From the NCBI GenBank assembly GCA_963704435.1, contig OY969902.1, positions 1 to 32,000 on the forward strand: 32,000 nucleotides of DNA, read 5' to 3'. The translations under genes and the position numbers were made by a program. This document shows positions 1 to 32,000 of this stretch, one piece after another. The DNA comes from an uncultured archaeon. GTDB lineage: Archaea; Micrarchaeota; Micrarchaeia; Micrarchaeales; CABMGC01. Positions within the stretch are counted from its first letter, which is position 1. The number at the start of each line of letters is the position of its first letter. The notes beneath the pieces are model-generated. The model was not told the DNA's origin, did no database searches, and worked only from the letters and a program-made list of their open reading frames with translations.

Positions 1-16
1 TAGGGACTTGACAAAT
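1..16. repeat. Left terminal inverted repeat of the IS
   Basis: TAGGGACTTGACAAAT; pairs with the reverse complement of 1044-1059 at 13/16. Confidence 0.6.
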
Positions 17-114
17 TTTAAGTCTTTGCACCCAATATGATTTCGGGGGTTTTCTCTTCTCTTTTTATCGTCGGGAAAATAAGGTCGTGAGTCTCCTGGA
101 CGGCCGATACGTCA

Positions 115-1011
115 GTGTATCGACCGCCTTGCCAGGAGTTGAAGACAATGGAAATCTATGAACTAAAGAATAAAATAATAGAAGTTTGGGCTGCGGCTAA
201 GGTGATCGTGCAGAAGTTCGGGCATACGAGGAAGTTTGCGAAGCATCTTGTCGCCTTTGCGATAAGGCAACATGAGAATCTTACCGACGTAAGACTCGCG
301 GAGTTCCTAGTCAGGGACCCGATAGGAAAGATCCTTGGTTACACGAGGAAGCCGCATCCGTCGACCTTCTCGAAGGTGCGGGAACGGTCGGATGCGGAGA
401 TGTTTGCGGAACTGCACAACTGGATAGTGCAGGACCGGATGAAATCAAGGCAACTGCGACTTATCGTGCAGGACAGTACCGACGTCTTCGCATATTCGCG
501 CAAGGACGGCGATGCGAGGTGGGGGCACAGAACTCCGTCAAGGAAAGAACAACTGATGCAAAACCTCGGCAATGGGAAAGAACTGTTCTTCGGTTATAAA
601 CCACATGTAATCGTAGAAGCCGAGACGGAAACGCCACTTGCAATTGAGGTCATACCTGCGAACACAAACGACAAGAAGATGTTCTGGCCGCTGTACGACA
701 GAGTAAAGAAGACCTTTCAACTGCAGTATCAGTCAAAATACATTGCGGATGCACAGTACCACGCATCAGCGATAAGGATGCAGTTGCGCGACGATGGCCT
801 AACTCCAGTAATCCCGAGAAGCGGCAACAAGTATCTGAAAACAGAGAACCCGAAGGATCCGGAGTATGGGAAGAGGTGGGCCGTCGAACACCTCTTTGCA
901 AGGTTGAAGGAGCTGTTCGGGCTTGCAAAGAACAGGTTCGTTGGCATAAAGAAGGTCAGGATTCACGTGTTTTCCTGCCTCCTCGCAAACCTGATCGAAT
1001 ACGTGATGTGA
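115..1011 (+). CDS. DDE transposase, IS4/IS5-like
   Basis: 298 aa. The C-terminal block YGKRWAVEHLFARLK fits the Y-x2-R-x3-E-x6-K signature of IS4/IS5 transposases exactly. Candidate catalytic acidic residues sit in IVQDSTD and YIADAQY. The ORF lies between terminal inverted repeats. Confidence 0.85.
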   Translation: MYRPPCQELKTMEIYELKNKIIEVWAAAKVIVQKFGHTRKFAKHLVAFAIRQHENLTDVRLAEFLVRDPIGKILGYTRKPHPSTFSKVRERSDAEMFAELHNWIVQDRMKSRQLRLIVQDSTDVFAYSRKDGDARWGHRTPSRKEQLMQNLGNGKELFFGYKPHVIVEAETETPLAIEVIPANTNDKKMFWPLYDRVKKTFQLQYQSKYIADAQYHASAIRMQLRDDGLTPVIPRSGNKYLKTENPKDPEYGKRWAVEHLFARLKELFGLAKNRFVGIKKVRIHVFSCLLANLIEYVM

Positions 1012-1043
1012 AGGGGTTTGTATTTGACGAGGTGACTGAATGT

Positions 1044-1059
1044 AAATGTCAACTCCCTA
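1044..1059. repeat. Right terminal inverted repeat of the IS
   Basis: AAATGTCAACTCCCTA; its reverse complement TAGGGAGTTGACATTT matches 1-16 at 13/16. Confidence 0.6.
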
Positions 1060-1168
1060 ATAGAGCAAGGGCGGAACAAAACAAATAAGAACTCCCATGA
1101 CATTAATTACTTGCTTGAATAGCCTACTGTTCTATGCTCGACGCCTGCGTTATCTTTGGTGGCAATGG

Positions 1169-2326
1169 ATGAACTCCTATTTTATCACGCGAGGAGACAT
1201 AAACCTGATGAGCACTAGCGGCTGCGAGATAGAGGCGTATGATTTTACCGAATTCTTTATGGAGCACGACAGAAACGCGGAGATATTAAAAGCATACACC
1301 TTCGACTTGTTCTCGCATAAGCTAAGGCCGTGGCATAAGACCTATAAGAAGAGGTACCGCTTGGTAAAGTCAAGAACGAATAGGTTCCTAAAGGTAAACT
1401 CCCCCCTCTTAGGATATATGTTTATTCATCTCAAAGATTTACCTGACGGGATAATTTATTTCCCATACTCATTCTACGACTATCTGTCAAACATATTCCT
1501 GAAGCGCAAAACGCAGATATTCGTGTTTGCGGGGCATTGCCTTGAGATGCGTACGAAATATCGCACGCTGCGTGGAATCATAAACATCTTTGTCAAGATC
1601 GCATTTAAACTTAATAAAGATACGATATATTTTCAGGCAATCAATTCAGAGCAGAGAGAGTTTGTGCTAAAACTAGGGCTTCCGAAGGAGAACATATTCG
1701 ATATACCTGTTTATATCTTTCCTGGAACGTCGTTTAAGGAGATGCCCCTTCTTCACAACAATTCCAAGAAGCTCAAAGTCCTGCACATCGGAGGGACCAG
1801 CAAGAACTCGATTTTTCTGACTGAGATTTTTGACAAATTAACAGAAGCAAATGAGCTTGACCAGTATGAGTTTTATCTGATGGGAACTAGACAGCCGGAT
1901 GAAGTCGTCCGCTACTCAAAGAAGTACGCGAACGTGAAGATTCTCGGCTACGTAGATGACGTGGAGAAGATCAAGTACCTCCGCCAATCTGATGTCGTAG
2001 TAGTGCCTGCGAATGAGACCTTCTCAACTGCTGCCATTGAGGCCATGGCATGCGGACCCATAGTTATCTCGCAGGAAAATCCAGCAATCAAAGACATGAG
2101 GGACCTGGGTGCTTATCTCTTCATTGTCAATACGAATGATCCTGCCGCATTCATAACCGCATTTGATAAGATAGCGGATCTTAAGAAGTCACCAAAAATT
2201 CTTAATAAGCTCAGACTTGAGAACCAGCGTATCTGCAAAGAGAATTATTCCAGCGAGGTCGCCCTAAGAAAGATGAAGGACCTGTTTGATATTGCCGCAT
2301 CTAGATATAACGATAGGCACGGCTGA
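1169..2326 (+). CDS. Glycosyltransferase, GT-B fold, GT4-like (E-x7-E)
   Basis: E-x7-E motif ETFSTAAIE followed by AMACGPIVIS; KVLHIGG block. The track ORF starts at 1097, but I moved the start to ATG 1169. The N-terminus MNSYFITRGDINLMSTSG aligns with MDIHFLVRSNVRMIGSSG, the N-terminus of the paralog at 12639. Confidence 0.8.
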   Translation: MNSYFITRGDINLMSTSGCEIEAYDFTEFFMEHDRNAEILKAYTFDLFSHKLRPWHKTYKKRYRLVKSRTNRFLKVNSPLLGYMFIHLKDLPDGIIYFPYSFYDYLSNIFLKRKTQIFVFAGHCLEMRTKYRTLRGIINIFVKIAFKLNKDTIYFQAINSEQREFVLKLGLPKENIFDIPVYIFPGTSFKEMPLLHNNSKKLKVLHIGGTSKNSIFLTEIFDKLTEANELDQYEFYLMGTRQPDEVVRYSKKYANVKILGYVDDVEKIKYLRQSDVVVVPANETFSTAAIEAMACGPIVISQENPAIKDMRDLGAYLFIVNTNDPAAFITAFDKIADLKKSPKILNKLRLENQRICKENYSSEVALRKMKDLFDIAASRYNDRHG

Positions 2327-2338
2327 TTAACGAAGATC

Positions 2339-3205
2339 TTATTCAGTCCTATCCTGTTTCTGAAGTCTGAGCCATTTCGGGAGGTCAGGGCGTATCCTCC
2401 TCATCGTGTAGAGGTCTGTCTCGCTCAGTTCGGCCCCCCTAGAATTGAAATTCTTCCAGTCGTCATGAGCCGCACTTATGAGTTTTCCAGTTAGGCCATC
2501 AGACGCTCTGGATGCCAGAAACACGACTAGGCTTGCCGGCAGCTCTAACGGGATACTTCCAGAACCAAGCGCATTTCCAGATGTCACAGGATCTTTCCTA
2601 CCGATGGCCTCAGAAATCTCCTGGTTTATCTTTGTAAGGATCTTTCCCGGAGCAACAGCATTAACATCAATTCCCTGCTGCCGGACTTCCTCCGCGAGCG
2701 TCTCCGTAAACCTGATTATTGCCGATTTCGAGGAAGCGTAAGCCGAAAAGTTAATCCAGGGCCCTTCGCCCGCTCCGGCTATGTTAATGATTTTCCCGTA
2801 GCGTTTTTCAATCAGAGTAGGCAATACTGTCCGCGTGCAGAGGAAAGTGCCTATCAGGTTGACTTGGATGGTCCTTATCCAGTCCCGAACTTTGACCTGG
2901 CCCGTAAGCCCTATCGGTCCAATTATGCCTGCATTGTTAACAAGAATGTCGATAGTTCCGAATTTGGACAGCGCCAGCTGGACCATTCTTTTGACATCCT
3001 CCTCCTTTGAAACGTCTCCTTTAAACGTAACGATATTGTCCTTAGGAAGCCCCGTCTCTCTCGCAACAAGTTGAAGTTCCCCCATTGTTCGCGACGCAAG
3101 CAGCAACTTTGCGCCATCCTTCGCCATAGCGATAGCAATGGCCCTTCCCAATCCTCTGCCGCCTCCGGTAACGATTGCAACCCTTCCTTTGAGCTTCATG
3201 CTCAT
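2339..3205 (-). CDS. Short-chain dehydrogenase/reductase (classical SDR)
   Basis: TGGGRGLG (TGxxxGxG cofactor motif), NNAG, and a Ser...YASSK (YxxxK) catalytic set. A roughly 40-aa C-terminal extension follows. The substrate is not inferable. Confidence 0.85.
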   Translation of the reverse strand: MSMKLKGRVAIVTGGGRGLGRAIAIAMAKDGAKLLLASRTMGELQLVARETGLPKDNIVTFKGDVSKEEDVKRMVQLALSKFGTIDILVNNAGIIGPIGLTGQVKVRDWIRTIQVNLIGTFLCTRTVLPTLIEKRYGKIINIAGAGEGPWINFSAYASSKSAIIRFTETLAEEVRQQGIDVNAVAPGKILTKINQEISEAIGRKDPVTSGNALGSGSIPLELPASLVVFLASRASDGLTGKLISAAHDDWKNFNSRGAELSETDLYTMRRIRPDLPKWLRLQKQDRTE

Positions 3206-3223
3206 AATTCATCGCCATTTCTC

Positions 3224-4579
3224 TTACGGCTTAGCCCTTTTCGCCAGCCCAGATTCCTCGTTAGCCTGCCCCCTTCCCACCCCAACATAGAGAAAGCCGC
3301 AGGCGGCCATCTTGTCTTTGTCTAGCATGTTCAGCGGGTCTATGATTACTGGGTGCGACATCCTGGATTTAAGCTTTGCAAAGTCGAGGTCCCTAAACTC
3401 TGGCCATGCAGTGAGGAAAAGCAGTGCATCTGAAGAGTCAGCGACAGAACCCGCATCAGCGCACCTCTTGAAATTAGCTTCCCTCGTCATGTCGCTGAGA
3501 TCCGCCTGCGGGTCGTAAGCCTTGATTGACGCTCCTTTTCTAACAAGCCCCGCGATTATATCGATGGAAGTGGAGTGCCTAACGGCGCTCGTGCCGGGCT
3601 TGTATGCAAGACCAAACACTCCTATGCGCAACCCTCTGACCTTGCCAAAGATTTGCTTGAGCTTATTTCCGACTATCAGGTTCTGGCTGACATTCACGCG
3701 CATCATTGAGTCGAGCAGGGTAGTCTCAACGCCATTCTTCTTCCCCAGCTCCCTAAGGACGTTCACATCCCTTTCCAAGTGCCCGCCCCCGAAGCCGAGT
3801 CCAGGGCGCAGGAGCGCGTACTTCCCTATTCTTGGGTCTAGGCGCAGCGCCTCGACTACTCGGAATGCGTCTATTCCTAGCCCGTCGCAGAGGTTGCCGA
3901 GCTCATTCGCCAAGCTTACCTCGCACGCAAGGAATGCGTTTACTGAGTGCTTCACCATCTCCGCCGTCCTGAGGTCGACCTTTATCTTCGGTGATGTGAC
4001 GAATCTGTAGATCCGTTCGGCCTTCTTGATATCCTTACTGTTGGTGCCTCCAATCACTAGAAAATCGGGTGATTTGAACCGCGCAATTGCATCACCAAGC
4101 TTAATATTTTCAGGGACGCAGACGATCCCTAAGTCAAGCGCAGGCCTCCTTCTCTTGACTAATGCCCTTATCTGCTCGCATGTGCCAACCGGAACCTGGC
4201 TGCTTACGACCAACAGAGTACCGTTACGGAGGTAAGGAACGGCCCTTGTTATGCTTTGGAGAATGGGCGACAGGTCCGGCAAGCCATTCTCCTTTACCGG
4301 CGTGTCAAATGCGATGGCCACGTAGCCTGCGCCAGCCAATCCAGAGCGGAAGTCGGACGTAAACGAGAGCATGCCTTTCCTTTCCTGCTCCTTGACGAGC
4401 TTGGCCAGCCCTGGCTCCTGGACGGGAGGGATTCCGTTCCTGAGCCTTGAAATGGTCTCGGGGTTTGGGTCGATGCCGACCACGCTGTTGCCGCATGCGG
4501 ACAGGCAGGCTGCAGTAACTGTTCCGAGATGCCAGAGTCCAATTACAGCTACATTCCCCTCTTTATCGATGCCTTTCAT
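3224..4579 (-). CDS. UDP-glucose/GDP-mannose dehydrogenase-family protein, divergent (canonical catalytic Cys position is His)
   Basis: 451 aa with the three-domain layout of nucleotide-sugar 6-dehydrogenases. Family-like blocks include AEMVKHSVNAFLA, GLGFGGGHLERD and GLAYKPGTS. The N-terminal dinucleotide motif reads IGLWHLG instead of GxGYVG. The active-site motif reads GGGHLERD instead of GG(S/x)C(F/L)PKD. Confidence 0.75.
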   Translation of the reverse strand: MKGIDKEGNVAVIGLWHLGTVTAACLSACGNSVVGIDPNPETISRLRNGIPPVQEPGLAKLVKEQERKGMLSFTSDFRSGLAGAGYVAIAFDTPVKENGLPDLSPILQSITRAVPYLRNGTLLVVSSQVPVGTCEQIRALVKRRRPALDLGIVCVPENIKLGDAIARFKSPDFLVIGGTNSKDIKKAERIYRFVTSPKIKVDLRTAEMVKHSVNAFLACEVSLANELGNLCDGLGIDAFRVVEALRLDPRIGKYALLRPGLGFGGGHLERDVNVLRELGKKNGVETTLLDSMMRVNVSQNLIVGNKLKQIFGKVRGLRIGVFGLAYKPGTSAVRHSTSIDIIAGLVRKGASIKAYDPQADLSDMTREANFKRCADAGSVADSSDALLFLTAWPEFRDLDFAKLKSRMSHPVIIDPLNMLDKDKMAACGFLYVGVGRGQANEESGLAKRAKP

Positions 4580-4695
4580 GCAAACCTCTCATACAAATAT
4601 CGAAATACGTTATTTATCTATTTATGTCATTTATATAACAGTATCAACTCTCGGCCGTAAGGGCACAGAATAGAAGGGTTGACGAGGTAGAGATT

Positions 4696-5673
4696 ATGGC
4701 GAAATTCGCGGTAACGGGAGGCGCAGGACTTATCGGAAGTCACGTCGTGAAAGGATTGATTGATAAGGGACATGATGTGTCGATTATCGACAACTCCTCG
4801 TCAGGATCCGTCCAGAACCTTAAGGACCTGGGCGTTGATCAAGAACCCATTAGTGGCGACTTGAAGGATTATGGTTTCACGAGGGATGTGTTGAAGGGCG
4901 CAGATACCGTATTTCACTTCGCTGCAGAAGTGGGGAGCGTAGCCTATCTCCACGGCTCAAAAGCCAAGGAGCTGACCACCTGGCTGACGAACTCTACGAT
5001 AGACGCGAACGTGTTCAAGGCATGCCTCGAGAATAATGTGGGCAGCATAATATACGCGTCGAGCGCCGCGGTATATCCCTTGGACCTGCAGTTCGGCGCC
5101 GATGTGCAGTTCAAGGAAGAGGACTCAGAGCTCAGAACAAATCCCGACGGGGGATATGGCTGGGCAAAGTTCGTAGCAGAGAAGCAGCTCGCGATGATGC
5201 CCGACGTGCCTTCCGGAGCCGTACGCATGTTCAACGTATACGGAGACAACATCTACCTCAAGGAGGACAGGAGCCCTGTGATAGGATCTCTAATCAGAAA
5301 GGCGATAAACTATCCCAAAGAGGATTTCGTGGTTTGGGGAGACGGGTCCCAGAAAAGGTGCTTCGTGTCCGTTGACGATGTCATCGATGCGCTCTTTAGG
5401 ATTCACGAGCATGTGAAAAGTAAGGGAAGCCTTACCGTAAACGTCGGCTCTACCGATGAAATAAACGTGGGCGACCTTGCGCGGACCATAATAGCCATAT
5501 CCAAGAAAGACATACCTTTGAAGTTCGATACGAGCAAGCCCTCAGGCACGCTCAATAGGATGCCAAACATTGACCTGGCCAAACAGGTCCTTGGCTGGGC
5601 TCCGAGCACGAGCATGGATGAAGGGCTCAGGAAGACATATGCTTGGGCCGAGAAGCGCCTTGCAAAAGGCTGA
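4696..5673 (+). CDS. NAD-dependent nucleotide-sugar epimerase/dehydratase (extended SDR)
   Basis: VTGGAGLIGSH (GxxGxxG), a YGWAK (YxxxK) catalytic pair, about 325 aa as is typical of extended SDRs. A GAGGT Shine-Dalgarno-like element lies just upstream. Confidence 0.85.
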   Translation: MAKFAVTGGAGLIGSHVVKGLIDKGHDVSIIDNSSSGSVQNLKDLGVDQEPISGDLKDYGFTRDVLKGADTVFHFAAEVGSVAYLHGSKAKELTTWLTNSTIDANVFKACLENNVGSIIYASSAAVYPLDLQFGADVQFKEEDSELRTNPDGGYGWAKFVAEKQLAMMPDVPSGAVRMFNVYGDNIYLKEDRSPVIGSLIRKAINYPKEDFVVWGDGSQKRCFVSVDDVIDALFRIHEHVKSKGSLTVNVGSTDEINVGDLARTIIAISKKDIPLKFDTSKPSGTLNRMPNIDLAKQVLGWAPSTSMDEGLRKTYAWAEKRLAKG

Positions 5674-5710
5674 GTGCGCTGCCTGTTGGGTAATTGCGTC
5701 TAATTCCCAA

Positions 5711-6397
5711 TCATATCTTCTCGAGATTCAGGCATGCTACAGAATTCGTCACAGAATCGAACTTGGAACTCGCTGCTTGCAATTCACCCACTTTGCTTAT
5801 CTTCGTGCGGGACTTTATCTGGTAGAATTCCTTGCTTAATACTCTGAAGCCCTTAAGCAGCTCTGCCAGATCTTTGCTGTCGTAGACTCTCTGGAAGTTA
5901 TCTCTCACTTGATGCATTCCACACGGCGCAGTGAATATGAACTGGCCTCTTGGTTTCAGCAGTCCGTGCACCTTCGCAACAGCTTTCTTGTCCGCATCGA
6001 GGTCATACTTAGCGTTGCCGTAGTGGAACAGGCCAAAGTGCTCTATGGCGCTGATGTTTATTGCAATGTCGAATTTCTTTTGAAAATAGTATTCAAGGAA
6101 ATCCGCTCTGATGAATTCAAGGTTATCGTGCTTGTAGTTGTACTCCTGCATATCTATCCCAGTCACGGCATATCCCAGCGCAGCAAGCCTTACGGGGTTT
6201 ATGCTTTCGCTGCATCCGATATCTAATACGCTAAGCGGAGGAGGACGCAGGTTCTTGAAAAGGAAGGGGATCTCGACGATCCTCTCGCTGTAGTACGCGG
6301 CTGTCCATGGCAGGTGGCCATAGCCTTCATTTACTATGTAGCCTTTCATAAAGCGATTGCAGCCAGCACTCCATGCCTTGCCAAATATGCTCATCAT
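5711..6397 (-). CDS. Class I SAM-dependent methyltransferase
   Basis: Motif I VLDIGCSES, followed by an acidic post-I residue in VTGIDM, then a FDIAINISAIEH motif II/III-like block. Confidence 0.7.
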   Translation of the reverse strand: MMSIFGKAWSAGCNRFMKGYIVNEGYGHLPWTAAYYSERIVEIPFLFKNLRPPPLSVLDIGCSESINPVRLAALGYAVTGIDMQEYNYKHDNLEFIRADFLEYYFQKKFDIAINISAIEHFGLFHYGNAKYDLDADKKAVAKVHGLLKPRGQFIFTAPCGMHQVRDNFQRVYDSKDLAELLKGFRVLSKEFYQIKSRTKISKVGELQAASSKFDSVTNSVACLNLEKI

Positions 6398-6489
6398 AAC
6401 GCCTCTCTTACCCTAACACAGCAGGTTACAAATTTTTCAATGTGCATCTACCTGATATGGATTTATGGCATTCAGTTCTTTAATCTTCA

Positions 6490-7215
6490 CTAAAGATTTT
6501 TCATCTTTGCATAGAGATAGCCTGTCTGTGCCTTTCTATCATCTATGCTGGCGCACGGGCTAGTATGAGAGACGGCGAATCCGAGATTTTTAAGCTTCCT
6601 CTCGATATTCAGATATCCTTGGTGATACTCCATCACTATTCTGTCATATTCCGCCAGTCTCTTTGCATTGAGTATGATCTCATACTCGCAGCCCTCGCAG
6701 TCGATTTTCAGCTCTTTCAATTCTCCTTTGAACTCTTCGGCGAACTCGTCGACGGTCCTGCTCGACGCCGCCTTGTTGAAGAGCTTCGCGTTGGTTATGC
6801 CATTCAGAGAGAGGTTCTTCCGTGCAAGCAGATACCTTTTCTCATCCGGGTCATAGGAGTGCAGCGCCTTGGCCCCTTTTAGGGAGAAATATATTGGGGT
6901 GTCTCCGTTTCCGGTGCCTATGTCGAGCACGGCTTTGCCTTTCGATTCTAGCCAGCCATATGCTTGGCGGACAAAGACCTCTTCGTAATCGACATCGCCT
7001 GTGAATAGCAGGGGCTTGCCGCCGTAGTCTCCATTGTTGAACTCGACCTTCGTTATCTCTCCGTCAACCTCCACCCTGACTTTGCCCAGGGCATTCATAC
7101 GGGGAGATCTTGGAAATAGCTTAAGCTTGGCTAAGCCTGCGTAATGGAGCAGAATCGGTTTTGGGCTGATTCTAAGCCTGAGATAGTCGAGTTTTGTTAT
7201 GTTGGCCATCCGCAT
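6490..7215 (-). CDS. FkbM-family methyltransferase
   Basis: VLDIGTGNGDTPIYF (SAM motif) and LKIDCEGCEYEI (the FkbM-type K-x-D-x-E-G-x-E block). The track start at 7254 is a GTG. ATG 7215 is preceded by GGAGG 5 nt upstream and is preferred. Confidence 0.75.
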   Translation of the reverse strand: MRMANITKLDYLRLRISPKPILLHYAGLAKLKLFPRSPRMNALGKVRVEVDGEITKVEFNNGDYGGKPLLFTGDVDYEEVFVRQAYGWLESKGKAVLDIGTGNGDTPIYFSLKGAKALHSYDPDEKRYLLARKNLSLNGITNAKLFNKAASSRTVDEFAEEFKGELKELKIDCEGCEYEIILNAKRLAEYDRIVMEYHQGYLNIERKLKNLGFAVSHTSPCASIDDRKAQTGYLYAKMKNL

Positions 7216-7278
7216 ACTCCTCCGTAATACGCCTGCCTGATTCCTCCGGTTCACTTAACCTATTTTACCGTGGAAAAG

Positions 7279-8007
7279 TCAAAGGGTGTAGCCCGAGGCT
7301 TTCGCGTCATCATAGAACATCTGCACTGTTTCAAGTGAGTATTGGGTCAGGTCCTTCCCGAATAGCGCGAGCTGCTTCTGGATGTCCGGCGTGATCGTTA
7401 TGATGTGGCAGCCGCTCTCCGCAGCCTGTCTTACATTCAGGACCTCCCTCGGGCTGGCCCACAGGACCTCCGATAGGGGATTGGAGCTCATTATCTTGAC
7501 CATTTCTCTCGCTACTTCCATAGGGTCTACACCAGCATTTGCAGCGCGCCCAGCGAAGTACGAGACTATGCTCGGGGTGTCGTGGGAGAGAGCCTTCGAT
7601 ACTGCGATGACCTGATCGATAGTAAGTATGGCGGTGATGTTCAGCATAAGGCCATCGTTCGACAGTTCTTCTATAAGTGGCGTAGTGCTCACCCCTTTCG
7701 TATTAGTGATAGGTATCTTTACGTAGATGTTCTCGCCCCAGCTCGATATCTTGCGCGCCTGCCTCCCCATCTCCTTGAGTTCGTCGGAGATGACCTCATA
7801 GGATATTGAGTACTCCTTAGGTATGGCGTCTCTCATGGACTTGGCGAACTCCTCATAGTTGGCCACACCCGCCTTCCGCATCAGGGTCGGGTTTGTCGTG
7901 AATCCGCTGACTACTCCATCGTTGATCGCAGCCAGCATTTCCTTCGTGTTCGCTCCATCAGAAAACAGTTTTATTCCATATTGCGTTGTACCGCTCATTC
8001 GTTTCAC
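7279..8007 (-). CDS. Transaldolase / fructose-6-phosphate aldolase family protein
   Basis: KLFSDGAN...GFTTNPTL N-terminal signature and a YVKIP Schiff-base lysine block. It is the last gene of the heptose operon and plausibly supplies sedoheptulose-7-P. Confidence 0.8.
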   Translation of the reverse strand: MKRMSGTTQYGIKLFSDGANTKEMLAAINDGVVSGFTTNPTLMRKAGVANYEEFAKSMRDAIPKEYSISYEVISDELKEMGRQARKISSWGENIYVKIPITNTKGVSTTPLIEELSNDGLMLNITAILTIDQVIAVSKALSHDTPSIVSYFAGRAANAGVDPMEVAREMVKIMSSNPLSEVLWASPREVLNVRQAAESGCHIITITPDIQKQLALFGKDLTQYSLETVQMFYDDAKASGYTL

Positions 8008-8022
8008 CTTGTAAGCATGTTA

Positions 8023-8616
8023 TTAGTATGGTCTTTTCTCATTCTTAAGTATTATGTCCGCAGCGTCAGCCAGGTCCCTAGCCATGAAATCCGGCTTGCT
8101 CTGTCCGCGCTTGTGCGCAGACCTTGGCTCCTCTATAAGTATTGTCCTAGTTCCCGCTGCCTTCCCTGCCTCGATGTCGCTGTCCCTGTCGCCCACCATC
8201 CAGGAATCCGGAAGGCTGACGCCATGCTCTTTCTCTGCCTTAAGGAGCAGGCCGGGCTTCGGCTTGCGGCAGTCGCACGGGCCGGAGTATTCCGGAACCA
8301 CGCCCTCGGGGTGGTGGTAGCAATAGTAGTACGCGCTGAAGCGTATCCCTTGGAATGTCAGTTCCAAGTGGAGCTTATTCTGCACTGCCTCCAGAGCTTC
8401 CAGCGATGCGAATCCCTTTGCGTAGTCGGGCTGGTTCGATACGAGGAACAGCGAGTAGCCTGCGCTCTGGATTCTCCTGAGCGATGGAATCGCGCACGGG
8501 AATAGCCTAAGCTCATCGGGATTGAAAGGAGGGCCGTAATCCTTCATTGAGGGGCGCAGCACCTGCTCGTTTATTACTCCGTCCCTGTCCAGGAAAACGG
8601 CTGTGGCACTTCGCAT
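8023..8616 (-). CDS. gmhB: D-glycero-D-manno-heptose 1,7-bisphosphate phosphatase (HAD-IIIA)
   Basis: HAD motif I FLDRDGVIN, VSNQ, GDRDSDIEAG. The GmhB-typical Cys/His zinc loop is present: YCYHHPEG...GPCDCRKPKPG. The operon context supports the call. Confidence 0.8.
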   Translation of the reverse strand: MRSATAVFLDRDGVINEQVLRPSMKDYGPPFNPDELRLFPCAIPSLRRIQSAGYSLFLVSNQPDYAKGFASLEALEAVQNKLHLELTFQGIRFSAYYYCYHHPEGVVPEYSGPCDCRKPKPGLLLKAEKEHGVSLPDSWMVGDRDSDIEAGKAAGTRTILIEEPRSAHKRGQSKPDFMARDLADAADIILKNEKRPY

Positions 8617-8629
8617 TAGCTCACTTGTC

Positions 8630-9262
8630 CTATTTCGTGCTCTCCCACTTCATCTCAAACTTTTGCAGGTCTGGGCTCGATACGAGCATGTGCCATATGA
8701 CCCCCTGGTAGGCCTCGGTGTGCGGCGTTACGGTCGCGTCATTCACGGTTGGGATTATCACGCAGGCATCCGCCACCTTCGCAGTGAAGCCTCCATCGCG
8801 CCCGACTATCCCCATGACGCTGGCTCCGACCTCTTTCGCGTATTTCAGCGCCTCTACGAGGTTTGGGCTGACGTTCTTCTCGGCGTTTCCGCCTCCGACA
8901 GAGAGCACGAATACGGCGTCCTTGTCGTTTAGCTTGCTTCCCCTGAGCCAGTTGACGAATACGCTGGCCCAGCCGTCGTCGTTTACCCTGGCGGTCAGCT
9001 CGGAAGCGTTGTCCGTAGGCGCGTAGGACTCGGTTCCCGTTATCTTCCTGAGGTCGTTGACCATGTGCGATGCGTTGCCTGCGCCCCCTCCTACGCCGAG
9101 TATGAACACCCTGCCTCCTCTCTCCCTCACCTTGACGAGCTCGTCGCTGACCCTCATTATCTGCGCCAGCTCAAGCTTTTCAATAATCCTGACGCAGTCG
9201 CCAAGATAAGTCTTGATGTGCGCTTCCTGCGCCGCATCTCCCTTTTGGTTAATGGTATCCAT
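8630..9262 (-). CDS. gmhA: SIS-domain phosphoheptose (sedoheptulose-7-phosphate) isomerase
   Basis: SIS motif RVFILGVGGGAGNASHMVNDL, size about 200 aa, located between the gmhB-like and heptose nucleotidyltransferase-like genes. Confidence 0.75.
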   Translation of the reverse strand: MDTINQKGDAAQEAHIKTYLGDCVRIIEKLELAQIMRVSDELVKVRERGGRVFILGVGGGAGNASHMVNDLRKITGTESYAPTDNASELTARVNDDGWASVFVNWLRGSKLNDKDAVFVLSVGGGNAEKNVSPNLVEALKYAKEVGASVMGIVGRDGGFTAKVADACVIIPTVNDATVTPHTEAYQGVIWHMLVSSPDLQKFEMKWESTK

Positions 9263-9276
9263 GTCATTCCCTATCT

Positions 9277-9975
9277 CTATTGTCCCTTCAAGCGTAAATA
9301 CTGCTCGGTCTCCTTTATTCCCTGGAACGAACCGACCTCATGGAACCTCGTAGTGACCTCGAAAGCAGCCATATCTCCATTCACAGCCAGCCTCCCATAC
9401 ACGTCGCTCAGGTCGAGTGGACCATCCGGCCAGCCATCGAGCACCCTTTTCGTAAGGATGCTGATCCCGTAGTCGATGTACTCCATGTCCGTAGTGGGGT
9501 TCCTCTTGCTGTGCATTACTATCCTCCCGTCCCTCACCAGCGTGTTGTTCCTGTGCGATCCGCCGCTGTTGCGATACACAGTAAGCAGCGCCTGTTTACC
9601 CTCCGCCTCGAACCTATCCAGCATCGGCTGAAGGTCCACATCAAGGTACGAGTCGCCGTACATCACGAAGAACGCATCCGGAAGCTTTGGCGCGGCCTTC
9701 CTGAGCGCGCCACCCGTACCGAGCAGGACGTCTCCGTCGTATGAATACTGCACCCCCAGGCCCCACTCGTGTCCATCGCCCACGTACTCCTCTATCTGTT
9801 TCCCAAGATTGCCAACGCAGAGCACGATTTCCGATACGCCTTTGCCTTTGAGCAGCGTGAGCTGGTGGAAGATGAATGGCTTCCCCGCGACCTCGACCAT
9901 CGCTTTCGGAGTCTTGTCGGTCTGCGGTCCGAGGCGCGTGCCCATACCTCCAGCGAGAATCGCTACTGGAATCAT
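9277..9975 (-). CDS. hddC: Sugar-1-phosphate nucleotidyltransferase, likely D-glycero-alpha-D-manno-heptose-1-phosphate guanylyltransferase
   Basis: N-terminal ILAGGMGTRLGPQTDKTPKAMV (the LAGGxGTRL signature). The start codon overlaps the upstream kinase stop as ATGA at 9972-9975. Confidence 0.75.
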   Translation of the reverse strand: MIPVAILAGGMGTRLGPQTDKTPKAMVEVAGKPFIFHQLTLLKGKGVSEIVLCVGNLGKQIEEYVGDGHEWGLGVQYSYDGDVLLGTGGALRKAAPKLPDAFFVMYGDSYLDVDLQPMLDRFEAEGKQALLTVYRNSGGSHRNNTLVRDGRIVMHSKRNPTTDMEYIDYGISILTKRVLDGWPDGPLDLSDVYGRLAVNGDMAAFEVTTRFHEVGSFQGIKETEQYLRLKGQ

Positions 9976-10958
9976 GACTGCGTCACCACTCTGCTCCCCT
10001 CGGAGTCGAAGTTGAAGTGCAGCTCGGGCAGGCCCGCGCCCGCCATCGCGCGCCTTAGACTGACGTTGTCAATGGCATAGAACATCAGGAAACCACCCCC
10101 TCCCGCGCCTATTAGCTTGCCTCCGCGTGCGCCGTTCTTCAGTGCAATCCTATACCATTCGTCTACCTTGCCGTTGCTGATCTCCTTAGAGCGCTGCCTC
10201 TTGTGCTCCCAGTGGACGTTCATTAGCTCCGCGAACAGGTCGAGGTCTCCGGATTCGAGCGCGTCCCTGCTGTCGTAGCCTAGCTTCTTGGTGAAGTGCA
10301 GGTTGTCGATCATTGCCGTGTCCTTGCTCTTGCTCTTGTCGTCCTGGTCCTTCAGCACCGCGGATGCCGACCTCGAGAAGCCTGTGAAGAAGAGCAGAAG
10401 GTTATCCTCTAGGCTGTGGCGCGTGTCCTCGGAGAGCCTGAGCGGCCTGACATCCACGGTGTCGTCCCTGCGGAAAGTGAAGCAGTTTATCCCTCCGAAC
10501 GCCGAGACATATTGGTCCTGCTTTCCCACTGGCTCCTTGAGCACATCTATCTCTATGTGACACGCCTCCTTCGCAAGTTCAGCCGGAGTCACGGAGTCCC
10601 TTTTGTGGGAATGCAATGCCTTTAGCATGGCGCACGCGAAGCTCCCAGATGATCCCATACCCGTGCCTGCCGGCACGTCCGCGATGCTCACTATCTCAAG
10701 GTGCGGATTCGGTATGTTCACAAGATTGAGCGCTTCGCGCACTATCGGATGCTTGATCTCGCCTACGGAGGCAACGCGTTCCATCTGCGAGTATTTCACT
10801 ATGATCTCATCCCTGCTGAAGATCGGCTGCACCGCCACGTACACGTACTTGTCTATGGCCGCGGAGATCAGGAACCCCTCGTGCTCCCTGTAATAAGACG
10901 GAAGGTCCGTGCCTCCTCCCCCGAGGGGGACGCGGAGCGGGCTGCGTGCTATGATCAT
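9972..10958 (-). CDS. hddA: GHMP-family sugar kinase, likely D-glycero-alpha-D-manno-heptose-7-phosphate kinase
   Basis: RVPLGGGGTDLPSYY N-terminal block and the GHMP motif PAGTGMGSSGS. It is the first gene of the operon, with a TATA-like box 36 nt upstream. Confidence 0.75.
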   Translation of the reverse strand: MIIARSPLRVPLGGGGTDLPSYYREHEGFLISAAIDKYVYVAVQPIFSRDEIIVKYSQMERVASVGEIKHPIVREALNLVNIPNPHLEIVSIADVPAGTGMGSSGSFACAMLKALHSHKRDSVTPAELAKEACHIEIDVLKEPVGKQDQYVSAFGGINCFTFRRDDTVDVRPLRLSEDTRHSLEDNLLLFFTGFSRSASAVLKDQDDKSKSKDTAMIDNLHFTKKLGYDSRDALESGDLDLFAELMNVHWEHKRQRSKEISNGKVDEWYRIALKNGARGGKLIGAGGGGFLMFYAIDNVSLRRAMAGAGLPELHFNFDSEGSRVVTQS

Positions 10959-10993
10959 TATCTCATCTCTTAATTGCCGTTTGTCTTAGCTAC

Positions 10994-11001
10994 TATATAA
11001 A
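10994..11001 (-). promoter_or_regulatory. TATA-box candidate for the heptose operon
   Basis: The minus strand reads TTTATATA, about 36 nt upstream of ATG 10958, in an A/T-rich divergent intergenic region. Confidence 0.45.
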
Positions 11002-11115
11002 CATAATTCGAGAATTGGGACGTTTGTCCTATTTTCCGCTACTCACCAATCAATTTAGTCTCGTCCAAAGCCTTTTCCGAGCGCTTTTGTGTTGTACGGA
11101 TATATTTGCAATAGC

Positions 11116-11123
11116 TTTAAAAA
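11116..11123 (+). promoter_or_regulatory. TATA-box candidate for the methyltransferase at 11152
   Basis: TTTAAAAA about 29 nt upstream of ATG 11152. It lies downstream of the track's GTG start at 11089, which argues for the shorter ORF. Confidence 0.4.
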
Positions 11124-11151
11124 TGCGGGCAGAGAAATAAAAACGATTAGA

Positions 11152-11853
11152 ATGGAGCACATAAAAACAGGCAATTCGGCGTTAAATACGGTCCTAAACT
11201 ATATCCTGGATCCGGTTTTGTCACCAATAAAAACAAAAGAATATGCGCGCATAAAGCCCAATGAACGATACAGGGAAGAGTATAATTCAATTCTCACAGA
11301 AATAGCGCCATATAAGAAGCAGGCTTGGGAGGGGCTTTTTACTAGGCTGGATGCTTCACTAACAAATGCTGCCGCATATTATGTATACAGTCTGGTGAGG
11401 GGAGAGAAGCCAAAAATAGTGCTTGAGACGGGGATATTCTCCGGGTTCTCCAGTGCCATAATACTATCTGCATTGAACAAAAATAGGAAGGGTGAACTAT
11501 ACAGCACGGACGTATTCCAAGAAGTCGGGTTGGCAACACACCACGTAGATAAGGCCCGGTGGCACAAATGCATCGGGAAACCAGAATCCATATTCAAAGA
11601 AACGCTACGCGAAATAAACGGTCCGATCGACATCTTTCTCCACGACAGCCATCATGACTTCAAGTACATGTGGTATGAGTTAAGCGCCGCGCTTCCAAGA
11701 ATGAATCCCAACGGCTACATGCTGTGCGATGATGCGCATTGCAATGACGCTTTCTTGAAGTTCTGCAGAGTAAATGGATTCAAAGCAGAGATGATCTACA
11801 GTCCAGCCAAGCCCCTAGGCGTGATAAGGCTAGGCCTGAAGAAAGATGAATAG
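11152..11853 (+). CDS. Class I SAM-dependent methyltransferase (O-methyltransferase/CmcI-like)
   Basis: IVLETGIFSGFSSAIILSAL (motif I), LYSTDV (acidic loop), and DIFLHDSHH...YMLCDD. The start is set at ATG 11152 rather than GTG 11089 because of the TATA position. Confidence 0.65.
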   Translation: MEHIKTGNSALNTVLNYILDPVLSPIKTKEYARIKPNERYREEYNSILTEIAPYKKQAWEGLFTRLDASLTNAAAYYVYSLVRGEKPKIVLETGIFSGFSSAIILSALNKNRKGELYSTDVFQEVGLATHHVDKARWHKCIGKPESIFKETLREINGPIDIFLHDSHHDFKYMWYELSAALPRMNPNGYMLCDDAHCNDAFLKFCRVNGFKAEMIYSPAKPLGVIRLGLKKDE

Positions 11854-11875
11854 AGGTGTCAAGTCCTGGGCGGGC

Positions 11876-12520
11876 TTACTTTGTAGCGTAGAGATAGCCA
11901 ATCCCCTTGCCTGAGCTCTTGGTCCTAAATCCGCTGCGCTTAAGGATGGGCTCCACCTCGTTCAGCGTGTTGTGAACCTCGACCTGCATCGCGTATACGT
12001 CGGAGAGGTCAGGCCTTGCCCTAAAAATGGACAGCTCCGCGCCCTCCACGTCGCATTTTATGGCGATGCGCTTTCCTCTAAAGCCATCCAACAGCGACTG
12101 CAGGGTCACGGTCCTGATGCCAGATTCCGCAAGCACCGTCCTGTTGAACCCGGTGGCATAGGGATGCGACATTCTGGAGAATCCCTCGCTGCACGAGACC
12201 GCGACCTGCATGGTCTCTATCTTCTTTATCGGGCACTCGGAGACGTTCTTCTTCAGCAGCACATAGCTCGCAGGGTTCGGCTCGATTGCGATGACCTTCT
12301 TCACGTTCGGGTTCATGGCGAAGTAAACCGACGTGTCTCCTATCATGGCACCGATGTCTATCAGCACGGTGTCTTTCACGATCCTGTCGTAGAGCCACTT
12401 GTAAGCTTGCTTCATGAACACCTCATCGAGGTGCCCGTACAACTTCACCTTCTGCCTCATGGTAGTGATCCCATTCCACAGCGCGATTGGGTGCCGCACA
12501 AGGCCCAGGTCCTCTCTCAT
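11876..12520 (-). CDS. FkbM-family methyltransferase (second copy of the family)
   Basis: VLIDIGAMIGDTSVYF and IAIKCDVEGAELSIF blocks, collinear with the FkbM-like protein at 6490-7215. Confidence 0.75.
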   Translation of the reverse strand: MREDLGLVRHPIALWNGITTMRQKVKLYGHLDEVFMKQAYKWLYDRIVKDTVLIDIGAMIGDTSVYFAMNPNVKKVIAIEPNPASYVLLKKNVSECPIKKIETMQVAVSCSEGFSRMSHPYATGFNRTVLAESGIRTVTLQSLLDGFRGKRIAIKCDVEGAELSIFRARPDLSDVYAMQVEVHNTLNEVEPILKRSGFRTKSSGKGIGYLYATK

Positions 12521-12638
12521 GAAATCCTCGGATAAATCTTGGGCAGCCAGCTATTAAATATGGATGCCATGCCTCTCGGCAGTCTGCGACCGCAAACAAT
12601 AATTAGATGAACCACCAAATGGAATCAAGGTCAGTGCG

Positions 12639-13772
12639 ATGGACATACATTTTCTTGTGCGCAGCAATGTTCGGATGATAGGTTCAAGCGGCACCGAGGA
12701 CCAGACCTACTACTACGCTAAATTCTTGAAAGATCGTGGGAAGAATGTCGATATGCTAATGGCATATTCCTTTGGCACCTTCACAAAACTGAAGCCAGAC
12801 CACAATACCTACGACAGGTATGCCTCTCTGAAGGAGAGAAGGATAGGGTTCATCAAGATAAGGACCCCCATACCCCTGTTCTCGCTGGTCTATCTCCGCG
12901 GCCTGCCCGATGGCATAACTTATGTGCCCTATTCGTTCTATGACTACCTGCTCAACCTGGTCTTCAAGCGCAAGGCCCAGATCATCGTGTTCGGCGGGCA
13001 CTGCCTGGAGGTCCGCACGAAATATCCTGTAATGCGTGGAATCATAAACCTCGCAGTGCGACTTATCTTCAGGCTCAGAAGCAACGAGATCTACTTCCAT
13101 ACGATAAACCTCGCGCAGAAGAGATATCTCATGAGGCTCGGGCTTCCAGAGAAGAATATTTTCTATGTGCCTAATTTCATAGACTACAGGGATGTGCCAC
13201 TTCTTGACAGCCGTTCAAAGAAGCTCAGAGTCCTGCACATTGGAGGGGTGAGCAAGACATCGGAGTTCCTACCTCAGATTTTTGACAGGCTTATTGAGAA
13301 GGGGGAGTTCGCTAGGTTCGAATTCTGCCTTGTTGGATCTAAGCAGCCTCTTGAAGTGATAGAATATGCAAAGAAGCACAAGAACGTAAAGGTAATGGGC
13401 TATGTAAGCGAGCGAAAGAAGTACTCGCTCCTTAGGAGCGCCGACGCGCTGATAATAGCGTCACAGGAGACCTTCTCGATAGTGGCGCTAGAGGCCCTGG
13501 AGTGCGGTCCGATAGTCATATCGCGGCCCAATCCTGCAGTGGAGATCATGAAAGATCTAGGCGCGCGCCTATTCCTGCTCTCCGACGATGAGCCCGATAG
13601 CTACGTTGGCGCGCTCCATGAGGTGATGCGCCTGAAGGAAAACCCCCGGCACATGGCATCGCTCAAGTCTGTGAACAAGCACGTGTGCGAGAAGTATTTC
13701 TCCAGCGGAAACGTCCTGCCGCAGATTGCAAAGCTGTTCGACACTGTGGAAAAGAGGGCTTCTGGGCGCTAA
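12639..13772 (+). CDS. Glycosyltransferase, GT4-like, paralog of 1169-2326
   Basis: E-x7-E motif ETFSIVALE followed by ALECGPIVIS. It is collinear over its full length with the 1169-2326 product, with roughly half the residues identical by eye. One example is LPDGITYVPYSFYDYL against LPDGIIYFPYSFYDYL. Confidence 0.8.
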   Translation: MDIHFLVRSNVRMIGSSGTEDQTYYYAKFLKDRGKNVDMLMAYSFGTFTKLKPDHNTYDRYASLKERRIGFIKIRTPIPLFSLVYLRGLPDGITYVPYSFYDYLLNLVFKRKAQIIVFGGHCLEVRTKYPVMRGIINLAVRLIFRLRSNEIYFHTINLAQKRYLMRLGLPEKNIFYVPNFIDYRDVPLLDSRSKKLRVLHIGGVSKTSEFLPQIFDRLIEKGEFARFEFCLVGSKQPLEVIEYAKKHKNVKVMGYVSERKKYSLLRSADALIIASQETFSIVALEALECGPIVISRPNPAVEIMKDLGARLFLLSDDEPDSYVGALHEVMRLKENPRHMASLKSVNKHVCEKYFSSGNVLPQIAKLFDTVEKRASGR

Positions 13773-13848
13773 TGCGAGCTCGCTGCGCGGGCGTTCTGCC
13801 CACCACACAAGATAAATACGCGCTGGCGAATATTAATGGCGTGATGCT

Positions 13849-14922
13849 TTGGATTCAAGGTTCATAGGGCTGGGACTGGCTGCTCTCGAGAACAACTTCG
13901 TGAGCCTCAGCCACCCGTACAAGCTCACCTTCGCGGTGACCTACAGGTGCCAGTCGAAATGCAGCACCTGCAACATATGGCAGAAGAAGCCAGAAGGCGA
14001 GCTCTCCCTAGATGAGATACGCAAGTTCGCACAGAAGAACCCCCACTTCAGGTGGATAAGCATAACTGGCGGCGAGCCCTTCCTGAGAAGCGACATAGTG
14101 GAGATAGTCGAAGCGTTCATGAAGAGTTCCAAGGGCCTCTACATAGTGACGATACCTACCAATTCGCTGTCGAGCCTGGATCTGCTTCTGAAGAGGGTAG
14201 GGGGCATCCTCGACCTAGGAATGCCGAACCTGACGATAACGGTAAGCCTCGACGGGTACCGCGAGCTCCATGACAGGATAAGGGGAGTGCCCGGCGCGTA
14301 CGACAAGGCGATCGCTCTCGCGCGGGCGCTACACGAGATGCAGAAGGGGCGCGGCAACCTCCTATGGGCTTTCGGCTACACGATAAGCAGGCACAACGTC
14401 GGGATGCTCGAGAGGACCTACGAGGAGGTCCGCAGGGAGCTTCCGGGCCTAAGGTACGATGACTTCCACGTCAACGTCGCTCAGACGTCCGAGGTCTACT
14501 ACAACAACGTCAACCTCGAGCTTAAGGCCGAGAAGGGCGAAATCGCCAAGGAGCTTAGGTCGTTCATTAGGAAGAGGAAGGGAGGGACCGATGCGGTATC
14601 GCTCCTTGAGGGCGTCTTCCTGAAGAAGCTCGTCCAGTACGTGGAGACGGGCAAGGTGCCCATCCGGAGCAGGAGCCTCGACGCGTCGCTTTTCCTCGAC
14701 AGCCAGGGCAACGTCTTTCCCTCGATAATGTGGAACAGGAGGATAGGGAACCTAAGAGAGACGGGATACGACCTGAAACCGCTCCTGAAGAGCGCGGAAG
14801 CCAGGACCGTGAGGGAACTCATAGGCAGGGGCGAGGAGCCGAGCGCGTGGACTGCCTGCGAGGCGTACCAGTCGATAGCCGGCAACCTGCCGAGCTTCGC
14901 GAGCCTGCTTCTCCCGCCCTAG
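13849..14922 (+). CDS. Radical SAM enzyme
   Basis: CQSKCSTCNIW (the CxxxCxxC [4Fe-4S] motif) followed by ITGGEPFL. Only one further Cys is present, so no SPASM-type auxiliary cluster is evident. The start is a TTG at 13849; the alternative is GTG 13900. Confidence 0.8.
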   Translation: MDSRFIGLGLAALENNFVSLSHPYKLTFAVTYRCQSKCSTCNIWQKKPEGELSLDEIRKFAQKNPHFRWISITGGEPFLRSDIVEIVEAFMKSSKGLYIVTIPTNSLSSLDLLLKRVGGILDLGMPNLTITVSLDGYRELHDRIRGVPGAYDKAIALARALHEMQKGRGNLLWAFGYTISRHNVGMLERTYEEVRRELPGLRYDDFHVNVAQTSEVYYNNVNLELKAEKGEIAKELRSFIRKRKGGTDAVSLLEGVFLKKLVQYVETGKVPIRSRSLDASLFLDSQGNVFPSIMWNRRIGNLRETGYDLKPLLKSAEARTVRELIGRGEEPSAWTACEAYQSIAGNLPSFASLLLPP

Positions 14923-14977
14923 CGATATCACGTCCTTTATATTACTAATATACTAGTTCTAACGGAACGGCTTTACC

Positions 14978-15685
14978 ATGGAGACGTATGGCGATATAAC
15001 TGTCATCATCCCGACGATCAATGAGGAGGGTACGATAGGTCTGCTCGTCAGGCGCCTCCTCTCCATGTACCCCCAGATCAAAGTGATCGTGGTGGACGAC
15101 GGGTCCACCGATGGAACGAAGCAGAAGATAGCCACCCTCGCCTCGAAAAGCCGCGGAGTGAGCCTCTACGACAGGAAGGCGCTCGAGCTCCCTAAGGGCC
15201 TCGCTTACAGCATGATGGACGGCGTGAGGATTGCAAGGACGAAGTACGTGGTGTTCATGGACGGCGACCTCCAGCACCCGCCGAAGGTCGTGGGGTCCAT
15301 CGTGCGCAGGCTGCGCGACGGATATCCCATCTCGATAGCGGTAAGGGCCAAGACCTACAATCCGGTGCTCTATCGCGCCATAATATCGAGCGTCCTCTCG
15401 GTGATCGGCCGGTCCGTGCTCTGGGCCGAGGGCAAGGCCTCGAGCAGGGACATCTTCTCGGGTTACTTCGGCGTCGACGCCGCATATGCGAGGGGGGTTA
15501 TGAAGCGCGACCGGAAGAGGTTCGTCGGGGAGGGCTACAAGTTCCTGTTCGACCTCCTAAAGTGCGTTCCAAAGGGAGATGCGCGCATCGCGGAGGTGCC
15601 GTACCTGTTCGTGGTCAGGCGGTTCGGCTCGTCGAAGGCAGACGTAAAAGCCGTAATCGAGCTGATGAAGTCGTACCTTTCCTGA
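14978..15685 (+). CDS. GT2 glycosyltransferase, dolichyl-phosphate hexose synthase (Dpm1)-like
   Basis: ITVIIPTINEEGTI, VVDDGSTDGT, and FMDGDLQHPP (DxD plus the QHPP block typical of polyprenyl-phosphate glycosyltransferases). A TATA-like CTTTATATT lies about 35 nt upstream. Confidence 0.85.
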   Translation: METYGDITVIIPTINEEGTIGLLVRRLLSMYPQIKVIVVDDGSTDGTKQKIATLASKSRGVSLYDRKALELPKGLAYSMMDGVRIARTKYVVFMDGDLQHPPKVVGSIVRRLRDGYPISIAVRAKTYNPVLYRAIISSVLSVIGRSVLWAEGKASSRDIFSGYFGVDAAYARGVMKRDRKRFVGEGYKFLFDLLKCVPKGDARIAEVPYLFVVRRFGSSKADVKAVIELMKSYLS

Positions 15686-15928
15686 TTCGATTTCATCGCC
15701 TAAGGATACCGCCTCTATATAATGTAATATATATTGCGGTCGAATAGGCTGTAAGTGGCAATGTGGGCAAAGACTTGCGTGCAGAGGCAAAGGGCGCCAG
15801 CGGGACTCGCTCCGATACGGCGGCAGGGACCCAGATTGGCGCTCCGTCGAGAGACTTAGGCTATAGAAGAAAGCGACTACAACAATTGACGAAGTTTTTG
15901 TGCCGCGACGCAGACCAGAACAGCAACA

Positions 15929-15936
15929 TTTAAATA
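15929..15936 (+). promoter_or_regulatory. TATA-box candidate for the S-layer-like gene
   Basis: TTTAAATA, ending 43 nt upstream of ATG 15979. It resembles the box upstream of the next gene (TATTTAAA at 19217). Confidence 0.5.
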
Positions 15937-15978
15937 CCTTGCACTTGCTACTAATTCCAAACTATTGAAAGTGGTAGA

Positions 15979-18900
15979 ATGAATAGACTAAATGCAAAGA
16001 GAATAGGAGTGTTGGCTGCCAGCTTGCTTTTCGGTATGGCGGTCGCGGGACCTGTGTCCTTCAGCAATATACCTATAATAAACAGCGCAGGCCAGCCAGT
16101 GGTCCAGATAGTCGTCGGATCGCAGGCGCAGGCTAGTGACGGTGTAGTCGTCGCGAACATCGCTGCAGTCATTGGAAACCTGGCGTACACGTCAACTCCA
16201 ATAACCGCAACGGTAAGCGGAACGAGCAACGTGAAGTGCGCAGTTACCACGCCTTCGTGCACCCTGACGAACCAGCAGGTCTCCCTGGGTGAGAGCGGAG
16301 TTGTCGCACCAACCGGAACCTATGGGTTCACTGCTCTGATAGGCTCAATACTCAACGGCGCAACCATACTTAGCGCACCTGTCAGCACCAAGTCGCTGCA
16401 GTCCTTTTCCAGCAACGGATACGGATTCCCGCAGACCACTGCGATACAGACCAGCCCGTACCCAAGCCCTTACAGCACAGGAAACTACGTACCTAACCCT
16501 TCAGGAGGCGTATCAACCTCTAACGGCGGAGGCGTTCAGTTCTCCACGTTCACGTCGGGCACCGTAGATAACATCCTGCAGATCCAGCACGCGCAGCTAC
16601 CTGCGCTTCTGAGCAACTACGGGACTTATGGAGAGAGCGAGTCGCTGTGGATCACCGGATTCCCGGTCTTCGACCAGCAGAACACGGTCAACAACTTCGC
16701 CATCTTCGACATGGGCGGAGCGTACCAGGCGACGTTCAACAAGCCGGTACCCCTTTCTACGAGCAACTCTGCCGCTAACGCGCAGATAAAACTGCTTGGC
16801 CAGAACTGGGTAATAGTAGGAGGCACATACCCTTCAGGAACGTCCTACACCACGACGGGCACAGTCGCAGGCGGAACCCTGCTGCTGGCGCAGTCATTGG
16901 TCAACAAGACCACCGTGTACGTAGGCCACAACCTGACGAGCGGACCTTGGGTAGTGCAACTGACCGACTTGGGACAGACCGTCAACAACGCCAACCCTGC
17001 TTCGCTCAGCATCTACTACAAGGGAGTGCTGACGAACACCACGTCGATAGCGCCTAGCTCGAACAAGACGTTCAACGTCACGGGCAACAGGCTCATCGTC
17101 TATGTCGGATCGACCTTCGCAGGACTGTACGCATACCAGAAGTGGGCGCAATTGCAGCTCTACTCGAACATCTTCCCTCTGTCGAACGGGCAGAAGTACA
17201 ACGCCTCGGTCAACCAGGGATGGACGACAAGGCTGCTTTGGACAAACGCGACTTCATCGGGAGCGGCAAACGCGCTGCAGAGCATAATCTTCTTCAACAA
17301 CTCGATGTCCAACCCGGTACTCCCAGGAGGAAGCCTAAACTACATGACTTCGCCTGCGGCGTACAAGGTGACGTTCGTCGGGGACACGTTGGGGAGCGCA
17401 AGCTACGACCCTGTGACCTTTGCGGTGTCAAGCCAGGGCAACCAGAACTACAAGAACAATGCTGGTACCCAAGCGGCATCGAGCGACGCGACATCCTCCG
17501 TATACAGCGTAGTCAACGTAAACTCCATGTGGGGTACGGGCAATGCATTGCCTGCGACGATTCTCCAGGAGAACGTCACGTCCATAAACGAGCCGGCACA
17601 GATGCTGACCGTGACAAGTTCAATCCCGAACGCGTTCACAGTCGGTGCGGTGCAGTCAGGCACGATATCCTACGACCTTTCGCCGTACCAGCTCACAGAG
17701 GCTAACGTGGTCAACACGCTGGCTAGCGGGGCGAACATTCTTGGAACAGCGATATTAGTCACGGGAGGAGCCAGCAACCTGATATCAACGAGCGGCCAAC
17801 TGACCATAACCGTCAGCGGCTACAAGTCGGTCTCTGGGCAGTCAACGCCTACACAGGTTACCACCGTGGCACAGGTAACCAACTCCAAGTCAGGAGTCCC
17901 TACAGTGACGATGTCGAGCAACTCGATCATGGACTACGTGACCAACATAGGCCTGAGCCAGGCCATACCGGGATTGCAAGTGGTCGTGACAGAGATGGCA
18001 TCGGGCAACCCATCCAACACTGTGACCCTGGCGACTCTTGCGCCGATCACAACGCCATACGCGCTGTACACGCAGAGCTCGCAGACATACATGTCCACGG
18101 CAGTCGGAACGAGCATCCTGTACAACCAGCAGAACGGCCAGAGCTCAAACAGCTTCTCGCTCGTGCAAACGGGAACTGGCGCAGGCACAGGCTGGGGCAA
18201 CGCGAACACAATCAGCGGAGTATCGAGCAGGTACTTCACCATGAACGTGCCTGAGTACAACGTACCGTCGCAGGTGTCGTCGGTAGACCAGATAGCCATA
18301 GGCATCTGGAACAACACCATTGCGGGAGGATCGCAACTGTTCCAGCTGAACATGTCGCCGGTGGGCAACCGCAACAACGTGACTTACTACACAGGCACGG
18401 GCGGAGCGGGTACCGTAACGGGCGTGTACGCACCAACGGGCTTCAGGACTGAGCGCGGAAGCAAGGTCGCGAGCATAACTCCGACCTCCGTGACGCTGAA
18501 CCTCGCCACCAACGTGGACGGGCTGCAGTTCATAGTCGGGCCTGCGAACGTCACGGCTGCGACGACCACGAAGAAGATCGTAGGGCCTTATGGCGTCGGG
18601 CAGACCACGAACATAGCGAACGTCACAATAGCGAACGTGACGGCGACATGCGCGTTCTCGACGACGAGCTGCAGCGTAACTGGACTGGCGAACGTAACCG
18701 CAACGTCTAGCGCATCAAGCGCACTGACGCCGGTTGCTCTGAACACTGCCTCAACGCCGATCGCGGTGCTGGACTCGAACTCCAACGCAGCGTCGACCCT
18801 GGTAGTGGTTGGCAGCAAGTACGTCAACTCCGTGGCTGCGCAGATCTTCTCGCAGAACCCGAGCCTGTCGAACACGTTCGGCCCAAGCTCGGTGGTTGTG

Positions 18901-19017
18901 CAGGCTTTCGGGACCAACCGCATACTGGTCGCAGGCTACTACGCGAACCAGACAGTGCAGGCCGGAAACCAGTTCATCCAGGCCCTGCTGGCCTCTGCGG
19001 CTAACGGCGGCCACTGA
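15979..19017 (+). CDS. S-layer-like surface glycoprotein (secreted, no membrane anchor)
   Basis: 1012 aa with the signal peptide MNRLNAKRIGVLAASLLFGMAVAG. It is Thr/Ser/Asn/Gly/Val-rich, and only about 5% of residues are charged by my count. I count 17 N-x-S/T sequons. The N-terminal QIVVGSQAQASDGVVVANIAAVIG and C-terminal LVVVGSKYVNSVAAQI blocks resemble archaeal S-layer N- and C-terminal domain motifs by eye. The gene is monocistronic, with its own TATA box and a strong hairpin plus T-run terminator. Confidence 0.65.
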   Translation: MNRLNAKRIGVLAASLLFGMAVAGPVSFSNIPIINSAGQPVVQIVVGSQAQASDGVVVANIAAVIGNLAYTSTPITATVSGTSNVKCAVTTPSCTLTNQQVSLGESGVVAPTGTYGFTALIGSILNGATILSAPVSTKSLQSFSSNGYGFPQTTAIQTSPYPSPYSTGNYVPNPSGGVSTSNGGGVQFSTFTSGTVDNILQIQHAQLPALLSNYGTYGESESLWITGFPVFDQQNTVNNFAIFDMGGAYQATFNKPVPLSTSNSAANAQIKLLGQNWVIVGGTYPSGTSYTTTGTVAGGTLLLAQSLVNKTTVYVGHNLTSGPWVVQLTDLGQTVNNANPASLSIYYKGVLTNTTSIAPSSNKTFNVTGNRLIVYVGSTFAGLYAYQKWAQLQLYSNIFPLSNGQKYNASVNQGWTTRLLWTNATSSGAANALQSIIFFNNSMSNPVLPGGSLNYMTSPAAYKVTFVGDTLGSASYDPVTFAVSSQGNQNYKNNAGTQAASSDATSSVYSVVNVNSMWGTGNALPATILQENVTSINEPAQMLTVTSSIPNAFTVGAVQSGTISYDLSPYQLTEANVVNTLASGANILGTAILVTGGASNLISTSGQLTITVSGYKSVSGQSTPTQVTTVAQVTNSKSGVPTVTMSSNSIMDYVTNIGLSQAIPGLQVVVTEMASGNPSNTVTLATLAPITTPYALYTQSSQTYMSTAVGTSILYNQQNGQSSNSFSLVQTGTGAGTGWGNANTISGVSSRYFTMNVPEYNVPSQVSSVDQIAIGIWNNTIAGGSQLFQLNMSPVGNRNNVTYYTGTGGAGTVTGVYAPTGFRTERGSKVASITPTSVTLNLATNVDGLQFIVGPANVTAATTTKKIVGPYGVGQTTNIANVTIANVTATCAFSTTSCSVTGLANVTATSSASSALTPVALNTASTPIAVLDSNSNAASTLVVVGSKYVNSVAAQIFSQNPSLSNTFGPSSVVVQAFGTNRILVAGYYANQTVQAGNQFIQALLASAANGGH

Positions 19018-19037
19018 AGGTCACGGCTGACAGTCTT

Positions 19038-19081
19038 AGGGAGGAGGCTTTTGCCTCCTTCCTTTCTCTTTTTTTGTTTTT
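19038..19081 (+). terminator. Hairpin plus oligo-T transcription terminator of the S-layer-like gene
   Basis: An 11-bp stem (19038-19048 AGGGAGGAGGC pairing with 19053-19063 GCCTCCTTCCT, one G-U pair) with a TTTT loop. T-runs follow at 19069-19075 (T7) and 19077-19081 (T5). Confidence 0.7.
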
Positions 19082-19216
19082 AAGGTCCCCCAGCGCAAGC
19101 GGGCCGCAGTTCCGTTTAAGGGTGTCCGGAATCTCATAGAAAAGCGCAGTATTTCCCATCCAGAGCGGCCTCCGCAACCCCTAAAGCACCCTGACTTCCC
19201 TCGGATTCCACTAACC

Positions 19217-19224
19217 TATTTAAA
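19217..19224 (+). promoter_or_regulatory. TATA-box candidate for the 19262-21911 operon
   Basis: TATTTAAA, about 38 nt upstream of ATG 19262. Confidence 0.45.
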
Positions 19225-19261
19225 GTTTCACATCGAATACGTCTCACAACCAGTTGATAAG

Positions 19262-21313
19262 ATGGGCTCGAGGTTGACGTTCGCATTGCTGTTCGCAGTC
19301 GCAATCATTCCAGGGATGCTAGGCGCATACTCGATGAAGGGCGTGGACTCGCTCCTCTCGGGCTACAGCGTGCCCAACTCGCTCGTCAGCTCGCTGTCCC
19401 CAGTTAACCTCACCCTCGCGGGAAGCTCCTACGTCGCGCTGTACAAGGGCGGCGCGCTCTACTTCCTCGTCAACGTGACCCGCGGCAACTACTCGCTCGT
19501 GACGAACGCAAGCAGCATATACTCCGTAATCCGGAACCGCACGATAAGCGCCGCGCTCGCGCAGGCGAACCCATCCGCGCTCTCCGCGCAGATGAAGCGG
19601 TATCAGGCCTCATCGGCGCAGCCGCTGGGCGACTGCCTCTTCGAGACCGGCCTGTCCCAGGGCGCCACGTGCACGATGCAGAACAACTGCGCCTCGTGCC
19701 AGTCGATACCCGTCTGCTTCGCCGCGATGTTCAACAACTCGGAGATCCTGGAGCCGGCGATACAGACATTCGCGAGCCAGTACGCCTGGATGAACCAGAG
19801 CTTCAATGAGTTCTATTCCGCGGCGAACTCCCTCAGCGCCGGCAACGCCAACGCGAAGATCCCGATAATGAATGCGGCATTCCTCAACATCACCAACCTG
19901 ACCGAGAACATATACCAGAACGCCCTCTTCTCCCCTCCGTCGAACTTCACGTCAACCTCGTTCTCGAGCTGCAACTACGCCGCCAACCCCTCCACGCTGC
20001 CGTGGTACTGCGTGGCGATCGGCTTCTGCATGAACCCCACCTACAACTACACCAAGCTAGCGTACATAAACAGCGGCCTTAGCGCGCTCGGAGCCCTGCC
20101 GATATCAAACAACCAGGTTCTCGCCATAGCGACCAACACCAGCAGCACGGAGAACGGATACGTCGCCACCATCATCGCCGGGCAGAAGCGCGCGCAGCTG
20201 TCAGCGATGCTCAACAGCACCATACCGGGGTACGCCGCGCTGGTCAGCAGCTCGGCCTCGGTGCTGGCCCGCATCCCCAACCAGGCGCTGCTCAACGCGC
20301 TTACCGCGTTCGAGGCGACCTACGCAGGCGCCACGGCCAACTATTCCACCGCCAATATCACCGCCGAGGGCGTGACGCTGGCCAGCGAGTATGCGGCCCT
20401 GAAGGGCGCGTACGCCGCGGTAAACGGCACCTACTCGTCGCTCATTTCGAACTCGTCCAGCAACACGGCGAAGCTGATCGAACTGCAGCTCGGGGGCTCC
20501 TCATCGCAGGAGATAGGAAACCTCGCGTTCGAGCAGTTCAGCCTCAACAGCGCGATAGCTTCCGGCGGATCGGCCAACATCCTTGCGCTAAACGCCGAGG
20601 AGGCATCGATATCGCGCAGCCTGTCCTCGTACTACGTCAGCCCGGTGGACCTAGTGGGGATCGCAAGGTACTTCGACGGCCCGTTCGTAACGCTCATCGC
20701 ACCGGCACTGGGCCTCGGCTACTCTAGCGCGGTGTCGCTAGCGCCGGCCCTTGGCGCGCTGCTGTCGCTGATAATCGGCGCGGTCGTGTTCGCCCTGCTG
20801 TTCGTGTACAGGTCGCGCCTCCACTCGCACCACAAGGTCGCGCTCAACCGCAAGACCAGGAGGAACTGGAACATCGTCTTCGCGCTGCTGGCAGCGCTCA
20901 TCCTGGTCTACGCCGGGCTCACGGCCCTGCTGGTGTCCTACGCCAACGCGTCCGCGCCTATCGGCGCGTTCAACGGCGCGCTGAAGTCGTCGGGATCGCT
21001 GGTCGTGGTCCTCAACGGCACCGCTACGCAGGCAATGCAGTCGTGCGCAGGCAAGATAGAGGCGCAGGCGCAGCTCGAGGGTAAGAAGATCATCCAGGCA
21101 ACGTTCTCTGACGGAATCTGCAGCGCCGACAATATCACGGCCTCGGAAGGCACGTGCATGGGCACGTACGCGGACCGCGGGACTCCCATGGTGATACTCA
21201 CCAGCGCAACGAGCCCCGGAATCGGCGTCTACTCGCTGTACGGCACCGAGCTCATGGCAAGCGGAAGCGATGCGGTAATGGGCACGTGCTACGTTTCTTC
21301 TCTCATAGGGTGA
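19262..21313 (+). CDS. Membrane-anchored surface glycoprotein of unknown family; candidate S-layer anchor/stalk
   Basis: 683 aa with the signal peptide RLTFALLFAVAIIPGMLGA. About 480 aa of ectodomain includes a Cys-rich patch (GDCLFE...TCTMQNNCASCQSIPVC) and an Ala-rich, helical-looking region. Two TM helices (LAPALGALLSLIIGAVVFALLFVY and IVFALLAALILVYAGLTALLVSY) flank the basic loop RSRLHSHHKVALNRKTRRN. A 123-aa four-Cys C-terminal ectodomain follows. I count 20 N-x-S/T sequons. Confidence 0.7.
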   Translation: MGSRLTFALLFAVAIIPGMLGAYSMKGVDSLLSGYSVPNSLVSSLSPVNLTLAGSSYVALYKGGALYFLVNVTRGNYSLVTNASSIYSVIRNRTISAALAQANPSALSAQMKRYQASSAQPLGDCLFETGLSQGATCTMQNNCASCQSIPVCFAAMFNNSEILEPAIQTFASQYAWMNQSFNEFYSAANSLSAGNANAKIPIMNAAFLNITNLTENIYQNALFSPPSNFTSTSFSSCNYAANPSTLPWYCVAIGFCMNPTYNYTKLAYINSGLSALGALPISNNQVLAIATNTSSTENGYVATIIAGQKRAQLSAMLNSTIPGYAALVSSSASVLARIPNQALLNALTAFEATYAGATANYSTANITAEGVTLASEYAALKGAYAAVNGTYSSLISNSSSNTAKLIELQLGGSSSQEIGNLAFEQFSLNSAIASGGSANILALNAEEASISRSLSSYYVSPVDLVGIARYFDGPFVTLIAPALGLGYSSAVSLAPALGALLSLIIGAVVFALLFVYRSRLHSHHKVALNRKTRRNWNIVFALLAALILVYAGLTALLVSYANASAPIGAFNGALKSSGSLVVVLNGTATQAMQSCAGKIEAQAQLEGKKIIQATFSDGICSADNITASEGTCMGTYADRGTPMVILTSATSPGIGVYSLYGTELMASGSDAVMGTCYVSSLIG

Positions 21314-21317
21314 TCCG

Positions 21318-21911
21318 ATGGCGGACAAGAAAGGCAAGAAGCAGGCTGCGGCGGACAGGAAGCCGACCGCAAGGGCAGTAGCCCGAGAGCGGAAGGAGGC
21401 CAAGCCCGCGCAGGTGGCCGCCACATCACGGATGAGGCTCCTGTTCACCGTCGCGCTAGCGATCGTCGCAGTCATCGCCGTGTTCGCGGTGTTCCTCTTC
21501 GCGCTCCGCGGGACTGCCATCAATGTTCCTTTCTCTACGTTCAAGGCGAACTTCGATGCGGCGCCAAGGGTCGCGGTGTTCGTCACGTACCTCAACCAGA
21601 CGCAGTACACCTTGGAGTTCCACTGCTCCAGCTACCTTGTCCAGTCGATAGCCTCGTCCAGGAACGTGAGCATAGACTTCTACGTGATGAACGGCACGAG
21701 CTGCACCTTCTCACCTACAGGGGTTGGCCACACGATCAACGGCACCGAGACGAAGGCCGCGAGCTACTGCACGGCCCTCGAGGGCAACGAGCCGAGCATA
21801 CTCCTTAACTACGCGCCGCTGAACCTCACGCTCATCAGGGCGTACGAGCTCACGGTCTACGGGAACGCGGCTTACATGGCGAGCTGCCCGATTGCCGTCG
21901 ACATACACTAG
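21318..21911 (+). CDS. Single-pass (N-in) membrane glycoprotein with a four-Cys ectodomain paralogous to the C-terminus of the upstream protein
   Basis: 197 aa with the Lys/Arg-rich tail MADKKGKKQAAADRKPTARAVARERKEAKP and the TM helix LLFTVALAIVAVIAVFAVFLFAL. The ectodomain has 5 sequons and 4 Cys. The start lies 4 nt after the upstream stop, so the two genes form an operon. Confidence 0.65.
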   Translation: MADKKGKKQAAADRKPTARAVARERKEAKPAQVAATSRMRLLFTVALAIVAVIAVFAVFLFALRGTAINVPFSTFKANFDAAPRVAVFVTYLNQTQYTLEFHCSSYLVQSIASSRNVSIDFYVMNGTSCTFSPTGVGHTINGTETKAASYCTALEGNEPSILLNYAPLNLTLIRAYELTVYGNAAYMASCPIAVDIH

Positions 21912-21983
21912 CGGCTGCAGAGGCGCTGTGACTCCATATTGTAACGCTTAAGCGGAGTCTTTAATATCAATGCTCTACCTTAG

Positions 21984-22169
21984 ATGTCTATGGCAATTAG
22001 GGAAGCTGAGAAGATGCACACAGCGGTAGGAAGAGGCGTTATGCTAAAGGTACGCGCAGCCGAAGGCCTAAAAGCATATAAAGAATTCATGAAGTTCCTA
22101 ACAAACGAGGATTTGAAAAATATAGATAGGAGCGTAAAGGAGTTTCACACTAAGTTTAGATTTGGCTGA
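21984..22169 (+). CDS. Small hypothetical protein (61 aa), uncertain
   Basis: An ORF with low GC relative to its neighbours and a TATA-like CTTTAATATC about 20 nt upstream. There is no recognisable motif. Its 3' end overlaps the convergent hjc-like ORF by 14 nt. Confidence 0.3.
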   Translation: MSMAIREAEKMHTAVGRGVMLKVRAAEGLKAYKEFMKFLTNEDLKNIDRSVKEFHTKFRFG

Positions 22170-22662
22170 CTGAATGGCTGCTCAGAGCTTCTTCTACGCT
22201 CAACATTCTTCTTCCTCCTTTTATTTCCTTATCGATTCTGTCAAGCTTTTTGCTAACCAAGGCTTCTTCGCTTGGGAACACATCCTCAAGCTTCCTGTTC
22301 GACTGGAGCACCTTCCTCCTCGTTATGTTCCAGTTGTCAGTGCCTCCCTTCTCGAACTCGGACAGCTCTATGAAGTACCAGCCCTCGCCCTTCATGCGCC
22401 AGGCCACGAACGTGGGGAACGCGCCGTTGTCCCTCCAGAACAGCAGCTTCCTGTACTGGTCCCCGTCCAGCGCCAGGCTGGTGCTGTCCCAGGCCTTGCA
22501 CTCCAGGGACACGCACTTCCCGCCCTTTATCGCTATCAGGTCCGGGCTTATCGCGTTCACTCCCGAGCCCGCGCTCCTGGTCACGGACCAGCCCTTGCCG
22601 TCGAGTATGTTGAGCAGCTCCCGCTCGCTCCTGGCCCCCTTCTCGTACCTCCTGATCGCCAT
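22156..22662 (-). CDS. hjc: Holliday junction resolvase Hjc, with a C-terminal extension
   Basis: From ATG 22662 the protein reads MAIRRYEKGARSERELLNILDGKGWSVTRSAGSG...PDLIAIKGGKCVSLECK. This carries the Hjc nuclease signature (E, D, E-x-K) in the canonical order. The track ORF start at 22815 adds 51 non-homologous residues and lies upstream of the TATA box. Confidence 0.8.
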   Translation of the reverse strand: MAIRRYEKGARSERELLNILDGKGWSVTRSAGSGVNAISPDLIAIKGGKCVSLECKAWDSTSLALDGDQYRKLLFWRDNGAFPTFVAWRMKGEGWYFIELSEFEKGGTDNWNITRRKVLQSNRKLEDVFPSEEALVSKKLDRIDKEIKGGRRMLSVEEALSSHSVSQI

Positions 22663-22680
22663 GGATGTGGCTTGCGGTTC

Positions 22681-22691
22681 AAAATATATAA
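22681..22691 (-). promoter_or_regulatory. TATA-box candidate for hjc
   Basis: The minus strand reads TTATATATTTT, centred about 24 nt upstream of ATG 22662. This implies a leaderless or near-leaderless mRNA. Confidence 0.5.
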
Positions 22692-22946
22692 GCGTTTTGT
22701 GCCCTCCGAGCGCGTTTGGCAGCGCTGGCCGGCTCCCCGTAGGCAACGTATTTAACCCTTTCCTACCCATTAGTTCCGTAGCTAACGGCTCAGGTGCTGG
22801 GATATGCCGCTTCATATTTCATTCGGTTTCTATAGAAAACTGTCTCTAACCGACGGTATCGTGTGAACTCCTCCTAGCCGCAGCTTCGCAGTGATGGATT
22901 GCAGCCTGAACAGAGAGATGCAGCAAGGGCGAGGCAGGTCTCGGGC

Positions 22947-23285
22947 ATGCTCGAGGCGCTTCGGAAGGGCACCGTCGTGGTAGAGGGAATGCACGACGTA
23001 AGGACCCTGGAGCGCCTGGGCATAGGGTCCACGGCCTACTCGAAGCTCGCTACCTCGCTTCCCGACGTGGGCAGGACGGTGTACGTCCTTACCGACAACG
23101 ACAGGGGAGGGGAGGAGAAGAAGCGGAAGATAATGGCGATACTTCTCGAATCGGACAAGAGGTACGCCATAGACGACACCCTCGGCCGCCGGCTGCTCCG
23201 GATGCTCAACTCCACTAGCGTTGAGCAGGTGTACGGTCCGATAGAGGAGGTAATGGGAAGGAGGGAAGGCAAAAAACGAAAGTGA
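22947..23285 (+). CDS. Small Toprim-domain protein (RNase M5 / small primase-like class)
   Basis: It carries the Toprim Glu in VVVEGMHDVRTLERLGI and DxD in VYVLTDNDRGGEEKK. I prefer ATG 22947; the track start at 22899 is a TTG. The stop lies 4 nt before the dnaG start. Confidence 0.7.
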   Translation: MLEALRKGTVVVEGMHDVRTLERLGIGSTAYSKLATSLPDVGRTVYVLTDNDRGGEEKKRKIMAILLESDKRYAIDDTLGRRLLRMLNSTSVEQVYGPIEEVMGRREGKKRK

Positions 23286-23289
23286 TCTA

Positions 23290-24795
23290 ATGGCAAAAAC
23301 GTATTTGGACATTGTGAAGTACATGGTGGTGGCGAAGTTCACCATCGACGGCCTGGTGGACAAGCCCGACATAATCGGAGCGGTCTTCGGGCAGACGGAA
23401 GGCCTGCTCGGCGACGACCTCGACCTGAGGGAGCTGCAGAAGGGTGGCAAGATCGGCAGGATAGAGATAGAGGTCTCGCCTTCGGGGAGCAAGACCTACG
23501 GCAGGCTGCTGCTGCCGGCGTCGCTGGACCGCGTCGAGACCTGCATACTCGGCGCAGCCGTCGAATCAGTCGACCGCGTAGGCCCGTTCGAAGCCAAGTT
23601 CTTGGTCGAGAAGGTCGAGGACACGAGGGCCGCGAAGCGCATGAAGATACTCGAGAGGGCGAAGGGCCTGATGAAGCAGCTGCTGAGCACCGAGATACCT
23701 GACAGCAAGGAGCTGGCGGAGATGGTCCAGCGGGAGGTCAAGTCTAGCGAGATAACGACATACGGTCCGGAGAAGCTCCCTGCGGGGCCGGACGTCGGGA
23801 AGGCCGACGACGTGATAATAGTCGAGGGCAGGGCCGATGTCATAACGCTGCTGAAGAACGACATAACCAACGCGATAGCAGTGGGAGGGGCCACGTCGAA
23901 CATACCCCCGAGCATAATCAAGCTCGCGACCGAGAAGGAATCGACGATATTCGTCGACGGGGACAGGGGCGGGGACCTGGTCATAAGGTCGCTGCTCAAT
24001 GCGGTCGAGTTCGACTTCGCCACCAAGGCGCCTGACGGGAAGGAGGTCGAGGAGCTAACCCGTAAGGAGATAATAAAGGCGCTGCGCTCCCGGGTGCCCG
24101 TGGACCAGCTCGGCAAGAGCAGGGAACGCGACGCGAACAGCCACAGGGACCACAGGGATCGCAGGGACGAAAGGGATGGCAGGGACAACAGGGATTCAAG
24201 GCACGGCCCGTACGGGGGAGCGCGGCAGCCGCTGCCTCCGCCGCCAGTGAGGCCGCCGATGCCTCCGTCCCAGGAGGGGCCGGATCAGTTCCCGCAGCAG
24301 CCGCAGTTCGGTCCGGAGGGCAGGCAGGGCCAGAGCGACTCCGACTTCATGGATTCCGGAGAGGCTCCGCATCTCAAGGACATCAGGAGCGACACCGACG
24401 AGGAGGAGGCCTCCGACGAGGGCGCGCTGCAGAGGATTGAGCCGTCGCGCATGGGCAGGCCGGAAGGCGAGCCCATGCCCAGGCCCGCGCTGGAGAGCGT
24501 GCTGCTGGGCCAGCTGGCCAACGGCCTCACGGACCTTTCCGGGACGCTGAGGAGCAGGCTCTACTCGTCTGACGGAAGCGTGGTAAAGGAAGTCCCGATA
24601 AGGGAGCTCCTCTCCGTGCTGCAGGACGCGAGGTCGACCTATGCGGTGGTGCTGGACGGGGTGATAACCCAGAGGCTGGTCGAGCTGTCGCTCGAGAAGG
24701 GCGTGAAGGCCATATACGGAGTCAGGGCGAACCCGATGCCAAGGAGGCATCCCGAGCTGATACTCTACACGAAGGAGCAGGGCAGGATAGAATGA
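23290..24795 (+). CDS. dnaG: Archaeal DnaG primase (Toprim), with a long low-complexity insert
   Basis: The N-terminus KYMVVAKFTIDGLVDKPDIIGAVFGQTEGLLGDDLDLRELQKGGKIGRIEIEV is the hallmark archaeal DnaG block. The Toprim domain is IIVEGRADVITL ... IFVDGDRGGDLV. A conserved C-terminal region (YAVVLDGVITQRLVELS) follows an R/D- and Pro-rich insert of about 125 aa. Confidence 0.9.
   Translation: MAKTYLDIVKYMVVAKFTIDGLVDKPDIIGAVFGQTEGLLGDDLDLRELQKGGKIGRIEIEVSPSGSKTYGRLLLPASLDRVETCILGAAVESVDRVGPFEAKFLVEKVEDTRAAKRMKILERAKGLMKQLLSTEIPDSKELAEMVQREVKSSEITTYGPEKLPAGPDVGKADDVIIVEGRADVITLLKNDITNAIAVGGATSNIPPSIIKLATEKESTIFVDGDRGGDLVIRSLLNAVEFDFATKAPDGKEVEELTRKEIIKALRSRVPVDQLGKSRERDANSHRDHRDRRDERDGRDNRDSRHGPYGGARQPLPPPPVRPPMPPSQEGPDQFPQQPQFGPEGRQGQSDSDFMDSGEAPHLKDIRSDTDEEEASDEGALQRIEPSRMGRPEGEPMPRPALESVLLGQLANGLTDLSGTLRSRLYSSDGSVVKEVPIRELLSVLQDARSTYAVVLDGVITQRLVELSLEKGVKAIYGVRANPMPRRHPELILYTKEQGRIE
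24142..24204 (+). repeat. Seven tandem 9-bp units (NNN-AGG-GAY) inside dnaG
   Basis: CACAGGGAC CACAGGGAT CGCAGGGAC GAAAGGGAT GGCAGGGAC AACAGGGAT TCAAGGCAC. The units are in frame and encode HRD HRD RRD ERD GRD NRD SRH. Confidence 0.85.
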
Positions 24796-24885
24796 GCGAA
24801 GCGCGTAGGCGCAGGGTCAGCTGACCGGCCCTGCTCTCAACGACAAATATATTAAATGAGAATCCGCAATTAATCTGGTGGTGTC

Positions 24886-25092
24886 TTGAAGGGAAAATTC
24901 ACGATAATAATAACTAAAGGCGAAGTCGCTTTCGTCGCATATTGCCAGGAACTTGGCATAGCAAGCCAAGGAAAGACCGTAAGGGAGGCGAAGAAGAACG
25001 TAGCTGAGGCAATATCTCTTTATCTGGAAGAGGCAAAAGACTCAAAACTTGCAAAAAGGCGTCTTCCGCTGGTCGCAACAATAAGCGTCTGA
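24886..25092 (+). CDS. hicB: HicB-family antitoxin
   Basis: 68 aa. FTIIITKGEVAFVAYCQELGIASQGKTVREAKKNVAEAISLYLEE matches the HicB/UPF0150 N-terminal fold pattern. It has a TTG start preceded by GGTGGTG and sits immediately upstream of hicA. Confidence 0.75.
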   Translation: MKGKFTIIITKGEVAFVAYCQELGIASQGKTVREAKKNVAEAISLYLEEAKDSKLAKRRLPLVATISV

Positions 25093-25102
25093 GGTAGTCG
25101 CG

Positions 25103-25330
25103 ATGCCCAAGCTGCCCGTGCTTTCTGCGGCCGAGGTATTGAAGGTCCTGACTAAGGAAGGATTCAGCATATCGAGGCAGCGGGGAAGTCACATAATTCT
25201 CATAAAGTTCGTAAATGGCAAAAAGAGAATAGTAGTTGTGCCTTCTCACAGGGAGCTGGATCCCGGAACACTGCTTTCTATAATATCGCAATCAGGACTT
25301 ACGAAAGACGATTTCTTGAAATTGCTGTAG
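25103..25330 (+). CDS. hicA: HicA-family mRNA interferase toxin
   Basis: 75 aa. The blocks are KVLTKEGFSISRQRGSHIIL (the HicA G-S-H motif) and VVVPSHRELDPGTLLSIISQSGL. Confidence 0.8.
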   Translation: MPKLPVLSAAEVLKVLTKEGFSISRQRGSHIILIKFVNGKKRIVVVPSHRELDPGTLLSIISQSGLTKDDFLKLL

Positions 25331-25349
25331 CTCGCGCTATTCGCATTCA

Positions 25350-26486
25350 TTATATTGCGTCCGGGTTGTCTGAGACGACGACCTTGGCCTCGTTCAGTCG
25401 GGGTACGAGCCGCCTCATGGCCAGGCTCTTGTACTGGCGCGTGTGGCGCATGTCGAAGTCTCGTATGCCGAGGTGACCCACCAGCACCTTCCCCATCCTT
25501 GAGTGAGAGACATCCACTCCCCTCAGCGAAGACTTCATCATCCCTAGGAACTTGTGCATTCTGGCGTCCGATTCAAACCTCGCGACGACAAGCATGCCGA
25601 CCGGGCAGGGCGTATTGCACATGAAGACGCACTCGTTCTCCCTGTCCTTGTACTCCCCTATGAGCTTCATGAACCACGCGTCCCGCGACTCTTCGAACGC
25701 CTTCGCGCTGGTGACCTTCACCGTGAACAGCACGCTCGCCATCTTCTTGGGCTTCTCCTCGAAGTAGGTGATCCTGTTGAGTATACCCGTCCTGACCAGG
25801 CGGTCGTAGGCATAGAGCATCTGCGCAGGTCCCTGGTTCGACTTCCTGCCCACCTCGCTGAACGTCATGCGCCCGGACTCGTTGAGCCCGATGAGCAGGT
25901 TCTTATATGAGTCGAAGATGTCGAACTGGTTGATGAGCCTATCGCTCAGCGGGAAGAAGCCGAAGCTGCCCCATATCCTGCTGACATGGATGAGCGGCTT
26001 GTGCTTGCCGAGCCTCTTGCTGAGGTTCCCGGCGAACTCGAGCGCGTCCTCGTAGTTCCTTGCGATCGAGTATATCATCAGGTCCTGCGCGCCGCTCAGC
26101 CTAGCAGCGAACTGCGGCAGCGGGGAAGCCCCCACAGCGTCGGCTATCTCGCTGTCGTCGGGCACCGGCCCGGTGAACTTCACGAATGCCATGTACTCTC
26201 CGAAGCCAGCGACCGGCGGCTCCTCCATCGCCTCCGCGAGTATCCCCCTCTTGGTCCTCAGCCTTGCCTTCTTTATGAACTCCCACTTCCAGAGGTGCTC
26301 TATGTCGACCTCGGGCACGAACCTGAGCCCGTGCTCTTCGACGAGCTCATTGAACAGTCCGTAGGCGCTCCTGCGCGCGATCCCCATCTTGCCCGCGATG
26401 ATGTTCATGCTGGCCCGGGCGTCGACGCTGAGGAGCCTGAGCATCCTCTCCTTGGCCATCTCGCGCTTGCTCCCCACCGTCTCCAT
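25350..26486 (-). CDS. Tandem Lrp/AsnC-like transcriptional regulator (two wHTH plus effector-domain-like halves)
   Basis: Two HTH-like segments are present: SMNIIAGKMGIARRSAYGLFNELVEEHGL and TFSEVGRKSNQGPAQMLYAYDRLVRTGIL. Each is followed by a beta-alpha-beta-looking segment of about 100 aa. The assignment is by pattern only. Confidence 0.55.
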   Translation of the reverse strand: METVGSKREMAKERMLRLLSVDARASMNIIAGKMGIARRSAYGLFNELVEEHGLRFVPEVDIEHLWKWEFIKKARLRTKRGILAEAMEEPPVAGFGEYMAFVKFTGPVPDDSEIADAVGASPLPQFAARLSGAQDLMIYSIARNYEDALEFAGNLSKRLGKHKPLIHVSRIWGSFGFFPLSDRLINQFDIFDSYKNLLIGLNESGRMTFSEVGRKSNQGPAQMLYAYDRLVRTGILNRITYFEEKPKKMASVLFTVKVTSAKAFEESRDAWFMKLIGEYKDRENECVFMCNTPCPVGMLVVARFESDARMHKFLGMMKSSLRGVDVSHSRMGKVLVGHLGIRDFDMRHTRQYKSLAMRRLVPRLNEAKVVVSDNPDAI

Positions 26487-26510
26487 CTCTCGTGGTAATG
26501 AGGAACGAAT

Positions 26511-26520
26511 ATTTTTATAT
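26511..26520 (-). promoter_or_regulatory. TATA-box candidate for the regulator gene
   Basis: The minus strand reads ATATAAAAAT, 25-34 nt upstream of ATG 26486. It sits directly downstream of the orphan VIT1 3' fragment. Confidence 0.4.
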
Positions 26521-26533
26521 TGCTCGGCGGGCG

Positions 26534-26617
26534 CTATATGCTGACTCCGAAATGGATTCTCGCGAACGTCCCGAACAGTATCGTGATGAATGCCGCGCCG
26601 AGGGATATGGCGAGCAT
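26534..26617 (-). pseudogene. Orphan 3' fragment of a VIT1/CCC1 gene (last 27 codons plus stop)
   Basis: The minus strand reads MLAISLGAAFITILFGTFARIHFGVSI-stop(TAG). The intact gene end at 27985-28068 reads MLAISLGAAFITILFGTFARIYFGVSI-stop(TGA). Homology ends abruptly at 26617/26618 and no upstream coding sequence is present. Confidence 0.8.
26536..26617. repeat. Direct repeat copy A (82 bp)
   Basis: It matches 27987-28068 with 4 mismatches in 82 bp, at an offset of 1451 bp. Confidence 0.9.
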
Positions 26618-26652
26618 ACGGCTGCCTTCGCAGAATTTAATCTCAATTCTTC

Positions 26653-27915
26653 CTATACTACCTTATCCTGCAATAGAAATTTCCAGGCGGGGATCAATCT
26701 GACTTTTCCCCCATTAAGGCTGACTGATCTCTCGTCATTTTTAGTTATCATCAGGCCTCTATCAATGCCAAATTTTTCCATGAATTCTCTCAAGTATTTA
26801 AAGTCTCCAGGATTTATGGCCTCCCTGTATTTCACTTCTATGGGTACTCCGTCCCGGACGATGTCGATTTCTCCGCCATTCTTCCAGAAAGCCACGGCTT
26901 TTAATTTGTTAACGACGGCAGTCTCGACCATGCTCCCAAAAAATGCCTCATCGGCATTCAGCTTGTAAAGGTAGATTAGCGCATTGTCCGTAGGATAAGC
27001 TCTCTTTTTCTTTCTCAGGGTGGCCATACTGCCCTTTCTGAAGTTTCCCATGACGCGGATCAGGAAGCTTTCTCCAAGATAAACGAGATAATCTTTTATC
27101 ACCCGCCTGTCCTTGCCGAACTGCTTGCTCAGCGACTGGTAATCCACGTACATTCCCGGATTCGCGGATATCAGTTCGAGGAGCACCCTCAGGAATTCGG
27201 GGTCCTCTATTTTGAAGATTTTAGGTATGTCCTGGTACACGATTTTGTCCACGACAAGTGCCTTGATGTACTCTCTGAATTCCCTATTGCTTTCGAACAG
27301 GAAAGTTTCTGGAAAGCCTCCCTTCTCTACAAATTTAAGGAAGAGAGGCTTGATTTTCGTTTCGTACTTGAATTCACTCTCTTCGACGCCGCTGAACCTA
27401 AGATATTCTACGAAGTCGAACGTGTTCAAAACGAATTCGGAAATCCTTCCTGCCAGCGTCTCCTTCGTTTTTTTCCTTATAAAAAGGGATTCCGATCCGC
27501 TTATTATGAATTTGGCCTTTGGATACAGGTCGTAATATTTCTTTATCTCGTTCTCCCAATTGCCGCACTTCTGGATTTCGTCGAAGAAGATGTAGACCCT
27601 TTCTTCCCTGAAATCTTTTTTGTGGAACTCCCTGTACCCGTCAATGATTTCGCTTACCTTTGACTCGGTCTCATCGAAAGAGAAGAATAATATGTTCGTG
27701 GCGTCCGTTTTTCCCTCTATGAGGCTCTGGATCAGCTGGTATATTATCGTGGTCTTCCCAACCCTTCTCAGACCAGTAAGCGCCAGTATGAACTTGCTTT
27801 TGAGGCTCCTTTCCATTTCAAAATACGCGTTTCTCTTGAAGGGCAGTGCCAGTTCGGGGTCGACCTTTCCCCTCATCCACCAGTGGTTGAATTCTTCAAG
27901 TTTCGCTTTATCCAT
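26653..27915 (-). CDS. AAA+ ATPase of the AAA_14/DUF4143 class (COG1373-like)
   Basis: 420 aa. N-terminal FNHWW block, Walker A LTGLRRVGKTT, Walker B YIFFDEIQ, and a C-terminal region typical of the DUF4143-containing archaeal ATPases. GC is far lower than in the flanks. Confidence 0.85.
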   Translation of the reverse strand: MDKAKLEEFNHWWMRGKVDPELALPFKRNAYFEMERSLKSKFILALTGLRRVGKTTIIYQLIQSLIEGKTDATNILFFSFDETESKVSEIIDGYREFHKKDFREERVYIFFDEIQKCGNWENEIKKYYDLYPKAKFIISGSESLFIRKKTKETLAGRISEFVLNTFDFVEYLRFSGVEESEFKYETKIKPLFLKFVEKGGFPETFLFESNREFREYIKALVVDKIVYQDIPKIFKIEDPEFLRVLLELISANPGMYVDYQSLSKQFGKDRRVIKDYLVYLGESFLIRVMGNFRKGSMATLRKKKRAYPTDNALIYLYKLNADEAFFGSMVETAVVNKLKAVAFWKNGGEIDIVRDGVPIEVKYREAINPGDFKYLREFMEKFGIDRGLMITKNDERSVSLNGGKVRLIPAWKFLLQDKVV

Positions 27916-27942
27916 CGATATCTATGTACATTACAATGCGCT

Positions 27943-27952
27943 TATTTATTAA
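27943..27952 (-). promoter_or_regulatory. TATA-box candidate for the ATPase gene
   Basis: The minus strand reads TTAATAAATA, 28-37 nt upstream of ATG 27915. It is flanked by two copies of the palindrome ATGTACAT. Confidence 0.4.
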
Positions 27953-27984
27953 CTTTATGGTCATTCTGATGTACATGTTCTGGA

Positions 27985-28968
27985 TCATATGCTGACGCCG
28001 AAATAGATCCTCGCGAACGTCCCGAACAGTATCGTGATGAACGCCGCGCCGAGGGATATGGCGAGCATCTCGAAGGACCGCTTTCTCACGCTCGTGCCGC
28101 TGGTTATCGCGACTATGGTGGACGCCCCGACAAGCGCTACGCTCACCAGCACTATTGAAGTGGCTATCCCCCAAACGCCGCTCATGCCCGCGAGGAACGG
28201 CAGCACGGCGATCAGTGCGCCGATGAAATAGTACGCCCCGGTGTGGTACGCCTCCCTTCTCGGGGACGCTACGCCGTCCTTTTCCCCTTTTCCCTTCCCG
28301 ACGCCCTTGACAAGGTTCTCCGACTTCGCGGACAGGTAGACCCCGCCGGCCATCGACAGGGTGCCGGAGATGCCCGCGATCATGCCTATGATCACGACTA
28401 TCAGGCTGCTCGTCGCGACCGTCGCCAGCCCGGCTATCACCGCCAGTATCTCGACGAGGCCGTCGTTGAGGCCGAGTATCGTCGACTGCATATAATCGAG
28501 CTTGCTCTCGTATCCCTCCACGGACTTCGCGAGGGCGGCCTCGTGCCCCTCCTCCTCGGCTATTATCGCGCGGGCGGAGCGCCTCTCCTTCTCCCCTAGT
28601 CCGCCTCCCTCGAGGGACGCCCTGTAGTTGGCGAGCCCCTCGGTCTCGTTCCTCTCGAGAAGCCGCACCACGAAGGCGGTGCCCAGCACCTTCTTCATGA
28701 TCTCGAACGCATGAATCCGCAGCCCCACGAGCGCGGGGCATCTCACGTCCTTCCCCCCGTCGCCGAGCAGGGACCGCCATATGGCGATGTGGCCCTTCTC
28801 CTCCGAGGCGAGCCGCGAAAGCAGAGCCTTAAGCTCCCTGTCGTCCTCTGCGCCGGCGAGCGCGGAATATACCGCGTGGTCGAGCATCTCGCCCCTTAGG
28901 AATCCCCTCTCCAGCGCCTCCTTGCTGACCATAAAACCATTTATCCTTTCGTTCAGTATTGCATCCAT
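27985..28968 (-). CDS. Ferritin-like domain / VIT1 (CCC1) family iron-manganese transporter
   Basis: The N-terminal ferritin/rubrerythrin-like half has two E-x-x-H sites (SEEKGHIAIW, AEEEGHEAAL). The C-terminal membrane half has the VIT1 block STILGLNDGLVEILAVIAGLA and further TM helices. An alternative start is ATG 28932. Confidence 0.85.
   Translation of the reverse strand: MDAILNERINGFMVSKEALERGFLRGEMLDHAVYSALAGAEDDRELKALLSRLASEEKGHIAIWRSLLGDGGKDVRCPALVGLRIHAFEIMKKVLGTAFVVRLLERNETEGLANYRASLEGGGLGEKERRSARAIIAEEEGHEAALAKSVEGYESKLDYMQSTILGLNDGLVEILAVIAGLATVATSSLIVVIIGMIAGISGTLSMAGGVYLSAKSENLVKGVGKGKGEKDGVASPRREAYHTGAYYFIGALIAVLPFLAGMSGVWGIATSIVLVSVALVGASTIVAITSGTSVRKRSFEMLAISLGAAFITILFGTFARIYFGVSI
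27987..28068. repeat. Direct repeat copy B (82 bp; the 3' end of the intact VIT1 gene)
   Basis: See copy A. Confidence 0.9.
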
Positions 28969-29536
28969 GGGTCTTTTAAGCGTTTTCGGCCCTCGCGACC
29001 GCTCGTATTCGGGAAAGCATACCTACAGGCACGTCGAGCGCCTGCTCAGGCGCGAGCGGAACCTGATGATAGTGTCTCCGTACATAGACGACTACTACGC
29101 GAGGTACCTGATGAGGCACTGCAGGGGCAAGAACGTCAGGGTGCTGTCGTCGTCGATGAGGCCAGAGGCGGCAAGGCGCCTGAGGGGAAGGGACATGGGT
29201 CCTGCCGTCACCTTCGCGATGCTCGTAGCGGCGGCGAACCTGGCACTCTTCTTCCTGGGCAGGGCGTTTCCGGCGTTCGTCGCCATTTCCGTTGCCGCGG
29301 CGGCTGCGCTGGTCGTTTTCTCCTACCGGCGCAGGAACGGGATATCGCTTCGGGTCCCGAGGGACTTCGTGCACGCCAAGATGTACGTCGGTGACGATAT
29401 GGCGATAGAGGGCTCCGCGAACCTCACCTATGCCGGCATGCACGGGAACGTGGAGCACGTCAGCGTCACGTTCGACAGGGAAAGGATAGTGGAGCTCAAG
29501 AGGCAGTTCGCGAGCCTGTGGAACGTGGCGCGATGA
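28967..29536 (+). CDS. Single-HKD phospholipase D-superfamily protein with an internal TM hairpin
   Basis: The HKD motif is HAKMYVGDDMAIEGSAN (H-x-K-x4-D-x6-G-S-x-N). Two hydrophobic helices (GPAVTFAMLVAAANLALFFLG and AFPAFVAISVAAAAALVVF) lie between the N-terminal half and the HKD motif. The start is set at ATG 28967 because the track extension 28781-28966 is antisense to the VIT1 gene. Confidence 0.65.
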   Translation: MGLLSVFGPRDRSYSGKHTYRHVERLLRRERNLMIVSPYIDDYYARYLMRHCRGKNVRVLSSSMRPEAARRLRGRDMGPAVTFAMLVAAANLALFFLGRAFPAFVAISVAAAAALVVFSYRRRNGISLRVPRDFVHAKMYVGDDMAIEGSANLTYAGMHGNVEHVSVTFDRERIVELKRQFASLWNVAR

Positions 29537-32000
29537 ATCCCGAAAGGCTTAAAACCCTGAAAGCGGAGAAGATAGCGATGCGCATGCGACCCGAGACTCA
29601 CAAGACCCTCGGCAGGAACGTGATACCTACGAGGTACGTTCTGGAGTTCAGGCCCAGCATCAAGACCTTCAAGTTCAGCGGTCGCGAGGAGATAGAGGCA
29701 GACGTGAAGAGGCCCACCTCGAAGATAACGGTCAACTCGGAGAAGCTAAAGATAACCGAGGCGACAGTGGAGCACGGCGGCGTCATCGAAAAGGCGCGCG
29801 TCCGGGTCTACGAGAAGGAGGAGCGTGCCGTCCTGAGCCTTCGCAGCAGGGTCCGCGGCAGGGTCCGGATAAGGATGCGCTTCTCCGGGGTCAACAGCGA
29901 CGACCTAAGGGGCTTCTACAGGAGCAGGTACCTCGCCAACGGCAGGGAGCGCTACCTGCTGACGACCCAGCTGGAGCCGACGGACGCGAGGAGGGTGTTC
30001 CCGTGCTTTGACGAGCCCGAGTTCAAGGCGGTGTTCGAGGTGTCGCTCATCGCGGACAGCGGTCTAGACTGCATATCCAACATGCCCGCCATCAGCGAGG
30101 AGCGGATCGGCAATGGAATGAAGAAAGTGACTTTCCCGCCGACCCCGATAATGTCGACGTACCTGCTCTACCTTGGGGTGGGCAGGCTGGAGCGCGTGAA
30201 AAGCACCCTCGGCAAGCTCAGGATGAGCGTGATCACCACCCAAGGGAAGGGCAAGCTCACCGCGCTGGCGATGAATTACGCCAAGGCGTCCATCAGGTTC
30301 TATGAGAGGTATTTCGGCATAAGGTATCCCCTGCCCAAGCTCGACCTGATAGCGGTCCCGGATTTCGCGGAGGGCGCGATGGAGAACTGGGGCGCGCTCA
30401 CGTTCAGGGAGGCGGAGCTTCTCGGGGATGCCAGCTCGTCCGTGGCGCTGAGGCAGACCATCGCCGAGGTCGTCGCGCATGAGCTGGCCCACCAGTGGTT
30501 CGGCGACCTAGTGACCATGCGCTGGTGGGACGACATATGGCTGAACGAGAGCTTCGCCACGTACATGTCCTGCAAGGCGAACGACGCGATGTTCCCGAAG
30601 TGGGAGGTCAAGACCCAGTACCTGCTCGACACGGTCGACTCCGCGCTCGAATCCGACCAGTTCAGGTCGACGAGCCCGATACACGTCAGCGTGGACGACC
30701 CGGCGCAGATAGACGAAGCGTTCGAGCCGGGCATCAGCTACGACAAGGGCGGCTCGGTCCTGAACATGATAGAGGATTACGTGGGCCCGAAGGTGTTCAG
30801 GAACGCGCTGCATACGTACCTGAGCGAGCACGCGTATGGCAATGCCAAGGAGTCGGACCTCTGGCGCGCGATGGAGAGGGAGGCCAGGCGCGAGAGAAAG
30901 GGGATTCCCGTGGCCAGGGTCGCGAGCCGATGGATAAACGAGCCAGGCTATCCCCTGGTGAGTGTGAGCGCCGAGAGGGGCGCCTTCAGGCTGAGGCAGA
31001 GCAGGTTCTGCATCGACGGGGACGACTCGGAGCCGAGCGGCTGGCCGATACCGATAAGCTACCTCTTGCCCGGGAAGAAGGAGGGCAAATTCCTGATGGA
31101 CAAAGCGGTGCACAGCCTGCCCGGCTCAGGCGCGGCATGGCTGAAATTAAACCACAACCAGAACGGCGTCTACCGCGTCAGGTACGAGGGAGAGCTGCTG
31201 AAGGGGATCGGCGAGGCGATAAGGAAAAAGGAGCTCAGCGACGTGGACGCGTGGGGCGTGGAGAACGACCTCTTCGCATTTGCCAGGTCCGGCCGCATCG
31301 ATGCCGCGTCATACCTGACGTTCGTGCAGGACTACTGCTTCGGCCGCGGATACCCGCTCGACACCAGCATCCTCGACCACCTGGACTGGATGTACTACAT
31401 GCTCTATTCCACCTACCTATCCTCCCTCGTGGAGAGGCCCCTCGTGGCGTATGCGCACAAGGTGCTGGACCGCATCGGGACCGAAAGGAAGCCGGGCGAG
31501 AGAAACGTGGACACTATGCTGAGGAGCTCCGCCCTGCTCAGCCTCGGCGTGGCCGAGGACAGGGAGGCGGTCGCCATAGCGCGCGGGATCTTCAGCAGGT
31601 TCAAGGCCGGCAGCTCCACTCTCGATAAGAACCTGATGGGCGCGGTCTTCAGGATCGCGCTGTGGAACGGAGACCGGGGCGCGTTCGGCACGCTGAAGGA
31701 GAGATACTTGAGCGAGAAGGTCCCCGAGAACAGGATGCGCATCCTGGGTTCGCTGGGATTCGTCAGGGACACGTCGCTGCTGAAGGAGGCGCTCGATTTC
31801 GCGCTGTCAAAGCAGGTCAGGTATGAAGACGTGATATACATACTCAACGGCTCCGCCGACTTCTATCCGGCCGCAAGGGGGATCATATGGAAGTGGACCT
31901 CCGCCAACTGGAAGACGCTCATGGCAAGATACCCTTCGGAGACGAAGATGCTGGAGAGCTTCGTATCCGTGCTGTCCGCGCAGAGCGACCAGGATTCCAG
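29533..32000 (+). CDS. M1-family zinc aminopeptidase (tricorn-interacting-factor / aminopeptidase N-like), 3'-partial
   Basis: I translated this by hand because the frame has no stop before the window end and so is absent from the ORF track. Blocks include NVIPTRYVLEFRP, TTQLEPTDARRVFPCFDEPEFKA, GAMENWGA, and HELAHQWFGDLVTMRWWDDIWLNE (HEXXH-x18-E; the His codon is at 30478). ATG 29533 overlaps the upstream stop as ATGA. Alternative starts are 29578 and 29584. Confidence 0.9.
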   Translation, partial: MNPERLKTLKAEKIAMRMRPETHKTLGRNVIPTRYVLEFRPSIKTFKFSGREEIEADVKRPTSKITVNSEKLKITEATVEHGGVIEKARVRVYEKEERAVLSLRSRVRGRVRIRMRFSGVNSDDLRGFYRSRYLANGRERYLLTTQLEPTDARRVFPCFDEPEFKAVFEVSLIADSGLDCISNMPAISEERIGNGMKKVTFPPTPIMSTYLLYLGVGRLERVKSTLGKLRMSVITTQGKGKLTALAMNYAKASIRFYERYFGIRYPLPKLDLIAVPDFAEGAMENWGALTFREAELLGDASSSVALRQTIAEVVAHELAHQWFGDLVTMRWWDDIWLNESFATYMSCKANDAMFPKWEVKTQYLLDTVDSALESDQFRSTSPIHVSVDDPAQIDEAFEPGISYDKGGSVLNMIEDYVGPKVFRNALHTYLSEHAYGNAKESDLWRAMEREARRERKGIPVARVASRWINEPGYPLVSVSAERGAFRLRQSRFCIDGDDSEPSGWPIPISYLLPGKKEGKFLMDKAVHSLPGSGAAWLKLNHNQNGVYRVRYEGELLKGIGEAIRKKELSDVDAWGVENDLFAFARSGRIDAASYLTFVQDYCFGRGYPLDTSILDHLDWMYYMLYSTYLSSLVERPLVAYAHKVLDRIGTERKPGERNVDTMLRSSALLSLGVAEDREAVAIARGIFSRFKAGSSTLDKNLMGAVFRIALWNGDRGAFGTLKERYLSEKVPENRMRILGSLGFVRDTSLLKEALDFALSKQVRYEDVIYILNGSADFYPAARGIIWKWTSANWKTLMARYPSETKMLESFVSVLSAQSDQDS

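Follow-up and report, generated by a model that had tools for sequence, protein, structure and literature searches.

Five consecutive minus-strand genes in a Micrarchaeota genome of 853 kb form one conserved cassette, the probable source of a nucleotide-activated higher-carbon (seven- or eight-carbon) sugar. They lie in a window of 32,000 nucleotides, the whole stretch of DNA that was analysed (Table 1). By the logic of lincomycin sugar biosynthesis, the product may be an NDP-octose, to which we give an even chance. This is somewhat likelier than GDP-heptose, the product proposed in a sequence-only reading of the same DNA, for which the transaldolase (TAL) would be a private source of sedoheptulose-7-phosphate (S7P) from fructose-6-phosphate (F6P) and erythrose-4-phosphate (E4P); GDP-heptose is regarded as a real but lesser possibility. 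The octose is favoured because this cell and several methanogens carry the cassette without a seven-carbon precursor pathway.

Organization and conservation of the cassette

The gene content and order given in the sequence-only reading, namely GHMP kinase, nucleotidyltransferase (NT), SIS isomerase, HAD-IIIA phosphatase and TAL, were confirmed by the ORF list, by Pfam domains (GHMP_kinases_N/C, NTP_transferase, SIS_2, HAD (Hydrolase_like) and TAL_FSA) and by the sequence itself, in which the kinase stop overlaps the NT start as ATGA at 9972-9975. The other gaps within the cassette are 13-15 nt. The TAL start codon is GTG at 8007, and an ATG is also present at 7998. A TATA-box-like element, TTTATATA, sits within a 130-nt divergent intergenic region.

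Table 1. Features of the cassette and its surroundings in the window.
Feature	Position	Strand	Remarks
SDR oxidoreductase, classical	2339..3205	-	Partner of the Cys-less UGDH-like gene; adh_short, 187 bits
UDP-glucose-dehydrogenase (UGDH)-family protein	3224..4579	-	Lacks catalytic Cys (GFGGGHLERD); three UGDH domains
Extended-SDR epimerase	4696..5673	+	Nearest GDP-mannose 3,5-epimerase; Pfam Epimerase, GDP_Man_Dehyd
Two methyltransferases	5711..7254	-	FkbM-like 6490-7254, class I 5711-6397; Pfam, ORFs
TAL, short, TIGR02134-type	7279..8007	-	242 aa
HAD-IIIA phosphatase	8023..8616	-	197 aa; GmhB-type zinc loop; LmbK-like role
SIS-fold ketose/aldose phosphate isomerase	8630..9262	-	210 aa; distantly GmhA-like; LmbN-like role
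RmlA-fold sugar-1-phosphate NT	9277..9975	-	232 aa
GHMP sugar-phosphate 1-kinase	9972..10958	-	328 aa; HddA/WcbL-like; LmbP-like role; first cassette gene
TATA-box-like element TTTATATA	10994..11001	-	About 39 nt upstream of kinase start codon; putative promoter
S-layer protein gene	15979..19017	+	PF05124 S_layer_C; starts 5 kb from kinase

A survey of how often the five-gene unit occurs, suggested with that reading, found the five in the same order and orientation in 48 of the 80 loci retrieved via the kinase alone, where they cover a median of 3.6 kb. The cassette-bearing loci span many bacterial phyla and methanogens, and the arrangement is far from chance. Kinase relatives across Bacteria and Archaea share 60-71% identity. 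Where the sequence continued for 1.5 kb or more downstream, only 2 loci lacked TAL, and 4 planctomycete loci had a different TAL type (28-29% identity) in the same position. These results mark TAL activity as an integral part of the cassette, since the gene is kept nearly throughout and the planctomycetes have another TAL type in its place. Its retention in nearly all loci of bacteria with a full pentose-phosphate pathway is hard to explain as a duplicate housekeeping supply, which speaks against GDP-heptose.

A close kinase orthologue was found in 1 other genome among the 301 Micrarchaeota sampled, and a cassette-type kinase in 5 of the 151 genomes sampled from the order of Methanospirillum stamsii. 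At least one archaeon, a Thermoplasmatales host, already has canonical GmhA/GmhB/HddA genes in its annotation. The rarity in Micrarchaeota, an IS transposase in the same island (115-1011), and the rearrangement of the usual upstream module without its Gfo/Idh/MocA gene would fit a recently acquired, non-functional passenger in a reduced genome. This is very improbable, however: the five frames are intact, every catalytic residue is conserved, the GC content (0.56) equals that of the genome (0.555), and a genome of this size is under strong pressure against useless genes. In the kinase tree, the copy here did not fall within the bacterial sequences, and it has a long terminal branch, which suggests that it has been resident for long.

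Relationship of the enzymes to heptose families

When the five proteins were assigned with curated models, only TAL scored above a cut-off (TIGR02134, 307.7 bits against 282; TAL_FSA, 136 bits). The heptose labels of the other four were not secured: the kinase matched HddA best, at 159 bits against a cut-off of 600, the NT reached 73 of 300 bits for HddC, the isomerase 48-49 bits against 209-320 for GmhA models (Pfam SIS_2, 35 bits), and the phosphatase 128 bits against 178 for the GmhB model NF006506. These wide misses count against GDP-heptose, as does an NT nearer MurU (110 bits, its best NCBIfam match; PDB 4y7t, 1e-24) than HddC (6jq8, 3e-15, N-terminal half only). Far below the heptose equivalog cut-offs yet 60-70% identical across domains, the four enzymes represent a distinct orthologous group, a point in favour of the octose.

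For the kinase, isomerase and phosphatase, every best match in NCBIfam and PDB was a heptose enzyme. The kinase matched WcbL (4usm, 4e-48) and HddA (4n3o, 2e-36), with galactokinase at only 2.5e-9; the isomerase matched GmhA only (best 1tk9, 3e-14), and the phosphatase E. coli GmhB (2gmw, 5e-27). These nearest characterised relatives, and the JGI annotation of kinase relatives as heptose-7-phosphate kinase, favour GDP-heptose. The best matches would nevertheless be the same under either reading, because the libraries searched contain no Lmb models or structures.

The isomerase family departs invariably from GmhA, which also favours the octose. Residues H66, D70, E183, Q186 and H191 and the loop S121-V-G-G-G...S132 were invariant in 64 orthologues; in a hand alignment D70 aligns with Glu65 of GmhA and E183 with Gln172, so that Asp replaces the catalytic Glu, and the phosphate loop differs. 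The phosphatase passed HAD-IIIA and histidinol-phosphatase domain models. Its D10, D12, N61, Q62, K118, D143 and D147 were invariant among orthologues, and the GmhB-type zinc loop (C99-x-H101 ... C114-x-C116) was kept in at least 39 of 42.

The best PDB matches of TAL were the Thermotoga (1vpx) and Thermoplasma (3s0c) transaldolases, at about 1e-20. D17, N39, E71, K97, N123, T125, S149, F151, R154 and R187 were invariant in 51 sequences, and the Glu and Phe mark the predicted active site as TAL-type rather than FSA-type. A normal active site of this type, with S7P as textbook product, is in line with GDP-heptose. TAL shares the Glu/Phe active site with the short transaldolases of TIGR02134 ('transald_staph'; Staphylococcus, Coxiella), whose founding members we take to be housekeeping pentose-phosphate enzymes. 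Unlike these, TAL here closes a glycan cassette, and the genome has no other pentose-phosphate enzyme and no other PF00923 match.

Precursor supply

For TAL to supply S7P, as the sequence-only reading had it, E4P is needed. No transketolase was found in this genome, where the matches were only the alpha and beta subunits of 2-oxoacid dehydrogenase E1, and GDP-heptose is thereby left with no known E4P source. Transketolase was also absent from all five cassette-bearing genomes in the 151-genome sample of the Methanospirillum stamsii order, in which the only TAL lies 2-4 kb from the cassette-type kinase; 8 of the 9 genomes with a TalC-type TAL in the same sample have transketolase. All five carriers have DHQ synthase II and lack DAHP synthase, which means that they make aromatic amino acids without E4P; no E4P source was found for them, a further point against GDP-heptose. 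The base rate of transketolase-less genomes in this order is 89%, so five out of five indicates compatibility with life without transketolase, not enrichment.

RpiA, the source of ribose-5-phosphate (R5P), was found in each of the five archaeal carriers in which it was sought (G001-G005); only two of these, G002 and G003, are among the five methanogen-order carriers. RpiA, Rpe and PRPP synthase were not found in a search of the Micrarchaeota genome studied here, and R5P too must therefore come from the host or from salvage, which makes the precursor argument weak for this symbiont itself. GDP-heptose gains from other Micrarchaeota: the only other genome among them with the same cassette (G076) has a transketolase 2 kb away, and two transketolase-bearing genomes (G095, G009) have a TalC-type TAL beside a more HddA-like kinase.

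A different sugar phosphate, with arabinose-5-phosphate or an unphosphorylated aldose as TAL acceptor, for example, or a host-supplied C6/C9 ketose phosphate, is unlikely, and we know of no precedent for it. The sequences are too far from characterised enzymes for substrate specificity to be read, and Micrarchaeota have at least four tiers of HddA-like kinases, in cases several per genome, which suggests several products. Host-derived substrates are likely in a symbiont with almost no sugar-phosphate metabolism of its own (PMC8975820). On the other hand, the cassettes of free-living and symbiotic hosts are 60-70% identical, which argues for a single shared substrate drawn from universal metabolites.

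Glycosylation island and putative tailoring genes

The location in an archaeal surface-glycan island by an S-layer gene, noted earlier, was borne out: the cassette lies within a glycosylation island that runs from an AglB-like gene (genome position 842015-844531) to the S-layer gene. The methyltransferase pair lies directly downstream of TAL on the same strand, after a gap of 24 nt, and possibly consists of co-transcribed tailoring genes. The window epimerase (GDP-mannose 3,5-epimerase 8sg0/2c59, about 2e-34) shares only 27% identity with the cassette-type epimerase; a copy of the latter (42% to Methanoperedens) lies beyond the window at 844645-845610 of the genome. Being GME-like, the window epimerase is a weak hint of a GDP-linked sugar, such as GDP-heptose; GDP is a plausible nucleotide for the NT product.

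In alignment to UGDH 4a7p, the UGDH-like protein has His at the Cys position, where 46 of 46 cassette-linked homologues have Thr (motif GGTLxRD). As judged from its sequence, it belongs to the Cys-less clade found alongside the cassette, and homologues (57-59% identity) stand beside a TAL-kinase block in two other Micrarchaeota (G178, G256). The SDR shares 61-62% identity with that of the same two genomes and 36-46% with the one that lies upstream of the kinase in 54 of the 80 loci; it probably acts as a ketoreductase on the nucleotide sugar.

Discussion

The sequence-only reading took the five enzyme types for a heptose pathway and did not consider that the same types define the GDP-octose route of lincosamides in Streptomyces lincolnensis and S. 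caelestis: LmbR (transaldolase), LmbN (isomerase), LmbP (kinase), LmbK (phosphatase) and LmbO (guanylyltransferase), followed by LmbM, LmbL, LmbZ and LmbS, with epimerase, dehydrogenase and oxidoreductase steps (PMC4351081, PMC12945683). LmbR is reported to take either F6P or S7P as its donor, with R5P as the acceptor (PMC5854111), and a route of this kind can proceed without transketolase. The likeness, with a dedicated transaldolase first, is one of enzyme type. In the wider cassette of relatives, an epimerase, a UGDH-like dehydrogenase and a Gfo/Idh/MocA oxidoreductase parallel LmbM, LmbL and LmbZ by class. Unlike in the lincosamide set, an SDR takes the place of the aminotransferase LmbS, the isomerase has no fused carrier-protein domain, and this genome has no Gfo/Idh/MocA gene. 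The Lmb pathway is part of the secondary metabolism of a single actinomycete lineage, in which it serves to make an antibiotic, whereas the cassette occurs in surface-glycan loci of many phyla and archaea.

The classical GDP-heptose pathway uses the same four folds, its GHMP kinase and RmlA-fold NT likewise being separate proteins, and contains the closest solved structures (WcbL/HddA, GmhA, GmhB), but it has no transaldolase, and the organism here has no known route to S7P. We know of no octose in any cell-surface glycan, and heptoses are common there, so the prior favours heptose. The ADP-heptose pathway (GmhA, HldE, GmhB, HldD; including the reversed-domain HldE-like CBU0678 of the Coxiella burnetii O-antigen locus) likewise activates a higher-sugar phosphate with a GmhA-like isomerase and a GmhB-like phosphatase. 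Its PfkB kinase is fused to a cytidylyltransferase-fold enzyme, and the sequence-only reading was right to place the cassette with the GHMP-kinase and RmlA-like NT type of higher-sugar-1-phosphate activation instead of the HldE type. The ADP-heptose architecture differs, and it provides no chemical anchor for the cassette.

For the NDP-octose, the acceptor (R5P), which sets the carbon number, is our inference, as are the nucleotide, the chemistry of tailoring and the glycan target. TAL would transfer a C3 unit from F6P to R5P, yielding octulose-8-phosphate, which the SIS isomerase would convert to aldo-octose-8-phosphate. The GHMP kinase would then phosphorylate C1, the HAD-IIIA phosphatase would remove the terminal phosphate, and the NT would form the NDP-octose. 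Tailoring may follow by the Cys-less UGDH-like enzyme, the SDR and epimerases of the island, with decoration by many methyltransferases. The S-layer protein of the micrarchaeon Ca. M. harzensis is glycosylated, and the S-layer protein encoded here is the probable acceptor, to which glycosyltransferases and the AglB-like enzyme would transfer the sugar.

Gene content and family assignment of the cassette

The ORF listing and Pfam domains bore out the five genes, GHMP kinase, nucleotidyltransferase (NT), SIS isomerase, HAD-IIIA phosphatase and transaldolase (TAL), at the positions where the sequence-only reading had placed them, and the ATGA at 9972-9975 was confirmed as the point where the kinase stop codon overlaps the start codon of NT. 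The remaining gaps within the cassette were 13-15 nt, two same-strand methyltransferase genes followed TAL with gaps of 24 and 92 nt, and a TTTATATA element was read from the sequence some 39 nt ahead of the kinase start codon.

In the NCBIfam profile search, a curated cut-off was passed by TAL alone among the five proteins (307.7 bits against the short transaldolase model TIGR02134, cut-off 281.95). The other four stayed well short of the curated cut-offs for HddA, HddC, GmhA and GmhB. The kinase reached 159.2 bits against the HddA model NF049969 (cut-off 600) and did not pass as an HddA equivalog, yet this was its best match; among PDB structures WcbL/HddA was best at 4e-48 and galactokinase was distant at 2.5e-9. 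The SIS protein scored 48-49 bits against the GmhA models (cut-offs 209 for TIGR00441 and 320 for NF010547), below the equivalog level, and matched only GmhA in the PDB (3e-14). The phosphatase scored 127.7 bits against the GmhB model NF006506 (cut-off 178) and 112.3 bits against TIGR00213 (cut-off 149.6), with E. coli GmhB as PDB match (5e-27); it passed the HAD-IIIA domain models and carried the DxD motif and the C-x-H...C-x-C zinc loop. For NT, the best NCBIfam match was MurU (110 bits, cut-off 250); the Man-1-P guanylyltransferase model gave 87 bits, and the HddC model NF049965 gave 73 bits over residues 6-118 only, which is not an HddC equivalog match (cut-off 300). MurU (1e-24) was also ahead of HddC (3e-15, over the N-terminal half only) in the PDB. 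When hexose and non-heptose enzymes were considered as closer relatives, the heptose assignment thus held for the kinase and weakly for the isomerase, and it did not hold for NT, which was nearer to MurU than to HddC. Some other sugar as the product is judged unlikely.

Paralogues of the five cassette genes were not found in the source genome G000. The cassette NT is not its sole sugar NT, as a second, divergent NTP_transferase-family gene, isolated and with no glycan genes nearby, was located at G000:C1:104296-105093 (best match AglF, 48 bits, cut-off 400).

Conserved catalytic residues

Residues D17, N39, E71, K97, N123, T125, S149, F151, R154 and R187 of TAL were invariant across orthologues, including the Schiff-base Lys K97 and the TAL-type E71 and F151. 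The predicted active site is of the true transaldolase type, and the chemistry of fructose-6-phosphate aldolase (FSA) was rejected because Glu71 and Phe151 are present instead of Gln and Tyr. In the SIS protein H66, D70, E183, Q186, H191 and the loop S-V-G-G-G-x6-S were invariant across 64 orthologues. Hand alignment with GmhA showed that the catalytic Glu was changed to Asp (D70) and the Gln to Glu (E183), the His residues were kept, and the loop stands where GmhA has its S-T-S-G phosphate loop. The DxD motif and zinc loop of the phosphatase were conserved across orthologues.

Conservation of the cassette across genomes

Kinase relatives at 60-71% identity were found in the archaea Methanoperedens, Methanospirillum and Methanoregula, and in Gammaproteobacteria (including Coxiellaceae and Legionellales), Planctomycetota, Chloroflexota, Acidobacteriota, Verrucomicrobiota, Mycolicibacterium and other lineages. 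All five genes were collinear on one strand in 48 of the 80 fetched loci, where they spanned 3.6 kb (median). Compared with the Methanoperedens locus L001, the window proteins were 68% (kinase), 61% (NT), 72% (SIS), 65% (HAD) and 61% (TAL) identical, in agreement with the collinear core (45-70% identity) by which a widespread nine- to ten-gene cassette is recognised.

Among loci whose sequence extends 1.5 kb or more past the phosphatase, only 2 were without TAL. In four planctomycete/Gemmataceae loci (L044, L049, L061 and L066) the TAL at this position was of a different type (28-29% identity), and TAL was replaced likewise in L079 (Planctomycetota/Gemmataceae), where NT was absent; to judge from the sequences, this is a non-orthologous replacement that would keep the activity. 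Since TAL is kept in all but 2 of the loci with room for it and replaced in place elsewhere, it is an integral part of the cassette and not a mere neighbour. Some loci contained additional DNA, about 1 kb separating SIS from the phosphatase in Methanospirillum stamsii (L002 9714-11892) and about 4.7 kb, including a radical-SAM-like gene, between NT and SIS in an Elusimicrobia locus (L034 8972-13668). A second cassette-type TAL lay far from the first cassette in the Methanoregulaceae genome G004 (G004:C1:1384136-1384804) and may mark another copy of the system.

An epimerase/dehydratase, a UDP-glucose dehydrogenase (UGDH)-like gene, an SDR and a Gfo/Idh/MocA oxidoreductase usually lie upstream of the kinase in relatives, preceded in Methanoperedens by a flippase-like gene. 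This contiguous module was absent from the window arrangement, in which 2.7 kb separate the TAL end of the cassette from the SDR and UGDH-like genes. In two Micrarchaeota from the same family, homologues of both (57-62% identity) directly adjoined a block of TAL and kinase genes, which argues that the window genes at 2339-4579 belong functionally with the cassette, though rearranged here. A Gfo/Idh/MocA homologue was not found in G000, though it is present in the usual cassette. We regard a cassette that is only a non-functional passenger as highly improbable.

Among 301 Micrarchaeota genomes, an HddA-like kinase was detected in 70, with a close orthologue (67%) in G076 only; the remaining kinases fell into tiers of about 47-49%, 40-45% and 30-35% identity. 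Several lower-tier kinases were located within kinase/NT/SIS/HAD clusters of their own, some with TAL, a Cys-less UGDH-like gene and an SDR. TAL genes of the phylum were mostly of the TalC type adjoining transketolase, and cassette-type TAL was rare. In two genomes (G095:C11:68680-70325 and G009:C3:76205-77853) a TalC-type TAL was directly beside a distant HddA-like kinase (32-34%), so a TAL next to the kinase is seen in more than one kinase subfamily. Another HddA-like kinase cluster was present in the G076 locus, 6 kb upstream. In the kinase tree, the window and G076 branched at the base together with the methanogen/Methanoperedens clade, in an order that was not resolved; a purely bacterial clade with weak support (89/98) did not include them. 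The long window branch makes this placement unsure.

Glycosylation island and putative tailoring genes

G000 is a single contig of 852,977 bp with a GC content of 0.555 (cassette 0.56), and the window encodes an archaeal Hjc resolvase and an S_layer_C protein. The glycan island runs across the contig ends, from 842-853 kb (locus L114, G000 836000-852977) to window positions 1-15685, with the S-layer gene next.

Genes of the glycosylation island, in order across the contig ends
Gene	Location	Strand	Basis or remark
AglB-like oligosaccharyltransferase	G000 842015-844531
Cassette-type epimerase	G000 844645-845610		42% identity to its Methanoperedens counterpart
Gene without Pfam match	G000 845729-846802
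Two GT4, GT2, FkbM methyltransferase, radical SAM/SPASM, GT4	next, up to contig junction		last GT4 runs off the end
IS transposase	window 115-1011
GT4	window 1097-2326
SDR, then Cys-less UGDH-like gene (3224-4579)	window 2339-4579		beyond GT4
GDP-mannose 3,5-epimerase (GME)-like gene			between UGDH-like gene and two methyltransferases
Two methyltransferases	window 5711-7254		then five-gene cassette
TAL	window 7279-8007	minus	ORF, Pfam TAL_FSA
HAD phosphatase	window 8023-8616	minus	ORF, Pfam HAD
SIS protein	window 8630-9262	minus	ORF, Pfam SIS_2
NT	window 9277-9975	minus	ORF, Pfam NTP_transferase
GHMP kinase	window 9972-10958	minus	ORF, Pfam GHMP_kinases_N/C
Two more methyltransferases, GT4, radical SAM enzyme, GT2			after cassette
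S-layer gene	window 15979

The last GT4 at the contig end was 65% identical to the first GT4 of the window, and the contig break may lie within a repeat. Methyltransferases are encoded at least five times in the island (three are FkbM-type) and radical SAM enzymes twice (5711-7254, 11089-12520, 13849-14922 and L114 13996-15748), a gene content which suggests a heavily methylated glycan. The window UGDH-like protein had His at the catalytic Cys position, and the cassette-linked homologues had Thr there in 46 of 46 cases, within the motif GGTLxRD. In the two closest Micrarchaeal homologues, from G178 and G256, this stretch is GFSGGT(I/V)ARD.

Precursor supply

Formation of sedoheptulose-7-P by TAL requires fructose-6-P (F6P) and erythrose-4-P (E4P), and the known source of E4P is transketolase. 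The cassette TAL was the sole TAL-family gene of G000. Transketolase was not found in this genome, the only matches being the E1 alpha and beta subunits of 2-oxoacid dehydrogenase, and neither were RpiA, Rpe and PRPP synthase. A 216-aa ORF with a long charged C-terminal tail (G000:C1:470067-470717) matched the RpiB family at 39 bits; it was rejected as a source of ribose-5-P (R5P), since AKDPIGAG replaces the catalytic C-G-T-G and it is probably no isomerase. These absences fit the single pentose-phosphate gene reported for Ca. Micrarchaeum harzensis (PMC8975820). For the symbiont itself the precursor argument was set aside, G000 being without routes to both E4P and R5P. As the symbiont may import its precursors, the argument rests mainly on the free-living methanogen carriers.

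Five archaeal cassette carriers (G001-G005) were therefore compared. RpiA was present in all five and transketolase was absent from four, including the complete M. stamsii chromosome; in three of these four (G002, G003 and G005) the cassette TAL was the only TAL, whereas G004 has its second cassette-type gene. Among 151 sampled genomes of the order holding M. stamsii, five carried the cassette-type kinase; none of them had transketolase, and the one TAL of each lay at a distance of 2-4 kb from this kinase. As 89% of that order lacks transketolase, the carriers show compatibility with its absence and not enrichment. Transketolase was found in 8 of the 9 genomes of this sample with a high-scoring TalC-type TAL. 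DHQ synthase II, which provides an E4P-independent route to aromatic amino acids, was present in the five order carriers, and DAHP synthase was not found in them.

The proposal that TAL supplies sedoheptulose-7-P was not supported, given the lack of transketolase in G000 and the five order carriers and of DAHP synthase in the latter. Enzymes that are 60-70% identical should share their chemistry in all hosts, so the chemistry of the cassette should not depend on E4P. R5P would be the obvious alternative acceptor, giving octulose-8-P, and the occurrence of the cassette in hosts that are free of E4P yet able to make R5P supports this indirectly. One caveat to E4P-independence is that in G076 (L094, G076:C1:50000-69500), which alone among the other Micrarchaeota surveyed has the same cassette, a transketolase gene lies about 2 kb beyond the cassette TAL. 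The carriers may also have an E4P source of another kind, and a host may supply the symbiont with sedoheptulose-7-P. This precursor logic is the main new evidence in our analysis.

Discussion

In lincosamide biosynthesis, the early steps are assigned to transaldolase LmbR, isomerase LmbN, kinase LmbP, phosphatase LmbK and guanylyltransferase LmbO, and the later ones to epimerase LmbM, dehydrogenase LmbL, oxidoreductase LmbZ and LmbS (PMC4351081, PMC12945683). Formation of octulose-8-P with R5P as acceptor has been reported for LmbR, and also for an ordinary trypanosome transaldolase (PMC5854111). The GDP-octose route combines the same five enzyme types in one cluster as the cassette does, with the Lmb proteins, none of which is in PDB or NCBIfam, compared as the literature describes them. 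Of the tailoring steps, which would resemble LmbM, LmbL and LmbZ, epimerases and the Cys-less UGDH-like gene are present in G000 and a Gfo/Idh/MocA homologue was not found. We take LmbL to be UGDH-like and LmbZ to be a Gfo/Idh/MocA protein. The one Streptomyces locus (L155) among the matches listed from a degenerate high-GC pattern scan for lmb genes was discarded as a chance match without TAL homology.

The operon itself was confirmed, and its interpretation as a GDP-heptose pathway was supported in part only. The GDP-D,D-heptose route has the same enzyme set without TAL, and the curated heptose-family thresholds were not reached; this reading is a serious but rather doubtful one. The O-antigen locus of Coxiella burnetii has a reversed HldE-like PfkB/adenylyltransferase (CBU0678), unlike the GHMP kinase and NT of the cassette, and its LPS was dropped as a chemical anchor because of this architecture. 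The most likely reading, held with evenly balanced confidence, is that an LmbR-type, TAL-primed pathway, in which an LmbR-like TAL would join F6P and R5P to octulose-8-P, provides an NDP-octose for use in the S-layer N-glycan. The GME-like epimerase and the LmbO precedent hint at GDP as the nucleotide. That the S-layer N-glycan here and the surface glycans of other carriers contain a true eight-carbon aldose, made from F6P and R5P by an LmbR-like route, is plausible, if somewhat short of probable. No published description of a TAL-linked heptose or octose glycan cluster was found in the literature searched.

The occurrence of the cassette in transketolase-free cells provides a simple, testable substrate argument, and M. 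stamsii Pt1 is a carrier available in culture, in which the sugar chemistry is open to direct examination. A publication on Ca. Micrarchaeum harzensis concluded that this symbiont is unable to make activated sugars and depends on those of its host. A predicted complete activation pathway beside AglB and S-layer genes bears on this view of Micrarchaeota, and suggests that symbionts go on making only that rare sugar which their host is unable to provide. If the eight-carbon aldose is real, primary cell-surface metabolism would have its first octose, and the symbiont one of the very few activated sugars, possibly the sole one, that it makes for itself. The cassette is labelled as GDP-heptose genes by databases in hundreds of genomes; should the product be an octose, or anything else but D,D-heptose, the annotation of an entire class of surface sugars would be wrong, and the lincomycin sugar pathway would have a widespread counterpart in the cell envelope.

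Follow-up and report, generated by a model that had tools for sequence, protein, structure and literature searches.

Predicted membrane glycoproteins encoded beside the S-layer gene of Micrarchaeota are candidates for a sparse S-layer tether

The S-layer gene and its downstream operon

The window analysed here, a stretch of 32,000 nucleotides from an uncultured member of the Micrarchaeota, a phylum of very small symbiotic archaea, contains three neighbouring open reading frames on the forward strand, which lie where a first-pass annotation had placed them: a gene for a 1012-aa S-layer protein (15979-19017), one for a 683-aa protein, P683 (19262-21313), and one for a 197-aa protein, P197 (21318-21911). 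The TATA-like sequence TTTAAATA (15929-15936, + strand) is found ~45 nt upstream of the S-layer ATG, and a second TATA-like sequence, ATTTAAA (19218-19224, + strand), is found 38 nt upstream of the P683 ATG; both are sequence readings and are probably promoters, the latter of the P683-P197 operon. The S-layer gene is followed by a predicted terminator (19038-19081, + strand), in which an 11-bp GC-rich hairpin (19038-19063) gives way to a T-rich tract that reaches 19081. The structure folds at -21.7 kcal/mol (z = -4.7), and none of 200 shuffled sequences was as stable. The TATA boxes and the strong hairpin/T-run terminator of the earlier description are all located. In related loci, T-runs are kept 3' of the S-layer gene in 44/46 cases and the hairpin in 32/46, and TATA-like motifs occur between the S-layer gene and the pair in 29/46 intergenic regions. 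These features support the original view that the S-layer gene is probably transcribed apart from the P683-P197 pair, and the conservation of the terminator shows that unequal expression is selected for. The predicted operon of P683 and P197 is tightly coupled, with 4 nt separating the two reading frames, which is also the commonest spacing across loci. The Shine-Dalgarno-like sequence GGGTGATCC precedes P197 in the window and is suggestive only, because the strict pattern is met in just 19/62 loci.

The 1012-aa protein is, by its profile matches, of a known Micrarchaeota S-layer protein type, which has already been described for the phylum, a point absent from the first-pass annotation. It matches PF05124 (S_layer_C) over residues 37-1002 in one stretch (E 9.5e-18, 64.9 bits against a cut-off of 23.9) as well as TIGR01564 (E 4.3e-9, 35.5 bits against a cut-off of 25). 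The S-layer-like motifs first noticed by eye are thus real, and membership in the Methanococcales/Thermococcales/Micrarchaeota S-layer family is well supported. The only hydrophobic segment detected by hydropathy is N-terminal (residues 8-34), and a Sec-type signal peptide is predicted at approximately residues 1-23 (15979-16047, + strand) from hydropathy and the conserved N-terminus, MxxLNAKRI..., which is shared by 37 orthologues. The cleavage site would follow by analogy with M. voltae, where the crystallised construct begins at residue 24. Hydropathy and sequence scans found no TM segment, C-terminal hydrophobic tail or lipobox Cys, which supports a predicted S-layer protein without a membrane anchor, as originally proposed. 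The 17 N-X-S/T sequons counted at that stage are also present, and they are not enriched over composition because shuffled sequences give 21 +/- 4.

Two segments at the ends of the protein appear to form a composite N+C-terminal domain. Residues 37-70 (16087-16188, + strand), among the most conserved stretches of the S-layer protein, align to residues 16-49 of PDB 9FSA, and residues 912-1005 (18712-18993, + strand) align to its residues 55-151; the match to the two halves is at the sequence level (phmmer E 3.6e-4). The 9FSA structure is a dimerising domain of the M. voltae S-layer protein that has been assigned to the 'anchoring region' (SymProFold, PMC11410804). The M. voltae protein, of the Methanococcales/Thermococcales family (TIGR01564, PF05123/PF05124), aligns with the window protein in both halves of this domain, and neither protein has a TM anchor, whereas the halves are separated by ~400 residues in M. 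voltae and by ~840 in the window protein.

The closest characterised relative is SLP_Mh (Micr_00292) of the cultured Ca. Micrarchaeum harzensis A_DKE, a glycosylated protein that tops the proteome ranking and comes third in the transcriptome; Ca. M. harzensis displays an S-layer lattice in freeze-etch images (bioRxiv 10.1101/2021.04.28.441871). Over its full length, the window protein shares 42% identity with the S-layer protein of the Ca. M. harzensis lineage; it has the same family matches as SLP_Mh and is encoded beside the same neighbours: Micr_00293 and Micr_00294 are the orthologues of P683 and P197, and a locus encoding a protein identical to Micr_00293 also encodes a 174-aa P197 homologue. 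There are differences as well. The S-layer protein of the Ca. M. harzensis lineage lacks the two CX6C motifs of the window protein (C87/C94 and C891/C898), and in this genome the S-layer gene also adjoins a large, 15-kb glycan-biosynthesis island of sugar-nucleotide and glycosyltransferase genes. The lattice and the top proteome rank belong to the Ca. M. harzensis orthologue, whereas the window protein is known from its gene.

Topology and paralogy of P683 and P197

P683 begins with a predicted signal peptide (residues 1-24; 19262-19333, + strand; hydropathy and alignment) that ends in a conserved A-Y-S, with Y23 invariant and A22 and S24 nearly so in a 16-sequence alignment, and cleavage probably occurs after this motif. 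The large ectodomain that follows (residues 25-486; 19334-20719, + strand) was delimited from AlphaFold2 secondary structure, sequons and Cys. A TM hairpin is placed by hydropathy at 20720-20950 (+ strand; TM1 at residues 487-521, a basic loop, and TM2 at residues 535-563), and it leads to a 120-aa C-terminal alpha/beta ectodomain with 4 invariant Cys (residues 564-683; 20951-21310, + strand; hhalign and model). In the AlphaFold2 monomer (pLDDT 90.8), the large ectodomain runs from a small beta-sheet into long helices, with helices spanning residues 83-482, and hydropathy and model together agree with the order of signal peptide, sequon-rich ectodomain, helical region, TM hairpin and small ectodomain that had been read from the sequence. 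P683 contains 12 Cys and 20 sequons, compared with 9.4 +/- 2.7 sequons in shuffles. Across the family, the large ectodomain has ~8 Cys and a mean of 20.4 sequons versus 9.1 in shuffles, its Cys-rich block (residues 125-256) is its most conserved part, and invariant Cys are seen across 70 sequences. The hairpin region is free of sequons family-wide and is rich in basic residues (K+R 8.3 versus D+E 1.1).

P197 is predicted to be a single-pass membrane glycoprotein with its N-terminus inside, and the one TM segment found by hydropathy upholds the single-pass reading made at first. A K/R-rich N-terminal tail, probably cytoplasmic (residues 1-39; 21318-21434, + strand; composition, pLDDT <50), precedes a TM helix at approximately residues 40-65 (21435-21512, + strand; hydropathy peak 3.19, model helix 34-65) and an ectodomain with 4 invariant Cys and a VPFSTFK motif (residues 66-197; 21513-21908, + strand; alignments). 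The monomer model, which was built from a 17-sequence alignment, gives the ectodomain a pLDDT of ~80-90. P197 has 4 Cys and 5 sequons (1.4 +/- 1.1 in shuffles); in its family, the ectodomain has a mean of 5.9 sequons versus 2.6 in shuffles, and the tail a mean K+R of 8.9 versus a D+E of 3.8. Across the pair, sequons are enriched ~2.2-fold in the predicted outside parts only, Cys residues are invariant, and the basic character of the loop and tail is what a cytoplasmic location would predict. This pattern supports a pair that faces the outside of the cell.

The C-terminal domain of P683 and the ectodomain of P197 are paralogues, a relation that the first-pass annotation had not noted. Alignment of the two with hhalign gave a probability of 96.6-97.5% (E 5e-10 to 5.5e-12) with all four Cys aligned, and the secondary-structure elements come in the same order in the two models.

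Neither protein could be placed in a known family by eye at the outset, and the searches that followed agree. The profile-HMM searches that matched the 1012-aa protein to an S-layer family yielded no significant Pfam or NCBIfam match for P683 or P197, sequence-profile searches of the PDB returned no S-layer chain and no family, and Foldseek comparison of both models with the PDB, and of P683 also with BFVD, gave non-significant generic matches only. Such matches from the remote-homology searches of the pair included BcsB/LacI-type alpha/beta subdomains, tape-measure helices, BabA and VtrA/VtrC. Unrelated families named beforehand as possible homes, transporters and pilins, were likewise not matched in these or the large profile searches. 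P197 was considered as a type IV pilin or archaellin and rejected, given the ~39-aa K/R-rich tail before its TM segment and the lack of a Pfam or NCBIfam match; transporter subunits were rejected given just 2 and 1 TM segments and no family match. P683 has 16 close homologues and is encoded at 73 Micrarchaeota genome loci. A profile search of 1.84 billion representatives retrieved 235 cluster representatives of the P683 family, full-length at ~630-780 aa, plus shorter fragments. Members of the P197 family are ~180-230 aa long, and those that are named come just from Micrarchaeia/Micrarchaeota MAGs, some labelled 'Marsarchaeota'. Neither the P683 profile search nor a P197 profile from 62 sequences detected homologues outside Micrarchaeota. 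P683 and P197 thus appear to represent two unannotated families found only in this phylum.

Gene linkage across Micrarchaeota

The linkage of the S-layer gene and the pair is strong in both directions and persists where the order of neighbouring housekeeping genes is lost. Among loci seeded on P683 with at least 3.5 kb of sequence upstream of it, 40/43 carry the S-layer gene there in the same orientation. Conversely, the pair adjoins the S-layer gene in 16 of the 18 close loci seeded on the S-layer gene (15 downstream, 1 upstream), so that the co-occurrence of the three genes, proposed earlier as a check, holds both ways. P197 directly follows P683 in 68/69 loci. Divergent S-layer genes (30-33% identity) are still accompanied by divergent copies of the pair, and in four gene-order variants the three genes remain together. 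The unrelated genes for Hjc and DnaG also keep synteny with the pair, in 42/61 and 33/53 loci respectively, which indicates that gene order in Micrarchaeota is conservative. In the most divergent loci, however, the Hjc/DnaG order is gone (0/14) and the S-layer gene is still beside the pair (10/10).

Exceptions to this linkage occur. Two loci carry the pair without an adjacent S-layer gene and have housekeeping genes upstream, in a third the pair follows a different large surface protein (an InlB-repeat protein), and two S-layer loci have no pair nearby.

Other surface-protein genes were seen in the neighbourhood at some loci, encoding a 5094-aa protein in one and Ig- or Kelch-like proteins in two others.

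Three sets of loci, each with several apparent triads in one MAG, were considered as module duplications and rejected; these are strain mixtures in bins, because Hjc and DnaG are duplicated too. In mirror-tree and partial-correlation analysis, the distance matrices of the S-layer protein, P683, P197 and DnaG correlated in every pairing (r 0.4-0.9, partial r ~0.3-0.6) with no discriminating pattern, and the analysis was dropped as interaction evidence.

Anchoring of the S-layer

Gfrerer et al. (bioRxiv 10.1101/2021.04.28.441871) and Krause et al. both flag the anchoring of the Micrarchaeota S-layer as unknown, and a second protein, a stalk bound to the membrane, has been suggested. Directly anchored archaeal S-layer proteins are likewise glycosylated and have Sec signal peptides, but they carry a C-terminal TM helix or a lipid modification (bioRxiv 10.1101/2024.05.28.596244). 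The window protein has neither a C-terminal hydrophobic segment nor a lipobox Cys and would therefore need a different attachment mechanism.

At a probability of roughly 40%, our main reading is that the locus encodes an S-layer lattice protein together with a separate, lower-expressed operon that acts as a sparse tether complex. P683 and P197 would assemble in the cytoplasmic membrane into a heteromeric complex, N-glycosylated and stabilised by disulfides, in which the paralogous alpha/beta ectodomains may pair immediately outside the membrane, above a base of three TM helices. The ~460-residue helical ectodomain of P683 would reach out to the S-layer and touch the S-layer protein, either at its composite N+C-terminal domain or through its glycans. 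The pair would then serve as a sparse tether or pillar and not as a stalk present at one per S-layer subunit; heterodimerisation, contact with the S-layer protein and tethering are all inferred. The anchorless S-layer protein, the two-way linkage, the outward-facing glycosylated pair, the paralogy, the 4-nt coupling and the lack of a competing assignment support a tether, and the apparent match of the S-layer termini to a domain placed at the 'anchoring region' also lends it support. The loci in which the pair or the S-layer gene occurs without the other argue against it. So does the lack of detected P683/P197 homologues in other lineages that have S-layer proteins of the Methanococcales/Thermococcales type; this class is therefore not universally dependent on the pair.

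Expression in the cultured relative bears on the stoichiometry. In Ca. M. harzensis co-culture transcriptomes, Micr_00293 and Micr_00294 reach TPM values of 1.95 and 1.19, about the level of an ordinary gene, versus 124.8 for the S-layer gene, so that their mRNAs are ~64- and 105-fold lower. Both proteins are absent from the published proteome, which is weak evidence because just ~40 Micrarchaeon proteins were detected there. The low mRNA, the conserved terminator and this absence argue against one anchor per subunit. For the link between S-layer and membrane, the pair currently provides the best candidates, and a sub-stoichiometric tether or assembly complex is plausible.

A likeness to the lattice and stalk logic of SlaA/SlaB in Sulfolobales had been proposed, and it stands in part. 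In both cases an anchorless glycosylated lattice protein is encoded beside a membrane-anchored glycoprotein with an elongated ectodomain. What does not carry over is comparable expression and co-transcription: SlaA and SlaB each rank in the top five genes by expression and SlaB is usually co-transcribed, whereas here the pair's orthologues are far below the lattice gene and a conserved terminator separates the units. SlaB is also one membrane protein with a single C-terminal TM segment and a beta-sandwich ectodomain, in contrast to two proteins here, of which P683 has a TM hairpin, an extra ectodomain and, in the AlphaFold2 model, a helical main ectodomain. As was said from the start, no sequence resemblance was seen: the pair matches no family in Pfam or NCBIfam and no S-layer chain in the PDB, and Foldseek against the PDB adds none, with the presence of SlaB in these libraries unconfirmed. 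The fuller version of our reading, in which the pair is the missing Micrarchaeota S-layer anchor, with a heterodimeric three-TM pedestal that is made of the two paralogous ectodomains and a helical, Cys-rich stalk, is unrelated to SlaB and docks the composite domain, is more doubtful than a sparse tether.

An alternative possibility, somewhat less probable again, is that the pair forms an envelope complex of its own, for instance a receptor, adhesin or machinery for host contact, which is linked to the S-layer gene only through the clustering of surface genes. The restriction of the family to host-dependent Micrarchaeota would fit such a role, as would housekeeping-level expression, the other surface genes in the neighbourhood (including the InlB-repeat protein) and a weak, non-significant Foldseek likeness of the helical P683 ectodomain to the Helicobacter adhesin BabA. 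Adjacency to the S-layer gene is, however, far more constant than that to any other surface gene and survives reordering and flips, and the P683 ectodomain would need to cross or sit below the S-layer to reach a host. It is unlikely that the pair instead serves in S-layer biogenesis or patterning, as a membrane platform of low copy number that accepts the glycosylated S-layer protein after secretion and either nucleates the growing lattice with it or inserts it there. The same linkage evidence would fit, the lower mRNA and conserved terminator fit it better than they fit a stoichiometric anchor, and the glycan-biosynthesis island lies beside the locus; against this, Pfam, NCBIfam and Foldseek detected no catalytic or chaperone-like domain, the P683 ectodomain is large, heavily glycosylated by prediction and disulfide-rich and looks structural, and the literature searched offered no precedent. 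Least probable of all is that inherited gene order alone holds together the S-layer gene and a membrane glycoprotein complex of other function, for the synteny of Hjc and DnaG that would favour this breaks down in the most divergent clade while the S-layer gene stays adjacent, and order variants and insertions leave the three genes together.

Whichever role the pair has, two specific, phylum-wide and previously unannotated genes are nominated here, Micr_00293 and Micr_00294 in Ca. M. harzensis, together with a topology, a high-confidence P683 model and a paralogy-based architecture for the pair. The anchoring question thus becomes directly testable in the existing Ca. M. harzensis co-culture, where an S-layer protein antibody is already available. 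Anchoring is also an acknowledged gap for anchorless S-layer proteins of the Methanococcales type in general. If the pair is an anchor, the widespread Methanococcales/Thermococcales-type S-layer class would gain its first identified membrane partner, and archaea their first described case of sparse, sub-stoichiometric anchoring. If the pair proves otherwise, it would still be a conserved and diverse envelope complex specific to a DPANN phylum whose surface mediates symbiosis.

An anchorless S-layer protein and its surroundings

The source contig belongs to a metagenome-assembled genome of the Micrarchaeota (DPANN archaea). ORF calling matched exactly the coordinates of the three genes proposed in the first-pass annotation, all on the + strand: the S-layer protein gene (1012 aa, 15979-19017) and the genes for two membrane glycoproteins, P683 (683 aa, 19262-21313) and P197 (197 aa, 21318-21911), which are separated by 4 nt and are referred to here as the pair. 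The signals it had described were also recovered. The S-layer gene is followed by a strong hairpin terminator with an 11-bp stem and a T-rich tract (19038-19081, + strand; folding energy -21.7 kcal/mol, z = -4.7), and similar TATA-like boxes lie ~45 nt 5' of the first start codon and 38 nt 5' of the second. Long antisense ORFs such as that of 290 aa opposite P683 and P197 (20738-21610, - strand) were set aside as frame artefacts of GC-rich coding sequence.

The evidence establishes the 1012-aa product as an anchorless S-layer protein of known type, as had been proposed. Its sole hydrophobic segment in a hydropathy scan is N-terminal, which bears out the claim that it has no TM segment, and it exceeds the curated cut-offs of both Pfam PF05124 and TIGR01564. 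The PF05124 match is a single stretch from residue 37 to 1002, since both ends of the protein match the N- and C-terminal halves seen in PDB 9FSA, an engineered Methanococcus voltae S-layer construct (residues 24-75 plus 484-576) that is its only PDB relative; these halves align with residues 37-70 and 912-1005. Over its full length the 1012-aa protein shares 42% identity with the S-layer counterpart in the Ca. Micrarchaeum harzensis lineage. In that species the glycosylated SLP_Mh (Micr_00292) holds rank 1 in the proteome and rank 3 in the transcriptome, and freeze-etching shows the lattice that it forms (Gfrerer et al., bioRxiv 10.1101/2021.04.28.441871); this type of S-layer protein is already known for Micrarchaeota. 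An anti-SLP_Mh antibody is available. The 17 sequons noted earlier were counted correctly but are not enriched (21 +/- 4 in shuffles), because the Asn/Ser/Thr-rich composition predicts that many.

The composite domain built from both termini is the most conserved part of the S-layer protein phylum-wide (p-distance 0.35 vs 0.54). Placed symmetrically just inside its two halves are two CX6C motifs, KCAVTTPSC and TCAFSTTSC (16237-16260 and 18649-18672; residues 87-94 and 891-898), both missing from the harzensis-lineage protein, as if they had been gained or lost together. Among close relatives the lattice protein is the fastest diverging: between two near-identical strains (loci L006 and L007), identity is 100% for DnaG, 99.6% for P683 and 98.9% for P197 and only 91.5% for the S-layer protein.

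Directly 5' of the S-layer gene lies a glycan-biosynthesis island of ~15 kb (1097-15685). It encodes two GT1 glycosyltransferases, a UDP-glucose/GDP-mannose dehydrogenase, an epimerase, an SDR, a TAL_FSA protein, a heptose-nucleotide-like set (HAD, SIS_2, NTP_transferase and GHMP kinase), several methyltransferases, a radical SAM protein and a GT2. Whereas Ca. M. harzensis is described as incapable of carbohydrate synthesis, the gene content of this island suggests that the Micrarchaeon of the window may be able to produce S-layer glycan precursors itself. A DDE_Tnp_1 transposase of an IS element (115-1011) sits at the island edge, and GC content is markedly lower (0.42-0.46) in the 1-kb bins 1001-2000, 11001-12000 and 27001-28000. 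In the harzensis lineage (L145, 1-2520) a 5094-aa protein that has no counterpart in the window is encoded immediately 5' of the S-layer gene. Other large secreted or repeat proteins, with InlB B-repeat, Kelch-like and Ig-like domains, interleave with the module in some genomes (L039, 1005-4031; L002, 6778-7926; L003, 1976-4558), which suggests that the region is a hotspot for surface-protein genes.

Family, topology and structure of P683 and P197

Neither P683 nor P197 has a family match by sequence in Pfam, NCBIfam or the PDB, and the pair is unannotated and without discussion in the literature searched. P683 has 16 close homologues, and its family comprises 235 representatives (50% clustering, 1.84 billion proteins searched), the full-length members being ~630-780 aa and the remainder fragments. 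It was found in 73 loci of species-representative genomes, all labelled Micrarchaeota, Micrarchaeia or uncultured archaeon except for two labelled 'Marsarchaeota'. A search with a 62-sequence P197 profile returned only family members of ~180-230 aa.

The topology first suggested for the two proteins is supported by a hydropathy scan. P683 has a signal-peptide-like N-terminus and a hairpin of TM segments (487-521 and 535-563) on either side of a basic loop, while P197 has a K/R-rich tail followed by one TM segment. Sequons are enriched over shuffles in both P683 (20 vs 9.4 +/- 2.7 expected), in line with its proposed sequon-rich ectodomain, and P197 (5 vs 1.4 +/- 1.1). Across both families they are ~2.2-fold enriched, exactly in the parts predicted to lie outside, and the P683 TM hairpin region, like the P197 N-terminal tail, is strongly basic family-wide; together these features support a topology that places the large helical domain and the two small ones on the outside.

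The confident AlphaFold2 model of P683 (pLDDT 90.8, pTM 0.61) runs from a small beta-sheet through long helices across residues 83-482, where a helical-looking region had been noticed, to both TM helices and, at the C-terminus, an alpha/beta domain, and Foldseek found it no significant structural relative in the PDB or BFVD. The best-conserved part of the ectodomain is an eight-cysteine block (residues 125-256). The P683 C-terminal domain and the P197 ectodomain are paralogues: they align with an hhalign probability of 96.6-97.5% (E down to 5.5e-12), all four invariant cysteines coincide, and the order of secondary-structure elements in the models is the same. Taken together, these observations establish P683 and P197 as a phylum-specific, extracellular-facing pair of membrane glycoproteins, which is probably heteromeric.

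Linkage to the S-layer gene and separate expression

P197 directly follows P683 in 68/69 loci, most commonly at a spacing of exactly 4 nt. Of 43 loci with at least 3.5 kb of sequence upstream of P683, 40 have the S-layer gene there in the same orientation. Conversely, among 18 loci of close S-layer homologues on metagenome contigs with enough flanking sequence, the pair is downstream in 15 and upstream in one, so that the proposed co-occurrence is seen from either seed (40/43 and 16/18). Gene order in Micrarchaeota is conservative, since the functionally unrelated genes for Hjc and DnaG are also syntenic with the pair (42/61 and 33/53 loci). Among the third of loci that diverge most, Hjc/DnaG order is kept in 0/14 and the S-layer gene remains adjacent in 10/10; divergent copies of the pair still accompany S-layer genes of only 30-33% identity. 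The three genes also stay together despite rearrangement, in the order P683-P197-SLP in three loci (L040, L097, L098) and with S-layer genes flanking the pair in another (L111). These results establish that the association is deeper than background synteny. Exceptions include housekeeping genes (L020, L023) or a different large repeat protein (L039) upstream of the pair, S-layer genes with no pair nearby (L081, L095), and a very distant S-layer-like gene without the pair (L143); other genes are inserted between S-layer gene and pair in ~1/3 of loci. One locus (L088) carries two tandem S-layer genes.

The DnaG primase homologue of the window (23290-24795) contains a ~130-aa low-complexity insert rich in Arg, Asp, Pro and Gln between conserved parts, roughly at residues 275-400. 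The ORF of the Hjc Holliday-junction resolvase (22156-22815, - strand) spans 219 aa from its first ATG versus 168 aa in the public record, where a 61-aa ORF is called between P197 and Hjc.

The separation of the S-layer gene from the downstream unit is conserved as well. Where a short intergenic region follows the S-layer gene (46 loci), 44 loci have T-runs directly past the stop codon and 32 a strong hairpin. The P683 family is represented in Ca. M. harzensis by Micr_00293, whose membership was verified (28% identity, E 1e-63), and the 174-aa protein just downstream in that lineage (33% identity to P197, E 1e-20) is the equivalent of Micr_00294. The S-layer gene reaches a TPM of 124.8, Micr_00293 and Micr_00294 have 1.95 and 1.19, and ordinary genes in the same table ~0.3-1.5. 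Both members of the pair are missing from the published proteome, in which only ~40 Micrarchaeon proteins were detected. In one Sulfolobales host, SlaA and SlaB homologues are both within the five most expressed genes.

Possible roles of the pair

The locus had been likened to the SlaA/SlaB lattice and stalk of Sulfolobales. The likeness holds for an anchorless lattice protein with adjoining membrane glycoproteins, but the expression ratio, conserved terminator, helical fold, TM hairpin and absent homology argue against a stoichiometric, SlaB-like stalk. How SLP_Mh is attached was left unanswered by Gfrerer et al., and our literature search turned up no subsequent paper with an answer. Our preferred reading, tentative at a probability of roughly 0.4, is that the pair would hold the S-layer protein by its N+C-terminal domain, as a sparse tether or pillar.

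The same outward-facing glycoproteins could instead form an independent surface or host-contact complex; the persistent company of the S-layer gene makes this somewhat unlikely. That linkage would also suit a platform for S-layer assembly or patterning, which we regard as rather doubtful. Mere synteny, which a conservative gene order might permit, is improbable given the 10/10 adjacency in the most divergent loci.

If the pair is the anchor, the Micrarchaeota system would resemble SlaA/SlaB in combining a lattice protein with a separate membrane anchor, whereas its parts, stoichiometry and architecture would all be new. Ultimately, these observations turn an acknowledged question, that of S-layer attachment, into a concrete experiment in the existing Ca. 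M. harzensis co-culture.

Follow-up and report, generated by a model that had tools for sequence, protein, structure and literature searches.

An ATPase gene of the PDC-S01 family inserted at the duplicated 3' end of VIT1 in a Micrarchaeota genome, and recurrent gene-end repeats around related genes in DPANN archaea

The window analyzed here, a 32-kb stretch of DNA from an archaeon of the Micrarchaeota, carries an intact gene for an iron transporter followed on the same strand by a gene for an AAA+ ATPase and a gene for a transcriptional regulator, with the end of the transporter gene present twice. The features are listed below by position and strand, with the basis of each assignment in brackets.

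25350..26486, minus strand: host gene for an Lrp/AsnC-like regulator of 378 aa, Micrarchaeota-specific, right border of the hotspot (weak HTH_AsnC match)
26487..26533, minus strand: promoter region of the regulator gene, with TATA-like ATATAAAAATA at 26510-26520 (aligned with empty-site promoter regions)
26534..26617, minus strand: repeat copy A, a displaced, non-functional VIT1 3' end with a TAG stop (junction match to empty sites)
26618..26652, minus strand: insert tail of 35 nt from the ATPase stop to copy A, neither conserved among cassettes nor VIT1-like
26653..27915, minus strand: cargo gene for an AAA_14 + DUF4143 protein of 420 aa, PDC-S01 (Pfam, PADLOC, structure model)
27916..27984, minus strand: left end of the insert, a cassette promoter module of O1, TATA-like box and O2 (module common to the ATPase clade)
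27926-27941, minus strand: operator-like site O2, GCGCATTGTAATGTAC (promoter module)
27944-27952, minus strand: TATA-like TTAATAAAT (promoter module)
27959-27974, minus strand: operator-like site O1, GTACATCAGAATGACC (exact match)
27985..28068, minus strand: repeat copy B, the functional VIT1 3' end, 27 codons plus TGA (repeat search, codon comparison, ortholog comparison)
27985..28968, minus strand: host gene VIT1 for a ferritin-like/rubrerythrin-VIT1 iron transporter of 327 aa, intact (Pfam VIT1 2e-23, Rubrerythrin; synteny)

A repeat search of the window returned a direct repeat of 82 nt with 95% identity (26536-26617 versus 27987-28068, spacing 1451), giving units of 84 bases each when the stop codons are included, namely copy A at 26534-26617 and copy B at 27985-28068. 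Each unit comprises the last 27 codons of VIT1 plus the stop, and the earlier sequence-only reading, in which the ATPase gene was bracketed by an 82-84 bp duplication of the VIT1 end, was thereby borne out. The two copies were identical at 78 of 82 positions and both translated on the minus strand as MLAISLGAAFITILFGTFARI(Y/H)FGVSI*. Comparing copy B with copy A by codon, three of the four mismatches were synonymous (GCG/GCA, AGG/AGA and GGC/GGA) and one exchanged Tyr for His (TAT/CAT), with TGA as the stop codon of copy B and TAG as that of copy A, all as had been read before. The homology also had the sharp limit claimed for it at the Met codon, and at its other end it stopped within the stop codon. 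Local alignment of the upstream against the downstream flank scored 72, compared with a maximum of 11.5 for shuffled sequences and 9 for the inverted orientation. The repeat is not an assembly artefact, since the same repeat arrangement was found in six independent assemblies; L001, L003, L004 and L005 contained both copies without a single base change, and copy A adjoined the ATPase gene in L063. As a separate observation, the repeat ends in the window show an inverted symmetry (ATGCTCGCC...GGCGTCAGCAT) that was absent from other units.

The insert between the copies is a 1.37-kb unit (26618-27984) made up of a promoter and one ATPase gene, in agreement with the claim that this gene, with its own promoter, is all that lies there. 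Its lower GC content was likewise confirmed, at 0.41-0.48 over the ATPase gene and 0.57-0.66 in the flanks, with GC3 values of 0.60 for the ATPase gene, 0.83 for VIT1 and 0.87 for the regulator gene. The low GC stems from low-GC DPANN archaea as the source and has since been partly ameliorated; it does not mark a very recent arrival. Upstream of essentially every ATPase gene in the clade we found the module GTNCAT-N4-ATGACC / AAAGTTTATAAAT / GTACATTCTAATGTAC, and in the window its O1 site was the sole exact match, with a chance expectation of 0.21 matches at one mismatch or fewer. The cassette promoter is flanked by two GTACAT palindromes, through which the ATPase may putatively regulate its own expression. 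A scan for promoters and terminators used bacterial models and is uninformative for an archaeon.

The encoded protein matched Pfam AAA_14 (6e-33) and DUF4143 (1e-16), and its match to PADLOC profile PDLC04787 (2e-61, residues 26-417) covered the full-length family profile. Residues G48-T55 (Walker A), D112/E113 (Walker B), E349, D351 and K362 were invariant in 35 sequences and E360 was near-invariant; the C-terminal part thus has a PD-(D/E)xK motif (E349/D351...E360-x-K362), and a winged-helix region is also present. DUF4143 has been listed as a PD-(D/E)XK family (PMC3424549). An AF2 model with a pLDDT of 86 gave Foldseek matches to SSO1545, RFC, Orc1/Cdc6, Apaf-1 and Avs4, and a search of PDB sequences returned no relative; as modelled, the fold is AAA+/STAND-like and no recombinase fold. 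PDC-S01 has been described as an unvalidated candidate for phage defence that is very abundant, Archaea-enriched and horizontally spread, that ranks fourth in frequency among the (candidate) defence families of prokaryotes and that belongs to the compact single-gene systems on which DPANN archaea depend (PMC12988326). Since the window protein matched the profile of PDC-S01 (Pfam AAA_14 + DUF4143; COG1373) end to end and kept the ATPase and PD-(D/E)xK residues, it is a candidate antiviral protein with a presumed function in defence. Direct repeats around PDC-S01 are not mentioned in PMC12988326, and neither a palindrome-flanked conserved promoter nor an insertion mode for this family was found in the literature searched.

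Comparison with related genomes revealed what the locus looks like when the insert is lacking. The gene order M1 peptidase-peroxiredoxin-PLD-VIT1-regulator was kept in nine related loci, with homologues of the regulator either named as Lrp-family regulators or assigned to Micrarchaeota. As the sequence-only reading had predicted, empty sites in which VIT1 directly abuts the regulator gene exist; they were found at six related loci (L011, L055, L056, L057, L058 and one ENA contig), where about 50 bp separate the two genes, and at all six Micrarchaeota sites the VIT1 stop was TAG. The junction of copy A, '...AGCATA TAG cgcccgcc...aatataaaaatattcgtt', is built like the six empty sites, '...AGCAT(A/C) TAG (g)cggcg...', and the TATA-like box of the regulator gene lies 13 nt past the copy A stop, as at the empty sites. 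Copy A with its flank is the ancestral VIT1-regulator junction, and the 1.37-kb segment is an insertion into a formerly empty site, so that the proposal of a one-gene insertion was well supported; a duplication without the ATPase gene was absent from the related genomes compared. Copy B had the ortholog-consensus state at three of the four variable sites, and the derived changes lay on copy A (AGG>AGA, TAT>CAT and GGC>GGA), where the change from Tyr to His hit a conserved Tyr. Lineage-specific bases that no ortholog has were common to the two copies, and the identity of copy A was 95% with copy B as opposed to 81-86% with the orthologs. The 3:1 ratio of synonymous to non-synonymous differences between them was not significant alone.

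The same intergenic position was occupied at four loci, by the ATPase gene in the window and in L009 and by other cargo in L007 and L008, where three genes are homologous between the two loci and different from the ATPase. Each of the four inserts has its start 1-2 nt into the stop codon of VIT1. The TGA stop of copy B consists of T plus GA, with the last two bases contributed by the insert; a TGA stop of VIT1 was common only to L009, the other ATPase-bearing locus, and the junction between copy B and the cassette falls at the same nucleotide in both. L007 retains a relic of the left end of the ATPase cassette, and in L009 the repeat is reduced to a 13-nt remnant. Occupancy of the hotspot in the nine related loci and the window, and with it that of the ATPase, conflicts with the host tree, which answers the suggested comparison of the two phylogenies. 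Between the window and L009 the ATPase was 79% identical and the flanking genes 61-67%; with protein rates differing and synonymous sites saturated, either an independent gain or vertical descent of the ATPase may account for this. Neither an empty allele nor a circle was found in the window's own population, where L063 carries the insertion, and the matching ends of L006 were rejected as a sign of a circle, being a de Bruijn-graph break inside the repeat.

Searches for mobility machinery agreed with the earlier observation that the insert has no integrase, transposase or terminal inverted repeats. No tyrosine or serine recombinase was found anywhere in the 32-kb window, where the sole mobility gene, for a DDE transposase (115-1011), lies about 25 kb away, and no integrase was found within 4-10 kb on either side of any Pfam-annotated locus. 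Scores for terminal inverted repeats were at the shuffle median in the 8 inserts analyzed, and conserved insert ends were lacking, as both left and right boundaries varied and the tails were not conserved; the termini typical of transposons were thus not seen. There was no common att core or junction motif among 12 cassette junctions, whose repeat units derive from unrelated host genes, and the 12 repeat units folded as single-stranded DNA gave no attC-like hairpins (z from -1.8 to +0.5 versus shuffles). No tRNA or other RNA targets were found, and scans of viral contigs for a viral or plasmid vehicle gave one uninformative ATPase match and no Bro-N match. The reading of the duplication as a scar of site-specific integration therefore held with regard to the 3'-end repeat, the insertion and the intact target, but not with regard to a site-specific recombinase or a common att core.

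The footprint recurred elsewhere. Other ATPase genes were indeed flanked by duplicated gene ends, including at least five clade members beyond the window (in L034, L039, L046, L021 and L023) and four divergent paralogues (in L022, L036 and L012), with repeats of 80-140 nt around these clade members and paralogues. Taken over all cargo in the low-GC DPANN contigs, the bracketing repeats were 42-140 nt in length and copies of neighbouring gene ends, with 5' ends and promoters among the targets (L039, L023/L045). A Bro-N gene (PDC-S13) and a Fic gene (PDC-S04/SoFic) showed the same footprint; of 78 control ORFs, just two scored at least 30, and both were Bro-N gene copies that are cassettes in their own right. 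T-gene-T-gene-T arrays occurred in L021, L022, L023 and L036, with mixed cassette orientations, and none in the window. The recurrence looked for around ATPase genes was thus found, but the footprint is not specific to them. The Bro-N and Fic cassettes were found only in arrays also holding an ATPase, and because all of the low-GC loci were picked via the ATPase, it could still have acted on these cassettes in trans. An all-against-all comparison of flanks gave no empty or alternative alleles at the low-GC loci.

Synonymous and non-synonymous differences between repeat copies numbered 15:1 in L034, 7:3 in L012, 4:1 and 3:1 in L022 and 3:1 in the window, pooled to 30:7 (P about 7e-5 against neutral decay of one copy), and in L034, L012 and L022 alone 27 of 33 differing codons were synonymous. 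This bias suggests, from the sequences, that one repeat copy came from another functional gene end. In L034, L012 and L022 it could also be due to paralogous 3' ends of surface-protein genes acting as donors in gene conversion.

With regard to the route of arrival, we give about even chances to homology-anchored recombination that displaced the resident 3' end and brought the ATPase gene as cargo, in the manner of rhs/T6SS loci. The segment 26618-27984 would then be a self-contained, horizontally exchanged cassette in a variable hotspot starting inside the VIT1 stop codon, and the incoming DNA, circular or linear, would have brought in the cassette attached to a VIT1 3' end. Recombination with the resident VIT1 through short homology, either as single-crossover (Campbell-type) integration of a circularised fragment or as a one-sided, homology-facilitated illegitimate join, would leave the 84-bp repeat as its footprint. 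VIT1 would keep an intact end in copy B, with the first two bases of the insert, GA, completing the stop, and the resident end with its TAG (copy A) would have been pushed downstream, still joined to the regulator promoter and now decaying. Recombination between copies A and B is predicted to delete the cassette and restore a perfect empty site, with the allele VIT1...AGCATATAG|CGCCCGCC and the circle junction ...GGCAGCCGT|ATGCTCGCC...AGCATAT|GATCCAGAAC. On this view the ATPase would not be the recombinase but the cargo, given that the footprint is shared by Bro-N and Fic genes and that the modelled fold is that of AAA+/STAND-like proteins.

Some of the evidence pulls away from this displacement route. 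Against import in the window itself, four differences are too few and all polarisable changes lie on copy A, and simple duplication of host sequence followed by decay fits these changes just as well; the pattern expected of target duplication, with shared lineage bases and changes only on copy A, is found in the window but not in L034, L012 or L022. The narrow range of repeat lengths (70-140 nt) is not expected from random fragment ends and suggests a ruler, hence an enzyme, and homology alone does not suffice to start a new repeat unit on an unrelated host gene, for which an illegitimate founding event is needed. A long repeat is not obligatory either, as judged from the 13-nt remnant in L009 and from L059 and most members of the ATPase clade, in which no repeat was detectable, and neither a circle nor an empty allele was found in the window's own population. 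It is conceivable, albeit unlikely, that the ATPase itself is a minimal selfish element, in which an AAA+ oligomer would place its PD-(D/E)xK nuclease for two staggered cuts at the ends of genes, spaced by 70-140 nt. After joining of the cassette, gap repair would duplicate the target as a very long target-site duplication, and Bro-N and Fic genes would be moved in trans. The invariant nuclease and ATPase residues, the confined repeat lengths and the perfect 97-nt repeat copy in L036 would fit such an element, as would the finding that both window copies are the host's own sequence with only the relic diverged, that the cargo is most often an AAA_14/DUF4143 gene, with at least four subfamilies represented, and that Bro-N and Fic cassettes keep company with an ATPase. 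Yet its insert boundaries vary and lack inverted repeats or conserved ends, its fold resembles sensor or switch ATPases rather than transposition proteins, and the strong synonymous bias is unexpected for a drifting spare copy of a target; moreover, two repeat-bearing paralogues have no canonical E-x-K motif (LIQVSY, AINVTY) and most clade members show no detectable repeat.

Different cargos at exactly the same insertion point in the VIT1 stop, repeat boundaries that are sharp and reproducible within arrays, and a tandem accretion of cassettes resembling that at att sites could instead indicate a true att site. It would be used by a site-specific recombinase (tyrosine, serine or Xer-type) encoded elsewhere or on a helper, or the insert would be the remnant of a larger element devoid of its integrase, comparable with integron cassettes/CALINs, cis-mobilisable elements, pdif modules or tycheposon-like islands; Nanoarchaeota have been reported to carry integrons with no integrase next to them (PMC9668308). 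We regard this as quite improbable in view of the missing integrase, both around the Pfam-annotated loci and in the window, the absence of a core or motif shared between loci or of tRNA targets, units folding no better than shuffles, and cassettes that have promoters of their own and lie in both orientations. A purely local origin, by tandem duplication of VIT1 or its end with most of the second copy deleted or overwritten and the ATPase gene independent of it, could explain why copies A and B are each other's closest relatives, but a second VIT1 or an ATPase-less duplication was seen in none of the nine related loci, copy A sits on the ancestral stop and promoter junction, copy B joins the cassette at the nucleotide used in L009, and the same architecture is found on unrelated host genes. 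Together with the artefact explanation, contradicted by identical structures in independent assemblies, it is effectively refuted.

To our knowledge, DPANN archaea are mostly without recognisable integrases, plasmids and transposons. The locus with its empty sites and the repeat-bracketed arrays provides a concrete footprint for the spread of PDC-S01-type genes, which we propose to proceed by gene-end displacement at defined hotspots and to be reversible through the repeats, and a conserved promoter/operator module is now described for this ATPase clade. The recurrent pattern hints at an undescribed way for such genes to spread. More tentatively, and on balance doubtfully, DPANN archaea may harbour an undescribed class of minimal mobile cassettes, in which single promoter-bearing defence-candidate genes (PDC-S01, Bro-N/PDC-S13 and Fic) would move between host-gene termini via gene-end repeats of 70-140 bp, forming integron-like arrays that have no integrase, attC or inverted repeats, with PDC-S01 possibly driving the movement. 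If the 70-140-nt length is the work of an enzyme, a new recombination activity awaits discovery, and if PDC-S01 does drive the movement, one of the commonest prokaryotic 'defence candidates' would be a selfish mobile gene.

Among known systems, displaced 3' ends and orphan arrays in bacterial rhs/CDI/T6SS loci have been attributed to homology-facilitated illegitimate recombination (PMC5361080). There, incoming DNA anchored by homology brings a new gene end plus cargo and the resident 3' end is shifted downstream instead of being deleted, as is also seen here, where the old 3' end lies downstream of the incoming module on its old flank, judged by the match to empty sites. Repeated events build arrays in which units start with stubs of the conserved segment, a structure also found in the arrays of L021, L022, L023 and L036, and the copies come from other strains and not from duplication in situ, a likeness that the synonymous bias suggests for L034, L012 and L022 and that four differences are too few to show in the window. 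However, in rhs/CDI/T6SS loci the new end is a different toxin tip and the cargo its immunity gene, whereas in the present loci the exchanged end still codes for the same protein, an unrelated housekeeping gene serves as host gene, a defence-candidate gene that is independent and bears its own promoter forms the cargo, and the hosts are DPANN archaea; the displacement-array logic of bacterial toxin loci would thereby be extended to archaeal immune genes. Integrative elements at 3' ends (tyrosine-recombinase att sites; tRNA/tmRNA islands and tycheposons, bioRxiv 10.1101/2020.12.28.424599) share the direct repeat of a 3' end bracketing compositionally distinct foreign DNA, the intact target gene and the possibility of precise excision, but differ from our case, in which a single 1.3-kb gene has no integrase in or near the insert and no shared att core, and targets include 5' ends and promoters. 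Integron cassettes and CALINs, including archaeal ones (PMC9668308), likewise form single-gene arrays with repeat spacers of about 60-140 nt, are enriched in toxin-antitoxin or defence-type cargo and often lack a linked integrase. The units described here are host gene ends and not attC hairpins, their cassettes have own promoters and mixed orientation, and no IntI or attI was found; an integron/attC reading was rejected on the grounds of folding, promoters and orientation. Defence-island hotspots between core genes, finally, have in common with this locus that the same intergenic position is empty or holds other cargo in relatives, whereas the present site can be placed to the nucleotide within a stop codon and has, in the window, a duplicated gene end beside it.

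The region is organised as follows, with the VIT1, ATPase and regulator genes all on the minus strand.

27985-28968, minus: VIT1 gene, upstream of the ATPase gene
27985-28068, minus: repeat copy B, the final 27 VIT1 codons with their stop
26653-27915, minus: 420-aa AAA_14/DUF4143 ATPase gene, between VIT1 and the regulator
26534-26617, minus: repeat copy A, the recurrence of copy B
25350-26486, minus: 378-aa Lrp-like regulator gene, next after the ATPase gene

A repeat search of the window showed copies A and B to be identical at 78 of 82 bases with a spacing of 1451 bp, having three synonymous codon differences and one Tyr-to-His change, stop codons of TAG and TGA, respectively, and an abrupt break of homology at both edges, so that the sequence-only reading had described the duplication correctly in every checkable detail. 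The flank-to-flank alignment scored 72, with shuffled sequences reaching at most 11.5. The contrast drawn earlier between a low-GC ATPase gene and higher-GC flanks was also borne out, with a GC content of 0.41–0.48 within the gene versus 0.57–0.66 around it, and GC3 values of 0.60 for the ATPase, 0.83 for VIT1 and 0.87 for the regulator. The identical structure was present in six contigs that came from independent assemblies of different samples, thereby ruling out the assembly artefact named beforehand as a possible refutation.

Homologues of the regulator identified the organism as a member of Micrarchaeota, and nine orthologous loci were recovered with the shared synteny M1 peptidase–peroxiredoxin–PLD–VIT1–regulator–DnaG. 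The predicted empty sites, with VIT1 directly abutting the regulator gene, were found in five sequenced loci (L011, L055, L056, L057 and L058) and in one ENA contig listed without DNA. In the five sequenced sites, TAG ends VIT1 and the regulator start lies ~50 bp downstream, the junction reading '...AGCAT(A/C) TAG (g)cggcg...' with the promoter of the regulator coming next. Copy A with its flank ('...AGCATA TAG cgcccgcc...aatataaaaatattcgtt') has exactly this structure and, judged by that match, is the original VIT1 end, now displaced. With the orthologues as reference, three of the four differences could be polarised (AGG>AGA, TAT>CAT and GGC>GGA), all falling on copy A, and the copies share bases found in no orthologue, being 95% identical to each other versus 81–86% to any orthologue. 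None of the relatives compared had the duplication without the ATPase, a state that would have pointed to a local tandem duplication; that explanation and an assembly artefact are together very improbable, and effectively refuted. Nucleotide conservation of VIT1 among lineages (86–93%) starts within ~5 nt of the Met codon at the start of the repeat (window 28026-28071), so that the repeat unit coincides with the conserved last-transmembrane-helix block, which would be a natural homology anchor between diverged genomes.

Four loci are occupied at the VIT1–regulator site. The window and L009 carry ATPases 79% identical to each other, with TGA as the VIT1 stop, and L007 and L008 carry a different, three-gene cargo, with TAA as the stop and with homologous outer genes (55% and 78.5% amino acid identity). 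In all four, the foreign DNA begins 1–2 nt inside the VIT1 stop codon, and in the window the new stop is completed by the first two bases of the insert (GA). The proposed comparison with the host phylogeny gave, by the topology of the regulator tree (L058,(((L056,L057),(L011,L007)),L009),L055),(L008,W)), where W is the window locus, a scattered distribution of both cargo types; this and our other trees are neighbour-joining trees of single proteins. Between its three-gene cargo and the regulator promoter, L007 holds a degenerate relic of the left end of the ATPase cassette (10322-10402; 'CCAGTATATGTTGAAATGTGTACATTC...' versus 'TCAGCATATGATTAAATGTGTACATTC...' in L009, ~24/31 bases when aligned by eye), including two GTACAT palindromes at the 17-nt spacing of the promoter module, which implies that one and the same nucleotide was used for insertion more than once and that the ATPase gene was lost. 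The VIT1-end remnant following the ATPase in L009 is just 13 nt. From the scattered occupancy, the relic and this short remnant we conclude that the VIT1 site has several times gained cargo, exchanged it or lost it precisely.

Some neighbouring features should also be mentioned. VIT1 of L007 (6001-6985) occupies two reading frames (6001-~6530 and 6524-6985), owing either to a frameshifted pseudogene or to a sequencing error. A lower-GC HicB-like/HicA toxin-antitoxin pair (window 24886-25330, plus strand; GC 0.47–0.50), with no direct repeats visible on its flanks, occupies the gap separating DnaG from the regulator, a gap that in relatives holds PIN-MazE (L058), DUF2283 (L011), other small genes (L055 and L056) or nothing (L008) and thus is a second variable spot, one gene from the ATPase hotspot. 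The archaeal DnaG-like Toprim protein (23290-24795, plus; 501 aa) has a long low-complexity insertion, Arg/Asp/His- and Pro/Gln-rich (…RDHRDRRDERDGRDNRDSRHG…PPPPVRPPMPP…). A nuclease-like gene of the PLD family, which diverges from VIT1 (28781-29536, plus) and has weak PADLOC matches (DpdK 1e-11, DrmC), is probably not accessory, as its synteny is conserved in all relatives. Apart from the gene for a DDE_Tnp_1 (IS4/IS5-type) transposase (115-1011, plus), whose ORF starts near the window edge, ~25 kb from the ATPase, no mobility gene could be recognised in the window.

We surveyed bracketing repeats around close homologues of the ATPase, using the 31 members with both flanks available; all sequences were metagenomic contigs, with repeat boundaries taken from pairwise alignment.

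Repeats bracketing ATPase genes of the clade
Window: 82 nt, VIT1 3' end
L034: ~126 nt, 3' end of a giant ORF
L039: 97 nt, promoter and first 7 codons of a gene downstream
L046: 124 nt, 3' end of a convergent gene
L021: 85 nt, with only 42 nt of it in the second copy
L023: 138 nt, with one copy running off the contig

Divergent AAA_14/DUF4143 paralogues were likewise bracketed in L022 (140 and 83 nt), L036 (97 nt, perfect) and L012 (80 nt). Further ATPases flanked by gene-end repeats, as anticipated, thus exist, but the footprint is not specific for them: a Bro-N gene (PDC-S13, 1e-121) was bracketed in L023 and L045 (138 and 70 nt) and a Fic gene (PDC-S04/SoFic) in L021. Repeat scores of at least 30 were reached by 7/36 ATPase-like ORFs and by only two of 78 control ORFs of at least 250 aa, both being Bro-N genes. 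Repeat-gene-repeat-gene-repeat arrays were present in L021, L022, L023 and L036, and in these as well as in L012 copies of a single host gene end stand between the one-gene cassettes. The L023 array, with T as the repeat, reads T(125-262)-BroN-T(1215-1352)-ATPase-T(2866-), while in L022 the C-terminal coding end of a membrane anchor occurs three times (2391-2530, 3945-4084 and 5775-5856) with ATPase paralogues in between, no gene body being visible at any of the three copies. Retrieval of all the low-GC loci via the ATPase biases how often other cassettes appear together with it. In most cases, one edge of the repeat unit coincides with a gene boundary or falls within 0–3 nt of a host stop codon; hairpin folding, tRNAs or a common motif were not found in the repeat units, nor inverted termini on the inserts.

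If a target had been duplicated and its spare copy left to drift, differences would be expected on all codon positions. Synonymous and non-synonymous differences numbered, respectively, 15 and 1 in L034 (16/17 base differences at third positions), 7 and 3 in L012, 4 and 1 as well as 3 and 1 in two pairs of L022 (plus an in-frame indel), 3 and 1 in the window, and 1 and 4 in L046. Pooled, with L034 entered as a gap-free stretch (13:1), they amounted to 30:7 without L046 (P ~7e-5 against a model of one neutral and one fully constrained copy) and 31:11 with it. Since their differences are mostly synonymous, the copies in L034, L012 and L022 appear to have diverged at a time when each still served as a working coding end, and in loci with this bias one copy was, to judge from the codon changes, probably imported from a different copy of the gene, whether an orthologue of another lineage or possibly a paralogue; gene conversion between paralogues could mimic such import. 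The earlier notion of a replacement 3' end hence gains support from these three loci, whereas the window alone has too few differences, its copy-A changes fitting simple decay of an initially identical copy, as a donor from the same population would likewise predict.

The ATPase matched PADLOC family PDC-S01 (2e-61), a very abundant, Archaea-enriched but unvalidated defence candidate (PMC12988326), and DUF4143 is listed among the PD-(D/E)XK families, with no function assigned (PMC3424549). Across 35 homologues, Walker A/B and E349/D351...E360-x-K362 varied little or not at all. The AlphaFold model (pLDDT 86) resembled the archaeal AAA+ ATPase SSO1545, clamp loaders, Orc1/Cdc6 and STAND proteins including Apaf-1 and Avs4, with no recombinase or transposase fold among the best 50 of 428 structural matches (E ≤ 0.001). 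Its nearest relatives (65–71% identity) were from low-GC DPANN archaea, among whose ATPases the mid-GC subclade of the window, L009 and L059 was nested by neighbour-joining; on these grounds, the gene came from low-GC DPANN lineages and is partly ameliorated. Essentially every clade member has upstream the promoter module GTNCAT-N4-ATGACC, AAAGTTTATAAAT and GTACATTCTAATGTAC (window 27959-27974, 27944-27952 and 27926-27941, minus), kept between 25%-GC and 62%-GC hosts and built as two ~16-nt near-palindromes (GTACAT-N4-ATGNNC) around a TATA box at fixed spacing (window 27926-27974; L009, L012-L046). These near-palindromes are probably operators for autoregulation, which we infer to act through the winged-helix region of the ATPase. 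The third subclade ATPase (L059 1-1781), 73% identical and with a near-identical proximal promoter, lies between an apparent divergent ftsZ gene and an apparent polX gene (by eye, from translated flanks) and has no flanking repeat, so the cassette also occurs at other sites without duplication. A 7.5-kb IMG/VR contig classed as viral (L060) has a 60%-identical ATPase and a 470-aa gene between highly repetitive surface-protein gene stretches, and may represent insertion into a surface-protein gene or a misclassified DPANN fragment.

We give about an even chance to homology-anchored acquisition of the cassette, whereby incoming DNA with a VIT1 end joined to the cassette would have recombined with resident VIT1 through the ~80-bp homology. 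The incoming DNA may have been circular (Campbell-type integration), or it may have been anchored by homology on one side and joined illegitimately on the other. The joining event would have displaced the resident VIT1 end, the ATPase being cargo, and later recombination between the repeat copies would explain the precise empty sites and patchy distribution. That the ATPase-nuclease itself generated the repeat as a very long target duplication would suit the narrow range of repeat lengths and the perfect L036 repeat, but is unlikely in view of the synonymous bias between copies, the ATPase fold, the cargos other than ATPases and the inserts' lack of defined ends. Reuse of the VIT1 stop codon to the nucleotide would instead agree with a site-specific recombinase encoded out of view or with the decayed remains of an integrative element, which we consider quite unlikely because there was no integrase at all in the window or annotated locus neighbourhoods, and no common core. 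The remaining probability falls on mechanisms other than these.

Precedents exist separately for insertions that duplicate a gene end, for displacement arrays and for defence hotspots. Our literature searches found no description of their combination as seen here, with single promoter-bearing defence-candidate genes of DPANN archaea between 70–140-nt host gene-end repeats, in arrays, without integrase, attC or inverted repeats; that these form a distinct cassette system has a real, though less than even, chance of being true. At rhs, CDI and T6SS loci, 3'-end displacement has been attributed to homology-facilitated illegitimate recombination (PMC5361080), and its logic is the same as that of an imported end in the DPANN repeats.
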